From an uncultured Chitinophagaceae bacterium (lineage in GTDB: Bacteria; Bacteroidota; Ignavibacteria; UBA10030; UBA8401): a stretch of 64,000 nucleotides of DNA. Each line of letters opens with the position of its first letter. The stretch's first letter is position 1. This document shows positions 1 through 64,000 of the stretch, in pieces. Made by a program: the position numbers and the translations under genes. Below the pieces are notes generated by a model, which made no database searches, was not told where the DNA came from, and saw only the letters and a program-made list of their open reading frames with translations. The stretch is taken from contig CAZXQG010000012.1 in assembly GCA_964642725.1 (NCBI GenBank), positions 6,163 through 70,162 on the forward strand, written 5' to 3'.

Positions 1-90
1 TGCCGGATAAAAAAGAACTCCTGTCCGGCGAGAAGATGATCTGTGTTTACTCATTGCCTTTTTTCCTGCCTTCCCTTTTATAGAATACCA

Positions 91-1320
91 TTAAGGATAA
101 AAGCTGATTCTGCCGTTCCAAAATTTCGTTAAGAGGTCAGCCAGAATGCCGCCGGGCTCGCGCCGCGGCAGCGAAACTGCCGAAACAACGCTGTCGGCAA
201 AAGTGGCCAAAGACCATTTGGCAATAATTTCTTTCGAACGCAAGCCCATCGCACGCAATCGATCGGACGGCATTCTTGTTAGTTCGAGCATGTGCTGTGA
301 AAGGGCGGCGCTGTCGCCGGCGTCGAAAGACCATCCGTTCTTCCCTTCTTCAACCAATGTTCGCGCAGCCCCGCACCCTTTGCTGATGATGACCGGAAGC
401 TGCGATGCCAGCGCTTCATTAGCGACGAGTCCCCAGGTTTCAACGACGCTCGGGAGAATGAACGCGCTTGCAAGGCCGTAATACCAGCAAAGTTGTTCGC
501 CAAACTGACTGCCGACAAACCGCACGCCTGGATATTCACGCATTGCTTCCTCATGGCGGCGCCGTTCATCGCCTTCACCGACAAGAACCAGACCCCACGC
601 ATCGCGGTGAGCCAGTTGTGCATATTGTTGGTACGCCTCGAGGAGTGTCGTAATTCCCTTACGAGTGATAAACCTTCCGACAAAAAGGAAATATTTCTGC
701 GGGAGATTAAGAGCATTGCGCAACGCATCTGCTTGTCCGCGTGCAAGTTCGGCGCCAGTGGAAAAAAAATCATTGTCGACGACATCGACTCCGTAAAAAA
801 TTCTCTCCGGCGGAAAACCCATGGCCAAATAATACGACGCATGGCTGGGAGCAGGAATAAAAGCGGCATCAACGTTTCGATGGATAATTTTCTTCGTTGT
901 TGAAACAATGAACCCGCGCTTGTCCGAATATTCCCATGCGTCGTCCATCATAACGCACAGTTTATCGTAATCAAGGCAGTATTTCACGGAAGCCATCCCG
1001 GAAGGAAACGGGGTCGACGGGGCTATTACGGCATCCGGCCGGAGGCTTTCGAGCATGCGAAACGCTTTTCTGTGTATGATATACGGCGAAAGCGCGCGGT
1101 ACGACTCTCCGGAAAACAAGCAAATATAATCATTCCCGCTCTTTGATGTATCATCGGGAAAAGGATAAAGCGCGTCTTTCGAGGCTATCTCGATCGCGGT
1201 CACCTGCCAGCCGAGTGGATGGAGCCTCTCCCGCAAATGCCGAATTCTTGCCACGTGATACGGCAGAAAATTCGTCCACATAATCACAACACGCTTCTTT
1301 GGATGCTGCAATTCGGTCAA
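91..1320 (-). CDS. glycosyltransferase, GT-B fold, family 4-like
   Basis: 409-aa ORF. The C-terminal half shows the GT4 pattern (FVGRFITRKG, VRFVGSQFGEQL, ILPSVVETWGLVANEALASQLPVIISKGCGAARTLVEEGKNGWSF). The track start is TTG at 1320, overlapping the upstream stop (TTGA). The first ATG (1281) would remove the first beta-strand KKRVVIMW. Confidence 0.8.
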   Translation of the reverse strand: MTELQHPKKRVVIMWTNFLPYHVARIRHLRERLHPLGWQVTAIEIASKDALYPFPDDTSKSGNDYICLFSGESYRALSPYIIHRKAFRMLESLRPDAVIAPSTPFPSGMASVKYCLDYDKLCVMMDDAWEYSDKRGFIVSTTKKIIHRNVDAAFIPAPSHASYYLAMGFPPERIFYGVDVVDNDFFSTGAELARGQADALRNALNLPQKYFLFVGRFITRKGITTLLEAYQQYAQLAHRDAWGLVLVGEGDERRRHEEAMREYPGVRFVGSQFGEQLCWYYGLASAFILPSVVETWGLVANEALASQLPVIISKGCGAARTLVEEGKNGWSFDAGDSAALSQHMLELTRMPSDRLRAMGLRSKEIIAKWSLATFADSVVSAVSLPRREPGGILADLLTKFWNGRISFYP

Positions 1321-2687
1321 TGTTCGTCGCCTTCTTGTCCATTGTTGTCGGGAGCGGAAGGAGCTGAAAGTTCTTCTTTTACGTATTTATCCTCACGGTA
1401 AGCCGTCGAACGCGAAGTTCTCCGGCGCCGATAGAATTCATCCCCTTCATAAGAGACTCTCTCCAACCGTGCTCTTCTTTCTGCTGAATATGCAAGGCCA
1501 ATAATTGTAAACTGAAGATTTCCGTAGAAGGCGGCGTATAGCACTATGTTGTCGGTAAACATCATGAGAACGAAAGGGAGAAAGGTAGACGCAGCTGCAA
1601 AAAAAACGGTGCATATCTCTCCCTCGCTTCGCCGAGCCTTTCTCAATAAGTGCCGAACCTGAATAATCAGGGTAAGAAGAAACAGCGCCGTGCCGACAAT
1701 ACCGTAGTCGTACAAAAACCTGAGCCAGTCATCATGGGGATGTGTAAGTCGGCCTTCGGTCAATTTTAGAATTAACTCTTCCGAAGCATTTGCTCCGTGA
1801 CCCCAAATTGGTTTCTCGGCAATTTCAGCCAGCAATACTTCCGCCATATAGCGGCGTCCACTCGTAGCAAGGTTTTTGGGATCTCCTATATCCGACAAAG
1901 AGCCTTCGCCCTTCATGAACATTTTTTCCTGAACGCGAGGGGAATAAAAAAGGGCCAGTCCCAGCAAGGCGACTACGACGAACAGGATCACTCTCGTTTG
2001 CAATTTCATCGGCGAAAAAGTAGCCGGCAGCGATAAGCCTGTCACGAAAATTGCCATCCTTGTCAATGCCACCACCGGCAGCATTGCAATAGCGCCCCAC
2101 CAAAACAGGTCTTTCACCCTCCCGAACGTATAGCCTGAGGCAAAGTACGCTGCAAGCACGGTCGCCGTAATAGCCTGAGGCGCTAACGCTGTAGCACTGG
2201 GCAATTGTCCAGTAATCAGAAGACCGGTCAAAAAGAAGGCGAGTACCAGCACCGCCAAAGAAAAAAGCTTGATGACAAGTCCGAAGTTAACCAACTGCTT
2301 TTCGTCAACCTTGGCTGTAGACGCAGCCATGCCAACAACGATAGGGCACACAAGCAACGTCGACCGCTGCAAGTTTGCGTAATCGGACATATAGCCGCTG
2401 ATAATGACAAAGAGCAACCACGGCAGCCATATTGAAAGAGGGAAGCTTATCCTGTCTATGTTCGCTGGAATAACCATCACAGCAAAGGCGAGGCAGACAA
2501 TCCATGCATATCCTGCGACGGAATAGCCTAGAAGAGCACCCCCTCCGAAAGTGCAAGCAAAAAATGTGGTAATGAAAACAAGCCAAACGATAATGGGAAG
2601 TTTGGAATGTCGAATCGCTTCTCGCCACGAGAGCGTTTCTTCCTCCTCAATCTTCTCCCCTATTTCTTCAACAAAATCCTCTGTCAT
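1317..2687 (-). CDS. O-antigen ligase / polymerase family (Wzy_C-type) integral membrane protein
   Basis: 456-aa ORF with an ATG start and about 10 hydrophobic helices. The loop motif GHGANASEE...THPHDDWLRFLYDYGIVGTALFLLTL is typical of the Wzy_C (WaaL/Wzy) family. It has a charged cytoplasmic C-terminal tail. Confidence 0.7.
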   Translation of the reverse strand: MTEDFVEEIGEKIEEEETLSWREAIRHSKLPIIVWLVFITTFFACTFGGGALLGYSVAGYAWIVCLAFAVMVIPANIDRISFPLSIWLPWLLFVIISGYMSDYANLQRSTLLVCPIVVGMAASTAKVDEKQLVNFGLVIKLFSLAVLVLAFFLTGLLITGQLPSATALAPQAITATVLAAYFASGYTFGRVKDLFWWGAIAMLPVVALTRMAIFVTGLSLPATFSPMKLQTRVILFVVVALLGLALFYSPRVQEKMFMKGEGSLSDIGDPKNLATSGRRYMAEVLLAEIAEKPIWGHGANASEELILKLTEGRLTHPHDDWLRFLYDYGIVGTALFLLTLIIQVRHLLRKARRSEGEICTVFFAAASTFLPFVLMMFTDNIVLYAAFYGNLQFTIIGLAYSAERRARLERVSYEGDEFYRRRRTSRSTAYREDKYVKEELSAPSAPDNNGQEGDEH

Positions 2688-2690
2688 AGT

Positions 2691-3665
2691 TCACCTTCGC
2701 CGAATCGTACGGTACAGCATCCGAACAAATGTAAAGAATCGGAGAACAAATTTCCTTATCAATCTTGGCGCTGCGGCTGCTGCGAAATAGACAATCACCC
2801 GAGGGTCCGTCATGGAATAGCGAGCCATTTTTCTTACTTCGACCATTGCGTTCGTCCTGTCCTCCAATTGTACGAACATGGACGCCCTCATTCTGTGCCA
2901 CATAGAAAGATATTGAAAAAAATCCTTCTTCCTGTCAGCATGAACATGAGCGAGTAATTCTCGAAGCTGCTCACCCACAACATCGGGAATTTCCGGTGTT
3001 CTGGTCGGGTAGCCGGTCAACGGTGCACGGAGCCAAAAGACGGCGCACTGTTTTTTCGAATACGCAATCTCGAACTTCACCGCAAGGCGTGCCCACGTCA
3101 ACAAATCTTCTCCTATCGAAACCCCCTCGGGAAATCCCCCCGCAGAAAGCAATGCAGCTTTTTTGACGGCAATGGCCGATGACCACAGCGGCGGGTCGGA
3201 GTGTGCCGCTGTTTCAAAATAAGTTTCTAGAACGCCTTCCCACATGCCGGGCGGAACTCTCTGCAAAACGGGTGTGCGAAGGGTTCCATCGATATCCCTG
3301 TAAAAGTAATGGGTTGCAAACACAGAACATGTTGTGAAGTTTCCATACAATCGCATTATCGTTTCAAGGAAGTCCGGTTTCCATTCATCATCAGCGTCGA
3401 GAAAGGCAATCAGGTCTCCTTTCGCCTCCGCAATACCCCGGTTGCGAGCCGCCGAAACGCCTTTATTGTTCTGGTCGATGATCCGAATGCGCTTATCGTT
3501 GATCATCCGGACAACTATATCTCCGCCATCGGTAGAACCGTCATTTACTACTAACACTTCAAAATCGAAGACCGATTGATCTAGTACAGAGCGCAACGCA
3601 CGGTGTACTTCTTTTGCGTTGTTGTAGAGCGGCATCACTACCGATATGGACGCGCTGCTATTCAT
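2691..3665 (-). CDS. glycosyltransferase family 2 (GT-A fold)
   Basis: 324 aa. The N-terminus is ISVVMPLYNNAKEVHRALRSVLDQSVFDFEVLVVNDGSTDGG, followed by FLDADDEW (DXD). The ATG overlaps the upstream stop (ATGA). Confidence 0.85.
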   Translation of the reverse strand: MNSSASISVVMPLYNNAKEVHRALRSVLDQSVFDFEVLVVNDGSTDGGDIVVRMINDKRIRIIDQNNKGVSAARNRGIAEAKGDLIAFLDADDEWKPDFLETIMRLYGNFTTCSVFATHYFYRDIDGTLRTPVLQRVPPGMWEGVLETYFETAAHSDPPLWSSAIAVKKAALLSAGGFPEGVSIGEDLLTWARLAVKFEIAYSKKQCAVFWLRAPLTGYPTRTPEIPDVVGEQLRELLAHVHADRKKDFFQYLSMWHRMRASMFVQLEDRTNAMVEVRKMARYSMTDPRVIVYFAAAAAPRLIRKFVLRFFTFVRMLYRTIRRR

Positions 3666-4846
3666 CGGAGGGTTTGAGAATACCGATTGTATACTGCTAG
3701 GAGCGAAGTTTCGTATTGTGACAATGAGAATTGTCGTTCAACTTTTTCCCTGCCCGCAATTCCCATCCTTTTCGCCAGGAGGCTATCGCGAAGGATCAGA
3801 AGAATTGCATCACATAAACCTTGTATATCGCCATAAGCAACCAAGAGTCCCGTCAAGTTATTCTCGACAACGTCGCGGAGCCCGCCAACGCTGCTTGCAA
3901 CAACCGGGACTTCCGCTGCCATCGCCTCGGCAGCAGTCAAACCGAACCCTTCATATTGTGAAGGGACGACAACGATATCCATGATCCCGTACAATGAAAA
4001 CGTTTCGTCCTGAGTTTTGGATCCCGCCCAGATAATGTTTTTCTCGATGCCAAGTTCTGCGGCAAGAGTGTGCAAACGAATCTTGTCGGGACCCTCACCC
4101 ACAAGAAGGATCCTGACAGGAGGAAAAGAGCGCAGCACATTCACCATTGCGCGGAGGAGAAATTCATGTCCTTTCTCGCTGCGAAGGCGCCCGACAACGC
4201 CAATTATTTTTTCCTCGCCAATCCCGAGTTCTCTCCTCGCGGCATTTCTATCGATGGAAGAACTCAACAGTGAGATTTTTTTCTCGTCGACAGCATTGTA
4301 GATCGTGCAGTGATCAACGTTCGATTTCTTTGACGCGTCAAAAGTATTGCTTTCCCCAAACCACGAACGCTCTGTTGCCGCCGAATTGCAAATAAATAGA
4401 TCGCATAAGTACGCGGCTAATCGCACAAAGTACAATTTCATAATCCCGAGATCGTGACGAGGATAATGGATCGTTGCGAGAACGCTGCGTACGCCAGAGA
4501 TCTTTGCGGCGAGGACTGGCACAAGTCCCGGTGCAACATATTGGACATGGACAATTACGCGATGGTGCGAATGACATTCAGAGACGAGCGAGCGTAAGAG
4601 AATAACGGTCTCGGCAAGCTTCGATTTTCGGCCCGAACGATCCAATTTCAGCAACTCGATCTCTGCACCCGCAGACTGAAAATTATTCACAATGCGAGTA
4701 TCGTATTCGTAGTAACAGCAGATAGTCACACGGTATCCGCTTTTTACAAGGATCCGGACCATTGAGAGCATTTGGATTTCGGTTCCGCCGAGAAGAAGAA
4801 CGGGAGTCAGCACAAGAACATTTTTTGACGGCGATGGAGGGGGCAT
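3662..4846 (-). CDS. glycosyltransferase family 4
   Basis: 394 aa. Motifs seen are VGRLRSEKGHEFLL and VPSQYEGFGLTAAEAMAAEVPVVASSVGGLRDVVENNLTGLLV (EX7E region). Confidence 0.85.
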   Translation of the reverse strand: MPPPSPSKNVLVLTPVLLLGGTEIQMLSMVRILVKSGYRVTICCYYEYDTRIVNNFQSAGAEIELLKLDRSGRKSKLAETVILLRSLVSECHSHHRVIVHVQYVAPGLVPVLAAKISGVRSVLATIHYPRHDLGIMKLYFVRLAAYLCDLFICNSAATERSWFGESNTFDASKKSNVDHCTIYNAVDEKKISLLSSSIDRNAARRELGIGEEKIIGVVGRLRSEKGHEFLLRAMVNVLRSFPPVRILLVGEGPDKIRLHTLAAELGIEKNIIWAGSKTQDETFSLYGIMDIVVVPSQYEGFGLTAAEAMAAEVPVVASSVGGLRDVVENNLTGLLVAYGDIQGLCDAILLILRDSLLAKRMGIAGREKVERQFSLSQYETSLLAVYNRYSQTLR

Positions 4847-4849
4847 GGA

Positions 4850-5725
4850 TTAACCCGCGATTAATGATTGACATACCTCAAAAAAGACCGAATCTGACGA
4901 AACTGCGACGCAGTTCCACGTGTCATCTAGCCCGCGGTCAAGCAGTCCATCACCACGCAGGCGAAAAACAGAGTAATTCTTTCCTAAGATTTCGGTAATC
5001 TCCTGCAGAGTGTAAAAGTGCCGGGTCTGTTCATTGAACTCAAAGATGATGACGGGTACATTGCGGTCGATAAATTTCTTCCCTCCAAGCATCACCAGCT
5101 TCTCGGCTCCTTCGACATCAATAAGGAGAATGGCAGGGCAATCGTACATGCCCAGCTCAAGGTCGAGTGTTGTTGCTTCAATCAACTCTCCATGCCTGTC
5201 TACCGTGGCAAGCAATGATGAAAGGACAGCATTTGCGCTGAAGTTGAAGGAGACGGGCTTTCCATCCTCATTGAGTGCCTTCTCGATGATGCGCACGTTT
5301 GCGAATTTATTTAAAGCCACGCTATGGAGACACGCTTCCACACAATCGCGATTTGGCTCAAAGCCAATCACTTCCCGCACATTAGAATATCGTGCCGCAT
5401 CGATAACCATCTCGCCGACATTCGCTCCGACATCGACGACAATTAACGGTTCCCGGAACGAAGTAATCAGATGATTGAGAAATACGTGAGTTTCCGGTTC
5501 GTTGAATTTTCCGTTGATGTTGCGTATGTAGCACGACGATACGGCGGGATTCAGGTACATTTTGACTCCCTCGACCGTCAAGACATGAGCAGTTTTTATC
5601 CTCCGCATGAAGAAACCTATTCCACGAAGGTTCACACCGAGATGATCGTGGCAGAAACCATAGAGAAGGGAATATAATTTCGCTATAACAAACCAGAACA
5701 TTTTCTCTCCCAATAAGTGATACAA
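4850..5725 (-). CDS. FkbM-family SAM-dependent methyltransferase
   Basis: 291 aa. Motifs seen are VVDVGANVGEM, GFEPN and LLIDVEGAEKLVMLG. The track start is TTG at 5725. The first ATG is at 5701, so the start is uncertain by 8 codons. Confidence 0.75.
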   Translation of the reverse strand: MYHLLGEKMFWFVIAKLYSLLYGFCHDHLGVNLRGIGFFMRRIKTAHVLTVEGVKMYLNPAVSSCYIRNINGKFNEPETHVFLNHLITSFREPLIVVDVGANVGEMVIDAARYSNVREVIGFEPNRDCVEACLHSVALNKFANVRIIEKALNEDGKPVSFNFSANAVLSSLLATVDRHGELIEATTLDLELGMYDCPAILLIDVEGAEKLVMLGGKKFIDRNVPVIIFEFNEQTRHFYTLQEITEILGKNYSVFRLRGDGLLDRGLDDTWNCVAVSSDSVFFEVCQSLIAG

Positions 5726-5827
5726 ATGAATTTCACTGCGGACTGGTTTTTTCCGATCGCCCGCTTCGCCTTGTCAACGAAGTCATTGAGAAAGCATTGC
5801 CCCTTTGTGTAAAAGTGAACAATGTCT

Positions 5828-7099
5828 TCACATGCGTTCTGTGTTGGCCAATAAATCCGTCACACATGTCTGCACGTCGCGGACAGTGACAGCATCAAGA
5901 TTTGAATCGGAATCGTTTGCGTCGTCGAACGAATACGAGAATTCATTAAAATTAAAAATGGCTTTTATTGCATCATTCCTTGGGAACCAATGCGTCACGC
6001 TGAAGCGGGTGGGGAAAATCGCGACCGTGGGAACGCGGACCAGCGCAGCCAGATGCATCGTTCCCGTGAACGTCGTAACACAGAGAGATGACATACGCAG
6101 CATTTCTATCAACTCGGGTATTGTCAGCACATCGGAAAATAGTTTCGCCTTTCCATGCGAAGCCGCAGCGACCCGTTCGCCGAGCTGCATTTCACTTTTT
6201 GCCACATTCAGGATCACCGTGAAACCATGAACATCGGCTAGCCATTCTGCTATTTCTCCAAAGCGCTCCGCGTTCCAGCGGTTGACGGCATACTTTGCTC
6301 CCGGGTTCACCACCGCGATCTTCTTCAACGCCTTGAGTTCGGCCGGCAGCAGCTTTGCAACCGATGCGCTCGCATGGCCGTTAACGGGAAACGCCTCAAC
6401 AATGTCGTCCGGCGAAATTCCGGACTCCGCGAGCACCTCGAAAGACCTTCGCGGTTCGTTCCTCACAAAATAATGCTGCACTGCATTCAACACTCCCCGT
6501 TTGCCGAGTGAATTGAGCGAGAATCCGCATGCCCATGAAGCCTTTAACTTATGAGCGAAGATCAATTCCCGAAGCACGAAGCCGGGCACTCCCCTGTTGC
6601 CGTATGGAGAAAAATTCATAAACAGGTCGCAGGAAATGCTGCGCAGGCGGTCGTCCGAAAACTTGAAGGAGGTGCCCTTCCTCACCACGGGATGATCGGC
6701 GATCGTGATCAGCGAGTCGATATACGGCAGGTCTTTTAAAAGGATCCCGATTGGAAACCCTTCGCTGTAGCTGACCACGGTGAGCGTGGCGCGTGCAAAT
6801 TTTTTCTTCAATGAAGCAATCGCCGGAAGATGAACGGCAGTGTCGCCGAGCATTCCCTGGAGATACACCACGACCGAAAGAACCTCGTTAACCGGCGGAG
6901 TGCCGGAAGAGAACCAAATCGCCCGAAGTCCACGGAGCAAGAAGTTGAAAGCAACTATATACATTCGGACATACATTCGAAGGACGAGATTCTTCGCCGA
7001 AAATGCATGTGCCTGTCTTTCGATCGCGCGGACTTCTTCGAGGGTCGATGCGACAAACACTTTACGGAACATATTTTTCTTCAGCGCGTGTGAGTGCAT
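5828..7099 (-). CDS. glycosyltransferase family 9 (heptosyltransferase-like)
   Basis: 423 aa with an ATG start. IAVVNPGAKYAVNRWNAERFGEIAEWL ... TTFTGTMHLAALVRVPTVAIFPT matches the GT9 nucleotide-sugar domain pattern. Confidence 0.7.
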   Translation of the reverse strand: MHSHALKKNMFRKVFVASTLEEVRAIERQAHAFSAKNLVLRMYVRMYIVAFNFLLRGLRAIWFSSGTPPVNEVLSVVVYLQGMLGDTAVHLPAIASLKKKFARATLTVVSYSEGFPIGILLKDLPYIDSLITIADHPVVRKGTSFKFSDDRLRSISCDLFMNFSPYGNRGVPGFVLRELIFAHKLKASWACGFSLNSLGKRGVLNAVQHYFVRNEPRRSFEVLAESGISPDDIVEAFPVNGHASASVAKLLPAELKALKKIAVVNPGAKYAVNRWNAERFGEIAEWLADVHGFTVILNVAKSEMQLGERVAAASHGKAKLFSDVLTIPELIEMLRMSSLCVTTFTGTMHLAALVRVPTVAIFPTRFSVTHWFPRNDAIKAIFNFNEFSYSFDDANDSDSNLDAVTVRDVQTCVTDLLANTERM

Positions 7100-7270
7100 T
7101 TCGTCATTAAAATTGAGTCGTGCAAAATAAAACGTCTACCAATAAATATATCCAATTTTCTGTATGAATTCCGTAAAGAACTCATAGATTTATGATCCGC
7201 TTCTGCTTCACCTGAGCATACGCTCAGCCCAAACGTGCGTTCCAAGTCTCTCGGGGTACCTGTCCGAGCA

Positions 7271-8842
7271 TCATTGAAGTTTGAACAGCGCGAAAAAACG
7301 ATCGTGCTCACCGTCATAGTATGAAAGAACCTGGTTCTTCCGCTGAAGCACGATGACGCTTGCCGGCACGTTGAGGAAGAACGGCTTCAGCGTATCAAGA
7401 ATCTGCGGACCGTTGTGCTGGCTGGAGAATTGCCGTTCGTTCATTGTCGTGACAGCGTGATAGAGAATCTTCTTTTCACGGAGATACTCTGAGACATTTC
7501 CGGTTAATAAGTAGTCGTGGATATACTCATTCGAGTTCACCAGCCCGTCGCCGCTTACTACTCTGCAGCCGCTGAAAAATGAAAGTATCCCGCAATAGTC
7601 TTCCGCAAATATTGTGTCATTCGGCCTGCACGAATTCTCTACCATCAGGGCAAAATTGTAAACAGGCGTATGGGAAATTTTTCCCTGCCGCAGGGTCTGA
7701 CGAGAAAGAAAAACTAATATTGCCGCAACGGCAATTGTGGACACCATCCAGCGCGTCGTTTTTCCGAAATTCTTTGCCATGAAAACGATGATCACACTTA
7801 CCAGGAGATACATGAAACAGAAAAAGGGTTCAAAATACCACGCAGCAATAAGATTATTTACCGCTATATGGAACACGAGCAATCCAATTATTCCGCTGAA
7901 CATCCATGCAACTTTTCGCATAACCGTTCGAAACCTCCAAAATCGGACGAAAAGAAATGCGCCGACAAGAATCGCGAGGAGTATGCATACGGCATCCATC
8001 GGGAAGAAAAATTTTCCCACATGAACGAACCTGGAAAATGAGACACTGAGGCCGTGGCTCTTCAACAACGCGCTTGTCGAAACGGGAATTCCTCCAACGG
8101 CAAAGTCCAACAGGCTGCTTGCAGCGACACCCGCGATCGCACCGAGAGAGAAGTTACGTACTATTGCAGGAAGCCTCACTCCTTTGTATTGCCGGCGAAA
8201 TAGGCACACGACCAGCAGCAAGAGAAAGAGGACAGAATAATCAATTCGGGTAAAGACGGTTCCGAACGCTGCAAACAACTCGACGGCACCGCGCAGTTTT
8301 GATCTTTGAACCGCATGCGCACTTACAAACAAGATGGCGCAGCCGAGCAACATTACCAACAGGAGGTCGGTTTCCATCAATGAGCCGTAGATAAAAGCCC
8401 TGACCGCCGAGAAAAGCATAAGAAGAGAAAGAAGCGGATGTTTCCCAACAAGCAGCGTGAGAAGAGTAACGCTGAGCCATGCTTCGATCAACTTCACTCC
8501 GAACGTCGCTGTCATCGCGGCAATGAGCAGGACGTTGGGCGACGTGAGCACGGCGGAATAAAAGAGAGAAAGAAATTTTAGCCAGACGCCGAGAGTACAG
8601 AACCAACCCCAATGGAAACCGGTCGTCGGTGCAATTCTGTCGAACGTGATGCCGTATCCCAGCAAAAAATTCTGGACAATTTTTGGGTAGAAGAACCCGT
8701 CATCCGGAATAAAATTGACAATTTCCGACGCAGGAAGTGCGATTAAATGAATGCCGTAGAATACAGCAAGGACAGAAATCAATATGGTCTTTTGGAATAC
8801 GGGCAGTTCAAACAGCCTCGCGAATGTTAACCGCTGCGTCAT
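7271..8842 (-). CDS. polytopic membrane protein, possible GT-C-type glycosyltransferase / polymerase
   Basis: 523 aa with an ATG start. The first ~400 aa hold about a dozen hydrophobic helices, followed by a ~120-aa soluble C-terminal domain. The first loop, IPDDGFFYPKIVQNFLLGYGITFD, resembles the acidic loop-1 motif of GT-C enzymes. The coding call is solid. The function is inference. Confidence 0.5.
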   Translation of the reverse strand: MTQRLTFARLFELPVFQKTILISVLAVFYGIHLIALPASEIVNFIPDDGFFYPKIVQNFLLGYGITFDRIAPTTGFHWGWFCTLGVWLKFLSLFYSAVLTSPNVLLIAAMTATFGVKLIEAWLSVTLLTLLVGKHPLLSLLMLFSAVRAFIYGSLMETDLLLVMLLGCAILFVSAHAVQRSKLRGAVELFAAFGTVFTRIDYSVLFLLLLVVCLFRRQYKGVRLPAIVRNFSLGAIAGVAASSLLDFAVGGIPVSTSALLKSHGLSVSFSRFVHVGKFFFPMDAVCILLAILVGAFLFVRFWRFRTVMRKVAWMFSGIIGLLVFHIAVNNLIAAWYFEPFFCFMYLLVSVIIVFMAKNFGKTTRWMVSTIAVAAILVFLSRQTLRQGKISHTPVYNFALMVENSCRPNDTIFAEDYCGILSFFSGCRVVSGDGLVNSNEYIHDYLLTGNVSEYLREKKILYHAVTTMNERQFSSQHNGPQILDTLKPFFLNVPASVIVLQRKNQVLSYYDGEHDRFFALFKLQ

Positions 8843-8924
8843 CGATGACCTAAAAACAGGTGAGGAGAGCTTCCGTATAAATTATGGACAGGCTTTATAG
8901 AATCGTTCGTGCGGGAGCGCATCG

Positions 8925-10286
8925 CTATCGATTATCGGTCCCGACGAAGGATGTCTGATAAACGCCCTCAATTTCATCGCCGTATTGATGGATCGTTTTC
9001 ATCAATGGGATTCGCTGCGCCATCGCCAGTATAAGTTCCGGTGATTCAACACAGCGTTGCATTGCGTCCGACAATTCATCCGGTCTATTTCGTCCGACAA
9101 CATAGCCGTACTCGCCGTCCTTTACAAGCTCGGGAAGCGCACCAGAGCGAGAAACAATGACCGGCCTTCCTGCTGCGAGTGCCTCCGATACCACCAAACC
9201 GAACGCTTCATTTGCGAGCGAGGGACAGAGGAGAACGTCGATTGAGGAATAGGCTTTTTGCAATTCCACTCCGCTTTGATATCCGTGCTGGATAATTTTT
9301 GCGGCGCCCGTGTAATTCTTCATCAACGGAAAGAAATAGGATTCCTCTTCTTTACTCTGAACAGCACCGAATAAATGCAGCTCACATTGTTCCGCGTGTT
9401 CAAGACGTTCCAATGCTTGAACGATGAGGTGAATCCCTTTAACAAAACTGAATTGCCCCACATATCCGAATCTTATTTTTCTTTTGCCGTCAAACGTTAA
9501 CTCCGTCCGTTGCGTCGGTTGAATCCCGTGAGGAATGACGCGAATGCGCCCCTCTTCTACCCCGTTGCGAAGCAACAATTCCTTCATCGCAAGCGAAGGG
9601 ACAATAAACCGCTCTGAATACTTCCATACAATATGCATTTGTTCAATGGTCTGTTCGACCAACCACGGGTACCGCAGCACACGGAGGAGATACGGCAGCC
9701 GGCGTACCGAGTCCACCTTCTTGCCAAAATATCGATAAAACCATGAAGGCGATTTTCCGAGGAGTCCCCCCGTCCACCAATGCGGCGAACGGTACAGACT
9801 GCAGCACGGAACACATACCGAGGGGTCTGCTGGATAGCGACAGAGCGAGTGGTCGGGCCGAACAAGTGCGCCGGCAGTGCATGCTATCCCGGAATGATGA
9901 ATCGTCGTTACCGTCGGCAATCGGAGTTCTGCTGCCACCATCAGTGCCGCGGAATTAATTCCATTAATATGTATGATGTCCGGAGCGAATTCCGTGATAG
10001 CATCCTTCAACGCACCGCGAAGCAGCGGATGATTGACCGCGTATTTTTCGCCTTCCGTCGTGGCGGCGGGATTGAAACTCAGCGCGGCCACAGAAACGCC
10101 CTGGTAGACAAAATTGCTGCGCGCAAAACTCTTCGATCCCGGTTCCTGCCACGGCGCAAGCGTAACCACCCGCACTTCATAGCCCCGCACAGCCAGCTCC
10201 TGCGCGAGAGAAAGTATATACATTTCGCCGCCGCCGTACGAACTGGGGAAAAATCGGGATGCCGTAAGAAGAATTCTCTTCTTCAT
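8925..10286 (-). CDS. glycosyltransferase family 4
   Basis: The track ORF (486 aa from 10385) runs about 100 nt into the upstream gene. The ATG at 10286 (MKKRILLTASRFFPSSYGGGEMY) overlaps the upstream stop as ATGA and gives a normal GT4 N-terminus. The C-terminal motif is LCPSLANEAFGLVVSEALAAGRPVIVSRSGALPELVKDGEYGYVV. Confidence 0.8.
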   Translation of the reverse strand: MKKRILLTASRFFPSSYGGGEMYILSLAQELAVRGYEVRVVTLAPWQEPGSKSFARSNFVYQGVSVAALSFNPAATTEGEKYAVNHPLLRGALKDAITEFAPDIIHINGINSAALMVAAELRLPTVTTIHHSGIACTAGALVRPDHSLCRYPADPSVCVPCCSLYRSPHWWTGGLLGKSPSWFYRYFGKKVDSVRRLPYLLRVLRYPWLVEQTIEQMHIVWKYSERFIVPSLAMKELLLRNGVEEGRIRVIPHGIQPTQRTELTFDGKRKIRFGYVGQFSFVKGIHLIVQALERLEHAEQCELHLFGAVQSKEEESYFFPLMKNYTGAAKIIQHGYQSGVELQKAYSSIDVLLCPSLANEAFGLVVSEALAAGRPVIVSRSGALPELVKDGEYGYVVGRNRPDELSDAMQRCVESPELILAMAQRIPLMKTIHQYGDEIEGVYQTSFVGTDNR

Positions 10287-11269
10287 CGAATTGTGAATGT
10301 TTCCACTTCCAGCGGAATATTTTTTTTCTCCAGCACCCGCTCGTATGCGTCGAGAACGTTCTGTACCGAGATCATCTGCATGCATTTTTTTTCAAAATCG
10401 CACGTGTTCCACCGCCAGCACGGCGCGCATTCGACGAAGCTGTTCAGGTTTTCATTGCAAATGTATCCCGTCTGATACGAATGTTCTCTTCCGCCGTAAA
10501 TGATGACCGAACGGACGCCGACGGCGCGAGAGAGATGTTTAAGAAAACCCGACGTCCCGATGAAACAGCCGGCGTTCGCGAGTATCGCCGCCGATTCCCT
10601 TAGGCTCGTCTTTCCCCTGAGGTCCACAACATTGTCCAGCGCAAGATCCGATTCTCCGCCGAGCAGAACCACGGACAGTAACGGATCTTTTTTCTTCAAC
10701 AGATTCACAACCTCCTGGATCCGTTCGGGATACCATTTCTTGTTGTTCATGAACGTTTGGTGCGTGGAGTGACCCATGTTCTGGACGACAATAAAATGAT
10801 CGCCGATCTTCCCCTGCGCTTTTTCTCTATTCGTCAGGTACACGTACGGACGAAGTTCGACGTCGCCGCGAATTTCCGCTTTCCTGCAGAGGCGCGCAAG
10901 AATATGTTCATCGGGTGGAATCTCAAGTTCAGCGGGAATTACTTCGACAGAGTACGACAGCAGTAGGCGCTCTCGCTTGAGGAAGAAGGCATATCGGAGC
11001 TGCCAATCGTCAAAATTGAACGTGCGCTGGTAGTCCGGGTTGTGGAACAAGAGTGGCTCCGAATGCGACACCTGCCATATTTTTAAAGACGGCTTTCTTT
11101 TCTTCAATTCATGCGCGACAGCAGTTAACAACAACTCGTCGCCGATGCCGCCGAGAAACTGGAGCATGACATCGGGAACGCCGTGATTCACTATAATTTT
11201 CAGTGCACCAAGTTCGATCCGTGCGGCGTGCAGCAGCTTTGACGGAAGGTTACGAAGAGTGACAGCCAT
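10283..11269 (-). CDS. glycosyltransferase family 9-like
   Basis: 328 aa with an ATG start. VVLLGGESDLALDNVVDLRGKTSLRESAAILANAGCFIGTSGFLKHLSRAVGVRSVIIYGG fits the GT9 pattern. A Cys cluster, CAPCWRWNTCDFEKKC, lies near the C-terminus. Confidence 0.65.
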   Translation of the reverse strand: MAVTLRNLPSKLLHAARIELGALKIIVNHGVPDVMLQFLGGIGDELLLTAVAHELKKRKPSLKIWQVSHSEPLLFHNPDYQRTFNFDDWQLRYAFFLKRERLLLSYSVEVIPAELEIPPDEHILARLCRKAEIRGDVELRPYVYLTNREKAQGKIGDHFIVVQNMGHSTHQTFMNNKKWYPERIQEVVNLLKKKDPLLSVVLLGGESDLALDNVVDLRGKTSLRESAAILANAGCFIGTSGFLKHLSRAVGVRSVIIYGGREHSYQTGYICNENLNSFVECAPCWRWNTCDFEKKCMQMISVQNVLDAYERVLEKKNIPLEVETFTIR

Positions 11270-11278
11270 CTGCGGGTT

Positions 11279-11935
11279 TCATTTTTTTGCGCATACATAG
11301 AAGCTGTAAAAGTGATCCGGGCCGTTATCGTTGTCAACAATTTTCAATTTCCGCTTCTTTAAAGCCTTCACAATGATTTCGGGCGCGGGCGTCCAGACGT
11401 GGTGAGTCGCCATCATCGGATTTGTTTTCTTCCATAATCCGCAGGAAGGGTGAGGAAGGTACAAAAACAAGATTCCCCCCTTTTTTAATTTGCTTATCCA
11501 TGCATCGAGTGCTTTTTCCCAATCGGCGATATGCTCCAGGCAATGCGAGCTGAAAACATAATCCTGAGATTCAGGAGGTATGTCTTCGATTTTATTTTGA
11601 ACGCCGGTACCCGATGCTATGTCTACCGGCGTGCTGCCGCGCAAGGGCCAGTACGATGCGCCGACATCGATTCCTTTCCCCTTGCAGAATTGCAGGGCGG
11701 TTCGTTCTATCGCATTGCTTGCTCCGCCGACAGTGATATAATCGGGATAGAAAACATTTTCATAGATCCATCCGCCCGGAACCCGCCGGTGGCCTGTCCG
11801 CAGATACTCGGAGTATGTCGTAAATAGCAGCGGGTGGTCGGGATACTCGTCGAGCAGAACGGCCGGGGCTGCGCCCATCCTCCGCAAAACGGGGATGAAC
11901 GGAGTGCGCATCTTCTTCAGCAGCTGTTTTATCAT
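11279..11935 (-). CDS. class I SAM-dependent methyltransferase
   Basis: 218 aa with an ATG start. GKGIDVGASYWPL (motif I-like) and FSSHCLEHIADWEKALDAWISKLKKGGILFLYLPH are present. Confidence 0.7.
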   Translation of the reverse strand: MIKQLLKKMRTPFIPVLRRMGAAPAVLLDEYPDHPLLFTTYSEYLRTGHRRVPGGWIYENVFYPDYITVGGASNAIERTALQFCKGKGIDVGASYWPLRGSTPVDIASGTGVQNKIEDIPPESQDYVFSSHCLEHIADWEKALDAWISKLKKGGILFLYLPHPSCGLWKKTNPMMATHHVWTPAPEIIVKALKKRKLKIVDNDNGPDHFYSFYVCAKK

Positions 11936-11938
11936 ATT

Positions 11939-12838
11939 CTATGTATGATGTCTTTTCTTAAATATGAAATTTGGACCGACGTAGGCGGTGTTTTTTGGTG
12001 AACTCAATACCTGAACAAGCGTATAGTCGAGTTCGCCGAATTTTTGTAGCATGGCGTTCAGTCGGTTTTCAAACCAGATTTCAACAAAAATGAGGGGTTC
12101 ATGTTTCCGAATTGTTTCCTGAGCTCCTTCTATAACGCGATACTCAAACCCTTCGACATCAATTTTCATAAAATCTATTTTTTTAGGAATAGAACGGAAT
12201 ACCTCGTCCAGGGTCTTGACTTCCATCTCCCCTTTCTCATCATGTCTGATGCTTGTCCCGCCGATATTGCCGGCAGGAGTATCGTCGATGCTCGCCTTCG
12301 AAGACGCGTTCGATAATCCGATATTATATAATTGAGTCACATGCTGAATATTATTGAGCTCAACATTTTCCTTGAGGATGGAAAAAAGTCTCTTTTGGGG
12401 TTCAAAGCTGTAAACGTATCCCTTCAATATTTTCGCAAAATATACCGTATGGTTTCCGACATTCGCACCAACGTCGACAATCACGGATCCCTGTTTTATG
12501 TAGTGTGAGAGGACCTCTAATTCTTCGTGTTCAGAAAAAGTATCATGCTTTAGCACGTTGATCGTCAAGAGGTCGGTCGGTTCGTAAATTTTCAGATGTA
12601 TCGGCTCGCCGCGGAATTGAAAATGAATGACATCGTTTGCATCAAGAACGCCCTTTGCCCTGGCTGTTCTAAGCAGCTTCGCTTCCCAGTATTTTCTCCG
12701 GTATTTCTCCAGTCCCAATCGTTCAAACAGAAGGTCCCAGAACTGGACCCGATCTGTTCGGAACAATGTGGCGGCGGTACCGATCTTTCTCAAGAGAACC
12801 ATGCGGTCACGTATGATTTGAACTTCGTTGAAATACAA
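11939..12838 (-). CDS. FkbM-family SAM-dependent methyltransferase
   Basis: 299 aa. Motifs seen are VIVDVGANVGNHTVYFA, SFEPQ and IDFMKIDVEGFEYRVIEGA. The track start is TTG at 12838 and the first ATG is at 12802. The gene is visibly AT-richer than the ABC genes next to it. Confidence 0.8.
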   Translation of the reverse strand: MYFNEVQIIRDRMVLLRKIGTAATLFRTDRVQFWDLLFERLGLEKYRRKYWEAKLLRTARAKGVLDANDVIHFQFRGEPIHLKIYEPTDLLTINVLKHDTFSEHEELEVLSHYIKQGSVIVDVGANVGNHTVYFAKILKGYVYSFEPQKRLFSILKENVELNNIQHVTQLYNIGLSNASSKASIDDTPAGNIGGTSIRHDEKGEMEVKTLDEVFRSIPKKIDFMKIDVEGFEYRVIEGAQETIRKHEPLIFVEIWFENRLNAMLQKFGELDYTLVQVLSSPKNTAYVGPNFIFKKRHHT

Positions 12839-12848
12839 TGCAGGTTCG

Positions 12849-14120
12849 TCAGCCTATTTTTCTCTCGTGCCAGGGGAACTCGACAATGATCATCCCCTGC
12901 ATGTATTGATATGGCTGATAGCGGGAAAGCTTTGAACCCGTTTCGTTGACATGGAATTTCACGATATGATCGTACTTCTCCAGGATATTGATCGACGGAG
13001 TATGAGCTTCGATAGACACATAATAGTCGCCCGGGACGAGCATATTCCCCGGCACGGTAATCGTGGCGGCATAGACACCCGGTTCGCGCTGCAGTAACAC
13101 ATCGGGATGAGTGTCCGACTGGTGGCTTGTGAATATCGGACGGCCGTCGTAGCCGAAAAAGCGCACCGAGATTTCCACGTTATGCAGCGACACGCTGACA
13201 TCATATTCAAGAACGACGGAAAACGGAAACCGCACATCTATTTCCGACGAAAAATTATTCTGATGGTCTTTCACCCCAACCTTCGCAAAGGCGAACTCTT
13301 TGCGATGCGGCTGGACAGAAAGGGAGTCGGCCAGTACTTTCTCAGCCCCTTCGTTCACGTCCGAATGAAGGTATTCTGCAACGACGGCGTTCGTCTCGCC
13401 GAAATTAACAATCCGTCCCTGATGCAAATGCGCGACATGCGTGCAGAGGTTCGTGATCGCTCCAATATTATGACTGACAAAAAGCACCGTTCGCCCTCCA
13501 CTCTTTCCGATATCTTCCATTTTGCGCAGACATTTTTCCTGAAACTGGGCATCCCCGACAGCCAGCACCTCATCGACGATCAGAATCTCCGGCTCAAGGT
13601 GGGCTGCAACCGCAAACGCGAGACGCATGAACATCCCGGAAGAGTACCGTTTCACGGGTGTATCGATAAACTTTCCGACCTCGGCAAAATCCACTATTTC
13701 GTCGAACTTTCTGTCGATCTCCGTCTTTCTCATTCCGAGGATTGCTCCGTTGAGAAAAATATTTTCCCGTCCCGTCAGTTCAGGGCTGAAGCCGGTGCCA
13801 ATTTCAAGAAGGGACGCCACTCTTCCCCTCATCCGGATGATCCCCTCGGTCGGTTCCGTGATCCGTGAGAGAAGCTTCAACAGCGTGCTTTTTCCCGCTC
13901 CGTTTCTCCCGATGATCCCAAGGACTTCCCCCTCGTTCAACTCAAACGAGACATCCTTCAACGCCCAGATAGTGCTTTCCTTCGCCGCAGCTCTTCGCTG
14001 CGCGGGCTTGAAGACCGCCTGGAGTTTTTCGTCAAACACATCCCGGAACGAATTATGCCGGCGCAGCGCTCCGATTCGATATTGTTTTGAAAGATGTTCG
14101 ACGGAAATGATGGCAGACAT
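12849..14120 (-). CDS. wzt: polysaccharide ABC exporter ATP-binding protein (Wzt/TagH type) with C-terminal beta-rich extension
   Basis: 423 aa. It has Walker A GRNGAGKSTLLKLL, signature YSSGMFMRLAFAVA, Walker B ILIVDEVLAVGD and H-loop FVSHN. About 170 extra C-terminal residues match the position of the glycan-binding domain in Wzt proteins. Confidence 0.9.
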   Translation of the reverse strand: MSAIISVEHLSKQYRIGALRRHNSFRDVFDEKLQAVFKPAQRRAAAKESTIWALKDVSFELNEGEVLGIIGRNGAGKSTLLKLLSRITEPTEGIIRMRGRVASLLEIGTGFSPELTGRENIFLNGAILGMRKTEIDRKFDEIVDFAEVGKFIDTPVKRYSSGMFMRLAFAVAAHLEPEILIVDEVLAVGDAQFQEKCLRKMEDIGKSGGRTVLFVSHNIGAITNLCTHVAHLHQGRIVNFGETNAVVAEYLHSDVNEGAEKVLADSLSVQPHRKEFAFAKVGVKDHQNNFSSEIDVRFPFSVVLEYDVSVSLHNVEISVRFFGYDGRPIFTSHQSDTHPDVLLQREPGVYAATITVPGNMLVPGDYYVSIEAHTPSINILEKYDHIVKFHVNETGSKLSRYQPYQYMQGMIIVEFPWHERKIG

Positions 14121-14130
14121 AATAAAGACA

Positions 14131-14952
14131 TTAAATGATATCGGCGAATTTTCTTTCCATGCGCAAAAAATTCATCAAGCCGGTGACGAGCAGCGCAAGA
14201 GCCACGCATGTTGACAATAGGACCAAATGCACGGGGAGCGTCCCGGTATGAAGCATCGACCAGCGAAACCCTTCGATAACACACACGATAGGATTAAGCC
14301 AGTATAATGTCTGGTACGACGCCGGAATCTTGCTCGCCGCATACCCGACCGGTGTAATCCAGAACATGACTTGGATAACGTATGGGAGTGCGTGCCCAAT
14401 ATCCCGGTACTGGACGGAGATCGATGAAAACCAAAAACCGATGCCGAGCGAGGTGAGGATGGTCAAAAGGATGAAAAACGGCAGGAGCAAAATCGTCGCC
14501 GTGGGCATGAATTGAAAATAGACCATCAATACTATCGCGAGGACAAATGCTATAGAAAAGTCAACAAGCCCCGAGAGTATTGCGGCGGCCGGAATGATGA
14601 CCCGCGGGAAATAGACTTTGGAGATAAGGTTGGCGTTAGCCAGCAAACTCTGGCTTGCCCCCACCACACCTTCAGAAAAAAAATTCCATGCGACAACCCC
14701 GCAGAAAGTAAAAAGAAGATACGGAACGCCCTGTACGGAAAAACCGACCAGTTTATTGAACAGCACCGTGAAGACGACCATTCCCATTAACGGTCGAATC
14801 AGCGCCCACGCCGCACCTAAAAAAGTCTGCTTGTAACGAATTTTGATGTCCCGCCATACGAGGAAATAGAACAGTTCGCGGAATTCCCATATCTCGCGAA
14901 ACCGCAGCACCGATAATCCTTTTGTCGGCTCGATGACAATTTCAAAAGGCAT
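14131..14952 (-). CDS. wzm: ABC-2 type polysaccharide exporter permease (Wzm type)
   Basis: 273 aa with six hydrophobic segments. It contains the ABC-2 permease-like stretch LANANLISKVYFPRVIIP. It sits directly upstream of the ATPase gene. Confidence 0.85.
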   Translation of the reverse strand: MPFEIVIEPTKGLSVLRFREIWEFRELFYFLVWRDIKIRYKQTFLGAAWALIRPLMGMVVFTVLFNKLVGFSVQGVPYLLFTFCGVVAWNFFSEGVVGASQSLLANANLISKVYFPRVIIPAAAILSGLVDFSIAFVLAIVLMVYFQFMPTATILLLPFFILLTILTSLGIGFWFSSISVQYRDIGHALPYVIQVMFWITPVGYAASKIPASYQTLYWLNPIVCVIEGFRWSMLHTGTLPVHLVLLSTCVALALLVTGLMNFLRMERKFADII

Positions 14953-15176
14953 TCAGAGATTCCTCGCTTATCAATTCGTTCCCTTTCTCACAACAGGTAC
15001 TATTTTGCTTCGGGATGCGGAGGATGGATTGAGCAAGAAATGAGATTCTCGAAACAAAAAAAATCAGTCTGAAGTCAGAAGTGCCAGCGACCGAAAAGTG
15101 CTTCGAGGCATCCATGGCGAATTCATATTTGAAGCCATCTCAAAATATGTCGCTTTGTCCTTCGATCCGCCCTCGT

Positions 15177-15238
15177 GCTCTTCGAGCGGATTGCTTACTC
15201 AGATGAACGGACCTTTTGTTCACCATGTCCCGAAGGGT
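15177..15238 (-). repeat. copy of dispersed hairpin-rich intergenic repeat (rearranged/deleted version)
   Basis: gctcttcgagcggattgcttactcagatgaacggaccttttgttcaccatgtcccgaaggg. Its reverse complement aligns with 39582-39664 (ggtgaaca..gttcatc, taag..atcc.gctcgaagagc) apart from an internal deletion of ~25 nt. It lies in the 400-bp gap downstream of the wza-like gene. Confidence 0.6.
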
Positions 15239-15353
15239 CGTCGCAATTTCATTTGTAAGATAGCTTCCAGAGAATTTAGCGCGGCGCAACAGAAAATCCA
15301 AAACGTTCAATACCTCAGCAGCCGGCAAAAATCTGTCCCTTTCAGCGTCCAAC

Positions 15354-15869
15354 TTATTTATGGGAGATGGAGTAAATGCTCACTCCAAGCACGCCAAGGG
15401 TTGCTGTTGTGTTGACAATCATCAAGACATCCTGCCACGTAAGGGAGTCGGGAATTCTCTTCACAACGATCATGTCGCCGGGTGCAAGCGGCACTGTCGG
15501 CGATTTACCCTCGAGGATGTCCCGTACGGCGATTGTGAACAAAGTCTTTTCTTTAACGTCTTTCTTGCCGGACACACGATAAAGAAGGACTTCATTCAAA
15601 TTTGAATGTTCTTTCGGCCCTCCGGCATACGAGATCAGTTGAATAATATCGGTGTTTGTCGGTATCACATACACGCCTTGTTGAGGAACTTCCCCCCACA
15701 AATTTACCGTCATGGTCACCTCAAACGGTTTTGCGTAGTAAAAATACCCGGGCCTGCTCAAGCTGGATTGCTTGGCGCTGTTGAGTTCGGTTTCGGTGGG
15801 AACCTGCGCAAAGGAAGAGGCCACGGCCGCAATTACGATAAATAGTGTCAAGAATAGTTTCATGGACAT
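15354..15869 (-). CDS. periplasmic polysaccharide export protein (Wza-like, Poly_export/SLBB only)
   Basis: 171 aa. The signal peptide is MSMKLFLTLFIVIAAVASSFAQ. PGYFYYAKPFEVTMTVNLWGEV and PLAPGDMIVVK follow, as in polysaccharide export proteins. It is much shorter than enterobacterial Wza. Confidence 0.7.
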   Translation of the reverse strand: MSMKLFLTLFIVIAAVASSFAQVPTETELNSAKQSSLSRPGYFYYAKPFEVTMTVNLWGEVPQQGVYVIPTNTDIIQLISYAGGPKEHSNLNEVLLYRVSGKKDVKEKTLFTIAVRDILEGKSPTVPLAPGDMIVVKRIPDSLTWQDVLMIVNTTATLGVLGVSIYSISHK

Positions 15870-15882
15870 CCCGGTATTCGTA

Positions 15883-18273
15883 TTATGTTTTTTCCTTGGG
15901 GATATATTTTTGCTGATAGTAGTACTCTCCGTGCAGGTGGTAGTACCCCCGGTGCAAGCGATTCAATTCATATTGATTGACGACAATGCCGGCAAGATTC
16001 AGCCTGATTCCTTCGATGATATCCACGGAGTGCTCCAGGCTGTCAAACGTCGTTGAATTTGTCTTCACGACGAAAATGACGGCATCAACCATGGCGACCA
16101 ATAATTCTGAATCTGTAAAGAGAAGGATCGGCGGCGAATCGTACAAGATAACATCATACATCTTGTCGAGTTCTAATTTCAAATTCTTCATTGTCGACGA
16201 GCCGATGAGTTCGGTCGGATTCAGCGGGATCGCGCCGCAAGTCAGAATGTCCAGGTTTTCAATGAAGGTGTGGCGTATCGCTGCAGAAATATCGACCTCA
16301 CCGAACAGCACCTCCGTGAGACCGGGTTCAAGGTTCAAATTAAAAAGCTCGTGAACCGTCGGACGGCGCAAGTCGACGTCGACCAGCAGCACTTTTTTTC
16401 GAGTTTGCGCGAACACCACCGCAAGGTTTGCAGCCGTCAGCGACTTGCCTTCCTGAGGTGCGCCGCTCGATAAGAGAATACTCTTTACCGGCGTCTCTTT
16501 TTTCCAATACTGGATGCTGGTCCTCAACCGTCTGTACGAATCCGCAATTCTTGAATAAGGATTAATCGCCGTAACTAAATGCGGGTCGATAATCAAACCG
16601 TCGGACGCAGCTTCTTTCCCATCATCGCCAACCACTCTCCGAACTGTTCCCCGTTCCCCGTCCACCGTCCCGCTCACGGGATCCACGCGAGTAACGAGAT
16701 TCAGAGCCTTTTCATCCATGGCCGGAATCACCGTCAACACACTCAGTCCCCGGCGTTTGATATCTTCGGGTTTGTGAATCCGGTCGTCAAAATAGTTGAT
16801 GAAAAATGCCGAGCTGATTCCCATCACCAGGCCGATAAAGAATCCAAACCCGAGGTTCTTGGGAATGTTAGGATAAAGATGAGTCTGCGGAGGAAGGGCG
16901 TGCTGAAGGACGTCGACGTATCCGAATTCCGATTGCTCGGCGATAAGTGCGGACTGGTATTTTTCTTCCACGGCAACATAGACTTTTTCGAGCGTCATTT
17001 TTGACCGTTGAAGCCGGGCGTAATCAATATTGATTTTAGGGATGTTCTGAAAACGCGCTTCACCTTGGTTGATACCGTTCACCAATGCCTTGTGACGGAC
17101 TTCCAATGATTGAAGATGCATCTGGGCGTCAGTGAGCTTCTCGGCAAGGTCTTTGGCCAGTTCGCGTCTCTCAGCAGTTCTTCGCGGTTTGTTTAGACCG
17201 GTTCCCATCTTGTCGTTTATTTTCTTGTGGAGCGCTTCGATCTGGCTGTTGATATCTGCAATCCGATTCGACACCAGCGCCTGGTCTTGCATCTCTGAGT
17301 TCTGTTCTTTGATAAGGTCGCGTTCCTGTTCAAGCGCGTTAATCTGTTCCAATATTTTTTGTATCTCAATGCTGGCAACCATATCCATGATCCGCTTGCT
17401 GTCGGCATCAATCTCATCTTCCTCGTTCTTGGGGAGCGTTGCCTTGACGTCCGCCAGTCTTTTCTCGTACGTCAGCACCGTACTTCTCGCCGTTTCGATT
17501 TCGATCTCAACTTCGTCGCGCTGCGCTTCCAGGTCGGAAATAGTTTTTACCACGGTCTGATTTTCTTCGTCGATAGAACCGTGTTTCTCGATATACCGGC
17601 GAAGCGCGTCCTCAACGGTGTCGAGCGCCGTTTTCTTGGCCTGCAGGGTGCGCTCCAAAAATTCCCGCGTCGTGCGCAACTGCTTCCGGCTGTTATTGAG
17701 ATTGTTCTGGTAATATGCTTCTGCGTACACGTTTGCGATAATCGCGGCTTCCTTCGGGCTCGTGCTTAGCGCGCTGATGAAAATAACGTCGGACGCCTTA
17801 TCAGGGTCAAACGACACCGCATCATCAAGGCGGCCGAAGATCTCTTCGTTGTGGGCAAACGGTCCAAACGAAGGTTCGTCGTCCAAACGCTTGAGCACCT
17901 CAAGCGTGTCGTAGCCGCCCAATGTCGCGACGGGGTTTTTCTTCAGCAAGGCCAACACATCCTCGGCAATAACGCGGGATTTAAGAATGCCGATTTCTTT
18001 CATCAAGTTGCGCGTGCTTCCTCCAATGTCCGACAAATCAAGCGAACCTATCGCCATATCGCTTTTTGCCTTGCTGCTCACTTGAACGATTGCAACTCCT
18101 TGATAAATAAACGCGCCGAGGTATGTATAAAGGACGGCACCGATAAAAAAGGCGAGCGTTATCCCGATGATGACATATTTCCACCGTTCAAGGATTTCAA
18201 TATAATCACGAAGGCTCAATTCAAGAGCCGGCTGTGATGTCCCCGTACGACGATCTACTGTTTTTGCTGGCAT
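15883..18273 (-). CDS. polysaccharide co-polymerase / BY-tyrosine kinase (Wzc/GumC-like)
   Basis: 796 aa. It has an N-terminal TM, a long coiled-coil periplasmic region, a second TM and a kinase domain. The kinase has Walker A SSGAPQEGKSLTAANLA, A' LLVDVDLRRP and B VILYDSPP, plus a Tyr-rich tail RGYYHLHGEYYYQQKY. Confidence 0.85.
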   Translation of the reverse strand: MPAKTVDRRTGTSQPALELSLRDYIEILERWKYVIIGITLAFFIGAVLYTYLGAFIYQGVAIVQVSSKAKSDMAIGSLDLSDIGGSTRNLMKEIGILKSRVIAEDVLALLKKNPVATLGGYDTLEVLKRLDDEPSFGPFAHNEEIFGRLDDAVSFDPDKASDVIFISALSTSPKEAAIIANVYAEAYYQNNLNNSRKQLRTTREFLERTLQAKKTALDTVEDALRRYIEKHGSIDEENQTVVKTISDLEAQRDEVEIEIETARSTVLTYEKRLADVKATLPKNEEDEIDADSKRIMDMVASIEIQKILEQINALEQERDLIKEQNSEMQDQALVSNRIADINSQIEALHKKINDKMGTGLNKPRRTAERRELAKDLAEKLTDAQMHLQSLEVRHKALVNGINQGEARFQNIPKINIDYARLQRSKMTLEKVYVAVEEKYQSALIAEQSEFGYVDVLQHALPPQTHLYPNIPKNLGFGFFIGLVMGISSAFFINYFDDRIHKPEDIKRRGLSVLTVIPAMDEKALNLVTRVDPVSGTVDGERGTVRRVVGDDGKEAASDGLIIDPHLVTAINPYSRIADSYRRLRTSIQYWKKETPVKSILLSSGAPQEGKSLTAANLAVVFAQTRKKVLLVDVDLRRPTVHELFNLNLEPGLTEVLFGEVDISAAIRHTFIENLDILTCGAIPLNPTELIGSSTMKNLKLELDKMYDVILYDSPPILLFTDSELLVAMVDAVIFVVKTNSTTFDSLEHSVDIIEGIRLNLAGIVVNQYELNRLHRGYYHLHGEYYYQQKYIPKEKT

Positions 18274-18340
18274 AAGTAAGAAATTGATTACACGAAAACC
18301 CGTTTTACTACTGATGATTCAAGGAGGAGCATTGCTTTCA

Positions 18341-19714
18341 TTACCTCCCTTTACCAAACAGCATGATGTGAATTGTTTTCAGCATAATGTCAATATCTAG
18401 CAATAAAGAATAATGAGAAATATAGTAAAGGTCGTATTGAAGCTTCGTAATAGTATCGTCAATATTTTCGCCGTACGAATAATTCACCTGCGCCCAGCCC
18501 GTTATGCCGGGCTTCACGAGATGCCGGAAATGATAATACTCAATTTTCTGCTCATATTCACGTGCAACTTCAAACCATTCAGCCCGCGGGCCAATCATAC
18601 TCATTTCCCCCTTTAAGACATTCCATAACTGCGGTAATTCGTCTATTCTGGTCAATCGGAGTATTTTTCCCACCCTGGTAACGCGTGAGTCGTGTTCCCG
18701 GACATACCTATCTCCGGAAGCGAACCCATGAATCATTGTCCGGAATTTATACATCGTGAACGGTTGTTCGTTTCTGCCGATGCGTGTTTGCTTGAAAATA
18801 ATCGGGCCGCGACTCTCGATCCGGATCGATATTCCGATAATCACCATCACCGGGAAAAACAAAATAAAGCCTACCGATGCAATTGCAATGTCAAGCAGCT
18901 GTTTCAAACGGGTGTTCCAGGGATTCCGGACGAGCAGCAGGTCGCCTTCGAACAACCACCATTTGTTCAGGACAAAAAGAGGGACTTTACGAAAATTCTC
19001 CTCGAGGAACAGTCTGCTGGGAATTAACGGAACGTTGTGAAAATGGAGTGCGACCAGTTGCCTGAACACTTCGTTGCTCAGGGACGACCTGTCTTCGGTC
19101 AGAATAATACCATCGCATGTATCATTCATCGACCGAAGTTTATTGAGAACATCTCCTTCGATAACGGGCGACCCGTTTCCATAAATCGGCGAGCCGACTT
19201 TTTTCCCGCTCAAGTCGGCAAACCGCACCTCTTGATCTTTTGGCGTTTCGGCGTACATCCGGTACAACTCCTGCGCAGTTTCGTCGGTTCCGAGAACAAA
19301 ATAGAACCTTTTCCGCCGAATCTCGGCAAGACGGGAATTGATTGCTCTCCGTACGGAAAGCGAAATAATCAGGAACGTCAGAAACGTTGCCGGCAACACG
19401 CTGCGGCTGAATTGGAGCGATGGTTTATAGCTGAAGATATATACAACGACAATTGTCAACACGACGCTGATAATCATCGCTAAAATATACCGGCTGGTGA
19501 ACGGAAGGCTGCGCATATCAGTATCGGGGCTGTACGCGCCGACCGCTTCCAGCACCATCCACGTAAGAAGAACCGGCAAAATCGCCCGGTACCAATATTC
19601 GGTGACAAAATCGACGTCGGTGCGCAGAAGGCTCAGGATAAAAAATATTCCAAAGAGCGTCACTCCATCCGTCAGCATCAACGTCAATCTAAATATTTTC
19701 TTTGACCTTAGCAT
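18341..19714 (-). CDS. initiating polyprenyl-phosphate sugar-phosphate transferase (WbaP/EpsL-like bacterial sugar transferase)
   Basis: 457 aa with N-terminal TM helices. The C-terminal domain shows IIFKQTRIGRNEQPFTMYKFRTM, DELPQLWNVLKGEMSMIGPRAE and KPGITGWAQVN. Confidence 0.9.
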   Translation of the reverse strand: MLRSKKIFRLTLMLTDGVTLFGIFFILSLLRTDVDFVTEYWYRAILPVLLTWMVLEAVGAYSPDTDMRSLPFTSRYILAMIISVVLTIVVVYIFSYKPSLQFSRSVLPATFLTFLIISLSVRRAINSRLAEIRRKRFYFVLGTDETAQELYRMYAETPKDQEVRFADLSGKKVGSPIYGNGSPVIEGDVLNKLRSMNDTCDGIILTEDRSSLSNEVFRQLVALHFHNVPLIPSRLFLEENFRKVPLFVLNKWWLFEGDLLLVRNPWNTRLKQLLDIAIASVGFILFFPVMVIIGISIRIESRGPIIFKQTRIGRNEQPFTMYKFRTMIHGFASGDRYVREHDSRVTRVGKILRLTRIDELPQLWNVLKGEMSMIGPRAEWFEVAREYEQKIEYYHFRHLVKPGITGWAQVNYSYGENIDDTITKLQYDLYYISHYSLLLDIDIMLKTIHIMLFGKGR

Positions 19715-19726
19715 AAGATATAACGC

Positions 19727-20518
19727 TTACATCGAATCGTGTGAAGCAGTGTTTCGGAGCAGTCCTGCTCTTTGACAAAAAATATAATAGAGAAAAACCG
19801 GAGTTGAAACAAGGGTGCGTTTCCATACTCTTCGGGGTTCCCGAAGAAGCCGCGGCAGCCATTCCAGGCCGGCGTCTTGGAGAGATGTCGACGCTCTTTG
19901 TTTTGTTCCGGCAAAGAAGTCGAACGCGGCGCCTATCGCAGCAATGAACGGAACGTTGAGACGGCTGCGATGTTCCTGGCTCCATTTTTCCTGTTTTGGC
20001 GCCGTCATTCCAACCCACAGCGCAGTCGGCGCCGCGAGGTTGACAGCTTCAATGATTCTTTCATTATCAGCGTCGGAAAATTTCTCTCTAAAAGGGGGTG
20101 CATAGGTACCGCACACCGAGATATGAGGAAACTCGGCCGACATCCGCGCTCTGATTCTTTCCAGGACTTCTTCTGATGAGCCGAGGAAGAAAAAAGACTT
20201 CCCGCGCGTATTGTTCCATCGCTCGGCCATTCCTGCGAAAAAATCGTAACCTGTAATCCGGCGGGTAATTGTGCCCCCCAATATTTTCGACGCCAGCACA
20301 ATCCCGGCGCCGTCGGGAATGAGATAGTCGGCGGCACCAAGGGCGTTCAGGAATTGACGGTCGTCTTTTGCAACAACGAGTGAATGCGGGTTCGCGCAGA
20401 ACAGAGTTTTGCCCTTCATTCCCCGGGAAATTCCGTCGTCAATCGCATCAAGAATTTCGGGCAATTGTGCCGTCTGAACCTGAACATTCCAAATCATCTC
20501 ACGCTGAAAATCCGTCAT
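19727..20518 (-). CDS. WecB/TagA/CpsF family glycosyltransferase (GT26)
   Basis: 263 aa. Motifs seen are FCANPHSLVVAKDD, FFFLGSSEEVLERIRARMSAEFPHISVCGTYAPPF and LWVGMTAPKQEKW. The ATG overlaps the upstream stop (ATGA). Confidence 0.8.
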   Translation of the reverse strand: MTDFQREMIWNVQVQTAQLPEILDAIDDGISRGMKGKTLFCANPHSLVVAKDDRQFLNALGAADYLIPDGAGIVLASKILGGTITRRITGYDFFAGMAERWNNTRGKSFFFLGSSEEVLERIRARMSAEFPHISVCGTYAPPFREKFSDADNERIIEAVNLAAPTALWVGMTAPKQEKWSQEHRSRLNVPFIAAIGAAFDFFAGTKQRASTSLQDAGLEWLPRLLREPRRVWKRTLVSTPVFLYYIFCQRAGLLRNTASHDSM

Positions 20519-21735
20519 TGTTCATGCACTTTCGTTTTCCGATGTTCGCCCGCAGCACCGTAAATAGCCATCAAACGGCTGTAATTTTTCTCCGCGGTAT
20601 ACTTTTCATCAAAGTCGTGACGTGCACCTTCACCCAAAACACGCAATCTTGCATCGTCGGCAAGCAACCCCTTCACACACGCAATAATATCTCCGGCGTC
20701 TCCCGGAATGAACAGTCTGCCGTTGTTATTTTCGGTGATAAGGTACGGCAAGGAGCCGATATTCGACGCGGCAACCGGAACGCCGAGGGCAAAGGCTTCC
20801 TGGACAACCATAGGAAATCCCTCGTAGCACAGTGAGGGAATAACCAGCAATTTTGCGGTCGAGATATGTTTCATCGCTTCCTCGCGCGAAACGTTTCCAA
20901 GAAATGAAACCGAATCGGACGCCCCGCTCTCCCGGACCGAACGAACAAGCTGCTCTCTCATCGGCCCGTCCCCGATGACCTCCAATTGCGGCGCATCCTT
21001 TCCCATTTGCTGCCACGCCTCCACCAGAACGTGTATTCCTTTCGCCGCATACAACCTGCCGACAAAAACCGTTTTATTGTCCCTCTCTTTCCATGGAATC
21101 GGTTGAGGGGGAAGTTCGAGAAATTGAGGTTTAACAAAAAGCGATTCAGTCGGAATTCCGAATTGAATCATCTTTTCTCTTTGAAAATCCGTTAACGTGA
21201 TGAATGCGTCGACGTTCGTTCGCCATGTATTTATTGCGTTGTGAAAAGCAATCATTGCAGAAACGGGAAGTGTCGCTATTCTGCTGTCACGGTAACAGCC
21301 GTACCGCAGCGCCGGGATGACGCTCTTTCTGTCCAGACAGAGCGTGCATGGCTTGTCTTTTCGGAGAGCAGTTGCCGCCGAACAACCGATCCGATAGTTA
21401 TGCATCGTCATCACCGTCGGAGTATTATGTTCCCGAGAAGCGTAAAAAACAGAAGGCGATAGAAGCGGAAATGTGTTGTGAATGTGGACGATGTCGGGTT
21501 TCACTTCCCGCAATTTGCGCTTCAGCGCATTCAAACTGAACGGATTCCATACGGCGCCGGCCGCTCCCCTCAGCGACCCGATGAAACCTTCTCGAAGTAT
21601 TTCATCACTGTGCCGGTTAAATTCTGTAACGGAATGCCCGCGGTTCCGAAGAAGTCCAGCTTCGGCACGATATGCAGTGTTCTCCCCGCTTGGCGCAGTC
21701 GATCCATAAAAATTGTGAACGAGAAGAATTTTCAC
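20515..21735 (-). CDS. glycosyltransferase family 4
   Basis: 406 aa. A GTG start gives MKILLVHNFY. Motifs seen are VGRLYAAKGIHVLVEAW and IPSLCYEGFPMVVQEAFALGVPVAASNIGSLPYLITENNNGRLFIPGD. Confidence 0.85.
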   Translation of the reverse strand: MKILLVHNFYGSTAPSGENTAYRAEAGLLRNRGHSVTEFNRHSDEILREGFIGSLRGAAGAVWNPFSLNALKRKLREVKPDIVHIHNTFPLLSPSVFYASREHNTPTVMTMHNYRIGCSAATALRKDKPCTLCLDRKSVIPALRYGCYRDSRIATLPVSAMIAFHNAINTWRTNVDAFITLTDFQREKMIQFGIPTESLFVKPQFLELPPQPIPWKERDNKTVFVGRLYAAKGIHVLVEAWQQMGKDAPQLEVIGDGPMREQLVRSVRESGASDSVSFLGNVSREEAMKHISTAKLLVIPSLCYEGFPMVVQEAFALGVPVAASNIGSLPYLITENNNGRLFIPGDAGDIIACVKGLLADDARLRVLGEGARHDFDEKYTAEKNYSRLMAIYGAAGEHRKTKVHEQ

Positions 21736-21757
21736 AGCCTGTAAGAATGATCAAAGA

Positions 21758-22525
21758 TTATTGCGCCGATGGTGTACGGTCCATAAACCATTTTTTGACA
21801 AATAGCCCGGCGCGCAATGTTTTGTACTTTGTCAAATTCGTCTGACTGAAAATAGAAACGGGGTCGCGTAAATCATCGGCATAAATCCTGAACAACACGC
21901 CGCCGACTCCTTCCCATGTTCTATTGTCTCCCGCACCAACGGCAAAATTGTATTTGTAGTATTTTTGTACATACTTCACAATCGACGCGTTAAACTGTCC
22001 ATACGGGTAGACGAAAGTATCGACATGGTGGTGTAATTTTTGTTCGAGGACTTGTTTTGATTTGAAGAGTTCATCCTCAATGTTTCGGCATTGAAGCAGA
22101 TTGGGATGTGAATACGAGTGCGACGCAATTTTCACCAAACCGCCGGAACTAATCTCAGACAGCTCGCGCCACGAACAAAATGGGGCCGATTGTACATATC
22201 TGTCTCCCCCCATCATTTCATCAGTCGGCACGCCCAAACGGACATCTTGAGGAATGTGATCGCCTGAATCTAGAATGAACTTTGGGGAAACTGCAAGAAC
22301 TACGCGCATTCCAAATCTTTGTACTAACGGAAAGACATAACGGTAGAAACTATAACTAGCATCATCAAAAACCATGCAGAGATTTACGAGGTCTTTTGCC
22401 AAAACATCGCCCGGCAAAACAACTTGGAAGTGCTCTTTGATATACTCGAAATGTTTTTCAAAAATTGCACGGGAATTGGATAATTTATCTCCATCGATGC
22501 GATGATACATGCAACAAAGCAACAC
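21758..22525 (-). CDS. polysaccharide deacetylase (NodB-type) family protein
   Basis: 255 aa. Motifs seen are MYHRI, MVFDDASYSFYRYVFPLVQRFGMRVVLAVS and IASHSYSHPNL. The track start is GTG at 22525 and an ATG lies at 22510. It is the promoter-proximal gene of the locus. Confidence 0.7.
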   Translation of the reverse strand: MLLCCMYHRIDGDKLSNSRAIFEKHFEYIKEHFQVVLPGDVLAKDLVNLCMVFDDASYSFYRYVFPLVQRFGMRVVLAVSPKFILDSGDHIPQDVRLGVPTDEMMGGDRYVQSAPFCSWRELSEISSGGLVKIASHSYSHPNLLQCRNIEDELFKSKQVLEQKLHHHVDTFVYPYGQFNASIVKYVQKYYKYNFAVGAGDNRTWEGVGGVLFRIYADDLRDPVSIFSQTNLTKYKTLRAGLFVKKWFMDRTPSAQ

Positions 22526-22798
22526 GCAGGCTCCAAAAATATAACTGTTAACTATCCCGAGCCCCTACACGGCAACAGTAATGGCTCAAATATACATTAT
22601 CTAACAATATTATCAAAGTTTCCCGTCGGTTGCCAGCAAAAACCTCTCCAGACATGATTCACTGAAGGAAAAACCAAGGAGAAGGATCCATGTCTTTAGA
22701 ATGCATAACTCAGAAATTGTGACATAAAGACTCAAATTAGGACACCCCCGTATACAGGTTTTGTTTGACCCTTTCTGTTATTTTATGTTTATTATAGG

Positions 22799-23713
22799 AT
22801 GAAGATTCTGGGGAGAATGCTCATCGCATGCGACTGCCGAACTCGTTATTTCGGAACCCGATTCTTGTTAGTTTTCTGCTTTTTGTCTGCCGGTATCGTC
22901 CTCCCTCAATCCGAAAAAAAAAATCCCCAGCCGCTTGATTCATCCCAAATCAGCGGACCACGGCTCGCTATCGTTGGAGGTGCTGTTGTCGCAAGCGGAG
23001 TCGCAGTTCATTTTACCCGGTATGAACCGCTGTGGAAGAGCCACTATTCTTCGTTTCGATTTCATGAAGATTTTTCCTATGCCCGAAATCAGGATAAGCT
23101 TCTCCATTTTTACGGAAGCGCGGTGGGAAGCGTCATTTCTACAAAGGCACTTTCATGGGCAGGCTATGATGAACAGGATGCTGTTCTCTGCGGAGCGGCA
23201 ACTTCTTTCACATTCCTCACTTTCATGAAGATAGAAGACGGCCACATTGACTACCTTGGATTCGACCGTGTCGATGAGCTTGCGAATCTATTCGGCGCAG
23301 GATATCCGCTGGCGCAGTACTACGTCCCGTGGCTGAAGAGTTTCACGCCGAAAGCTTCGTACGTTGCATCCAAGAATGCCGTTGTCGATGCAGGGCAAAC
23401 TCTGCCGGGTTTTCTTGAAGACCACGAGGGACAAAGATTTTGGATGGGAATTACCGTGCACGATCTGCTGCCGAAAAATTTTCAGGAGTATTGGCCGTCG
23501 ATCGTCGGACTTGCAGCCGGTTATACTGTCCGCGGTTTAAACACGCCTCACTCTTACCATGAGACGATTATTGCACTCGACCTTGATTTACGGAAACTCC
23601 CCGGCGATTCACAATTCCTTAAGTCGCTGTGGGAGATGCTGAATTACATTCACCTCCCGATGCCTGCGGTCCGGATCAGCCAGTCCGCCATTTGGTACGG
23701 ACTGTATTTCTAA
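22799..23713 (+). CDS. hypothetical envelope protein, DUF2279-like
   Basis: 304 aa with an ATG start and an N-terminal hydrophobic segment. WKSHYSSFRFHEDFSYARNQDKLLHFYGS resembles the conserved core of DUF2279 predicted lipoproteins. The gene contains an A10 tract at 22914-22923. Confidence 0.4.
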   Translation: MKILGRMLIACDCRTRYFGTRFLLVFCFLSAGIVLPQSEKKNPQPLDSSQISGPRLAIVGGAVVASGVAVHFTRYEPLWKSHYSSFRFHEDFSYARNQDKLLHFYGSAVGSVISTKALSWAGYDEQDAVLCGAATSFTFLTFMKIEDGHIDYLGFDRVDELANLFGAGYPLAQYYVPWLKSFTPKASYVASKNAVVDAGQTLPGFLEDHEGQRFWMGITVHDLLPKNFQEYWPSIVGLAAGYTVRGLNTPHSYHETIIALDLDLRKLPGDSQFLKSLWEMLNYIHLPMPAVRISQSAIWYGLYF

Positions 23714-23755
23714 ATTGAGACTTCTGAATAATTCCAAACGTATGGCTCGCCCAAG

Positions 23756-23780
23756 CCCCGAAGGTCCCAAAGGGATTCCG
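23756..23780. repeat. short member of the intergenic repeat family (core tcccaaaggga)
   Basis: ccccgaaggtcccaaagggattccg lies between two convergent genes. It shares the cgaagg / tccc-aaa-ggga core with 39607-39664 and 40835-40891. Confidence 0.4.
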
Positions 23781-23901
23781 TTGGAAGATGCTTCGCCGGA
23801 TGCTACGTCGCAAAATGAATTAGAAAGAGACTCCTTGCGCCTTGTCGGCTTTGCGTGAGACGATTTTTCAGATGTCTCAAATTGATCCGCGAGAAAATTT
23901 T

Positions 23902-25851
23902 TTATTCCCCCTCCACCAGAACTTCATACACCACCACCGGCGTTTCGAGCCCTTTCACTTTTATCGGGTCGAGCGGACGAATGGGAACTTCACCTTTGAC
24001 GTGCCGGTATGTTGCTTCTGAAATCATGATGCCTTCAACCGGTGCGTTGGATTCAAGCCGCTGAGCAAGGTTGACATCCGAGCCGAGAACGGTGTACTCC
24101 ATCCTCCGGGCCGAACCCAGATCTCCCACGACAACCTCGCCGGTGTTAATACCGATCCGGATCCGAAGCGGAAGCCTCCCTGCCGGTTCCCAACGGCGTT
24201 TCAGTTCGCGGCACTTATGTTGCATTTCAATCGCAGCCCGTACGCAGCGGAGCGCGTGGTCCGGCTGCGGTTCCGGCGCACCGTAAAAAACCATCAGGCC
24301 GTCCCCGATAAATTTGTCCACCGTTCCCCCGTACTTGAAAACGATGTCGGTCATCGCCTCGAAATATTCGTTCAACGTGGTGCTGATCTCTTCCGGCGTC
24401 ATCGTCGACGAATATGTCGTGAAGCTTTTGATGTCGCTGAACATGATGGTGACTTCTTTTCTTTTCGGCATCGTTGTCAGCATGTCCGGAGTATCCACCA
24501 GTTGGCGTACAACCGAGGGGGGAAAATATTGTTCAAACTTTGAACGAAGCTTTTGTTTCTCTTTCTCTTCTGTAACGTACCAGTACACTATGACCGACGC
24601 TGCTGAAAAGGCGCCGCTCATCAATGGACGAATGATCGCCATGACCACATTCGCGTATATGAAGAGCGTTGAAGCGGCAGCAACGTACGCCGCAAGAAGG
24701 CCGAATACTGCAAGCGCAAACCGTACCGATCTCAATCGGCTCGAAAAGAAAAAGAAAAGCGCAGCAAAAACTAGTTCCACACAGAGCATCGGTACAGCAG
24801 GCAACTCGAATAAGAAATTTTGCGTGAGGATCGTGTTGAGCGTATTCGCATGGAGTCCAACAAGGGGGAAGTTCTGCTCGAAAGGAGTCGGTCCGATGTC
24901 GGATACACCGGTAGAGACGTCGCCGATAATGGCGATGGACCCGCCGTACCGCTCACCGAACGCCTCGACCTCGTCGTTGTCATCGGCGATGCTCAGCACT
25001 TGCGAAAAACTCAAATGCCTCATAGCAGACCAATCGCCGATCCAATTGATCAGCATATTGCCGCGCGAATCAATAGGAATGACGATATCGTGGTTTGTTC
25101 CATCCTGTGTCCGGGCATTTCTGAGCGTTATCGACCTTCCGCCCCGTACTACGATGCGATCCGGCGTAACTTGAAGATAGTCGCAAACCAGCCGCATCGC
25201 CATGCTCGGGTAGAATTTTTCCCCGTAGCGAATCAGCAGCGGAACCCGCCGGAAGACACCGTCGGCATCGGGCTCAACGCTGATAAAGCCGATGCCGCGG
25301 GCAACCGTTGCCAGCTCATTCCACGTCAGGAGCGTCGCACCGGCTTTGTAAAATTCGCCGGCATCTTGCGCATCGAGAACCCACGATGTCGAGTCCAGAA
25401 AATGAACAACGTCGGGGGAGACCGTTCCCTTGTTGACGGTCGTATCGTCCAAACCAAAAGCTACGGGAAAATACGCCCGCCCGAATGTCTTTGTTGAAGC
25501 GATTAAGATGCTGTCGTCGAACGATTGTATCCTTTGGGCAAAAATAATGTCGAAGGCGACGGCGGCGCAATTCATTCTCCTCAATACATTGACAGCGTCG
25601 CCGTAGTACCGGCGCGGAAAATAGTAGCTCAGCTTCTTAATGGTGGAATTTGCAATATCGACATGAAGGATCGAAGAGTCGTACGCCGGTGGGTGGAATG
25701 CGGCTCGTGCAAGGAAGAGCCGGTCGACCGTTTGGCGATTCCAGGATTCGAATACGCCGGGAAAAATCCAAAAAAGGAAATGCGACAAACAAAACGATGC
25801 GGCGATTAACAATCCGGCGCCGGTAACTCTGCGCTTTTTACTTGTGGTCAA
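23902..25851 (-). CDS. CHASE2 sensor domain-containing class III adenylate/guanylate cyclase
   Basis: The track ORF (697 aa, TTG at 25995) extends 158 nt into the upstream gene. Alternative starts are ATG 25956 or TTG 25851 (LTTSKKRRVTGAGLLIAASF), so the start is uncertain. The architecture is a TM helix, a ~330-aa extracytoplasmic CHASE2-type region and three TM helices (LCVELVFAALFFFF, FALAVFGLLAAYVAAAS, VVMAIIRPLMSGAFSAASVIVYW). A cyclase domain follows (VTIMFSDIKSFT, VDKFIGDGLMVFYGAP, RIGINTGEVVVGDLG, YTVLGSDVNLAQRLES). Confidence 0.85.
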   Translation of the reverse strand: MTTSKKRRVTGAGLLIAASFCLSHFLFWIFPGVFESWNRQTVDRLFLARAAFHPPAYDSSILHVDIANSTIKKLSYYFPRRYYGDAVNVLRRMNCAAVAFDIIFAQRIQSFDDSILIASTKTFGRAYFPVAFGLDDTTVNKGTVSPDVVHFLDSTSWVLDAQDAGEFYKAGATLLTWNELATVARGIGFISVEPDADGVFRRVPLLIRYGEKFYPSMAMRLVCDYLQVTPDRIVVRGGRSITLRNARTQDGTNHDIVIPIDSRGNMLINWIGDWSAMRHLSFSQVLSIADDNDEVEAFGERYGGSIAIIGDVSTGVSDIGPTPFEQNFPLVGLHANTLNTILTQNFLFELPAVPMLCVELVFAALFFFFSSRLRSVRFALAVFGLLAAYVAAASTLFIYANVVMAIIRPLMSGAFSAASVIVYWYVTEEKEKQKLRSKFEQYFPPSVVRQLVDTPDMLTTMPKRKEVTIMFSDIKSFTTYSSTMTPEEISTTLNEYFEAMTDIVFKYGGTVDKFIGDGLMVFYGAPEPQPDHALRCVRAAIEMQHKCRELKRRWEPAGRLPLRIRIGINTGEVVVGDLGSARRMEYTVLGSDVNLAQRLESNAPVEGIMISEATYRHVKGEVPIRPLDPIKVKGLETPVVVYEVLVEGE

Positions 25852-26527
25852 TGGAAATCGTCTTGCTGAAAAAATTGTTCGCCAAAATCTCGGAAGCAAA
25901 CTGTGCAATGTCAACGCGCTCGGGGTCAACCGCGGGCTGCTTTTCCCCGCGGACATTGCCGGCAATGCTGATCGGCCGCTCGGCAATCGTCGCAAAAGTC
26001 CGGAACCGCTTTTTAATGTCTTTAATTTCGTTTACGACGAATAAGGCTGCATCGGGTTTTTTATCCGTTGCCGATTTAAAGTAGGCGTGCAAATCGTTCT
26101 CAAGGTCTGTCAGCCGCTCGGATGAGGCGAGCACGTAAAATGTTTCCGTCCCCGTATTCTTATCTAGCCTGTACCATTCACGGCCTTTCGGGATGTAGTA
26201 ATTCTTGTCGAGCTTGTAGTCTTTCTCGAACATCGCGCTGTCGTAGGGGAACAGCAGCGACAGCTCGTTAGCGGAGCTCTTATGGATCACGTAAATGAAC
26301 GCCGGCTTGACCAGGTTGACAAACAATTTGAATTCATCTCCGGTTTTTAACGACGTATCCTTGGTGACAACTCCGATTCGCCGATTTCCCGGATTTCCGC
26401 CCCGCGCGACAAACGCCCAGTTGTACTGGATATTATTGTCGGGGGATGCGTCTTGCGCATAGACGATTGACAATACTCCCGACAAAAAGATCATCAGGAA
26501 GATTCTGGACCATAGTCTTACAGCCAT
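25838..26527 (-). CDS. secreted DUF4384-like domain protein
   Basis: 229 aa with an ATG start. The signal peptide is MAVRLWSRIFLMIFLSGVLSIVYAQD. KTGDEFKLFVNLVKPAFIYVIHKSSANELSLLFPY ... IPKGREWYRLDKNTGTETFYVLASSE fits the DUF4384 beta-sandwich pattern. Confidence 0.6.
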   Translation of the reverse strand: MAVRLWSRIFLMIFLSGVLSIVYAQDASPDNNIQYNWAFVARGGNPGNRRIGVVTKDTSLKTGDEFKLFVNLVKPAFIYVIHKSSANELSLLFPYDSAMFEKDYKLDKNYYIPKGREWYRLDKNTGTETFYVLASSERLTDLENDLHAYFKSATDKKPDAALFVVNEIKDIKKRFRTFATIAERPISIAGNVRGEKQPAVDPERVDIAQFASEILANNFFSKTISIDHK

Positions 26528-26570
26528 TACGTATTATCCTTTCATGAATGGAGATAGCGACCGGGCGATT

Positions 26571-28979
26571 TCAATGGGGAACGAGCGAAATGGTCATATC
26601 CTTGTCGTAGTTCCCTTGATTGCGGGTCGGATGCTGGTTTCCTTTGGTTTGACGTTTGACATTTTCTTCGACGTAGTCCATCAATTCTCCGATCGTAACC
26701 GTGTAATCGTTGTTGATGTCGGCTTCGCCTTTCATCCCCTTCAGCAAAAAATACGTGAAAACCCCGTGCCCGAATTTATCAAGCTCTTGCGACACCTCTC
26801 CGGCCTGGCTTGCGGTGAAAACTATTGTTCCTTCCTTCGATCTCGACAAATCGGAAAGATATTGATTGATGAGATTCGTTTCGGTGAGCGAGACCCCGCG
26901 CGTCGCCACGTCGGAGCTGATTCCTCCGCTATGACATGCATCGGAAAATACGATGACGCGCTTCGAAGGAATGTATCGCGTCAGTGCCGTGTTGACATCC
27001 CACATAGGAAAGGCGGACGTTTCAAGGGAATTCGGGTCGCTGTCGTACGTCAATAAATAGTTGTTGTTCGGGTTCGCCGGCTCCGAAGCGCCATGTCCGG
27101 CGAAGTAGATGATCACCAAATCTTTGTCGATGGTCTGTCGGAGAAAATTATAGAGCGCCTGTTCAACGTTTTGCCGCGTTGCATCTTTGTTTAGAAGAAT
27201 TTTCATGTGGTCCGGCTCGAAACCGCCGCCGGCCGGGCTCTTCAAAAACTCCGCAAAGTCGCGGGCATCACGTTCCGCATAGCTGAGGTTTTTGATCAAC
27301 GGATTCGAGTACTCTGAAATCCCGATCACGACCGCCCATTGCTGCGGCTGGCCTGAAGGGTTCCGCCGCGGTTTGTCGGCCTCGACAGAAGCCGCGTTCG
27401 CCAAAATGCGGCGGTTAATATTAATGACTTTTGAAATCTTTTCGCCGTTCTTGCCGTAGACAGCGAACTGAACCTGGTTGAACCCCGACGAAAGAGGAAT
27501 CGTTTCAGATTGAAGAATGCCCGACAGCTTCCGGGGAATATTTTCCTTGCCGGCAATTTCAATGGTATTGAGTGAAATAGTATACCGCGAGTAATCGAAC
27601 CATATTTTGAATTCCAGATTTTCCGACGCCTGGTCCGTCTCCGCGTTTTCTTTTGGGTTGACAATCTCTACGGCGGATTCCTTTGTCAGCCGCTGAATGC
27701 GGATATTTTTGGTCGCAACATTCCCCCGTGTATCCGTTGCAGTAAGAGAAATATCGTTCGCACCGACAAGCGGGAGCTGCACGAGACCGGAAAATGCTTT
27801 TGACGGAATCTTTGTACCGAACTGCGATCTTTCATCAGCGGTCAATTCCATCAACGCAACCGATTGCCCTGCAACCGTCGCTTCTTTAACGCCGCTTTCA
27901 TCAGAAGCAATGCCCGTAAGTTCAATTTCGTTTGCGAACACTTTGCAGGTTTCCCCGTCTTTCAGAACCGGCTGTTGAAGAACAATCGTCGGCGGTTCTC
28001 TGTCCGGCTTTCGGGTTAGAACAGAAAATGTCTGCACGGCGCCGGATACTGTTACCCCGACAAGAGTGGAACTATCCGGCAGAAACAACGCAGCGGCGTA
28101 GACGATGCCGGTATCCGCGATGCTTTTCCGCAGGACCCCCGTCGTGACATCCCAGACCGCTATTCCGTTCCCCGTTGCAGCAAGCCATGAGTTGTTCGGG
28201 TTGAAAGCGAGCGATGTAATGGCGCTTGAATTTCCGCGCATTGTATGGAGGAGAGAAAAATTTTGAGCATCCCAGACTCTGATCGTTGAGTCTGCTCCCC
28301 CGGCGGCAAGATACTTGCCGTTCGGACTGAACGTTACGACGGTCGCTTTGTTTTTAACCTCCGTTAGAGTATTGAGAAGAACATACTTTTGCGGGTCAAA
28401 AATTCTGACGGCGCCGTCGGCGTTTGCAACGGCAACCCGGTTCCCAGCCGGGTTGAAACTAACACCGAGCACTTCGCTCTCATCCGTTCCATTGGGAAGC
28501 ATACCAAGAACGTCGTCCGATGCCATTGTCCAAAGTTTTATTTCTCCGTCGCCTCCGCCGCTGACAATTCTTCCCCCCGCATCAATGTCGAGCGAGCGAA
28601 CTCCAAGACCTTTTCCGTGTGCCGGAAACTCTTTTAACAGTGTACTATCGGCAACGCTCCAAAAAGAAAGAAGTCCGTTCGCCCCTCCTGAAACGAGATA
28701 CTTTCCGTCTGCAGTAATTGCAAGGGTCAATATCCTCGAACTGCGCCCGGTTAGAGTACACTTTTCCCGCAGAGTTACGGGGTCAATAATCTTTATTGAT
28801 TTGTCTAATCCGGCTAAAGCAAGAAGCCCTCCCCCCGAGGCGATTTTTGCGGTGTAAATCGTGTTTCTCGCAACCGTGGCGTGTTGAATGGGTTCAACGT
28901 ATAATTCCTGCGCAGACAATTCCACTAAACAGAGGAATACCGCGGAAAAGAATGCGAGCAGTGAGACCCTTGAAATCAT
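26571..28979 (-). CDS. secreted WD40-repeat protein with C-terminal caspase-like (peptidase C14) domain
   Basis: The track start is TTG at 29003. The ATG at 28979 gives MISRVSLLAFFSAVFLCLVELSAQE, a signal peptide. WD40 repeats are present (LVSGGANGLLSFWSV, IVSGGGDGEIKLWTM, AVANADGAVRIFD, LAAGGADSTIRVWDA). A ~200-aa beta-rich spacer precedes the caspase fold WAVVIGISEY. The catalytic His is in VIIYFAGHGAS and the catalytic Cys is in VIVFSDACHSGG. Confidence 0.85.
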   Translation of the reverse strand: MISRVSLLAFFSAVFLCLVELSAQELYVEPIQHATVARNTIYTAKIASGGGLLALAGLDKSIKIIDPVTLREKCTLTGRSSRILTLAITADGKYLVSGGANGLLSFWSVADSTLLKEFPAHGKGLGVRSLDIDAGGRIVSGGGDGEIKLWTMASDDVLGMLPNGTDESEVLGVSFNPAGNRVAVANADGAVRIFDPQKYVLLNTLTEVKNKATVVTFSPNGKYLAAGGADSTIRVWDAQNFSLLHTMRGNSSAITSLAFNPNNSWLAATGNGIAVWDVTTGVLRKSIADTGIVYAAALFLPDSSTLVGVTVSGAVQTFSVLTRKPDREPPTIVLQQPVLKDGETCKVFANEIELTGIASDESGVKEATVAGQSVALMELTADERSQFGTKIPSKAFSGLVQLPLVGANDISLTATDTRGNVATKNIRIQRLTKESAVEIVNPKENAETDQASENLEFKIWFDYSRYTISLNTIEIAGKENIPRKLSGILQSETIPLSSGFNQVQFAVYGKNGEKISKVININRRILANAASVEADKPRRNPSGQPQQWAVVIGISEYSNPLIKNLSYAERDARDFAEFLKSPAGGGFEPDHMKILLNKDATRQNVEQALYNFLRQTIDKDLVIIYFAGHGASEPANPNNNYLLTYDSDPNSLETSAFPMWDVNTALTRYIPSKRVIVFSDACHSGGISSDVATRGVSLTETNLINQYLSDLSRSKEGTIVFTASQAGEVSQELDKFGHGVFTYFLLKGMKGEADINNDYTVTIGELMDYVEENVKRQTKGNQHPTRNQGNYDKDMTISLVPH

Positions 28980-29231
28980 ATATTCCCTTTTTTCAAACGA
29001 CAATTATTGGGAGTATAGTCGATCGCTCATCGGTTGGGGATCGGCGAGAAGAACGCAGAATGTTCACAAGTATGGGAAAAAGTCATCTCTTTGTCAAGGC
29101 TCCTTATCACACCGAAGAAAGCCGGCCGAAGAGAAAAGCAATTGACTCTCGCCCCTCCGTTTTATATATTCAATTCGACTTTTTGAGTGTTTTTGGCTAT
29201 TGACGGTTCTTACTGCGGTTTTAAGAATTCC

Positions 29232-31148
29232 ATGAAAAACTTCTTCCTTTCCGTTTTCCTGCCGTTTTTTTTCCTGTTTTCCGGGGCAAACGCTCAGCAA
29301 AATCCCGTTTCAATAAAACTAAAAATTGCCGAAAAATCCGGCCTGTTCAATATGGGCGGACCCAGATTTGTCAGGCTTACCCTCTCAACCCAGAAAAGCG
29401 AGACGAAGCTTAATTGTGAAAATGTGAATAGCGGGACGTATTATTATTTTCTCCTTCAAAATGAAGGAAGCTGGACTATCGACCCAGATTTCCTTAAAGA
29501 GAACCTCCCGCAGTTTTCGTTGACGCAGGATTCGTTACGGCTTCATCCGGATTTTGCGGACAATATAATTGCCAACGGCGACAGCACGATCGTGCTGATC
29601 GGATTTCGAAAAACATTCGCGCTCAACAAACCGTTCGCATTCGAGTATCCGCTCAACAACGGAGTGGCAAGAATTGAAGTGAAAGTGCCGCAGGAATACT
29701 GGGCCGGCTATTCAAAGGTAACGCGGTATTTCGATGCTGCGGACAAGGCGTTGAACGCCTTGTGCTATAAAGAAGCGATCGCGAACTTTAACACGATCCT
29801 CGGCGACCAGGGGCTTGCAATTTTTCCTACATACTCTACCGCCAAGGAAAAACGGTTAGAGGGATTCACAAAATACTTTGAAGAGAAGTTCGACAGCCTT
29901 TCGAAAACGATGGCGAGCGGCGCTGGCATAAAGCAGAAGATCGCGGCAAACAGAGAAGCTGTTCCGAAATTTCAGTTCGTCGAAGATTCGCTTGCCGACC
30001 AGTCGCTCGGCATTTCTGCCGCGGATGAAACCGTTGCACCGTTGATGGAAAAAGCGCGAAGCGCAATCCAACGCTCGCATACTGCCCTCGACTCGCTTCA
30101 TCAAGCGCTCGACGATTTCAACGTGCGATGGATTATTGCAGGGTCGTCGGGAGGGAGAATCGACTTCAAGTACAAGTACATTGTTGAAGCACTTGCGTAT
30201 GCCTTTGCATCCGTCAACTTCGCGGATTCGGCGGCAAGAGAAATGACTTTTACGATTCCTGAAGAACTTTCCGCCCGGTTAAAAAAATATAATATCGAAG
30301 AATCGTACGAAACGTTCACCCGCATTGCAAACGAGCGCTGGAAGAACAGATTAGAGCTGTTCCCTGCAGGGTTCCTTGCCAATCTCAGCAGAGACTCGGC
30401 ACAGTTTCCGCTCCCCTTTTATTCGGTACTGACAGCGGTGAACGATTTCTATTTCTTAAATTTTACGGACGCGCGGAAAGAAATCTTTCAGGTGATGAAG
30501 ACATCCTACGACCATGAATTGACGAACAGGATGGATGGCCTGCGTATTCTCATCGACACGCGGGAGAAGAAGATTCCGAGCGAAGTGCTCGCACATATGC
30601 GCGACGGCGAAGCGGCGGAAGAAAAGGGAAACACAGACGGAGCGGCAGAACACTATAAAGACGCGATGCTCATTGCCGAAGACTACGCCCCGGCCGCCTT
30701 CGCCCTTGGAAAGCTGTATGACCGCATCGGAGACAGCTATAAGGCGAACAACTTTTTCCAGAAAGCCGTTTCTACCGACACGCTGTATTATTCCGCCTAC
30801 CGATTCTTGTATACCAATTACTTCAAGAATTCAAATTTCAAGCCGATGATCGATTTGCTGACACAGGCGCTTGCACGCGGAAACGATTTTTACGACATCC
30901 ATTATTATCTTGGCATTGCCTACAACGGCGCAGCGTTGTTCGAGGATGCAATCAAACAGTACGAACGCGCGCTGGAATTGAACGCACGAAGCACCGACGC
31001 GAACATTCAAGCCGGGATTGCATACCAGAACATGAAATCGTATGTCAAGGCTCGCGAATACTACACGCGGGCAATTCAAATCGATCCCGAGAACCAAACG
31101 GCGACCGAGAATTTAAAAAGGCTGGATGAACTGCAGAAGAAATTCTGA
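29232..31148 (+). CDS. secreted TPR-repeat protein with large unassigned N-terminal region
   Basis: The track start is GTG at 29187. The ATG at 29232 gives MKNFFLSVFLPFFFLFSGANAQ, a signal peptide. The C-terminal ~170 aa form TPR-like repeats (AAEHYKDAMLIAEDYAPAAFALGKLYDRIGD, YYLGIAYNGAALFEDAIKQYERALELN, AGIAYQNMKSYVKAREYYTRAIQIDPEN). Confidence 0.7.
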   Translation: MKNFFLSVFLPFFFLFSGANAQQNPVSIKLKIAEKSGLFNMGGPRFVRLTLSTQKSETKLNCENVNSGTYYYFLLQNEGSWTIDPDFLKENLPQFSLTQDSLRLHPDFADNIIANGDSTIVLIGFRKTFALNKPFAFEYPLNNGVARIEVKVPQEYWAGYSKVTRYFDAADKALNALCYKEAIANFNTILGDQGLAIFPTYSTAKEKRLEGFTKYFEEKFDSLSKTMASGAGIKQKIAANREAVPKFQFVEDSLADQSLGISAADETVAPLMEKARSAIQRSHTALDSLHQALDDFNVRWIIAGSSGGRIDFKYKYIVEALAYAFASVNFADSAAREMTFTIPEELSARLKKYNIEESYETFTRIANERWKNRLELFPAGFLANLSRDSAQFPLPFYSVLTAVNDFYFLNFTDARKEIFQVMKTSYDHELTNRMDGLRILIDTREKKIPSEVLAHMRDGEAAEEKGNTDGAAEHYKDAMLIAEDYAPAAFALGKLYDRIGDSYKANNFFQKAVSTDTLYYSAYRFLYTNYFKNSNFKPMIDLLTQALARGNDFYDIHYYLGIAYNGAALFEDAIKQYERALELNARSTDANIQAGIAYQNMKSYVKAREYYTRAIQIDPENQTATENLKRLDELQKKF

Positions 31149-31161
31149 ACTGCTAACCCCA

Positions 31162-31185
31162 CCCCCGAGGGAGTCCTTTTGGAAC
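31162..31185. repeat. short member of the intergenic repeat family
   Basis: cccccgagggagtccttttggaac lies between convergent genes. It resembles cccgaagggatccctttgggaag at 39607. A ccctcc/ggaggg hairpin follows at 31189-31209. Confidence 0.35.
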
Positions 31186-31227
31186 TGACCCTCCCCTTCT
31201 AGTGGAGGGAAAAACACTCCGCGTCAG

Positions 31228-34206
31228 TTACACCCCCGGTTTCAAAATAATTCCTTTGTTCTTGTGCCCGTTCATTTTGACCGTGATTGGTTTTTCGCAG
31301 CGGATGTGGCGCGTGTAAGTCATTTCTTCTACGGCATGCTGCGCGCCAAGCCAGTCCCAATCAATAAACCCTTGATTCGCCTGAGCGTTGACCGTGAAAT
31401 ATCCGACCATAAATGACGTGAGGTTCTGGAAAAAGTGCGACCCTTGCGACGGAGCGACATTGAAATCTTTCATGTTCGCTTCGACGATTGCGCGGGCTCC
31501 GGAGATTTGATCCCACGTGACGGGAATTCCAAGCCACGGGTCGAGCGTCCCCCATCGTCCGACGCCGATGAGAAGGTACGGCGTGTTCTCCGAAACCAGT
31601 TTCATGTTGAGCCGGCTCACCTCCCAGCCGACTTCGCGGGTTTTCGCCCGGTCGAACCGGTTGATGTCCACAACGACGATATCGTGAATATCTTTGATGA
31701 CGCCGTTCCCCAAAACCTGCAAACTCTGGCACACCAGTCCTGCCGGGTCGATCTCTTCAACGTTCAATTCTTCCAACTCCCGGCTGATGACCAGCGGGCG
31801 CATCTGGAGCAGGCCGAATTCTTTCGGTTTTCCGTTCGGCACGGAGAGATTAACGGCGAATTCTATTTCCACAGCCGAGCCCATCCCCCAGCTTCCCATG
31901 TCGAGAAGTAGTTCAAGAATTTTGGGGAGGGGAAATAGCTGTCCCTTCAATACCGGCGCGAAGGTGACCAAACGAGTTCCCTGTCTCGATATGCCGTCGG
32001 AAATAGAATTGTTTTCGTGGGAGTACGTCGAGCCGATTGCATTCAATGTACCATCGTATTCGGCGATATGCAGGTCGAATTTTTTCACCAGCATGTCGCG
32101 GGTAACAACAATCGCGTCCTCACGCTCATTAAGGACAAGTCCGAAGAATTCATTCTGATTGTTTCGGATAACGTCGTCGATCGACATCAATTGTTGGAGC
32201 TGAAGGGGATGTTTCGGGCAGAAACGGAGAACATTTCCGCCGTCGGCGATGATTTTTCCGAGGCCCAACGCGACCGACGCAATGCCGTCCTGCGGCGTTT
32301 GCGGCTGGAGAGGATAGAAATTGTACGATTTCCCGACACCGGAAAAATCCGGATAAAATTTATTGTTGTGCGGCACACCAACCATCTTCTGGATGATCAC
32401 CGCCATTTTTTCTTCTTCAAGCCGGTACGATGTCACGCGAATATAATCTTTTGCGGACCGGTAAAACGTTGAAGCATAGACACGCTTAATCGTTTTCACG
32501 AGTTCTTTCAGCCTGCTTCGCCGGTCGGGGTCATTATTCGGAATCATATATGTTTCGTACACACCGGCGAACGGATGGTATTGGGAGTCCTCCAGCAGGC
32601 TCGACGAGCGAACAGCGAGCGGCTCATTCACGAGCTCGAGAAATGCCGCCAGGTCATTCAGTATCTCGTCCGGAAATTTTTTCGCCTCGAGGAATCGCCG
32701 GGTAAGTTCGGTATCGTCGTCGGCGTTAAGAGCGTAACTCCGAAGCCGGTTGTCGTCCAAAAATTGATCGAAAACATCCGTTCCGATTACCACTGACGAT
32801 GGGACAAAAATTTTCACACCGTCAAACCTGTCGCGCACATCGTGACTGTTGATAAGAAGGTTGACAAACCCCAGGCCGCGAGCTTTCCCGCCCAACGAAC
32901 CGCTGCCGATACGCGCAAAACTATTCGACGCGTCGAACGTTTCTTTCGTAAAATCTGTAATACTCCCCCGCTGGCGAAGCTGGCGGTAGTCGCGCAAAGA
33001 GGCGATAAGGTCGGCACGGAGAGCCGTCACGGACGGGTAATCCGACACCTTGCGCGGGCGCAGGCGGTGGGCGAGCCAGAATTCCGTGCGCGCCTTGAGC
33101 CAATTCGAAAAGTGATTCCGTTCGCCGTGGTAGCGAATGCTTTCTTCGGGCACCAGATGGAGTTGTTCTTCGAGTGTCTTTAAATCGTGTGCCCGGCCCA
33201 CCTCAACCCCATCCTGTGTGCGGAATACAAAGTCGCCAAAGCTGAAATACTGTACCATGAACTGCCGCAAATCTTCCAGCAGCGTCGGAGAATCCTTGAG
33301 CAGGAACGAGGCGCCGACTAACCGCGCCTGTTTCTCGTTCTCCCGCATATTCGATTGAAGCAAAATCGGAATGTCGGGATGTTCAATTTTTACATTCTTT
33401 GCAAATTCGATGCCGGCCTGAGGGTTTTGAACCCCTTCACGGAAAAAATCAATATCCGAGATCACTCCGAGAATATAGTCCTGGTATTTCCGGTAATACT
33501 CCCACGCTTCTTCGTATGTCGTGCAGAGAAGAATTTTCGGCCGCGCACGCATCCTCAGGAATTTATCTGAAAGATTAATTCCTTCGGAGATCAGCCGCAG
33601 CGATTGTTTCAGCGTCTCGGTGTAGATGAGCGGAAGATAGGACGAATAAAAGCGGACATTGTCTTCAATAAGAATGATCGATTGGACGCCCGCAGCGCGG
33701 GTATCGTTTTCGACGTTTAACCGGTCTTCAACGTACTTGATGATGGCGATGATGATACGAAAATCTCCCTGCCAGATAAATACCCTGTCAAACACCGACG
33801 TATCGTGGTGCGCGAACAATTCAGTCAATTCACGGTTATCATACGCCAGCACCACGATTGGGACATTCAATCCGGCTTCATGCACCATCCGCGCGAACGT
33901 CGCAGCATGCATGTCTTCGATATGCAGCGTTGTGATGATCATATCGAAGCGATTCTCTTCTTTCGCCAGCACGAGTGCATCTTTCCCGCTCGACACCCGG
34001 GTGAGTTCCGGCGAATGGCTTAAGTTCAATCCTTGATATTCGTTTCGGATTAACTCGTACAGCCTTCCGTCTTCTTCAAACAGGTATGAATCGTAAAGGC
34101 TGGAGACAAGAAGAATGTCGCGAACGCGGAAGCGGGCCAGGTTTTGAAAACCCTGGACGCGGGCACCGTAACCGTGTTCAACCCAGAGGGGATCGATGGT
34201 TTGCAT
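31228..34206 (-). CDS. pseudo-receiver domains fused to a PEP/pyruvate-binding (PPDK_N-type ATP-grasp) domain protein
   Basis: The track start (TTG at 34233) falls in the T-rich tail of the gdhA terminator. The ATG at 34206 (MQTIDPLW) is preferred. Two receiver-like modules lack the acidic pocket (RDILLVSSLYDSY, SIILIEDNVRFYSS). The central part shows ARIGSGSLGGKARGLGFVN, LAVRSSSLLEDS and FAGVYETY. The C-terminal ~230 aa are unassigned. No swivel phospho-His (TSHAA-like) motif was seen. Confidence 0.75.
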   Translation of the reverse strand: MQTIDPLWVEHGYGARVQGFQNLARFRVRDILLVSSLYDSYLFEEDGRLYELIRNEYQGLNLSHSPELTRVSSGKDALVLAKEENRFDMIITTLHIEDMHAATFARMVHEAGLNVPIVVLAYDNRELTELFAHHDTSVFDRVFIWQGDFRIIIAIIKYVEDRLNVENDTRAAGVQSIILIEDNVRFYSSYLPLIYTETLKQSLRLISEGINLSDKFLRMRARPKILLCTTYEEAWEYYRKYQDYILGVISDIDFFREGVQNPQAGIEFAKNVKIEHPDIPILLQSNMRENEKQARLVGASFLLKDSPTLLEDLRQFMVQYFSFGDFVFRTQDGVEVGRAHDLKTLEEQLHLVPEESIRYHGERNHFSNWLKARTEFWLAHRLRPRKVSDYPSVTALRADLIASLRDYRQLRQRGSITDFTKETFDASNSFARIGSGSLGGKARGLGFVNLLINSHDVRDRFDGVKIFVPSSVVIGTDVFDQFLDDNRLRSYALNADDDTELTRRFLEAKKFPDEILNDLAAFLELVNEPLAVRSSSLLEDSQYHPFAGVYETYMIPNNDPDRRSRLKELVKTIKRVYASTFYRSAKDYIRVTSYRLEEEKMAVIIQKMVGVPHNNKFYPDFSGVGKSYNFYPLQPQTPQDGIASVALGLGKIIADGGNVLRFCPKHPLQLQQLMSIDDVIRNNQNEFFGLVLNEREDAIVVTRDMLVKKFDLHIAEYDGTLNAIGSTYSHENNSISDGISRQGTRLVTFAPVLKGQLFPLPKILELLLDMGSWGMGSAVEIEFAVNLSVPNGKPKEFGLLQMRPLVISRELEELNVEEIDPAGLVCQSLQVLGNGVIKDIHDIVVVDINRFDRAKTREVGWEVSRLNMKLVSENTPYLLIGVGRWGTLDPWLGIPVTWDQISGARAIVEANMKDFNVAPSQGSHFFQNLTSFMVGYFTVNAQANQGFIDWDWLGAQHAVEEMTYTRHIRCEKPITVKMNGHKNKGIILKPGV

Positions 34207-34230
34207 TGAGGAATGGTAATAAAGAAAAAG

Positions 34231-34269
34231 CAAAAATAAAAGCAGGCGAGAAGGAATTTACTCGCCTGC
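34231..34269 (-). terminator. rho-independent terminator downstream of gdhA
   Basis: A perfect 9-bp stem, gcaggcgag (34242-34250) / ctcgcctgc (34261-34269), encloses a 10-nt loop. On the minus strand it is followed by ttttattttt. The plus strand also carries a T7 run after the stem, so it could act in both directions. Confidence 0.7.
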
Positions 34270-34289
34270 GTTTTTTTCTTCGGAGATTG

Positions 34290-35762
<1,473 letters not shown>

Positions 35763-36110
35763 TTATAGCGGCAAAAGGTGCAAAAACTATGCCGCTGTAT
35801 AAAGTTACGGTTTTGATGTTTAAACCCCGGTTTGTAAAGTGCCGAGGCTGGCTTTTCTTAAAATTGCAATCAAAGAAAACAAAAATATTAACTTTGGATT
35901 ATGTCAAAATCCTCGTTTACTTTTTTTAATCTTTCTTTCGCATTCAAAAAGAATTGAGAACTTCCTTTATCGCGGGAACTTTTATTGGGAGAAAATATTT
36001 CACCTGCTTTTTTCATGCAAACTTGCTATCTTCTCGCATTGAACAACCTTCGCATATAACGAACCATCGGAAGGCTTGAAACAAAGAAAAGCTCAATCTC
36101 GATAGGTGTC

Positions 36111-37412
36111 ATGAACCTTCCGACAGTTGAGTTCAACAAAAACATTTTCCCCGAGGATCGCATGATGAATGAAAGTGTTCTGGATCGTCTTCTCCGCTAT
36201 GTGAAAATCGACACGCAGTCGAAAGAAGACGCCGATTCATACCCAAGCACAGCAAAGCAACTCGACCTTTTAAACCTGCTCGTAAAAGAATTGAAAGATC
36301 TGGGAATAGAAGACGCCGCTATTGACAAGTATGGGTACGTGATGGCAACGGTTCCGTCAAACCTCCCGCCGTCTCATAAAGCATACGGCAAAGTCCCTGT
36401 TGTCGGACTGATCTCACATGTCGACACGTCCCCATCGGAAAGCGGCGCGAACGTGAAGCCGCAGGTCATCGACTATAAGGGCGGCGACATTGTGCTGCCG
36501 GGTGACAAGTCGGTTGTCATCAAGGATTCGGAGAATCCGGAATTGCGTCATAACGTCGGGAAAAAAGTCGTCACCAGCGACGGCACAACGCTTCTCGGTG
36601 CGGACGATAAAGCAGGTCTCGCAATCATCATGACGGCGGCACAGACGCTCCTGAACGACCCGGCCTTTCTTCATGGCGACATCCGCATCGGTTTTACTCC
36701 CGATGAAGAGATCGGCGCGGGGACAAAATATTTCGACATAAGAAAATTCGGCGCTAAATTTGCCTACACGGTCGACGGCGATACTCCTGGTGAGTTGAAC
36801 AAAGAGACATTCAGCGCGGACCAGGCAGTCATTACCGTGCATGGGAGAAACATTCACCCCGGATCGGCAAAAGGAATCATGGTAAACTCCATCCGCACGA
36901 TGGCAGATATCATCGCGCGTATGCCGAAAGACACCGCGCCGGAAACGACTGAAGGCTACGAGCCGTACATTCATCCGCACACCGTGGAAGGGGAAGAATC
37001 AAAATCGACGCTGAAAATTCTCCTCCGCGATTTCAATACCCCGGGATTGAAGGTGCTCAAACAGAAACTGGAAAAGATCATCGCGGAAGTGGGGCCGCTC
37101 CATCCGAAAGCAAAAATTGAATTGAAGATCATCGAGCAGTACCGAAATATGAAAGACGGTCTCGGCAACGATCCGCGGCTTCTCGATTGCCTTGAAGAAG
37201 CCACGAAACGATCCGGACTCCAACCGAAATGGCAGCCGATTCGCGGCGGCACCGACGGTTCGCGGTTAACAGAAAATGGTTTGCCGACGCCGAATATTTT
37301 TACCGGCGGACAGAATTATCATTGCAAGAATGAATGGGCATCTGTCTACGGAATGGAAAAAGCTGTCGAAACGGTCGTCAACCTTGTGCAACTCTGGGCT
37401 GAACGAAGCTAA
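36111..37412 (+). CDS. pepT: peptidase T (tripeptide aminopeptidase, M20B)
   Basis: 433-aa ORF from ATG 36111. An alternative ATG at 36162 gives MMNESVLDRLLRYVKIDTQS, the usual PepT N-terminus. Motifs seen are ISHVDTSP, LLGADDKAGLAIIM, GFTPDEEIG and RGGTDGS. Confidence 0.9.
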   Translation: MNLPTVEFNKNIFPEDRMMNESVLDRLLRYVKIDTQSKEDADSYPSTAKQLDLLNLLVKELKDLGIEDAAIDKYGYVMATVPSNLPPSHKAYGKVPVVGLISHVDTSPSESGANVKPQVIDYKGGDIVLPGDKSVVIKDSENPELRHNVGKKVVTSDGTTLLGADDKAGLAIIMTAAQTLLNDPAFLHGDIRIGFTPDEEIGAGTKYFDIRKFGAKFAYTVDGDTPGELNKETFSADQAVITVHGRNIHPGSAKGIMVNSIRTMADIIARMPKDTAPETTEGYEPYIHPHTVEGEESKSTLKILLRDFNTPGLKVLKQKLEKIIAEVGPLHPKAKIELKIIEQYRNMKDGLGNDPRLLDCLEEATKRSGLQPKWQPIRGGTDGSRLTENGLPTPNIFTGGQNYHCKNEWASVYGMEKAVETVVNLVQLWAERS

Positions 37413-37420
37413 CTTTTTCT

Positions 37421-37457
37421 AACCGCCAGGGCGCAAAGAGTTTTTCCCCTGGCGGTT
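37421..37457 (+). other. 11-bp stem-loop between pepT and the OPT transporter gene
   Basis: The stem is aaccgccaggg (37421-37431) / ccctggcggtt (37447-37457) with a 15-nt loop. No T-run follows, so it is not a canonical terminator. It may be a processing or attenuation element. Confidence 0.35.
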
Positions 37458-37485
37458 GATAAACTCATCTTGAAGGAACGCTCGC

Positions 37486-39489
37486 ATGGAAACACCCGCC
37501 ACTCCCTCCAACACTCTTCCGAACAATGCATACAAAGAATTAAAAGAGGGCGAAGAGTACCGCCCGATCATGGATCCAAACAAATCGTATGAGGAAGTAA
37601 CTCCATGGTCGGTCGGCTGGGGCTTGGTAATGGCAGTCCTCTTTTCTGCGGCTGCGGCATACTCAGGGTTGAAAATCGGCCAGGTCTTTGAAGCTGCGAT
37701 TCCTATCGCAATTCTCGCAGTTGGACTTTCGGCGGCTTTCAAACGAAAAGGCTCGCTCGGACAGAACGTTATCATCCAGTCGATCGGCGCAAGCTCGGGC
37801 GTCATTGTCGCGGGCGCAATTTTTACGATCCCCGCCTTGTACATTCTCGACCTTCCGGCAAATTTCTTCCAAGTGTTCTTTGCCTCGGCCGCAGGCGGCT
37901 TCCTCGGAATTCTGTTCCTGATCCCCTTTAGAAAATATTTTGTGAAGGACATGCACGGAATACTTCCTTTTCCCGAAGCGACGGCAACGACAGAAATCCT
38001 TGTCGCGGGTGAAAAGGGGGGATCGCAGGCAACGGTGCTGGTGGTGAGCGGATTGATCGGCGGCATTTTCGATTTCACGTTCAGCGCATTCGGATGGTGG
38101 TCCGAAGTAGTCTCATCGAGGATGATTCACTACGGTGAAGTGCTGGCTAATAAGGTGAAGATGGTGGCGAAGATCGATGTGTCGGCGATGGTCTTTGGGC
38201 TCGGTTACATCGTCGGCCTGAAGTACTCGGCGATTATTGCTGCCGGCTCGTTCCTTTCATGGTTTGTCCTTGTACCCCTGGTGTACGAGGTCGGGCATGC
38301 GCTGACCATTCCGTTGGGCGCAACGGCCACCAAACTCATTGCGGACATGTCGGCGGAAGAAATCTTCCGCAATTATGTCAGGCAGATCGGCATCGGCGGT
38401 ATTGCGATGGCGGGAATTATCGGCATTATCCGCTCGTCGAAAATTATCGGCGGAGCGTTCTCCCTGGCGTACAAAGAAATCTTTCATGCAAAAACTGCCG
38501 GAACGGAAACTACCGTTCGTTGGCAGACAGATATCAAAATGCTTTTTGTGGCCCTCCTCATTTTGTTGACAGCGCTGCTTATCTTTGTTTTCTTTTACGG
38601 CGGCGTGGTCTTTAATTTCACGCATGCAGTAGCAGGCTTGTTGATCGTGATGATTGTATCATTCCTCTTTACGACCGTCGCCGCAAATGCAACAGCGATC
38701 GTCGGCACGAATCCGGTGTCCGGAATGACGTTGATGACGCTGATCCTGTCGTCTTTTGTTCTTGTGCAGATCGGATTGACGGGCACATCGGGGATGGTTA
38801 GTGCGCTGATCATCGGCGGAGTTGTCTGCACCGCACTTTCTGTTGCCGGCGGATTCATTACAGACCTCAAAATAGGCTATTGGCTCGGCTCGACGCCGAA
38901 AAAACAGGAAACATGGAAATTCCTCGGCGTGCTCGTTTCAGCGGCAACGGTCGGCGGAGTTATCATCGTTCTCAACAAATCGTTCGGCTTCAAAGGCGAG
39001 CACGCGATGGTGGCGCCGCAGGCGAATGCAATGGCGGCCGTTATCCAGCCGCTCATGTCCAACGTCTCCGCCCCATGGGTCCTCTATGCCGTTGGCGCCG
39101 TGATCGCGCTGATCCTTACAATGGTGCAAATATCGCCGCTTGCATTCGCGCTTGGAATGTACATTCCGCAGGAGTTGAATACGCCGCTGGTATTCGGCGG
39201 CCTTATCGCATGGTGGGTGACGACACGGACCAAGAATGAGAAATTAAACAACGCTCGCTTTTCGCGCGGGACATTGATCGCTTCGGGATTTATTGCAGGC
39301 GGATCGTTGTTTGGAGTATTGAATGCATTCCTGAAATTCTTCGACCAGGAAGTCTGGAATTTCGGTTATGCAAATTGGTATATGAGCGCGTGGGCAGACT
39401 CGCATTCCGGAGAAATTACAGGATTGATCATGTTCGCCCTTTTGTTTTCATATGCACTCTGGGATACTATGAGAGCGAAGGAAGAATAA
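37486..39489 (+). CDS. OPT-family oligopeptide transporter
   Basis: 667 aa with an ATG start and about 16 hydrophobic segments. The N-terminal EYRPIMDPN..TPWSVGWGL..AAAYSGLKIGQ and the internal ITDLKIGYWLGSTPKKQ are characteristic OPT-family stretches. Confidence 0.9.
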   Translation: METPATPSNTLPNNAYKELKEGEEYRPIMDPNKSYEEVTPWSVGWGLVMAVLFSAAAAYSGLKIGQVFEAAIPIAILAVGLSAAFKRKGSLGQNVIIQSIGASSGVIVAGAIFTIPALYILDLPANFFQVFFASAAGGFLGILFLIPFRKYFVKDMHGILPFPEATATTEILVAGEKGGSQATVLVVSGLIGGIFDFTFSAFGWWSEVVSSRMIHYGEVLANKVKMVAKIDVSAMVFGLGYIVGLKYSAIIAAGSFLSWFVLVPLVYEVGHALTIPLGATATKLIADMSAEEIFRNYVRQIGIGGIAMAGIIGIIRSSKIIGGAFSLAYKEIFHAKTAGTETTVRWQTDIKMLFVALLILLTALLIFVFFYGGVVFNFTHAVAGLLIVMIVSFLFTTVAANATAIVGTNPVSGMTLMTLILSSFVLVQIGLTGTSGMVSALIIGGVVCTALSVAGGFITDLKIGYWLGSTPKKQETWKFLGVLVSAATVGGVIIVLNKSFGFKGEHAMVAPQANAMAAVIQPLMSNVSAPWVLYAVGAVIALILTMVQISPLAFALGMYIPQELNTPLVFGGLIAWWVTTRTKNEKLNNARFSRGTLIASGFIAGGSLFGVLNAFLKFFDQEVWNFGYANWYMSAWADSHSGEITGLIMFALLFSYALWDTMRAKEE

Positions 39490-39548
39490 TAGTCAACGAG
39501 TCGGACAATCGGGTGGGCCTTTTGTCCATGAATATGCCCTTCGACGCT

Positions 39549-39572
39549 CCCGTTCCGCTTTAGCGGAACGGG
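39549..39572 (+). other. perfect 10-bp hairpin downstream of the OPT gene
   Basis: cccgttccgc ttta gcggaacggg lies 60 nt after the stop codon. No T-run follows. Confidence 0.4.
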
Positions 39573-39581
39573 ATTGCTCAG

Positions 39582-39664
39582 GGTGAACAGGCTATGTTCA
39601 TCCTGTCCCGAAGGGATCCCTTTGGGAAGTAAGTGATCCCGCTCGAAGAGCGGGTGAACGCATC
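39582..39664 (+). repeat. hairpin-rich intergenic repeat, copy A
   Basis: ggtgaacaggctatgttcatcctgtcccgaagggatccctttgggaagtaagtgatcccgctcgaagagcgggtgaacgcatc. Internal hairpins are tgaaca/tgttca, gggatccc and cccgctc/gagcggg. The last 57 nt (39608-39664) match the reverse complement of 40835-40891 at 54 of 57 positions by hand alignment. Confidence 0.8.
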
Positions 39665-39790
39665 TGGCCAAGCCATCCCTTCAGGAGAAGGACAACCTTG
39701 CCGCTTTACACATAGAGGCGCTCGTAATTAATCTTGTCTGAAAGATTTTAGCGTCAGTCCACGTACTGAGTTTACAATTTTGTAACGATA

Positions 39791-40705
39791 ATGGCGGAAA
39801 AGCATTCCCATACCCCGACGACCGGCAGGCATCTTGTCATCGCCATTATTCTTAATGCGCTCATCTTTATTGTCGAGTTTGTCGGGGGCATTCTCACCAA
39901 CAGCCTTGCCTTAATTTCCGACTCGCTCCACAATCTCAGCGATTTTTTCGCATTGATCTTGAGCTACGTCGCTTTACGCATGGTTCAATGGAAATCGAAT
40001 TCGGAAAAATCGTACGGATATGTGCGTGTTGAAATTTTTGTAGCGTTTATCAATGCAACGGCGCTGGTGCTGATCGGTATGTACATTATCTATGAAGGAA
40101 TCCAGCGGTTTGCCCATCCGGAGCCTGTCGCCGGTGAATGGATGCTCATCATTGCCATCGTTGGTTTCGTTGTGAATACAGCCGCTACACTGTTGCTGAA
40201 AACGCATGCGCACCATGATCTCAACATGAAAAGCGCCTACCTGCATCTCCTTACCGATGCTGTGGAATCGCTTGCTGTGGTTGTGGTTGCGGGAATCATC
40301 GCATGGAAAGATTGGCGCATCCTCGACCCGATCGTATCGATCGGCATCGGACTCTTCATCATCAAGAGCGCATGGAGTATTGTTGCCGAGACTGTGCACA
40401 TCCTGACCGAAGGGACGCCGCGAGGAATCGACTTAGATGAAGTGGCAGCATATCTTCAATCGTTTCCGGGCGTCGAGAACGTTCACCATCTGCACATCTG
40501 GGGATTGTCTTCTAGGATGCGCGCGCTGAGCGTGCACATTGTCGTGCAGGATCAATTGATAAGCAGCGGCAATAAAATCAGCTCACAGTTAGAGCACGAA
40601 TTGGAACACCGGTTCGGCATCAATCATCCTACATTTCAACTTGAGTCTTCCGGTTGCGGGGATCAGGGGATCGTGGTGGATTTCCATCCGACCCACGAAA
40701 AGTGA
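39791..40705 (+). CDS. cation diffusion facilitator (CDF) family divalent metal efflux transporter (CzcD/ZitB-like)
   Basis: 304 aa. It has six TM helices with HxxxD metal sites in LISDSLHNLSDF and HLLTDAVESLAVV, plus a cytoplasmic C-terminal domain. The N-terminus contains His residues (MAEKHSHTP). Confidence 0.9.
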   Translation: MAEKHSHTPTTGRHLVIAIILNALIFIVEFVGGILTNSLALISDSLHNLSDFFALILSYVALRMVQWKSNSEKSYGYVRVEIFVAFINATALVLIGMYIIYEGIQRFAHPEPVAGEWMLIIAIVGFVVNTAATLLLKTHAHHDLNMKSAYLHLLTDAVESLAVVVVAGIIAWKDWRILDPIVSIGIGLFIIKSAWSIVAETVHILTEGTPRGIDLDEVAAYLQSFPGVENVHHLHIWGLSSRMRALSVHIVVQDQLISSGNKISSQLEHELEHRFGINHPTFQLESSGCGDQGIVVDFHPTHEK

Positions 40706-40834
40706 TAGCCCAAGGAAACGCATTCCCGTACTTATTGAATCCTCGTGTGCCTCTTGTGGTGTCAAGAACTGCGCGGGAGGGTTACGTCGTAAAAGTTCAA
40801 GGAGCTAATTCAAAAACACATCACATGATCCTTC

Positions 40835-40891
40835 GATGCGCTCTCCCGCTCTTCGAGCGGGATCGCTTACTTCCCAAAGGGATCCCTTCGG
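40835..40891 (-). repeat. hairpin-rich intergenic repeat, copy B (inverted relative to copy A)
   Basis: gatgcgctctcccgctcttcgagcgggatcgcttacttcccaaagggatcccttcgg. It is the reverse complement of 39608-39664 with 3 mismatches. It lies between the convergent CDF and HCxxMCG genes. Confidence 0.8.
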
Positions 40892-40947
40892 CAGAAGGGC
40901 CAGCGCAAGACCATTTTTGAGATAGCTTCTCGATACTGTTTGACATC

Positions 40948-41688
40948 TTACATTCCATGATGATGATGCCCGCCTCCCATCATCATCATGATCCACGGCA
41001 TGGGGATGCCTAAGCCTCTCATTACCATTATTATTCCCATGACTACTATCATCATCGCTGCAAGTTTATCTCCCCACACACGCAACCGGAAACGGAAGAA
41101 CGTCGATACAAATCCAACAATAACAAGCGATGGAACAATGCCGCATCCAAATAGTGCCATGGCAACGGCTCCGTTCAGCGCACTTCCGGAAGCGGCAGCT
41201 ATCACGAACATTGAATAGAGCAATCCGCACGGCAAAAGCGGTGTAAGCAATCCGATGTAGAACTTGCTCTCGACGGCAGGCGATGCGAGCAAAGCGCCAT
41301 ACGATTTCGTATAAAGATTCAGCAGGAATGACTTTTTCTCTGAAGACAAAGATATTTTCTGCATGAATCCCATCCACGGAAAAATCCTCAACATCCAAAT
41401 TCCTGAGAGAACAAGCAGCACACCCGCAGCGGTCGAAAACCATTCCCCTGCCGACTGCAATCCTGAAAACCCTCCGCCAATTGCTCCAAGCAGAGCACCG
41501 ACAAAAATGTACGACAGCACGCGCCCGAAATTATATGAAAGATGTTTGAGGAAGGGGCTCCATTTTCCAGCGGTGATTTTGCTCCGAAAATTATCTTGCG
41601 TGGAATATGCGGCGACGATGGCCCCGCACATGCCAACGCAGTGCATGCTTCCGAAAAAGCCGGTGAGGAAGATGAGAATATAGTGCAT
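40948..41688 (-). CDS. DsbD_2 / TauE-like six-TM membrane protein with HCxxMCG motif and Met/His-rich tail
   Basis: 246 aa with an ATG start. MHCVGMCGAIV lies in the first helix. The C-terminus is PWIMMMMGGGHHHHGM. Confidence 0.6.
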   Translation of the reverse strand: MHYILIFLTGFFGSMHCVGMCGAIVAAYSTQDNFRSKITAGKWSPFLKHLSYNFGRVLSYIFVGALLGAIGGGFSGLQSAGEWFSTAAGVLLVLSGIWMLRIFPWMGFMQKISLSSEKKSFLLNLYTKSYGALLASPAVESKFYIGLLTPLLPCGLLYSMFVIAAASGSALNGAVAMALFGCGIVPSLVIVGFVSTFFRFRLRVWGDKLAAMMIVVMGIIMVMRGLGIPMPWIMMMMGGGHHHHGM

Positions 41689-41749
41689 AGAGACGATGTC
41701 AACCTTGATCGTTAAAGTAAAGAAAATTTACGATCTTCGGTAGTCGGAG

Positions 41750-42064
41750 TTATTGGATGATTGATGTGCCAGCCTGCTGCGGTACCGCAACATAATCCAT
41801 CGGCTTTTGCACAAATTTGTTCTTGCATCCCGTTGAGCAAAAGCCGTATACCTTCCCACTATAATGGGCTGTATCGCCGATGCCTGCCGTCAGCGTCATC
41901 CCGCAAACAGGGTCATTGGCGTTATCAACCTTAATGTTTTTAAATGTTCCCTTTTCATCGTGAGAAGCTTCCGGAATTTGATAGCTGGCCGTTCTATTTT
42001 GCTGATTGCATCCTGTTATCGATACGAGACCAAAGACCAGTCCCAAAAAAAGAATCTTCTTCAT
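41750..42064 (-). CDS. YHS-domain lipoprotein (metal-binding)
   Basis: The track start is TTG at 42142. The ATG at 42064 gives MKKILFLGLVFGLVSITGC, a lipobox. The YHS/TRASH-like motif is DPVCGMTL...YGFCSTGCKNKF. Confidence 0.75.
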   Translation of the reverse strand: MKKILFLGLVFGLVSITGCNQQNRTASYQIPEASHDEKGTFKNIKVDNANDPVCGMTLTAGIGDTAHYSGKVYGFCSTGCKNKFVQKPMDYVAVPQQAGTSIIQ

Positions 42065-42175
42065 AGTGTATTCAGCCTTTGACTTGAATATTTCCTGCGT
42101 TAAAAATTGAATTATGCGTATCGTGATGATGCCATGACTCAATTGTAAGGCGAGTCATGGCACCACCTTAAAAAC

Positions 42176-44152
42176 TCACAGCGAATACCTCACTGTTGCG
42201 TACACCGACCGCGGCTGCCCGGGGTCAACATACCCTCCTGCGACTAATTCAGGATATGTTTTGTCTCCGAGATTCTTTACCCCTATCTGAATAAGAGCGC
42301 TGCCTGCATGCACTCCCACAGTCAAAGAGAAAACAGCGTACGACGGGAGAACCACGCCCGGTTCGTCGAAAGGACTGTAGGGACCGACGACGTTCGAGCT
42401 CAGTTTAATGTTCCAGTTGGCATGGGGCGTAATATCCAATGCGGCGATGCCGATGTACTTGGAGGTGTTATAAACGCGGGCGCCGGAGAGAGAGTCGCCG
42501 GCATCCGAAACCAGGTTCCTGTAGCGGGCATCGTTGAACGTCCAGTCCGCGGTTAAGCGAATTCCATTTGTTAGCTGAACCGCAGCGTCCGCTTCTACTC
42601 CCTGCCTGCGGCTGCTTCCGCCGCTGGTGGAAATCAGCGTTATCGGATCGAACGTCTGTTCGTTGCTGACGTCCATGAGAAACAGTGCAACGCTCCCGCT
42701 GACAACGCCTTTATCGAATTTTGTTCCTGCCTCGTATGCCCATGCGGTGATAAAAGGAAGCGAGGGGGTTTCGATTGTGCCGTCTGTGGAACGAAAGCCG
42801 CGCGAAACATTCGCATAGAGTGAAAGATCGTCGGCCAGAAAATACATCGCACCGAGCTTCGGCGAGAATATTCCCTTCGTGTCGCTTGCCGACGGCGCAC
42901 CGGCCGGGTCAGAGAAATCGTTCAGCAGATCGTATCGCACGCCGACAGTGAACGTGAACCTGTCGGCCCGTTCTTCCGATTGCAGAAACACCGCTTCTGC
43001 CTCCTGCCGCGCCGACAAAAGGATTTGAGAAGAATCGCGCACTCTGTTCGTGGTCATCCAGTTTTCGTATTCTGCATGGTCGAATTTTCCTTCGACTCCC
43101 ATTGTTACTTCGGCATGAGGGAAAACCCATGTGAGGGCGCTCGTGCCGCCAAAGCCGTACCGTGTATCCTCCTCTTCAGTTTGACTTCCTGACCCTTCAG
43201 TAATTCCTCCTTCGGGGGGCGTCGTGAGATACAGCTGCCATCGTCCCTGAGTCGAGTACAGCGTTGTCCGCCAGAACATGACGGAGTCGGGCGAAACGCG
43301 GAGGCTGATGCGTTCCTGCGCATGGCGCTTAAACCCGCCGTCGGTAGAATTCGCAACAACATTATAATCGTGCTGATCGAATTGATCTTGGGTGAGCGAG
43401 CCGGGAGAAGCCCAATTCGCCGCATATAATTCCATTCCTGCATCGAGCGTTGCAATTGGCGAAAGGTTCTGCACGAAACGGGCATGTCCTTGCTCGAGAT
43501 CATAGCCGCTGTTCGGCCTCCAGCCGTCTTCATGGATCGCGCGAACGCCGAAAACACCGCTGTTCCCGCCGTTGTCAAAACCGGTAAGAATTGTTCCGTT
43601 CAGTTTCCCGTACGAACCTCCGGAGAGCCACACATTTGTTCCGTCCATTTTTTCGAGCGTTCGTATGTTCAGGATGCCGGACATGGCAAAATTTCCATAG
43701 AGTGCGCTGGTCGGTCCTTTGATAAGATTCATCGAACTCACCGCCTCGGGCATCAATAGATTAAAATCATCGTACCCTTCTGCATGTCCGTTGACCGGTT
43801 CGTTGATCGGAACGCCGTCGATCCAGAGCGCCATATCCGTGGAATGGTCTGAGCTGAAACCGCGGATGGATGCATCCGAAGCAAAACCGGGGCCTTGTCC
43901 CTGTTCGTGAACCTCGAGCCCCGCCGTTTGGCGGAGAAGATCCCACGAATCCGTGGCGACAGTTTGTTGAATATCCACGGGAGAGACGGCAATTGAACTC
44001 ACCGGCACCTGACGTTCAAAAGGACTTGATGTAATTGTTACTTCGGGAAGCTGAACGACCCGATTGTTGAGCGAGTCGGGATCGGCGGCTATCGCTTGCT
44101 CCCCGCTAATAATTAATAAACATGACAGTGCAAAAAAGAAACACCATCGCAT
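42176..44152 (-). CDS. TonB-dependent outer-membrane receptor
   Basis: The track start is TTG at 44209. The ATG at 44152 gives MRWCFFFALSCLLIISGEQAIA, a signal peptide. Plug motifs are present (LPEVTITSSPFERQ, DLLRQTAGLEVHEQG, IRGFSSDHSTDMALWIDGVPINEP). A long beta-barrel follows, ending RSVYATVRYSL. Confidence 0.85.
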   Translation of the reverse strand: MRWCFFFALSCLLIISGEQAIAADPDSLNNRVVQLPEVTITSSPFERQVPVSSIAVSPVDIQQTVATDSWDLLRQTAGLEVHEQGQGPGFASDASIRGFSSDHSTDMALWIDGVPINEPVNGHAEGYDDFNLLMPEAVSSMNLIKGPTSALYGNFAMSGILNIRTLEKMDGTNVWLSGGSYGKLNGTILTGFDNGGNSGVFGVRAIHEDGWRPNSGYDLEQGHARFVQNLSPIATLDAGMELYAANWASPGSLTQDQFDQHDYNVVANSTDGGFKRHAQERISLRVSPDSVMFWRTTLYSTQGRWQLYLTTPPEGGITEGSGSQTEEEDTRYGFGGTSALTWVFPHAEVTMGVEGKFDHAEYENWMTTNRVRDSSQILLSARQEAEAVFLQSEERADRFTFTVGVRYDLLNDFSDPAGAPSASDTKGIFSPKLGAMYFLADDLSLYANVSRGFRSTDGTIETPSLPFITAWAYEAGTKFDKGVVSGSVALFLMDVSNEQTFDPITLISTSGGSSRRQGVEADAAVQLTNGIRLTADWTFNDARYRNLVSDAGDSLSGARVYNTSKYIGIAALDITPHANWNIKLSSNVVGPYSPFDEPGVVLPSYAVFSLTVGVHAGSALIQIGVKNLGDKTYPELVAGGYVDPGQPRSVYATVRYSL

Positions 44153-44234
44153 AGAGAATTCCCTTCTTTCATTTGATTGAAGTACAGCAAGGCATCTCCC
44201 TAATTTCAAGGGAGATCAATTGTTAGATTACGGA

Positions 44235-44663
44235 TTACGAAAGAAGTAAGAACGAAGATTGCGGGGGATGGAAAAGGGAATTCGATGTTCCTGAAAGAAG
44301 TGATTCGCGTGCGTTTGCAAATTTTTCTGTCGTGGAGACATTGATTGTCTCATTCGTTCCAAACGCCGGATCAATCCACTGGTCAAGAACGTTTGGAGAG
44401 AGAGCCGCCAGCGGAGCTGCGCATGGAGCAGAAGAAACGGAACAGGTTGTATGATCATTTTTGCCTGAATGCCGCGATGCGCAACAGCATGACGACGCCA
44501 TCCCGCTACCAGAATTGCAGCAGCAGCAACAATTCTGCATCGAAGCGGATTCTTTGCCGCTTCGGCTGTTTAAACCCGTAATCGGGGCGAAATAGAGCCC
44601 GTTTGCATACAGCAGGCTTAGCACCAGCGTGACACTACAGAAATGTCGCAGCGGATTGATCAT
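44235..44663 (-). CDS. small secreted cysteine-cluster protein (hypothetical)
   Basis: 142 aa with an ATG start and a hydrophobic N-terminus (MINPLRHFCSVTLVLSLLYANG). Cys runs occur in QNCCCCCNSGSGMASSCCCASRH, with further Cys residues after them. It sits 82 nt upstream of the TonB-dependent receptor on the same strand. I recognise no homology. Confidence 0.5.
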   Translation of the reverse strand: MINPLRHFCSVTLVLSLLYANGLYFAPITGLNSRSGKESASMQNCCCCCNSGSGMASSCCCASRHSGKNDHTTCSVSSAPCAAPLAALSPNVLDQWIDPAFGTNETINVSTTEKFANARESLLSGTSNSLFHPPQSSFLLLS

Positions 44664-44671
44664 GCATTATA

Positions 44672-44687
44672 TAACCAATTTTGGTTA
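44672..44687 (-). promoter_or_regulatory. inverted repeat TAACCAA-TT-TTGGTTA immediately upstream of the Cys-cluster gene (candidate operator)
   Basis: taaccaattttggtta has 7-bp arms and a 2-nt spacer. It lies 9 nt from the ATG at 44663. Confidence 0.25.
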
Positions 44688-44754
44688 CGGCAAGTTTCAT
44701 TAAGATAAAAAAATCTCTCACACGTGCAAGCACCATTACTGCATTCCCAAACGA

Positions 44755-44850
44755 CATGTCCCGCGACGACGGGAGAGTTTGGGAACGAGAAGAAATAGTT
44801 CGCTCCCAATCCCAAAAGGGATCACTTCGTGACGAGGACGATGGGAGCGA
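44755..44850. repeat. degenerate member(s) of the intergenic repeat family
   Basis: catgtcccgcgacgacggga (compare catgtcccgaaggg at 15225) and tcccaaaagggatcacttcg (compare tcccaaagggatcccttcg at 40872) are present. They are flanked by gctccca/tgggagc pairing. The element lies just downstream of the GH130-like gene. Confidence 0.4.
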
Positions 44851-44878
44851 GATGAAGCGTGTTTAGGACAAGATTTGT

Positions 44879-46363
44879 TTACTTCGACCGCATTTTCGCC
44901 AAAAGTTCAACTATCGAAACGCTCGCGATGCGTGTCGCACGGTCTGACATCGCGTACGGTATGATTAATCTTCCGTTGTGTGCGATTGCGCCGCAAGTAT
45001 AGACAACGTTCGGCACATATCCTTCTCGTTCCGATGCATCCGGCGCAATGAGCGGTCCCTTGAGCCTCCCGATTACTTTCGCAGGATTGTCAAGGTCGAG
45101 CAGGATAGCTCCGATGCAGTATTTTCTTACCGGACCAACGCCATGCGTCAGCAGGATCCATCCTTTGTCGGTTTCGATTGGCGAGCCGCAATTCCCTATC
45201 TGCGTGAATTCCCAGGGGGCACTGGGCTGCATCAAGGGTGCAGGGGCGTTCCATTGATAAACATTATCGGAGAAGACAATATAGAGGTTTTCGGCATCGT
45301 GCCTTGATACCAGGGCATACCTGCCGTTGATTTTTCTCGGGAAGAGCGCCATCCCTTTGTTCTTTGCGGCGTCCCCGCTCAACGAGTTGATCCTGAAACG
45401 GACGAAATCTGTCGTTTCAAGAAGCAGAGGCATAATGATCTCGCCGTCGTACGCCGTGTATGTGGAATAATAGGTTACGGTGCCGTCATCATCGGTGAAG
45501 CGCACAAACCGCGCATCTTCAATTCCGTTGGATTCAAAGGACGAAACGGGAAAAATTGCCCGTTCCGAAAGAGGGATTTGCGCCGAAAAATCTATTTCAT
45601 AGTTAAGCTCGAGCAGCGATTCGAGAGCCTCGATAGCGCGGCGCTGACCGGCCGAAAGTTTTCCGCCGCGCTTTTTCAATCGTGCAATTTTTTCCGCTAA
45701 CTGAGATCGTGTAAATTTTGCCGGCAGAGGTTTGACAATCTCTTTCATCGAAGAACTCCGGCGGTCTCCGTTTTGAAGTTTGCTGAAGAACTCGGACGCG
45801 TTGAATGTCGGATCCGGATTCACCGTCGGAGTAACGACGAGCTTGCCCGTCGAGTCAAACGAGACTTCACCTTCCCCGTCAATAATGCCTGTTCGAAACT
45901 CGATAGACGAGATATGCCCTTCTCCGGTCGCACGCAAGCTCATAATGAATCGAAGTGCTTCCGGCACCAATCCGCTCTGGTCATAGTGAGGAACTATTGA
46001 AGGATTGAACAGCGCAGCTGCCTCCAACGAATATTCACAGGTAAAATATGAGCCGAGGAGCAGCCGCTTCACTTTTGAGAGCTCAGTGCGAGACGGCAGA
46101 AAAAGCTTCACCCGCTCGTAGCCCAGCCTGAACGTTTCTTCGAGATTCCGATGACGGTCCCGGAATTCAGCAAATACCGTATCGAGGATATTCCTGGACT
46201 CCGCATCGGTCAATTCCGCTACCCGCCGCACAAGCCCCTTCATTCTCGACAAATATCCGGGACTGAGCGGAGTAACAGGAACAAACGGTTTGATGATAAC
46301 CCGCGAAATATCGGGTTCGATCAGCACGGCTTGCCGCCGCACTTCGAGTTCTTCCCTCTTCAT
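44879..46363 (-). CDS. GH130-like glycosidase/phosphorylase with ~260-aa N-terminal extension
   Basis: 494 aa. The C-terminal ~230 aa carry beta-propeller GH130-type stretches (GIEDARFVRF, MALFPRKINGRYALVSRHD, NCGSPIETDKGWILLTHGVG, YCIGAILLDLDNPAKVIGR, EREGYVPNVVYTCGAI, IPYAMSDRATRIASV). Confidence 0.7.
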   Translation of the reverse strand: MKREELEVRRQAVLIEPDISRVIIKPFVPVTPLSPGYLSRMKGLVRRVAELTDAESRNILDTVFAEFRDRHRNLEETFRLGYERVKLFLPSRTELSKVKRLLLGSYFTCEYSLEAAALFNPSIVPHYDQSGLVPEALRFIMSLRATGEGHISSIEFRTGIIDGEGEVSFDSTGKLVVTPTVNPDPTFNASEFFSKLQNGDRRSSSMKEIVKPLPAKFTRSQLAEKIARLKKRGGKLSAGQRRAIEALESLLELNYEIDFSAQIPLSERAIFPVSSFESNGIEDARFVRFTDDDGTVTYYSTYTAYDGEIIMPLLLETTDFVRFRINSLSGDAAKNKGMALFPRKINGRYALVSRHDAENLYIVFSDNVYQWNAPAPLMQPSAPWEFTQIGNCGSPIETDKGWILLTHGVGPVRKYCIGAILLDLDNPAKVIGRLKGPLIAPDASEREGYVPNVVYTCGAIAHNGRLIIPYAMSDRATRIASVSIVELLAKMRSK

Positions 46364-46421
46364 AAAGCGTACCTTCTTTCTGGTTGAACAATTCTCCCGA
46401 TCGTCAAACGCCGCATGATCC

Positions 46422-48869
46422 TCACAGCGCTCGAAGTCTGAGCCTTTCTCTAATCAAATTTTGCGGCAACCGCGAGATGATCCTGACAGCTTTCGGAATT
46501 CCCGCATCGAGGTCGAAATAATTGTCATCCATTTCGGCATCTTCGTTCTCGATTTCCATCCTGATGTTTTTTTTCAGCCCGGATGATCTCAACGTCACAA
46601 CGTAAGCGTCATTATCAGCATTCGCTAATTGGAATTCGACATTCGACAATGGGAAGTGCATATGTTTCGGCTCGACCAAAAAATGCCTGTTTTCAGAGAG
46701 GACAATATCGTCCTTTTTCAAGTAAGCCAAAAAGTACGATCTCGTCGGGTCAACATGGGTATATTCCGCGGAGGCGATTTTTATGAGTAGTTTCGATGCG
46801 TTGCGGCCGACAATCACCTGTGCTGTCTTCGACAACGCTACAGGCCCATCGAACGAGCGCAAAGTGACCTCGATCGTCGCGTTCAAAGGTGCGAGCATAT
46901 CGGATGTTCCCCAGACCTCTATCTGTGTTCCCGTATTCCTGAAACTCACAAGCACCGGTGCCAGAAATTTCTTTGCATAATAGTATGCCGCTTTGGGGCG
47001 CAGTGCGCTGTCGATAACCGACCAGCTCGTCACCGGCCAGCAGTCGTTGAGCTGCCAGAATAGAGATCCGGCGGTATTAAATTTTCGCCGCCTCCAATGT
47101 TCGACGGCAGTCCTCAATGCTTCTGCCTGAATTAGCTGCCCCTTATAGATAAAATCGGCGAGGTCTGTTCCTACATTCACGTGGCCGGCCTGAAAACGAT
47201 ACAGCCGTTCGGTCCCTTCGGGGAGTTTATTATGATGTTCCATCACCCGGCTTTGCGGATTGAGGTCGAGGAGGGTCATCATCGATTCATATGTTTTTAC
47301 ATTCGGGGGAGCCTGGAAACCGAATTCCGTTACAAACCGTGCTGTGTCCTTCTCATATTCTTTGTAATCCTTCCATCTCGCCCACATTTCCCATTGGTGA
47401 TGATTGCCGTTCGATTCATCATTCGGAAATCCTTTTCCGAACGGAGAACTCCGCCAATATGGTCGTGTTCCGTCGAACTTGCCGCAAATTGACGGGAGAA
47501 GAGTCTTAAAGATTTTTGATCCCGTCATTTCATCCGGCGACTTGCCTGGATTGTGCTGGCAGAAGATCCATTCGCATTCATTGTTGCCGCACCAGAGAAC
47601 GATGCTCGGATGGTTCCGTAACCGCTTGACGGCCTTTTCGGCCTCATCGCTCACCAGTTTCATGAACCAGGAATCTTCCGGATACTCGGCGCAGGCAAAC
47701 ATGAAATCCTGCCACACCATCAGACCGAGGCGGTCGCAGAGTTTATAGAATATTTCCTGTTCATAGATCCCGCCGCCCCACACGCGAAGCATGTTCATGT
47801 TTGCAGATTTCGCCATGCCGAGCAGCTTTTCGTACGTGGCGTCGGTGATTCGCGGAATGAACGAATCGCTTGGGATCCAATCGGCGCCTTTGCAGAAAAT
47901 TTTTTCTCCGTTCATTTCGATGATGAAGGACGTCCCTTCCTTGTCGGGCTCCTGGAGCAATCGAACTGTGCGGAGGGCAAAAGGAACTTCGAGCCGCTCA
48001 ACTTCTTCATCCTTTGACACGAGAGAAAATATAGCGCGGTACATTGGCTGTTCGCCGTATCCGCTCGGCCACCAGCGCTGCGGCTTTTTTATGCGGAGTC
48101 GAAATTTCATCTCTCCCTTTTTCGCACGGCGCTGATCCGTAACGATCACTTTTTCGCTGCAAATTTCGGTCTGCAACCGCAGAGCATCCGCAACAAACAA
48201 TGAGACGGCGAGCGACAATTCGACAACAGCTTCATTCTTCGTTAGAGAAACAACCTTTACGAACGGTGATTGCAAGACCCCCTGTGAATGGGCTTCCAGC
48301 CTTATGCCGCGCCAGATGCCCGATGTCGTCAACCGCGGCCCCCAGTCCCAGCCGAACGAGTACTGCGCCTTCCGCGCATACATGCGGTGCTGTTCATGAT
48401 TGGCGGCGAGCACACCATGTTTCTTTTCCAAGGCTTTCGACCGCTTCACGGGAGAATCGAAAAGAATCTCGATAAGATTTTTCCCGGTCCGTAAAAGTTC
48501 TTTGACATTGAACCGGTGTTCGACAAACATATCTGCCGTTGTCCCTGCCAGCGTACCGTTGATGCGGATGGATGCATACGTGTCCAGCCCTTCCGCCGCC
48601 AGTTCGATGCGTTTCTCTTTAAGAAAGTCTTCATCGACTTCAAATTCGCGGCGATAGACCCATTGCTGCAAATCGACCCATTGAACTTGTTCCTCGTTCA
48701 TCCGGTAGAACGGGTCGGGAATTTTTCCATTCGCTAAAAGATCAGTGTGTACGGTGCCGGGAACGGTGCCGCTTATCCACTCGGTGATGCCGGAAACATC
48801 CTTTGGAAGGGCCCGATGTTTATCGATAGTCTTGAACTGCCACGTTCCGTTAAGGTCTATTGTTTTCAT
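46422..48869 (-). CDS. beta-mannosidase (GH2)
   Basis: 815 aa. Motifs seen are NMLRVWGGGIYEQEIFYKLCDRLGLMVWQDFMFACAEYPE, IVLWCGNNECEW and FVTEFGFQAPP. No signal peptide is evident. Confidence 0.85.
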   Translation of the reverse strand: MKTIDLNGTWQFKTIDKHRALPKDVSGITEWISGTVPGTVHTDLLANGKIPDPFYRMNEEQVQWVDLQQWVYRREFEVDEDFLKEKRIELAAEGLDTYASIRINGTLAGTTADMFVEHRFNVKELLRTGKNLIEILFDSPVKRSKALEKKHGVLAANHEQHRMYARKAQYSFGWDWGPRLTTSGIWRGIRLEAHSQGVLQSPFVKVVSLTKNEAVVELSLAVSLFVADALRLQTEICSEKVIVTDQRRAKKGEMKFRLRIKKPQRWWPSGYGEQPMYRAIFSLVSKDEEVERLEVPFALRTVRLLQEPDKEGTSFIIEMNGEKIFCKGADWIPSDSFIPRITDATYEKLLGMAKSANMNMLRVWGGGIYEQEIFYKLCDRLGLMVWQDFMFACAEYPEDSWFMKLVSDEAEKAVKRLRNHPSIVLWCGNNECEWIFCQHNPGKSPDEMTGSKIFKTLLPSICGKFDGTRPYWRSSPFGKGFPNDESNGNHHQWEMWARWKDYKEYEKDTARFVTEFGFQAPPNVKTYESMMTLLDLNPQSRVMEHHNKLPEGTERLYRFQAGHVNVGTDLADFIYKGQLIQAEALRTAVEHWRRRKFNTAGSLFWQLNDCWPVTSWSVIDSALRPKAAYYYAKKFLAPVLVSFRNTGTQIEVWGTSDMLAPLNATIEVTLRSFDGPVALSKTAQVIVGRNASKLLIKIASAEYTHVDPTRSYFLAYLKKDDIVLSENRHFLVEPKHMHFPLSNVEFQLANADNDAYVVTLRSSGLKKNIRMEIENEDAEMDDNYFDLDAGIPKAVRIISRLPQNLIRERLRLRAL

Positions 48870-48915
48870 ACGGTTTCTCCATCTGCCAAGAAAGCTTCAA
48901 CCAGATCCAACACTA

Positions 48916-51900
48916 TCACCGCAATAAAATCATTTTCTTTATCAAAACCGAGTTCACGGTCTCGAGCTTATAGTAATAGACTCCGCTTGCGCAATTGACT
49001 CCGTTCCACGCTACGGAGTATTCACCGGCGGCAACTCTCTCACGGACCAACGTCGCAACCTCTCTCCCTAACACGTCGAACACTTTCAGCGTCACGAACC
49101 CCGCCGAAGGAAGAGCAAACCGGATCGTGGTCGACGGATTAAACGGGTTGGGAAAATTCTGAGAGAGAGAGAATTCCGTTGGAAGAACAACGCCCGGCCG
49201 CCTGCCAACCGCGGTGCTGACATCATAGAACGCCGAGATCTGAGATACCGGCAGCATGTAATTATAGATTCGTATGTCGTCGAGAACACCGTCAAAATCA
49301 TAGTTGTTGTCTATCGTGAGGTCCCGGCCGATCGTAAGAGCGGATGTGGTCGTATTGATCGATCCGGAAAAAGATGTAAAGGCGTCGAGCTGGCCGTTCA
49401 GATAAATTTCGAGGTCCGATCCGTTGTAGGTTCCCGTCACATTGTACAAACTATCGAGGAGAAGAGGCATTTGACAATCGAGATCTTTCGGAACTCCCTG
49501 AGAGTTCCTGACGGTCCACCGGAGAGTATTGGTATTCGGTGAAATAGAAAACTTCCAACTGTTCTGCCAGCTCCCGTGAGAGATTGGATATTGCTCCCGT
49601 GTGGGATAAAAAGCTCCTACGGTCATCCAGAAGTTCACCGTGATGCCGTTCTGAAAATTCAGGGCTGAATCATTGGGAACATTGATCGATGCGGTCGCCC
49701 CGTCAAACGCGTAAGCGCTGTTGATATGTCCGAAGCGATCGCTTGTAAATGAGCCGCCGCCACTTGCAGTGCCGTCGTGATGATTACCGCTGGCATCATT
49801 CGTGTTTCCGTTGAATGGATAGTAAGCGACTAAATTGCCGGTCTGCCAATAGGAAAAATCCCTCACTTCCAATCCTGCGCTGTCCACTGCCGTTCCGCCA
49901 TGGCTATCATCAACCGTGCACTGGATGTAATAGTTGCCCGCACTTTGCGGAGCTTGCCAAGAAATGACAGATCCAGCTCCGCTCAGCAATCCCCTGGCAG
50001 CCGACCAGCGATACGTCAACGCATTGCTATCCGGGTCCGTTGCGAAACAAGTAATCGTGCTCGTTGCACCGAGGTCAATTTTCCCCGGCAATGCTTTCAT
50101 TCTTTGAATGACCGGAGGATGATTGATCAATTGTACGACAGAGATCGTGTCCGATGCCGTCACCTGCGCTCCATGAGTATCGCCGACAATGCATCGAACA
50201 ACGTATGTTCCAACCGTGTCCGGCGCGCTCCAGGTAATAAAGGCTCCGCTTCCAACAACGGAACCGCCGGAAGAATTCCATGAATAGGAAAGCGTATCGT
50301 TATCCTTGTCTGTTGCAGTGCAAAAGATGAACGTCGAATGTTTTCTGAGAACGGTGCTGCTGTCGGCGGTAAGACTTTTAATCCTTGGAGGATAGTTCGC
50401 AACCGCATGGCCGGAATGGTAATCGACGACAGTACCGTCGATGAGCATTTGATCAAGATTGTATGTTGGAGTAACCGACGCCGGTGTATTCACGACGAGG
50501 ATAGCACTATTCGCGCTGATTGGCAAGCCAACCACTCCGGAGACATTCGTCAGAATGTACGAATGCGAGACAGCATCGTACAAGTCGTGCTGGCCGGGCC
50601 CCGCATCAAAACTTACAGAATGCTGGATCGAATCCGGACTGAACAACAAGAACGTCGGGTACGCAGCGGCATGAAAATAATCAGTCTTCAGGACGTCCAA
50701 TCGGAGTATCATGGGAACGTCGGTCGTGTCGATGATGCCGCCAAAGATCCCGACATGCGAAGAACCGTACAGTGCAAAGTTGGTCGGGTTACCATTTCCG
50801 ATGGCGTCTCCCGTGGCATACGGTGTGGTGCTGCCATTCTTCTGGCGCATCGATTCGTGCGCGATGAGGGATTGAGGATCGTATTGATGAGACCAGGAAG
50901 CTCCATCCTGATTTTGATCGGGCAAATAATTCGTGTAAAAAAGGCGCGCCGCATTCGCCGCATTCAATACCCACTTTCCGATTGACCGCGCAAACCGCGG
51001 ATCGTATCGAACCATTGGAACGAGCGCGCCAACTTCTTCGAACGTATTCATGACAAACGGATAGGCGTTGCCGCTGCCGTATCCTGTCTCGCCGATGAGC
51101 CCGTCACAATCGTATCCTCCCCACTTTCCAACCGTCACTCCCCACAGCCTGGAATTGTCGCTCCCATCAGAAAAACACCAATTCACAATTTTGGTCATGT
51201 CGTACGTTGTTCCCAGTTCGGCATTCATCCGTGCAGCGATATATGCGCCATACGGCAATTGCAGCTCGTACGACGGATTTGGGTACGCCGTATTTTGATA
51301 CGAAAGCAACGACTCCATCGCCAATTCCGCGCCGACTCTGTATTGCGCTTTGCCCGTTTGAACATAGGCAGAGTAGAGCAGCAATGCAATCGTCCCTCCC
51401 GCTTCCGGCTCAACCCATCCGGAGTTTGTCGGAGTCATCGTGGAGAGGTCCCACGCAGTATGGCTAAGGTTAGCAAGCTTCCACGGTGTCGTACCGGCCC
51501 CCATGGCATTCAGCGCAGCCAGCCATCGATTTGAGACCGTAACAAATTGATTCTGAAAATTCCCCGTGGACGGATACATACTATAGAGTTGGTAGAAAAA
51601 TACATTCGGCATCATATCGTACCACCAATCGCTTCCGCTCGAGCCGCCGGGGCTATTAAGATAGACATCCTCTCCAGGATTCTGATTGAACCAATCCTGG
51701 CATGCCGAAACCCAGTTGTACCCGAACTGATTGGTTTTATCAACGCCGACGAGAGATGCGCTCACAACCGCCGGAATACAGTTTATCGCCTCTTTTGTTT
51801 GCGACGGCAGCTGACCGACATAACTTGAAAGGCTAAAATTCTGACTCACTGACACAAGCGGCAGATATGTACCGGTCAAACTCTGATTGAATACCAGCGA

Positions 51901-52080
51901 ATCGTATCCGACGGCAACGTGATTCCAGTTTCTCATTAAATATGGCGACGGTTTATTCGGCATAAGTTCAATTCTTGCAATCGAAATCTGCTGGGCATCG
52001 GAAATACACGACGCTGCAATCGAAGCCAGGAGAACAATTCCAACAGTCCAATGCACCGATATGTTATTGCAACGGTTCAT
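48916..52080 (-). CDS. T9SS-secreted multidomain protein (unassigned N-terminal domain, 2 PKD/Ig-like repeats, LamG-like domain, C-terminal sorting domain)
   Basis: 1054 aa with a signal peptide. Two Ig/PKD-like repeats are present (LSYSWNSSGGSVVGSGAFITWSAPDTVGTYVVRCIVGDTHG and LTYRWSAARGLLSGAGSVISWQAPQSAGNYYIQCTVDDSHG). A LamG-like domain follows (LVAYYPFNGNTNDASGNHHDG ... DDIRIYN). The T9SS CTD reads NFPNPFNPSTTIRFALPSAGFVTLKVFDVLGREVATLV..GVYYYKLE. Confidence 0.8.
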   Translation of the reverse strand: MNRCNNISVHWTVGIVLLASIAASCISDAQQISIARIELMPNKPSPYLMRNWNHVAVGYDSLVFNQSLTGTYLPLVSVSQNFSLSSYVGQLPSQTKEAINCIPAVVSASLVGVDKTNQFGYNWVSACQDWFNQNPGEDVYLNSPGGSSGSDWWYDMMPNVFFYQLYSMYPSTGNFQNQFVTVSNRWLAALNAMGAGTTPWKLANLSHTAWDLSTMTPTNSGWVEPEAGGTIALLLYSAYVQTGKAQYRVGAELAMESLLSYQNTAYPNPSYELQLPYGAYIAARMNAELGTTYDMTKIVNWCFSDGSDNSRLWGVTVGKWGGYDCDGLIGETGYGSGNAYPFVMNTFEEVGALVPMVRYDPRFARSIGKWVLNAANAARLFYTNYLPDQNQDGASWSHQYDPQSLIAHESMRQKNGSTTPYATGDAIGNGNPTNFALYGSSHVGIFGGIIDTTDVPMILRLDVLKTDYFHAAAYPTFLLFSPDSIQHSVSFDAGPGQHDLYDAVSHSYILTNVSGVVGLPISANSAILVVNTPASVTPTYNLDQMLIDGTVVDYHSGHAVANYPPRIKSLTADSSTVLRKHSTFIFCTATDKDNDTLSYSWNSSGGSVVGSGAFITWSAPDTVGTYVVRCIVGDTHGAQVTASDTISVVQLINHPPVIQRMKALPGKIDLGATSTITCFATDPDSNALTYRWSAARGLLSGAGSVISWQAPQSAGNYYIQCTVDDSHGGTAVDSAGLEVRDFSYWQTGNLVAYYPFNGNTNDASGNHHDGTASGGGSFTSDRFGHINSAYAFDGATASINVPNDSALNFQNGITVNFWMTVGAFYPTREQYPISHGSWQNSWKFSISPNTNTLRWTVRNSQGVPKDLDCQMPLLLDSLYNVTGTYNGSDLEIYLNGQLDAFTSFSGSINTTTSALTIGRDLTIDNNYDFDGVLDDIRIYNYMLPVSQISAFYDVSTAVGRRPGVVLPTEFSLSQNFPNPFNPSTTIRFALPSAGFVTLKVFDVLGREVATLVRERVAAGEYSVAWNGVNCASGVYYYKLETVNSVLIKKMILLR

Positions 52081-53459
52081 CGAGCATATTTCCCGTCACG
52101 CAGCGTCAATGTCCCGGTCGTCTCGTCCAACGCAAGGGTCAATTCATCACCCGACCCATTTCTGAATGTTCCCGTGATCGAGTTTTCGCGCGATGTTTCT
52201 CCGATTTTTTTGTACGTCAGATATTTTTTCGCAATCGGATATCTGTCGATCTCAACGAGAGTATGCAATGCCTCGATGGTCGATTCGGCGCCGGAATTCC
52301 TGTTGAAGGTCAGCGAATCCATAATACCGTCAAAGCATATACCGCTGTGTGAGTTATACATTTGTTGATGCACGATATTATTTCCAAATAACCACGACGC
52401 TGCGAGTCCCGCCATTTTTAGGTATGATTCATTTCTTGTTGCGTCGTATAGTCGAAGAAGCCCCACGGCGATCGGGCGGATGCCGTAAGCTATTTGTTCA
52501 CGGCTGAAATTGCTGTCGGGATGCGCAACATCCAATTCTTTCAGATACCCTTGAATAAGAAGGCGGCTGTAGAAGCCATGGGCTTCACGCTCGCCTGATT
52601 GGATCATAACGCTGTCGTTGAGAAGCAGTCCGGCAATCGCGAGCGCTTGCGTCTGGCCGTTTCCCCACATATGCCACATCGTTTCCCACGACCGATGGAG
52701 TCCGTACGGATACGTCGATGCATTCCCATCCTGCATCTCCATCAGACCTCCGGCCAATTTTTGAATGAAAGATTTTATTCTCGGATCGCCGGTGGCACGG
52801 AAATATTCCGACAATCCAAACAATAATTCCGAGGTTACGTCTGCGCCGGATTCATAGACCAGCCATTCCGGCACTCGAAATTGTCCGCTGTCTTTCGCTT
52901 CCCCATATTTTTTCAGGAGTTCTTCGATGTGCGGAAACGTGCGCACTACTCCAATCTTGAGCCGGGATGCGAATGCCGTATCGATATCTTTGAAAATCCG
53001 GCAGCCGAGCGACATGGACCAGACGCCGCGCGCGGCCCACCAGCCGAACGATTTGTAACTTGTCTTTCCGGTTCGGTTGATGGTATGGTCGGCCAAAACA
53101 AAATTGTAGAACTCGCCGTCGTCTGTCTCCATCGCCAACACAAATTTCAAAAGTGAGCGCGCTTCCGCCAGCTTTGAGCTGTCGTGAGTAAACTCAAATC
53201 GTCGCAACGTGACGACTGCCGCACGGGCGGCATCGTCAACGCATGCAATTCCTTCCGGCCCGGATTCCTTCGCATCAATCCACGCGTAGCCGGGATAATT
53301 CGAATAGATATGAACGATGCTCACCAAGTCGCCGTTTAATTCTATTTTCTCCGTGAGATGTTCAAGGTGTTTGAAATTCACCAGCGATGACTGCTCCTGA
53401 GCCGGCGCGACATACAGACAGAAAACAGAGAATGAGGCAATCTTCAGAAAGTTTTTCAT
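52077..53459 (-). CDS. secreted hypothetical protein, helix-rich (possible alpha/alpha-barrel glycan-active enzyme)
   Basis: The track ORF (530 aa) extends into the upstream kinase gene. The ATG at 53459 overlaps that gene's stop (ATGA) and gives MKNFLKIASFSVFCLYVAPAQEQ, a signal peptide. I recognise no family motif. Confidence 0.6.
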   Translation of the reverse strand: MKNFLKIASFSVFCLYVAPAQEQSSLVNFKHLEHLTEKIELNGDLVSIVHIYSNYPGYAWIDAKESGPEGIACVDDAARAAVVTLRRFEFTHDSSKLAEARSLLKFVLAMETDDGEFYNFVLADHTINRTGKTSYKSFGWWAARGVWSMSLGCRIFKDIDTAFASRLKIGVVRTFPHIEELLKKYGEAKDSGQFRVPEWLVYESGADVTSELLFGLSEYFRATGDPRIKSFIQKLAGGLMEMQDGNASTYPYGLHRSWETMWHMWGNGQTQALAIAGLLLNDSVMIQSGEREAHGFYSRLLIQGYLKELDVAHPDSNFSREQIAYGIRPIAVGLLRLYDATRNESYLKMAGLAASWLFGNNIVHQQMYNSHSGICFDGIMDSLTFNRNSGAESTIEALHTLVEIDRYPIAKKYLTYKKIGETSRENSITGTFRNGSGDELTLALDETTGTLTLRDGKYAR

Positions 53460-54442
53460 CGATATGTAACCTTGTTCGACTTTAAAAATTTGCTCAACAA
53501 CGCCGCATCGGGCAATGCCGGAATAGCGCCGTGTTTTGCTGCGGTAAGCGCACCAACAGCATTCGCAGTGCGGCAGTTCCATATGAGATCGCTCAAAGTT
53601 AACCCTGCAACGGTTTTTCCGCTTCGTACAAGGCCATGCAACAATGCTGCGTAAAACCCGTCCCCGCATCCTGTCGTGTCGGCATTCTTCACGCGGAAAC
53701 CCTTGACAAACCCGGAGTGCTGTGCTGTCCTGAAATAGCAGCCCTTTTCTCCGCGGGTCACTACCACCAGATCCGGTCCCATCGCAACGAACCGAGCCGC
53801 GGCAGCTTCAATATCTTCCGTACCGGAAAGGAATGCGGCTTCCTTGTCATTCATCCGAAGCACGTTCGACAAGCGTACAGCTTTCAGAAGGTTTTTCCGT
53901 GCTTCATCGGCAGACTTCCACAGCGCCAACCGAAGATTCGGGTCGAACGCGATTGCCGCGCCTTCACGCTTCAGTCTCTTCACGATGCGAAAGAGGGAAG
54001 TTCTCGCAGGTTCATGGATCAACAAAAAAGAACTGACCGCAACTATTTTTGACTTTGCAACTCTGTTGATATCCACATCGCGGGGAAGAAGCCGTTCATC
54101 TGCCGGCTTCCTTTCCCAGAATTCAAAATCACGATCACCCGATTTTGTGAGCGAGACAAATGCGAGGCGCGTCTTATGCTCATTGTCGAAACTCATGCCG
54201 GCCGTGTCGACTCCGCAACGGTGAAGTTCCGCGCGCAAGAATTTCCCAAACGGATCAGCACCGACTTTGCCGACAAACGCGGAGCGGGTTCCCAGTTTTG
54301 AAAGCCCTACGGCAACATTTGCCGGGGCGCCTCCGGCAAGTTTTAAAAATCCGCCGGCGTCCGAAAGTGTGACGCCCTTCTCCGCGGAGACAAAATCAAT
54401 CAGCGACTCGCCGATGCATGTTACTTCCGGATACGATTTCAT
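53456..54442 (-). CDS. PfkB-family carbohydrate kinase (fructokinase-like)
   Basis: 328 aa. Motifs seen are CIGESLIDFV, GGAPANVAVGLSKLG and the C-terminal DTTGCGDGFYAALL (PfkB signature 2). Confidence 0.85.
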   Translation of the reverse strand: MKSYPEVTCIGESLIDFVSAEKGVTLSDAGGFLKLAGGAPANVAVGLSKLGTRSAFVGKVGADPFGKFLRAELHRCGVDTAGMSFDNEHKTRLAFVSLTKSGDRDFEFWERKPADERLLPRDVDINRVAKSKIVAVSSFLLIHEPARTSLFRIVKRLKREGAAIAFDPNLRLALWKSADEARKNLLKAVRLSNVLRMNDKEAAFLSGTEDIEAAAARFVAMGPDLVVVTRGEKGCYFRTAQHSGFVKGFRVKNADTTGCGDGFYAALLHGLVRSGKTVAGLTLSDLIWNCRTANAVGALTAAKHGAIPALPDAALLSKFLKSNKVTYR

Positions 54443-55455
54443 CGGGCAGGCTCAATAATACTTTTGATGGTTTTCCCTTCCCTCTGGAGAGCAAGCGCAT
54501 CAAGAACGCCGTCCAAAGGAAATTTATCAATCTGAAATTTATCGATTCGTATTTTCCCGGCATGCAACAGTGCGATCGAACGCGAAAATGTGTTCGGATT
54601 GACATACGACCCGACAATAGTGAGTTCTTTAGAATAAATCTGGTTCGGTTCGACAAAGATTTTTTCTCCGATCGGACAAACACCGAAGAATTCAACCGTC
54701 CCTCCCCGCCGTGCAAGTTCCAATGCAAATTGAGCTGTTTGAGGCTTGCCGACACACTCAATGACAACATCCGCGCCGACGCGCGTAGTGTCCATGATCG
54801 CACTTTTTGTGTCATCCTCCATCGGATTCAGAAGAAGATCAGCGCCCAATTCAGCCGCAATGCGCCGCTTTTGCTGCTGAGGTTCGACGAGAATCGTGCG
54901 GACGGCTCCCGCGTTCTTGGCAAGCTGCAGCATAATCAAACCGATCGTTCCGCCCCCAATGATGACAACGGTGTCGCCCGAAAGGACATTGGCTCTGTCA
55001 ATTCCGTGAACGGCGCACGAGACGGGTTCGACAAACGCCGCAGTCTCCGACGGCATGCCGTCCGGCAACATGTAGATCTGCTGCGCCGGCACATAGCAAT
55101 ACTCAGCCATTCCGCCGTCCTGGTCAACACCGAGAGCCCGCAGGTTCGCGCACAGATGAACAAGCCCCCGGCGGCAATAATAACAGACTCCGCAGGAAAT
55201 ATTCGGATCAACGGCGACATGCCCGCCGGCCACTATTCCATGAACGGCGATCCCGACATCTTCAATAACGCCGGTGAACTCATGGCCCAGCACAACCGGC
55301 GGAGAAGACCGCGAAGTCCCCTCCATAATGTGGACATCTGTACCGCACACGCCGCATGCCTGAACCTTGACAAGAACTTCGTTCGACATCAGCGTGCGTA
55401 ACGGCGTCGACCGAACATTAAGAGAATGCGGTTTTTCAAAAAGTGCGACTTTCAT
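54439..55455 (-). CDS. zinc-dependent medium-chain alcohol/polyol dehydrogenase (sorbitol/threonine dehydrogenase-like)
   Basis: 338 aa. Motifs seen are CGVCGTDVHIMEG, GHEFTGVI, the structural Zn Cys cluster CGVCYYCRRGLVHLC and the Rossmann motif VVIIGGGTIGL. Confidence 0.9.
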   Translation of the reverse strand: MKVALFEKPHSLNVRSTPLRTLMSNEVLVKVQACGVCGTDVHIMEGTSRSSPPVVLGHEFTGVIEDVGIAVHGIVAGGHVAVDPNISCGVCYYCRRGLVHLCANLRALGVDQDGGMAEYCYVPAQQIYMLPDGMPSETAAFVEPVSCAVHGIDRANVLSGDTVVIIGGGTIGLIMLQLAKNAGAVRTILVEPQQQKRRIAAELGADLLLNPMEDDTKSAIMDTTRVGADVVIECVGKPQTAQFALELARRGGTVEFFGVCPIGEKIFVEPNQIYSKELTIVGSYVNPNTFSRSIALLHAGKIRIDKFQIDKFPLDGVLDALALQREGKTIKSIIEPAR

Positions 55456-55463
55456 TGCCTTCT

Positions 55464-58028
55464 TTAATAGATAATGCTAAGATGCTGTTTCTTCTCCGAC
55501 CCAAGAAAATTCACTTCAAGTGTTTCGCCCCCGTTGCCGTTCGGCGAACGAAGGACGTTTTTCACAAGCTTTCCATCCACCATGATTGTCTTTGCTTTTT
55601 TTGTGCCGACGATCTTTGCCGATACTGCATGTCCCTGGAACGAAGAGACAACACAATCGAGCGATTTTGTTTTTGGACTGAACCGTGCACTATAAAGAAC
55701 CGTGTTGATACTTTCGAGGTACGGAGTTCGAACGGCCCCAAATTCAATAGCGCTTTGCGTGGAATGGGCGGCGTCGAGCGGGAAGACCAACGACGAAACA
55801 CTCCCATTGTCGCTCGTCCATGAATGAAGCGATTCCCCTTTCCCTTTTATAAGAATGTTTTTTTGTACACCGAAGGCAAGAGAGAAGCCGGCAGAATCGA
55901 AACCAGAGGGACGGGGTCTTGAGACCGACAGATTCCATTCGTTTTCGGTGACGCCGAAGACCCGGTACAGCACGTTAAGGTAAAAACCGCCCGCCCACAG
56001 AAACGAAGGCTTATCGATCTTTCCAAAATCAGGCGACAACGTATCGGCAAAACGGTATTCATACATCGCGGGCTGCCCCATCGGGCTCTCGGCAATCCCG
56101 TCGAGCGTAAGTGTTTTCTTCAACAACTCCACCGCTTCGTCGGTTCTTCCGCACGATTGCAACGCAAGGATGTACCACGCCGTGGAATGGGGCCAGACAC
56201 CGCCGTTTGCGTACGCGTACGGAGCCCCTGCTTCGTTCCCCAACAATTTAAAATACGATATCATCGAGTCGGTATGAAAATCTGCCGGCGCAACGATGCG
56301 CACGCCGATGCGCCGATCGACAAGTTCCCTCCGGGCTGTGTTGAGAAGCTGCTTCGACCTGCCGTTATTCAGAACACCGTAAATAGGGGCGAGAAGCGAG
56401 CCGGCGTAATAATGAGAGTCGCGGTCCGTTCCGTTGAAGTTTGTGAGAAATTGCTGGCTGTCATCCCATAATCGCTGGTTCAGTATCTTCTGCATGTTAT
56501 CCGCAGAAGTTTCAAGTTCAAGCAGATATTTACCGTCTCTTTCCCCGATTGCGGCGCTCACGTACGCAAAATCTCTGAGCGCCCGGATGGTAAGGATAGT
56601 CAGGTATGACCGGGGGCCTTCACGATTGCCGATGTCCCACCAATCGGGATGCTTGGCATACATCAAGCCGTCTGCTTTGCGCTGGGTCAGAATCAGTTCA
56701 ACGCTCTTGCTCATCAGCGGATAGAGGGCGTGCAGCGTTGCGGAGTCGAGGGAGTGCCGGTAATAGCTTGATGCGGTGAGAATGAACCAGAGATGATTCC
56801 AGTTATCGGGGCCGCAGAATTCTGTTTTGAAACCATCGTCGCGCCAGTAGTACGCATGAGGAATGACATCCTCTTTCGAGAGCGATGCAATGTAGAACAA
56901 GTCTCTCTTCACCCGCTGAAGATCAAAGTTGACAGCCCCAAGGTCTGTTAACAGCACGTCGTGTGTGAAGAAGAAGTTATATTCCGCCGGGCATGGCATC
57001 GGCACAATCTGTCCGTCAATGAAGTGAGCATTTGAAGCGATAAGTCCGCGCGCCCATACCGCCGAGCGGTCCAGCCATTGATCCCCGGTGATGAAATGCG
57101 ATTCTTTTTCTGCTTTTTGAACGATGTAATTATCGTACTCCTCGACTTCCTTCCGCCAGACTCCGGCGAGATAGCTCGTTCGTTTCTTTACCTCATCACG
57201 GGGACAGCTGCCGACAATCTGCACGATAACAAGGGTATCGTTCGGTGCGATCTCGTTCCTGTATAAAAAAGCCGCAGCCGGCTGGCCGGGATTTGATTGC
57301 GTCATCAAAACTTGATTCAGCCGCGATGTCGAGTCGCTTATCCATTTCGATGTGCCGCTATCTGCCGCGGCAAGTTCTTTCGCCCCCGACGACCAGCTGA
57401 AAGGATGAACGCCGGCGTTTTCTACAAACACGCTTGTTTGTTTTGTTTGTAGATCATCAAAATGCGCAATGATCGCATCCGTCGTGCCGTCATACTCAGT
57501 CCAGGCAGAATCTTTTCGCGCGTATGTCTGACACGTCCGAAGGCTCAAGAGGAGATGAGTGTAGACTTCCACGGGAACCATCGCCCCGGAAATATTCTTA
57601 ATCCTGAGACAAACCACCATCGCCGGCTGATTCATACAAAATTCGTACGAAAGAAAATATTCGAGCTTTGCTTCCTTCTTATGAAATGTTGTTTTGTGCG
57701 GGCTGAGAGTATAGTCCCACGGTTCCCTCCCAAGCCACCGCTTCGCTTCCTGTCCCGCACGAACTCCGAGAGCAAAGGGCAAAGAATTACCACGTTTCCA
57801 GTAGTCGGTGCTGACGTCAATGCTGTTCGCTATTGGATAGTAAAAACTGATACGGGATGGAATGGGACGACTGTCATGAAACTCCGCGCCGGCAAACCTT
57901 CCCCCCACTTCTACCTGACCGTAGTGCCGGTCAAAAAAATAGGAGAGGGGGTTGCCCGAAGTTTGTGCCAGGACATTACTCCACACGAGAGCTATGGAGA
58001 GAATTATTATCGATTTGAGATGGTTCAT
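55464..58028 (-). CDS. secreted (alpha/alpha)6-barrel glycoside hydrolase-like protein (GDE_C / GH63-like, tentative)
   Basis: 854 aa. The signal peptide is MNHLKSIIILSIALVWSNVLAQ. The C-terminal half contains YANGGVWPHSTAWYILAL and related helix-rich segments, as in amylo-alpha-1,6-glucosidase-type domains. Confidence 0.55.
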   Translation of the reverse strand: MNHLKSIIILSIALVWSNVLAQTSGNPLSYFFDRHYGQVEVGGRFAGAEFHDSRPIPSRISFYYPIANSIDVSTDYWKRGNSLPFALGVRAGQEAKRWLGREPWDYTLSPHKTTFHKKEAKLEYFLSYEFCMNQPAMVVCLRIKNISGAMVPVEVYTHLLLSLRTCQTYARKDSAWTEYDGTTDAIIAHFDDLQTKQTSVFVENAGVHPFSWSSGAKELAAADSGTSKWISDSTSRLNQVLMTQSNPGQPAAAFLYRNEIAPNDTLVIVQIVGSCPRDEVKKRTSYLAGVWRKEVEEYDNYIVQKAEKESHFITGDQWLDRSAVWARGLIASNAHFIDGQIVPMPCPAEYNFFFTHDVLLTDLGAVNFDLQRVKRDLFYIASLSKEDVIPHAYYWRDDGFKTEFCGPDNWNHLWFILTASSYYRHSLDSATLHALYPLMSKSVELILTQRKADGLMYAKHPDWWDIGNREGPRSYLTILTIRALRDFAYVSAAIGERDGKYLLELETSADNMQKILNQRLWDDSQQFLTNFNGTDRDSHYYAGSLLAPIYGVLNNGRSKQLLNTARRELVDRRIGVRIVAPADFHTDSMISYFKLLGNEAGAPYAYANGGVWPHSTAWYILALQSCGRTDEAVELLKKTLTLDGIAESPMGQPAMYEYRFADTLSPDFGKIDKPSFLWAGGFYLNVLYRVFGVTENEWNLSVSRPRPSGFDSAGFSLAFGVQKNILIKGKGESLHSWTSDNGSVSSLVFPLDAAHSTQSAIEFGAVRTPYLESINTVLYSARFSPKTKSLDCVVSSFQGHAVSAKIVGTKKAKTIMVDGKLVKNVLRSPNGNGGETLEVNFLGSEKKQHLSIIY

Positions 58029-58227
58029 AAGCGCTTTTTGCTGGTTTTCCGATAAGAAGATAGTTGTGCCTTGCTTGTAATGAACATAAACCTTTCACAA
58101 AATATGGAGTGCTGGAACAGGACGGTAAGCTAAATCCGCTTGGTTCCTACGACCTGATGAAAGCCGGATTGCTGTCCCTATAATCATGCATCGAAAGATG
58201 CTGCCCGCCGAGAGGATTTAACCGGCC

Positions 58228-59040
58228 TCATCCTTTGATCCCTGTGTATGCCATACCTTCGATGAAGTAACGCTGGAAAAATGCGTAGGCGATGACGACC
58301 GGCAATGCCAGCAATGTTGCAGCGGCAAGTTGCATCCCGAGCTGCGATTCGGCCTCGCCGCCAATAACAAAGATGGTGACAAGCTGCGGCATCGTCATCA
58401 GCGTTCGTTCACGAACGACGATGAGGGGCCAAAGGACGTCGTTCCAACTCGCCATGAACGTAAGAATTGCCACGGTCACAATCACTGCGCGCGACAGCGG
58501 CCAGATCAAAAGAAACAGAATCCGGAGCTCCGAACAGCCGTCAATGCGCGCGGCGTCTATCAACGCTTGCGGCAAACTCATAAAAAACTGGCGGAATACG
58601 ATAATGCTGAACGCGCTCATCATCGTCGGTGCGATCAACGAGGCATAGGTATCGGTTAAGCCGAGCTTCACCATTAAAATGTACTGCGGTATCAACGTTA
58701 TCTGAAACGGAATCATCATCGTAAAAAGAATTAGAGCGTACAAAAGTTTGCTGCCGAAAAACCGGAGCCGTGCCAGAGCGTAGCCGACCATCGAACCGAA
58801 CAGCACAACCGACGCTGTTGTGGAGAGCGAGACAAAGACGCTGTTGAGAAACGCCCTGCCGATCGGGATTTTTGTCAGCACCTGTTCGTAGCTGTGGAGA
58901 GACGCCTGGGATGACCAGAGCGAAAGGTTGCTGATTTCCAATTCCGGCTTGATCGAACCGGCGAGCATCCACAGGAACGGGTACGCAAAAACCGCCGCAC
59001 CGGCGGCGAGAAAGAAATATCGTACTGATGATTTGATCAT
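58228..59040 (-). CDS. carbohydrate ABC transporter permease (MalG-like)
   Basis: 270 aa with six TM helices. The EAA loop is ALIDAARIDGCSELRILFLLIWPL. Confidence 0.9.
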   Translation of the reverse strand: MIKSSVRYFFLAAGAAVFAYPFLWMLAGSIKPELEISNLSLWSSQASLHSYEQVLTKIPIGRAFLNSVFVSLSTTASVVLFGSMVGYALARLRFFGSKLLYALILFTMMIPFQITLIPQYILMVKLGLTDTYASLIAPTMMSAFSIIVFRQFFMSLPQALIDAARIDGCSELRILFLLIWPLSRAVIVTVAILTFMASWNDVLWPLIVVRERTLMTMPQLVTIFVIGGEAESQLGMQLAAATLLALPVVIAYAFFQRYFIEGMAYTGIKG

Positions 59041-59927
59041 GACGGCTCCGCCTCAACCACTTTGCGCTGCAAGAGAACCACGGTAAGAATAACGAGGGCA
59101 AAAACGAACCCTAACGCCGCTGCATAGCCCATATGCCCGAAATAAAACGCCTGGTTATAGATGTATAACATGCCGGACATGGTGCTTTGCATCGGCCCGC
59201 CGCCGGTGAGCACATACGGCTCGATGAAAAGCGAGAATCCGCCGATGGTTGAAAGTGCGACGATGAGCACCATGGTGGAATTCAGCATTGGAAGTGTAAT
59301 CTTGAAAAACTGGCTGTACTTATCCGCACCGTCGAGGCTCGCCGATTCATAGATTTCCTTCGGAATATTTTGCAGGCCGACGAGGAAGAGCACGATGTAG
59401 ATGCCGACATTCTTCCACGTGGCCATGATCGCTATCGACGGCATCGCCAGTCCGGGGTCGATAAGCCACGGTATCTTCCGTATGCCGACGATGCTCAACA
59501 GAGAGTTCAGCACTCCGGAATCGAACGAGTACAAGTTCTGCCAAAGAATGGTGACAACAACGCCCGAAACGACAACTGGCAAAAAGTAAACTGCGCGGAA
59601 AAATCCCCGGAACATTCCCTTGGAATGCAGCAGCAGCGAAAATCCCAATGCGACCGCGATCTGCAGCGGAATGTGGATCAGAAGAAAGATGAATGTATTG
59701 AACATCGCCCTGAAAAATTGAGGGTCCGAAAACAGGCGCTGAAAATTTTTCATTCCGACCCATTCCATCGGTGTCACGATATTCCACCGATGGAAGATCA
59801 GGATAAAAGAAAAGACAAGCGGGTAGGCGACGAAAAGAAGGAAGAAAATGATGTACGGCAAAACGAACCAATAACCATGCCGCTCACTTTCACGAATCGC
59901 TTTGAGAATGTTCATTTTCCGGATCAT
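59037..59927 (-). CDS. carbohydrate ABC transporter permease (MalF-like)
   Basis: The track ORF starts at ATG 59954. The ATG at 59927 (MIRKMNILKAI) overlaps the upstream stop as ATGA and is preferred. The EAA loop is IYESASLDGADKYSQFFKITLPML. Confidence 0.9.
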   Translation of the reverse strand: MIRKMNILKAIRESERHGYWFVLPYIIFFLLFVAYPLVFSFILIFHRWNIVTPMEWVGMKNFQRLFSDPQFFRAMFNTFIFLLIHIPLQIAVALGFSLLLHSKGMFRGFFRAVYFLPVVVSGVVVTILWQNLYSFDSGVLNSLLSIVGIRKIPWLIDPGLAMPSIAIMATWKNVGIYIVLFLVGLQNIPKEIYESASLDGADKYSQFFKITLPMLNSTMVLIVALSTIGGFSLFIEPYVLTGGGPMQSTMSGMLYIYNQAFYFGHMGYAAALGFVFALVILTVVLLQRKVVEAEPS

Positions 59928-61237
59928 TGATTCCACTCCATTATCGCGCGGCATCTCTTCGCGGCGTCTCTGACAGCATCGGCAGGAGTCTTGCGGCCGT
60001 ACACCGCGCAGATCTCGTACTCTTGCGAGATCGCGTCGAAAATTTCTTTCAGGTCGGCAACCGTGTCCATTCCGCGGGTGTGCACCGCCTGCTCCGCAAA
60101 CTTCACCATCAGCGGATTTTTTGCAAAATAGCTTGCAAAAAGAGGATTCGTGGGCAGATCTCCCCGAACCGGGACCTGGTTTGTAATTTCCAGCATCAGC
60201 AAGTCGTGTTCCGCCGTGACAAGAAACTTTACAAACTCCCAGGATTCTTTCGGATGCTCGGTCGTGCTGAAGATTGCAATATTCTTGTAGTCTCCCGATG
60301 TGTAGACGGGACCCTGGTGGTCATCAGGTACGGGAAGAGGTGCCACACCGAAGTGAATGTTCGGCGCGAATTTTGAGATCGTGGCAATTTCCCAGGGGCC
60401 GGCGAAATGAGTCGCCTTTTTTTCGAGAAGAAACGGATCCCCCCCCTGAAAAAATGTTCTCGGGAAATATCCCTGGCTGTAACATTGCTGGAAAAAACCG
60501 AAAACTTTTTCAGCATCGGAGTTCTGGAAAGCGACACTATCATTCCTGAACAGTGTCTCTCCACTTGACGCGGCGATATAGAACGGGTAGATGTCGAACA
60601 GCCGTTCCCACCAAATCGGGCGAATATCGCGCTCCCCCATCCAGACATCGAATTGTCCGTCGTTGTCGGTGTCACGGGTTACCTTTTTGGCGGCAGAAAA
60701 ATATTCAGAATATGTCTGCGGGACTTTTTTGACGCCGGCAGCATTGAGCATGCCGATATTGTAGAACATCATCACCGGATTTGTTTTCCACGGCATTTGA
60801 TAGTAGTGCCCGTTACTCGTTTTAAAAATTGAGAGCAATTCCCTCGGAACTCGCGCTGCGGCAATCGAGTCAAAATCGGAAAATTGATCCAGCGCAACCA
60901 AACCGCCCGCTTGCGTGTATTCCCGCAAAGCGCCCGGCCAAATATTGGAACAGACGTCGGGGGTAGTCTTTCCGGCAATCGCCGCGAGAAGGACTTCTTC
61001 AGTTGATTGGCTGACGGGAATAGGCTGCATGCGGACCTGAATTTTCGGATGCATGCGGTTCCACATTTTTACGATCGTGTCGGCAAGTTGAATTTCCTGC
61101 GGATTGGGTGCCGGCCAATATGTGAGGGTGATGACGGCGCTGTCCTGAAGTGCGGAAGAACTATGCGGCCCAGAACACGCCGGCAGACAGATCAGCAGAA
61201 GAAATCCAATCGTACTCTTTCGAAGAAGTGTGTTCAT
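59924..61237 (-). CDS. sugar ABC transporter substrate-binding lipoprotein (family 1 SBP)
   Basis: The track start is TTG at 61243. The ATG at 61237 gives MNTLLRKSTIGFLLLICLPACSG, a lipobox. Its length and position upstream of two permease genes fit a family 1 SBP. No ATPase gene lies in the operon. Confidence 0.85.
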   Translation of the reverse strand: MNTLLRKSTIGFLLLICLPACSGPHSSSALQDSAVITLTYWPAPNPQEIQLADTIVKMWNRMHPKIQVRMQPIPVSQSTEEVLLAAIAGKTTPDVCSNIWPGALREYTQAGGLVALDQFSDFDSIAAARVPRELLSIFKTSNGHYYQMPWKTNPVMMFYNIGMLNAAGVKKVPQTYSEYFSAAKKVTRDTDNDGQFDVWMGERDIRPIWWERLFDIYPFYIAASSGETLFRNDSVAFQNSDAEKVFGFFQQCYSQGYFPRTFFQGGDPFLLEKKATHFAGPWEIATISKFAPNIHFGVAPLPVPDDHQGPVYTSGDYKNIAIFSTTEHPKESWEFVKFLVTAEHDLLMLEITNQVPVRGDLPTNPLFASYFAKNPLMVKFAEQAVHTRGMDTVADLKEIFDAISQEYEICAVYGRKTPADAVRDAAKRCRAIMEWNQ

Positions 61238-61243
61238 CTGCAA

Positions 61244-62860
61244 TCAATCCCACGTCTGCCATTCATAGTCAATGGAAGGAAAGGCGGTGCGGGGAAAGAT
61301 CCCCCCTTTTTTCACCGAGTACACATCGATAGCTTTCGGGTAGTTTTCGACGTCGACGGGGAGTTTCCTCAACGTGTCGTCGTTGGTCTTCACCGTATAT
61401 TTCTGTTTGAGTTTCAGGATCTTATGGAGAAGCGTGCTTGTCTCCTGATATACAAACGCATCGCGTCGGACGTCGTCTTTCACTTCCGTAAACGGGCGGA
61501 CAACACCCTTATCGTTCCGGTAATCCTTCTCGTGGTCGGTATAATAATTGTGCAGCGTGCTGTCGTCCTGGGCGATGGTGTTATCAATTTCAAGCTTTGC
61601 CGCCCGGTAGACCAGCTTCTCCTCCCACCATTGTGTCTGCTTCACAACGCTTTCTTTCTTTTGCAGGCCCCTCCGGTAGGCTTCCGCCGTTAACATTCTG
61701 TCGCGAACCATGCGCCACACCAGCTGCTCTACTGAAACAGAGTACGCATGCAGAGATTTTGTCTCCAAGCGTACATAAAAGTCTCTCGGTTTCTCCCAGT
61801 CTATAAAATCGCCAAAAAGGAACTTGCCGTTTTTCATCGTCACCAAAACATTTGATCTATACAACGAAATTGAATCGGTGTTCGGATGGCGCTTCTGTGC
61901 CGCTAGTTTTTTTTCCATTCCCCATGCGGAATATTTCTCAGGAGAAAGGAACTTCTTTCCAAGATGAGCCTGCAGAAGCTCGAACGATTCTTTGTCGATG
62001 ACCGGATTCTGCCCAAGTAACATGCGGTGAACGTATTGGTCCGACAACGAATCCGATTTATGCTGAAGCAACGCGCGACGGACATCTTCGTGCAGCTTCA
62101 TGTTCTCCCCCTCTGTTATAATCGGGTTCTTCCATGCTTCGACAATTTTTACAATGTACCATCCGTCGGGAGCATGAATCGGAGGGGTCAGCGTGCCGGA
62201 AGTCAGCGAATCGATGGCCGTGGCCAGCGCCGCATTCTTCACCTCCAATTTAAAGCGTGTTGTCTCCATGGAACGACTATCCGCAGAGACGGAATCGGGA
62301 TAGTTTACGGCAAATAACGAATCGAAGGATCCCCCATGGCGCAGCAGCTTGGCATCTTGAAAGATATCGTCTTTTGAGGGTGAGAAAATCCATTTGAGGC
62401 TCAGGTGGATATTCTCCCCGGAAACACCCCGTTCAATTTCTTTGTCAGAGATGTTCACCGTGTTGAGCACATCGTCTTTATAAAGCTCTTCGGTGGCAAG
62501 GTCTGCTTCAACTTCGTTGAGCACTTCTTTCACCTTGGAGGAGGACTGCAGCCCGCGATCGTATCCGTCGAGCGCGAGAAGCTTTTCGTAGATCATGTAG
62601 GTGAGATAGTGTTTCTTGGAGTCGGACTCTCTTTTCGTAAAAGCGGGACCGTATTCATAGCTCAGCAGAAACTCTTGCGCCGTAACATTCCACGGTCCAA
62701 CTTGGGCGAGGACGACGGAATTGAATTTCGGATCGTCCAGAAGGACGTTTGACGGCATATCGGCAGTATGCTGTGCAAACACCAACGGAGAGACGACGCT
62801 CTGCAGCAAACTTATCAATGCGGCAGTGCGCCAATATCGTTTATGACTTCCAGGATTCAC
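61244..62860 (-). CDS. SurA/PpiD-like periplasmic chaperone with parvulin-like domain
   Basis: 538 aa with a GTG start. The signal peptide is RTAALISLLQSVVSPLVFAQ. The stretch LTSGTLTPPIHAPDGWYIVKIVE resembles the parvulin PPIase C-terminal strand motif. The rest of the domain looks degenerate. Confidence 0.45.
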   Translation of the reverse strand: MNPGSHKRYWRTAALISLLQSVVSPLVFAQHTADMPSNVLLDDPKFNSVVLAQVGPWNVTAQEFLLSYEYGPAFTKRESDSKKHYLTYMIYEKLLALDGYDRGLQSSSKVKEVLNEVEADLATEELYKDDVLNTVNISDKEIERGVSGENIHLSLKWIFSPSKDDIFQDAKLLRHGGSFDSLFAVNYPDSVSADSRSMETTRFKLEVKNAALATAIDSLTSGTLTPPIHAPDGWYIVKIVEAWKNPIITEGENMKLHEDVRRALLQHKSDSLSDQYVHRMLLGQNPVIDKESFELLQAHLGKKFLSPEKYSAWGMEKKLAAQKRHPNTDSISLYRSNVLVTMKNGKFLFGDFIDWEKPRDFYVRLETKSLHAYSVSVEQLVWRMVRDRMLTAEAYRRGLQKKESVVKQTQWWEEKLVYRAAKLEIDNTIAQDDSTLHNYYTDHEKDYRNDKGVVRPFTEVKDDVRRDAFVYQETSTLLHKILKLKQKYTVKTNDDTLRKLPVDVENYPKAIDVYSVKKGGIFPRTAFPSIDYEWQTWD

Positions 62861-62868
62861 TTTTCTAC

Positions 62869-63921
62869 CTAAAATCGAAGAGCGACGGAAAATGAATGCA
62901 CACCCTCAAGCCGTCCATAGTCCCGATAAGCGTAATCGAACTTCACTATTGAGCTGCTGGAAATAAGGCTGGAGGTGACCCCGATACCGAGTGAGAGGCC
63001 TCCTTCGCTATCACTCAGAAAGAGCGATTGGAATCCGCCGCGAAGATAGATAAAATCGTGAATGGCAAATTCGGTCCCCACGTTTACACTTTCATAATTG
63101 TCGTTTGGATGGATTGCATCAAAGGCGACCGTCCAGCGATACATGTCGTTTTCCAGAACGTTCGTTGAGAACCCGATTTGGAACCGGAGCGGCAAGTCCC
63201 ATGAGTTCATCTCTATGTCAGCCGGAATCTGGTCGTTAGAACCCTGCTTGGTCGGGTCGATGCGAACAAACTCCCGCGTATCGCTGCCAGCAAGTGTCAT
63301 TGGTGTTCCGAAATTTGAAAGCGAAGCTCCGATGACCATTCCGCCAAAAAGGTCCGTTCTGAATATTGTTCCCATATCCACGGCGAAAGCAGTGGCGCTT
63401 TCGTGCCAGATAGCTTCCTGAATAAATTTTGCCGTGAATCCGATCGAAAAGCGATCGGTCAGCGGACGCGCATAGGAAAGGCCTGCCGCCAGATCGCTGG
63501 CGCTAAAATATTCGCCCGTTCCTTCCGGCATTTCCACCGTTCTCACCGCCATGTCGGCCATCGTAAGAGACGTGAGGCTGAAACCCAGCGTTCCAAAACT
63601 GCCGAGAGGCAGCGCGAGACCGGCGAAATCGAATTTTGTAGCGGCAATCCAATCAGTATGGGCAAGTATCGCATCGGTGCTTGTGATATTGGCAATGCCG
63701 GCGGGATTCCAGTACAAAGCAGTCGGATCGTTCGCGAGGCTCACGAACGCTCCTCCCATACCGATCGCTGGCGCACCGACTGATATTTCCAGGAACGACG
63801 CCGCGGTGGTTCCCGTCTTCGAAACGTTATTAGCCCCCTGCGCATATATCGCAATCGGGACCATCGCAATGACAATTATGATCCGCAAGCATTTCTTCAT
63901 CAATATAAGCTCCGGCTTCAT
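62869..63921 (-). CDS. PorV/PorQ-family outer-membrane beta-barrel protein (T9SS-associated)
   Basis: 350 aa with a signal peptide. GTTAASFLEISVGAPAIGMGGAFVSLANDPTALYWNPAGIA matches the conserved N-terminal motif of this family. Beta-strand periodicity runs to the terminal ALRF. Confidence 0.55.
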   Translation of the reverse strand: MKPELILMKKCLRIIIVIAMVPIAIYAQGANNVSKTGTTAASFLEISVGAPAIGMGGAFVSLANDPTALYWNPAGIANITSTDAILAHTDWIAATKFDFAGLALPLGSFGTLGFSLTSLTMADMAVRTVEMPEGTGEYFSASDLAAGLSYARPLTDRFSIGFTAKFIQEAIWHESATAFAVDMGTIFRTDLFGGMVIGASLSNFGTPMTLAGSDTREFVRIDPTKQGSNDQIPADIEMNSWDLPLRFQIGFSTNVLENDMYRWTVAFDAIHPNDNYESVNVGTEFAIHDFIYLRGGFQSLFLSDSEGGLSLGIGVTSSLISSSSIVKFDYAYRDYGRLEGVHSFSVALRF

Positions 63922-64000
63922 TATTTCATAATAGCAAATTTGCCGATGAACGATCCGATGCCAGGCGCGTCAATATGGAAGACGTACACGCCGTAGGCAA
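63921..64000 (-). CDS. 3' end of a truncated gene with CTD-like tail (possibly PorU-type)
   Basis: The reverse frame reads ...AYGVYVFHIDAPGIGSFIGKFAIMK*. The stop overlaps the PorV-like ATG (TAATG). The PorU assignment rests only on the conserved porU-porV gene order. Confidence 0.3.
   Translation of the reverse strand, partial: AYGVYVFHIDAPGIGSFIGKFAIMK

Follow-up and report, generated by a model that had tools for sequence, protein, structure and literature searches.

A conserved operon joining a predicted exported caspase-like protease, a DUF4384 protein and a CHASE2 cyclase: a candidate proteolytic input to second-messenger signalling

We analyzed a 64,000-nt stretch of DNA (hereafter the window, to which all coordinates refer) and found that a single operon joins an active-looking, predicted exported caspase homologue (g1), a small secreted partner carrying a DUF4384 domain and a single invariant, apparently exposed Arg (g2), and a CHASE2 receptor predicted to be an adenylate cyclase (g3). 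About 80 to a hundred species-level genomes from several phyla carry this conserved module. Gene context and sequence features suggest, with what we judge to be an even chance of being right, a proteolytic relay that would run from the protease through the DUF4384 protein as an adaptor to CHASE2 and cAMP. The initial annotation had proposed such a protease-adaptor-receptor relay from this operon alone, and its interpretation is, overall, partly supported by the analysis described here.

To our knowledge, the roles of bacterial caspase homologues, the exported ones especially, are largely unestablished and are usually guessed to lie in cell death. CHASE2, described in 2003, is a widespread bacterial sensor domain for which we know of no established activating signal or mechanism, and we know of no bacterial cyclase under the control of an extracytoplasmic protease. 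If correct, the relay would give second-messenger signalling an input gated by a protease and provide a template for other CHASE2 receptors, such as kinases and diguanylate cyclases, that lie beside secreted partners; if it is wrong, the pairing still makes the DUF4384 protein a candidate CHASE2 co-receptor.

Gene layout and domain architecture

All three genes lie on the minus strand and are arranged in the order of transcription g1, g2, g3 (Table 1). The spacing given by the initial annotation, a 43-nt gap followed by an overlapping junction, was reproduced exactly on re-examination, with an overlap of 14 nt between g2 and g3. Independent gene calls in public assemblies that contain an identical cyclase agree on all three products (802, 229 and 649 aa) and again show g2 and g3 overlapping by 14 nt, which points to translational coupling of the two. 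Upstream of g1, the divergent intergenic region contains putative promoters on the minus strand (TTGACA-17-CATACT, 29097-29069) and the plus strand (TTGACT-17-TATATT, 29142-29170); both are consensus matches of a kind that barely exceeds the shuffled expectation in promoter and terminator scans, and thus hint only weakly at divergent promoters. An Rfam scan found no RNA families in the window, and two antisense open reading frames within g3 on the plus strand (24314-25174 and 24820-25497) were unsupported and taken as chance. The module is surrounded by housekeeping and exopolysaccharide genes.

The domains previously assigned to g1 were recovered by Pfam above the gathering scores: WD40 (E 3e-34, region about 41-325), where many other beta-propeller models match too, and Peptidase_C14 (PF00656; residues 547-789, E 7e-24, 85.3 bits against a cutoff of 21.4). 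The N-terminus, MISRVSLLAFFSAVFLCLVELSA followed by QE, is signal-peptide-like, signal peptides having been called by eye and hydropathy. A basic n-region, a hydrophobic core and an A-x-A/Q-type end, the hallmarks of a Sec-type signal peptide, recur in about 70 g1 orthologues, which argues that the protease is not cytoplasmic, a location with which the initial annotation's reading would be at odds. What had been described as a beta-rich spacer can be refined to Ig-like: the match to Glucodextran_B is weak in g1 itself, and at the corresponding place in the caspases of three related loci (L037, L115, L124) both Glucodextran_B and Big_7 pass the threshold. Both catalytic motifs, YFAGHGAS (His629) and FSDACHSGG (Cys682), are intact as initially reported, and His629, Cys682, Asp680 and Arg694 are each kept in 73 of 74 orthologues, the conservation of the first three indicating selection for catalysis. 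Median identity across orthologues reaches 66% in the caspase domain versus 28% in the WD40 region. Asp680 lies two residues ahead of the catalytic Cys, which matches the S1 pocket of metacaspases, and the conserved T-R694-G motif lies 12 residues past it, where metacaspases autoprocess; the nearest solved structures to the domain are Arabidopsis metacaspase-4 (6w8s) and GSU0716 (3bij). Judging from the one pocket residue and the family resemblance, g1 is predicted to be Arg/Lys-specific.

The second protein likewise conforms to its initial description as a signal-peptide protein with a DUF4384-like core, given its signal-peptide-like N-terminus and a Pfam match above the gathering score (PF14326; residues 60-137, E 2e-12, 47.2 bits against a cutoff of 27). 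DUF4384 is the only Pfam family found at E<=0.01, and Pfam gave no support for a FecR identity. Also stated at the outset, the association of DUF4384 with protease domains is backed by published work (bioRxiv 10.1101/2022.08.17.504292; PMC7475262). Members of the g2 family, which comprises 237 clusters at E<=1e-30, are about 230 aa long and stand alone; among the best 150 of 3162 relatives, all of this kind, we found no fusion with CHASE2 or with a caspase or other protease, which would have argued for physical contact. In the AF2 model (pLDDT 81.7), which comprises a beta-sandwich, a helical hairpin and a C-terminal hairpin, residues 188-196 form the sole low-confidence loop (pLDDT <50) of an otherwise confident structure, and the region around Arg193 is predicted to be disordered or exposed. 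Five residues of this loop and its flank (E183, P185, I188, G190 and R193) are invariant in 90 of 90 sequences, and Arg193-Gly194 is a plausible site for recognition or cutting by a metacaspase-like enzyme with Arg/Lys specificity. A Foldseek search of the PDB with the g2 model returned weak Ig-like/filamin-type sandwiches (TM about 0.25-0.3) and spurious GlgE matches, none of which provided a functional lead.

For g3, the initially proposed succession of a transmembrane segment, CHASE2, three further transmembrane segments and a class III cyclase is borne out by Pfam (CHASE2, PF05226, residues 26-366, E 8e-42, 144.1 bits against a cutoff of 26.3; Guanylate_cyc, PF00211, residues 462-639, E 5e-35, 121.3 bits), by hydropathy (a basic N-terminus, TM1 at 12-30, the ectodomain at 31-349 and three TM segments within 350-421, ahead of the cyclase) and by the AF2 model (pLDDT 82.2), where long helices occupy the predicted membrane segments. 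This topology would place CHASE2 outside, in the compartment to which g1 and g2 are predicted to be exported, and the cyclase in the cytoplasm. Both annotated metal-Asp motifs, FSDIKSF (Asp473) and IGDGLM (Asp517), are present, and D473, D517, K513, T587, N594 and R598 are invariant across 30 g3 homologues; following CyaC numbering, we take these to be, respectively, two metal-binding Asp residues, the substrate Lys/Thr pair and the transition-state Asn/Arg pair. Of the cAMP/cGMP output suggested earlier, cAMP is retained as the predicted product, whereas cGMP is disfavoured, both on account of Lys513 and Thr587 (the Lys/Thr adenylate type, IIIb-like). The PDB relatives of the cyclase domain are CyaB, CyaC and Cya2, by sequence and by fold (TM 0.83-0.89). 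No PDB sequence relative covering the CHASE2 region of g3 was found, and in a Foldseek search with the full model, cyclase-domain matches swamped the output and conveyed nothing on the CHASE2 fold.

A fourth conserved component of the module, overlooked by the initial annotation, is a TPR protein encoded divergently from g1. The same 638-aa gene call appears in public assemblies, and the gene divergently adjoins the caspase gene in 47 of 80 surveyed loci (33-87% identity). Its TPRs lie in the C-terminal third; a profile search of the N-terminal 460 aa gave no family match.

Table 1. Features of the module, with positions in the window
Feature	Position	Strand	Remarks
g1	26571-28979	-	802 aa, ATG start; WD40 + Ig-like + Peptidase_C14 (metacaspase-like), predicted exported
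g1 signal peptide, aa 1-23	28911-28979	-	ends ...LVELSA, followed by QELYVE; lone N-terminal hydrophobic segment; no lipobox Cys
g1 WD40 beta-propeller, aa ~41-325	28005-28859	-	Pfam; least conserved part of g1
g1 Ig-like spacer, aa 331-540	27360-27989	-	weak Glucodextran_B (E 2e-4), Big_3_2 and Cadherin-like matches
g1 caspase domain, aa 547-789	26613-27341	-	Peptidase_C14; His629 27093-27095, Cys682 26934-26936, Asp680, A-T-Arg694-Gly
g2	25838-26527	-	229 aa; DUF4384 protein, predicted exported
g2 signal peptide, aa 1-24	26456-26527	-	MAVRLWSRIFLMIFLSGVLSIVYA followed by QD
g2 DUF4384 core, aa 60-137	26117-26350	-	Pfam
g2 invariant loop, E183-R-P-I-S-I-A-G-N-V-R193-G194	25946-25981	-	Arg193 codon 25949-25951
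g2 stop / g3 TTG start overlap, 14 nt	25838-25851	-	sequence; independent gene calls
g3	23902-25851	-	649 aa, TTG start inside the g2 3' end; predicted CHASE2 receptor adenylate cyclase
g3 CHASE2 ectodomain, Pfam aa 26-366	24754-25776	-	Pfam
g3 three TM segments, aa 350-421	24589-24804	-	hydropathy
g3 class III cyclase, aa 462-639	23935-24468	-	Pfam
g1/TPR-gene divergent intergenic region	28980-29231		sigma-70-like hexamers facing both ways
TPR protein, predicted exported, 638 aa	29232-31148	+	Pfam TPR families; signal peptide MKNFFLSVFLPFFFLFSGANA followed by QQ

Conservation of the operon and exchange of its parts

The locus survey covered 80 species-representative genomes, each with a g2 relative, and the neighbourhood proved to be conserved well beyond the source genome, as the initial annotation's reading implied. 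A caspase gene lies immediately upstream of g2 in 78 of the 80 loci, as the first gene of the operon and at a median distance of 68 nt, and a CHASE2 cyclase gene directly follows g2 in 79; of 79 related loci, 68 have overlapping g2 and g3 matches. Other flanking genes are common to just 7-8 of the 80 loci. The DUF4384/CHASE2 pair also occurs without an adjacent protease, in several Desulfobacterales (among L009, L013, L016 and L018) and in two Bacteroidota loci (L088, L117).

The caspase is the constant element to which different modules are joined, namely, WD40, TPR-Ig or a caspase-FGE-sulfatase arrangement, and in some loci a TPR-CHAT protein is present instead; in Desulfobacterota, WD40 is replaced by TPR or other modules. 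In the Rokubacteria/Methylomirabilota, an independent lineage, one or two secreted Ig-caspases are encoded beside a CHASE2 cyclase in 7 of 9 loci; the secreted protein coupled to the cyclase is a different one there, and Pfam did not support a FecR identity for it. These patterns amend the earlier picture: the DUF4384/CHASE2 pair, translationally coupled, forms the invariant core, and the protease would be an accessory input in which the recognition module can be exchanged.

A possible proteolytic relay and its alternatives

The proposed mechanism is a four-gene extracytoplasmic signalling module that would feed a receptor adenylate cyclase. The DUF4384 protein would be a dedicated partner of the CHASE2 ectodomain, either a co-receptor or a pro-ligand. 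The WD40 propeller, or the TPR and other modules that replace it elsewhere, would recognise a cue or position the protease, and the metacaspase-like domain would then cut the partner protein in its exposed loop, at the invariant Arg193-Gly194. The cut would alter how the partner engages CHASE2, so that inhibition of the cyclase would be relieved or imposed and cAMP would change, with the secreted TPR protein possibly acting as a scaffold or regulator. CHASE2 is taken here to be inhibitory because Sinorhizobium meliloti CyaD1 is constitutively active when CHASE2 is removed (PMC5498481), which indicates that this domain gates the cyclase.

A broader idea, possible but in our opinion doubtful, is that CHASE2 domains read extracytoplasmic proteolysis, not small molecules: an exported caspase with an exchangeable module would cut a dedicated partner, DUF4384 here and other secreted proteins elsewhere, and the processed partner would switch the receptor. 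If this were true, the module would contain the first protease-activated receptor cyclase in bacteria and would show that exported bacterial caspases can serve signalling instead of cell death. In the literature searched, we found no description of a protease-DUF4384-CHASE2 relay, no paper linking CHASE2 and DUF4384, and no link between CHASE2 and the CHAT domain.

An unlikely but by no means negligible alternative is that the DUF4384 protein and CHASE2 make up the whole sensor and that the protease provides no signal input. The protease would then be expressed alongside them for maturation, turnover or adaptation, for instance to clear the used partner, or would be exported as an output enzyme with other substrates in the envelope or outside the cell. 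The loci in which the pair lacks an adjacent protease fit this scenario, and they show no loss of invariance in the Arg193 loop, so that this loop may serve CHASE2 binding, not cleavage; the rapid evolution of the WD40 module would also be expected of a domain facing varied external targets. Against such a subsidiary role stand the fixed place and distance of the protease gene at the head of the operon, its replacement in distant phyla by other clan-CD proteases rather than its loss, and the presence of secreted caspases beside CHASE2 cyclases with a different partner, an arrangement that favours a direct connection with the receptor. Alternatively, the caspase domain could be mainly a binding scaffold that grips the DUF4384 protein or CHASE2 by its substrate groove, the WD40 propeller bringing the cue and no regulatory cut being made. 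Many bacterial caspase homologues are indeed pseudo-enzymes (PMC6426788, PMC7475262), but the near-universal retention of His629, Cys682 and Asp680 makes this improbable for g1.

A conflict or programmed-cell-death system, in which the cyclase would produce a nucleotide alarm signal and the caspase would kill the cell, in the manner of Pycsar or of defence systems that contain caspases, appears quite improbable. Such clusters have been read as cell-death genes by earlier authors (PMC3914696), g1 resembles the EACC1-associated caspase model (NCBIfam NF047832) and a PADLOC caspase model, and g3 matches PycC cyclase models; yet the NCBIfam score of g1 (109.6 bits) falls under the cutoff of 140, so that membership of that family was rejected, and the PycC matches span the generic cyclase fold alone. 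The conserved module genes include no nucleotide-binding effector, NTPase or EACC gene, and neither an EACC-type partner gene nor a Pycsar cyclic-nucleotide-binding effector was identified among the annotated genes around the module. Because the protease is predicted to be exported, it could not execute the cell from inside, and both the vertical conservation of the module across the clade and its housekeeping and exopolysaccharide surroundings speak against defence, which we rejected as the main explanation given that PADLOC produced generic caspase and PycC matches and no effector gene was found. Incidental synteny devoid of function, finally, is contradicted by a gene order that has persisted across several phyla, in about 80 species-level genomes of which few share the ordinary flanking genes, by the overlapping reading frames of g2 and g3 and by the recurrent replacement of the protease; we consider it extremely improbable.

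Relation to known systems

In Spaetzle/Toll signalling, in protease-activated receptors and in site-1 cleavage of the anti-sigma factors RseA/FecR, an extracytoplasmic protease makes or removes the ligand of a receptor. The relay proposed here would resemble Spaetzle/Toll or protease-activated receptors, not apoptosis, the likeness to all these systems being one of proposed logic without homology. S. meliloti CyaD1, CyaD2 and CyaK likewise combine CHASE2 with a class III cyclase and make cAMP, in a pathway to which FecR and TPR proteins, both exported, also belong; descriptions of that system mention neither a protease nor a DUF4384 partner, and its input is a plant signal. The outer-membrane protein NsrA and the work of Tian et al. 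2012 reportedly belong to the same background.

The Burkholderia 'BiofilmReg' operon (PMC5192318) groups a CHASE2 receptor with secreted proteins of the FecR/LysM and TPR types, and a Campylobacterota cluster combines a CHASE2 adenylate cyclase with FecR, TPR and a phosphodiesterase (PMC9239204). As in the module described here, a CHASE2 receptor lies beside a small exported partner and a TPR protein, the latter corresponding to 29232-31148 in the window, and function is inferred from clustering. In contrast to those clusters, the partner here has a DUF4384 and not a FecR/LysM domain, a secreted caspase-like protease is a near-constant member, and the conserved set lacks a phosphodiesterase or response regulator. 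Since clusters of that type have already been described, only the protease/DUF4384 version is new.

DUF4384 is also the C-terminal domain of some Csx30 proteins, the substrates of the caspase-like Csx29 (bioRxiv 10.1101/2022.08.17.504292). Csx29, a TPR-CHAT protease, cuts its partner Csx30 at a linker and frees a regulator, which is the point of similarity; type III-E Craspase differs in being cytoplasmic and RNA-guided and in controlling a sigma factor, whereas the output here would be a cyclase. Cas7-11, Csx29 and Csx30 were not identified among the genes annotated in the interval of about 15.9-35.7 kb of the window or in public gene calls.

Clan-CD caspase domains have been repeatedly joined with CHASE2 in evolution, as illustrated by the Trichodesmium metacaspase-CHASE2 (PMC3501461) and EACC2-caspase-CHASE2 (PMC8195603) fusions. 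In these fusions, the caspase is cytoplasmic and would be the output of CHASE2, whereas in the module analyzed here a separate, predicted exported caspase lies on the sensing side and the output would be the cyclase. Another member of the Bacteroidota, Psychroflexus torquis, carries a WD40-metacaspase and CHASE2 cluster in its genomic island 15, noted in a figure (PMC3914696). By its description, this 35-kb island, with four metacaspases, resembles the present module in encoding signal-peptide WD40 metacaspases beside a CHASE2 protein.

Gene layout and conservation of the three-gene module

Open reading frames and independent public gene calls agree on three real minus-strand genes, namely, g1 (WD40/Ig-like/caspase), g2 (DUF4384 protein) and g3 (CHASE2 class III cyclase), as the initial annotation had it. 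A 43-nt gap separates g1 from g2, and g2 overlaps g3 by 14 nt; public assemblies carrying an identical cyclase have the same overlap and independently called products of 802/229/649 aa. WD40 and Peptidase_C14 in g1, DUF4384 in g2, and CHASE2 and Guanylate_cyc in g3 all exceed the curated Pfam thresholds, and each of the four catalytic motifs originally quoted is found in the sequence. The "beta-rich spacer" described in g1 stands in refined form, as an Ig-like domain (a weak Glucodextran_B match, with the same domain clear in related proteases). No Rfam family reached its gathering score across window positions 1-64000.

Coordinates of the module, its neighbors and features of related loci
Feature	Locus	Coordinates	Strand	Remarks
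g1	window	26571-28979	minus	802 aa, ATG start
g2	window	25838-26527	minus	229 aa
g3	window	23902-25851	minus	649 aa, TTG start within g2 3' end
g3 loop, aa 314-330	window	about 24862-24912	minus	just ahead of TM2
TPR protein gene	window	29232-31148	plus	putative signal peptide ...GANA/QQ
Exopolysaccharide-type cluster	window	15883-22525	minus	just downstream of module
PPDK_N protein gene	window	31228-34233	minus	1001 aa
TPR-CHAT gene and surroundings	L008	4335-9215		864 aa
Two caspase genes	L119	1962-4181, 6204-6881
Parallel caspase/CHASE2 system	L037	105-7030		Rokubacteria/Methylomirabilota
Parallel caspase/CHASE2 system	L038			Rokubacteria/Methylomirabilota
Parallel caspase/CHASE2 system	L040			Rokubacteria/Methylomirabilota
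Split g2 or g3 frame	L020	9302-11969
Split g2 or g3 frame	L019/L052	about 10120-10201
Split g2 or g3 frame	L061

Starting from the cyclase, we found orthologous CHASE2 cyclase genes at 20 loci in Bacteroidota, Ignavibacteriota, Latescibacterota and Desulfobacterota, and every one of them has a g2 homologue directly upstream. A g2-based scan (alignment A1) yielded 102 species-representative genomes, and the best 80 of these 102 were compared; nearly all carriers are metagenome-assembled genomes (MAGs). The three-gene neighborhood proposed from this genome extends well beyond it: a caspase gene lies immediately upstream of g2 in 78/80 loci (median distance 68 nt), with WD40 detectable in 69 of the loci with an upstream caspase, and a CHASE2 gene lies 3' of g2 in 79/80, the one exception being at a contig end, with overlapping coding regions in 68 of the 79. 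Ordinary window neighbors, including the PPDK-like protein, a DUF2279 lipoprotein and exopolysaccharide genes, are common to only 7-8 of the 80 loci, compared with about 80 for the module, which has thus outlasted general synteny. Median identity across loci was 69% for the cyclase, 66% for the caspase, 47% for g2, 40% for CHASE2, 35% for the Ig-like spacer and 28% for WD40, so that constraint is strongest on the catalytic domains and the putative recognition module, WD40, varies most.

The divergent TPR gene, which was not part of the initial annotation and keeps its position next to g1 in 47/80 loci, probably adds a fourth member to the module. The N-terminal 460 aa of its predicted secreted product match no family, and the 252-bp spacer separating it from g1 contains sigma-70-like hexamers directed both ways.

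Topology, catalytic residues and a candidate cleavage loop

At the N-terminus of both the g1 and the g2 product, basic residues lead into a single hydrophobic segment; the segments end in ...LSA/QE and ...VYA/QD, respectively, and neither protein has a lipobox cysteine. The g1 N-terminus is alike in kind in about 70 orthologues, usually followed by a Q-E-(L/I)-Y-V-E motif. The g3 product has a basic N-terminus, a TM segment (12-30), a 320-residue ectodomain, three more TM segments and the cyclase, and its AF2 model (pLDDT 82.2) places long helices at the predicted TM segments. These signal-peptide-like N-termini and the g3 topology suggest that CHASE2 lies on the extracytoplasmic side together with the protease and the DUF4384 protein, in line with the initial proposal, with the cyclase domain predicted to be cytoplasmic.

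In g1, His629, Cys682 and Asp680, two residues N-terminal of the catalytic Cys, are each kept in 73/74 orthologues. The nearest solved structures are Arabidopsis metacaspase-4 and GSU0716; Asp680 would correspond to an S1-pocket residue of metacaspases, which would fit basic (Arg/Lys) rather than Asp specificity. A conserved A-T-Arg694-Gly follows 12 residues past the Cys, at a place where metacaspases autoprocess. The g3 cyclase domain resembles CyaB, CyaC and Cya2 by sequence and fold, and 30 homologues show no variation at D473 and D517 (metal aspartates), Lys513, Thr587, Asn594 and Arg598. Because the Lys and Thr pairing is the adenylate-cyclase (class IIIb) combination, cAMP is the predicted product.

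Members of the g2 family, which form 237 clusters at E<=1e-30, are about 230 aa long and stand alone, with no fusions among the best 150. The AF2 model (pLDDT 81.7) comprises a beta-sandwich (aa 33-135), a helical hairpin (aa 140-174) and a C-terminal beta-hairpin (aa 212-228), for which Foldseek returned only Ig-like sandwiches and no informative match. The motif A-E-(R/K)-P-x-x-I-(G/A)-G-N-(V/I)-Arg193-(G/S), with five positions invariant in 90/90 sequences, runs into residues 188-196, the one part of the mature protein modeled with low confidence. Arg193 is thus an invariant, loop-exposed residue encoded beside an apparent Arg/Lys-type protease that has its own conserved R-G past the catalytic Cys, which makes it a candidate cleavage site. 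The loop is equally conserved at loci without an adjacent protease and could instead be a CHASE2-binding element.

A second invariant but low-confidence loop (pLDDT <50) occurs in the CHASE2 ectodomain at aa 314-330 of g3, where T314, G315, D318, P323, P329, G332 and H334 are invariant in the region. Since it lacks Arg/Lys in this genome, it is an unlikely protease target; it could serve as a hinge or bind the partner.

A proposed relay and its rivals

In the relay we propose from comparative and predictive evidence, the DUF4384 protein would be the partner of CHASE2; a WD40 or TPR module, possibly along with the TPR protein, would direct the protease to cut this partner at Arg193, thereby altering cyclase output. 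Deletion of CHASE2 renders S. meliloti CyaD1 constitutive, indicating that CHASE2 gates cyclase activity (PMC5498481), and one class of Csx30, a substrate of the caspase-like protease Csx29, has a C-terminal DUF4384 (bioRxiv 10.1101/2022.08.17.504292); both observations support the relay, which we favor. We rate the full chain as evenly balanced and regard a functionally linked signaling module as far more likely. That the adjacency is due to chance is scarcely credible given its retention across loci.

The protease might instead be a maturation, turnover or output enzyme, an alternative we consider less likely but not negligible. A non-catalytic scaffold is improbable, as the His/Cys dyad is conserved in 73/74 orthologues. 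Marginally less probable still is a defense or cell-death system: the protease appears to be exported, no effector gene was identified among those annotated near the module, model matches are sub-threshold or generic, and the gene context is housekeeping.

Gene clusters that place CHASE2 receptors beside secreted FecR/LysM and TPR proteins have been described (PMC5192318, PMC9239204), and fusions of caspase to CHASE2 are known in which the caspase is cytoplasmic (PMC3501461, PMC8195603). A WD40-metacaspase and CHASE2 island of Psychroflexus torquis was mentioned in passing and interpreted as cell death (PMC3914696). In the literature searched, we found no DUF4384-CHASE2 link and no proposal of protease control of a CHASE2 cyclase; we place the module with the CHASE2 receptor-plus-partner systems, from which its protease and DUF4384 protein set it apart. 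The chance that it reveals a general principle of CHASE2 activation is realistic, though below even.

Variants of the module and neighboring genes

The core of the module is the g2/g3 pair, which occurs without an adjacent protease in four Desulfobacterales loci (L009, L013, L016, L018, the last with a CHAT gene in the vicinity) and two Bacteroidota loci (L088, L117). The protease is modular in its non-catalytic part: in Desulfobacterota it is signal peptide-TPR-Ig-caspase (L115, L124) or caspase-FGE-sulfatase (L129), and in Latescibacterota L008 a TPR-CHAT protein takes its position upstream of the DUF4384/CHASE2 pair. Read from its first start, this TPR-CHAT protein shows no obvious signal peptide. 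Ahead of its gene lie two ORFs of about 380 aa, perhaps insertion-sequence genes, and the protease gene may therefore have lost its 5' end.

A separate CHASE2 cyclase clade in Rokubacteria/Methylomirabilota lacks DUF4384; its partner is a different, translationally coupled 316-aa secreted protein with C-terminal TPR and a start/stop overlap with the cyclase gene, and one or two secreted Ig-caspase genes adjoin the cyclase in 7/9 loci. Thus, the protease-CHASE2 association is broader than DUF4384. In Desulfobacteraceae L119, the DUF4384/CHASE2 pair has two caspase genes upstream, reminiscent of the caspase duplication in the Rokubacteria system. A small number of long-read MAGs have a g2 or g3 frame split in two, reflecting either sequencing frameshifts or decaying module copies.

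The exopolysaccharide-type cluster (Wzz/AAA_31 chain-length regulator, Bac_transf, WecG/TagA, GT4 and polysaccharide deacetylase) is common to the 7 closest relatives only and hence lies outside the module; in S. meliloti, exopolysaccharide is under cAMP control (PMC5498481). Beside the TPR gene, and kept in the 8 closest relatives only, is a gene for a protein with a PPDK_N (PEP-utilizing, ATP-grasp-like) domain and a weak N-terminal receiver-domain match.
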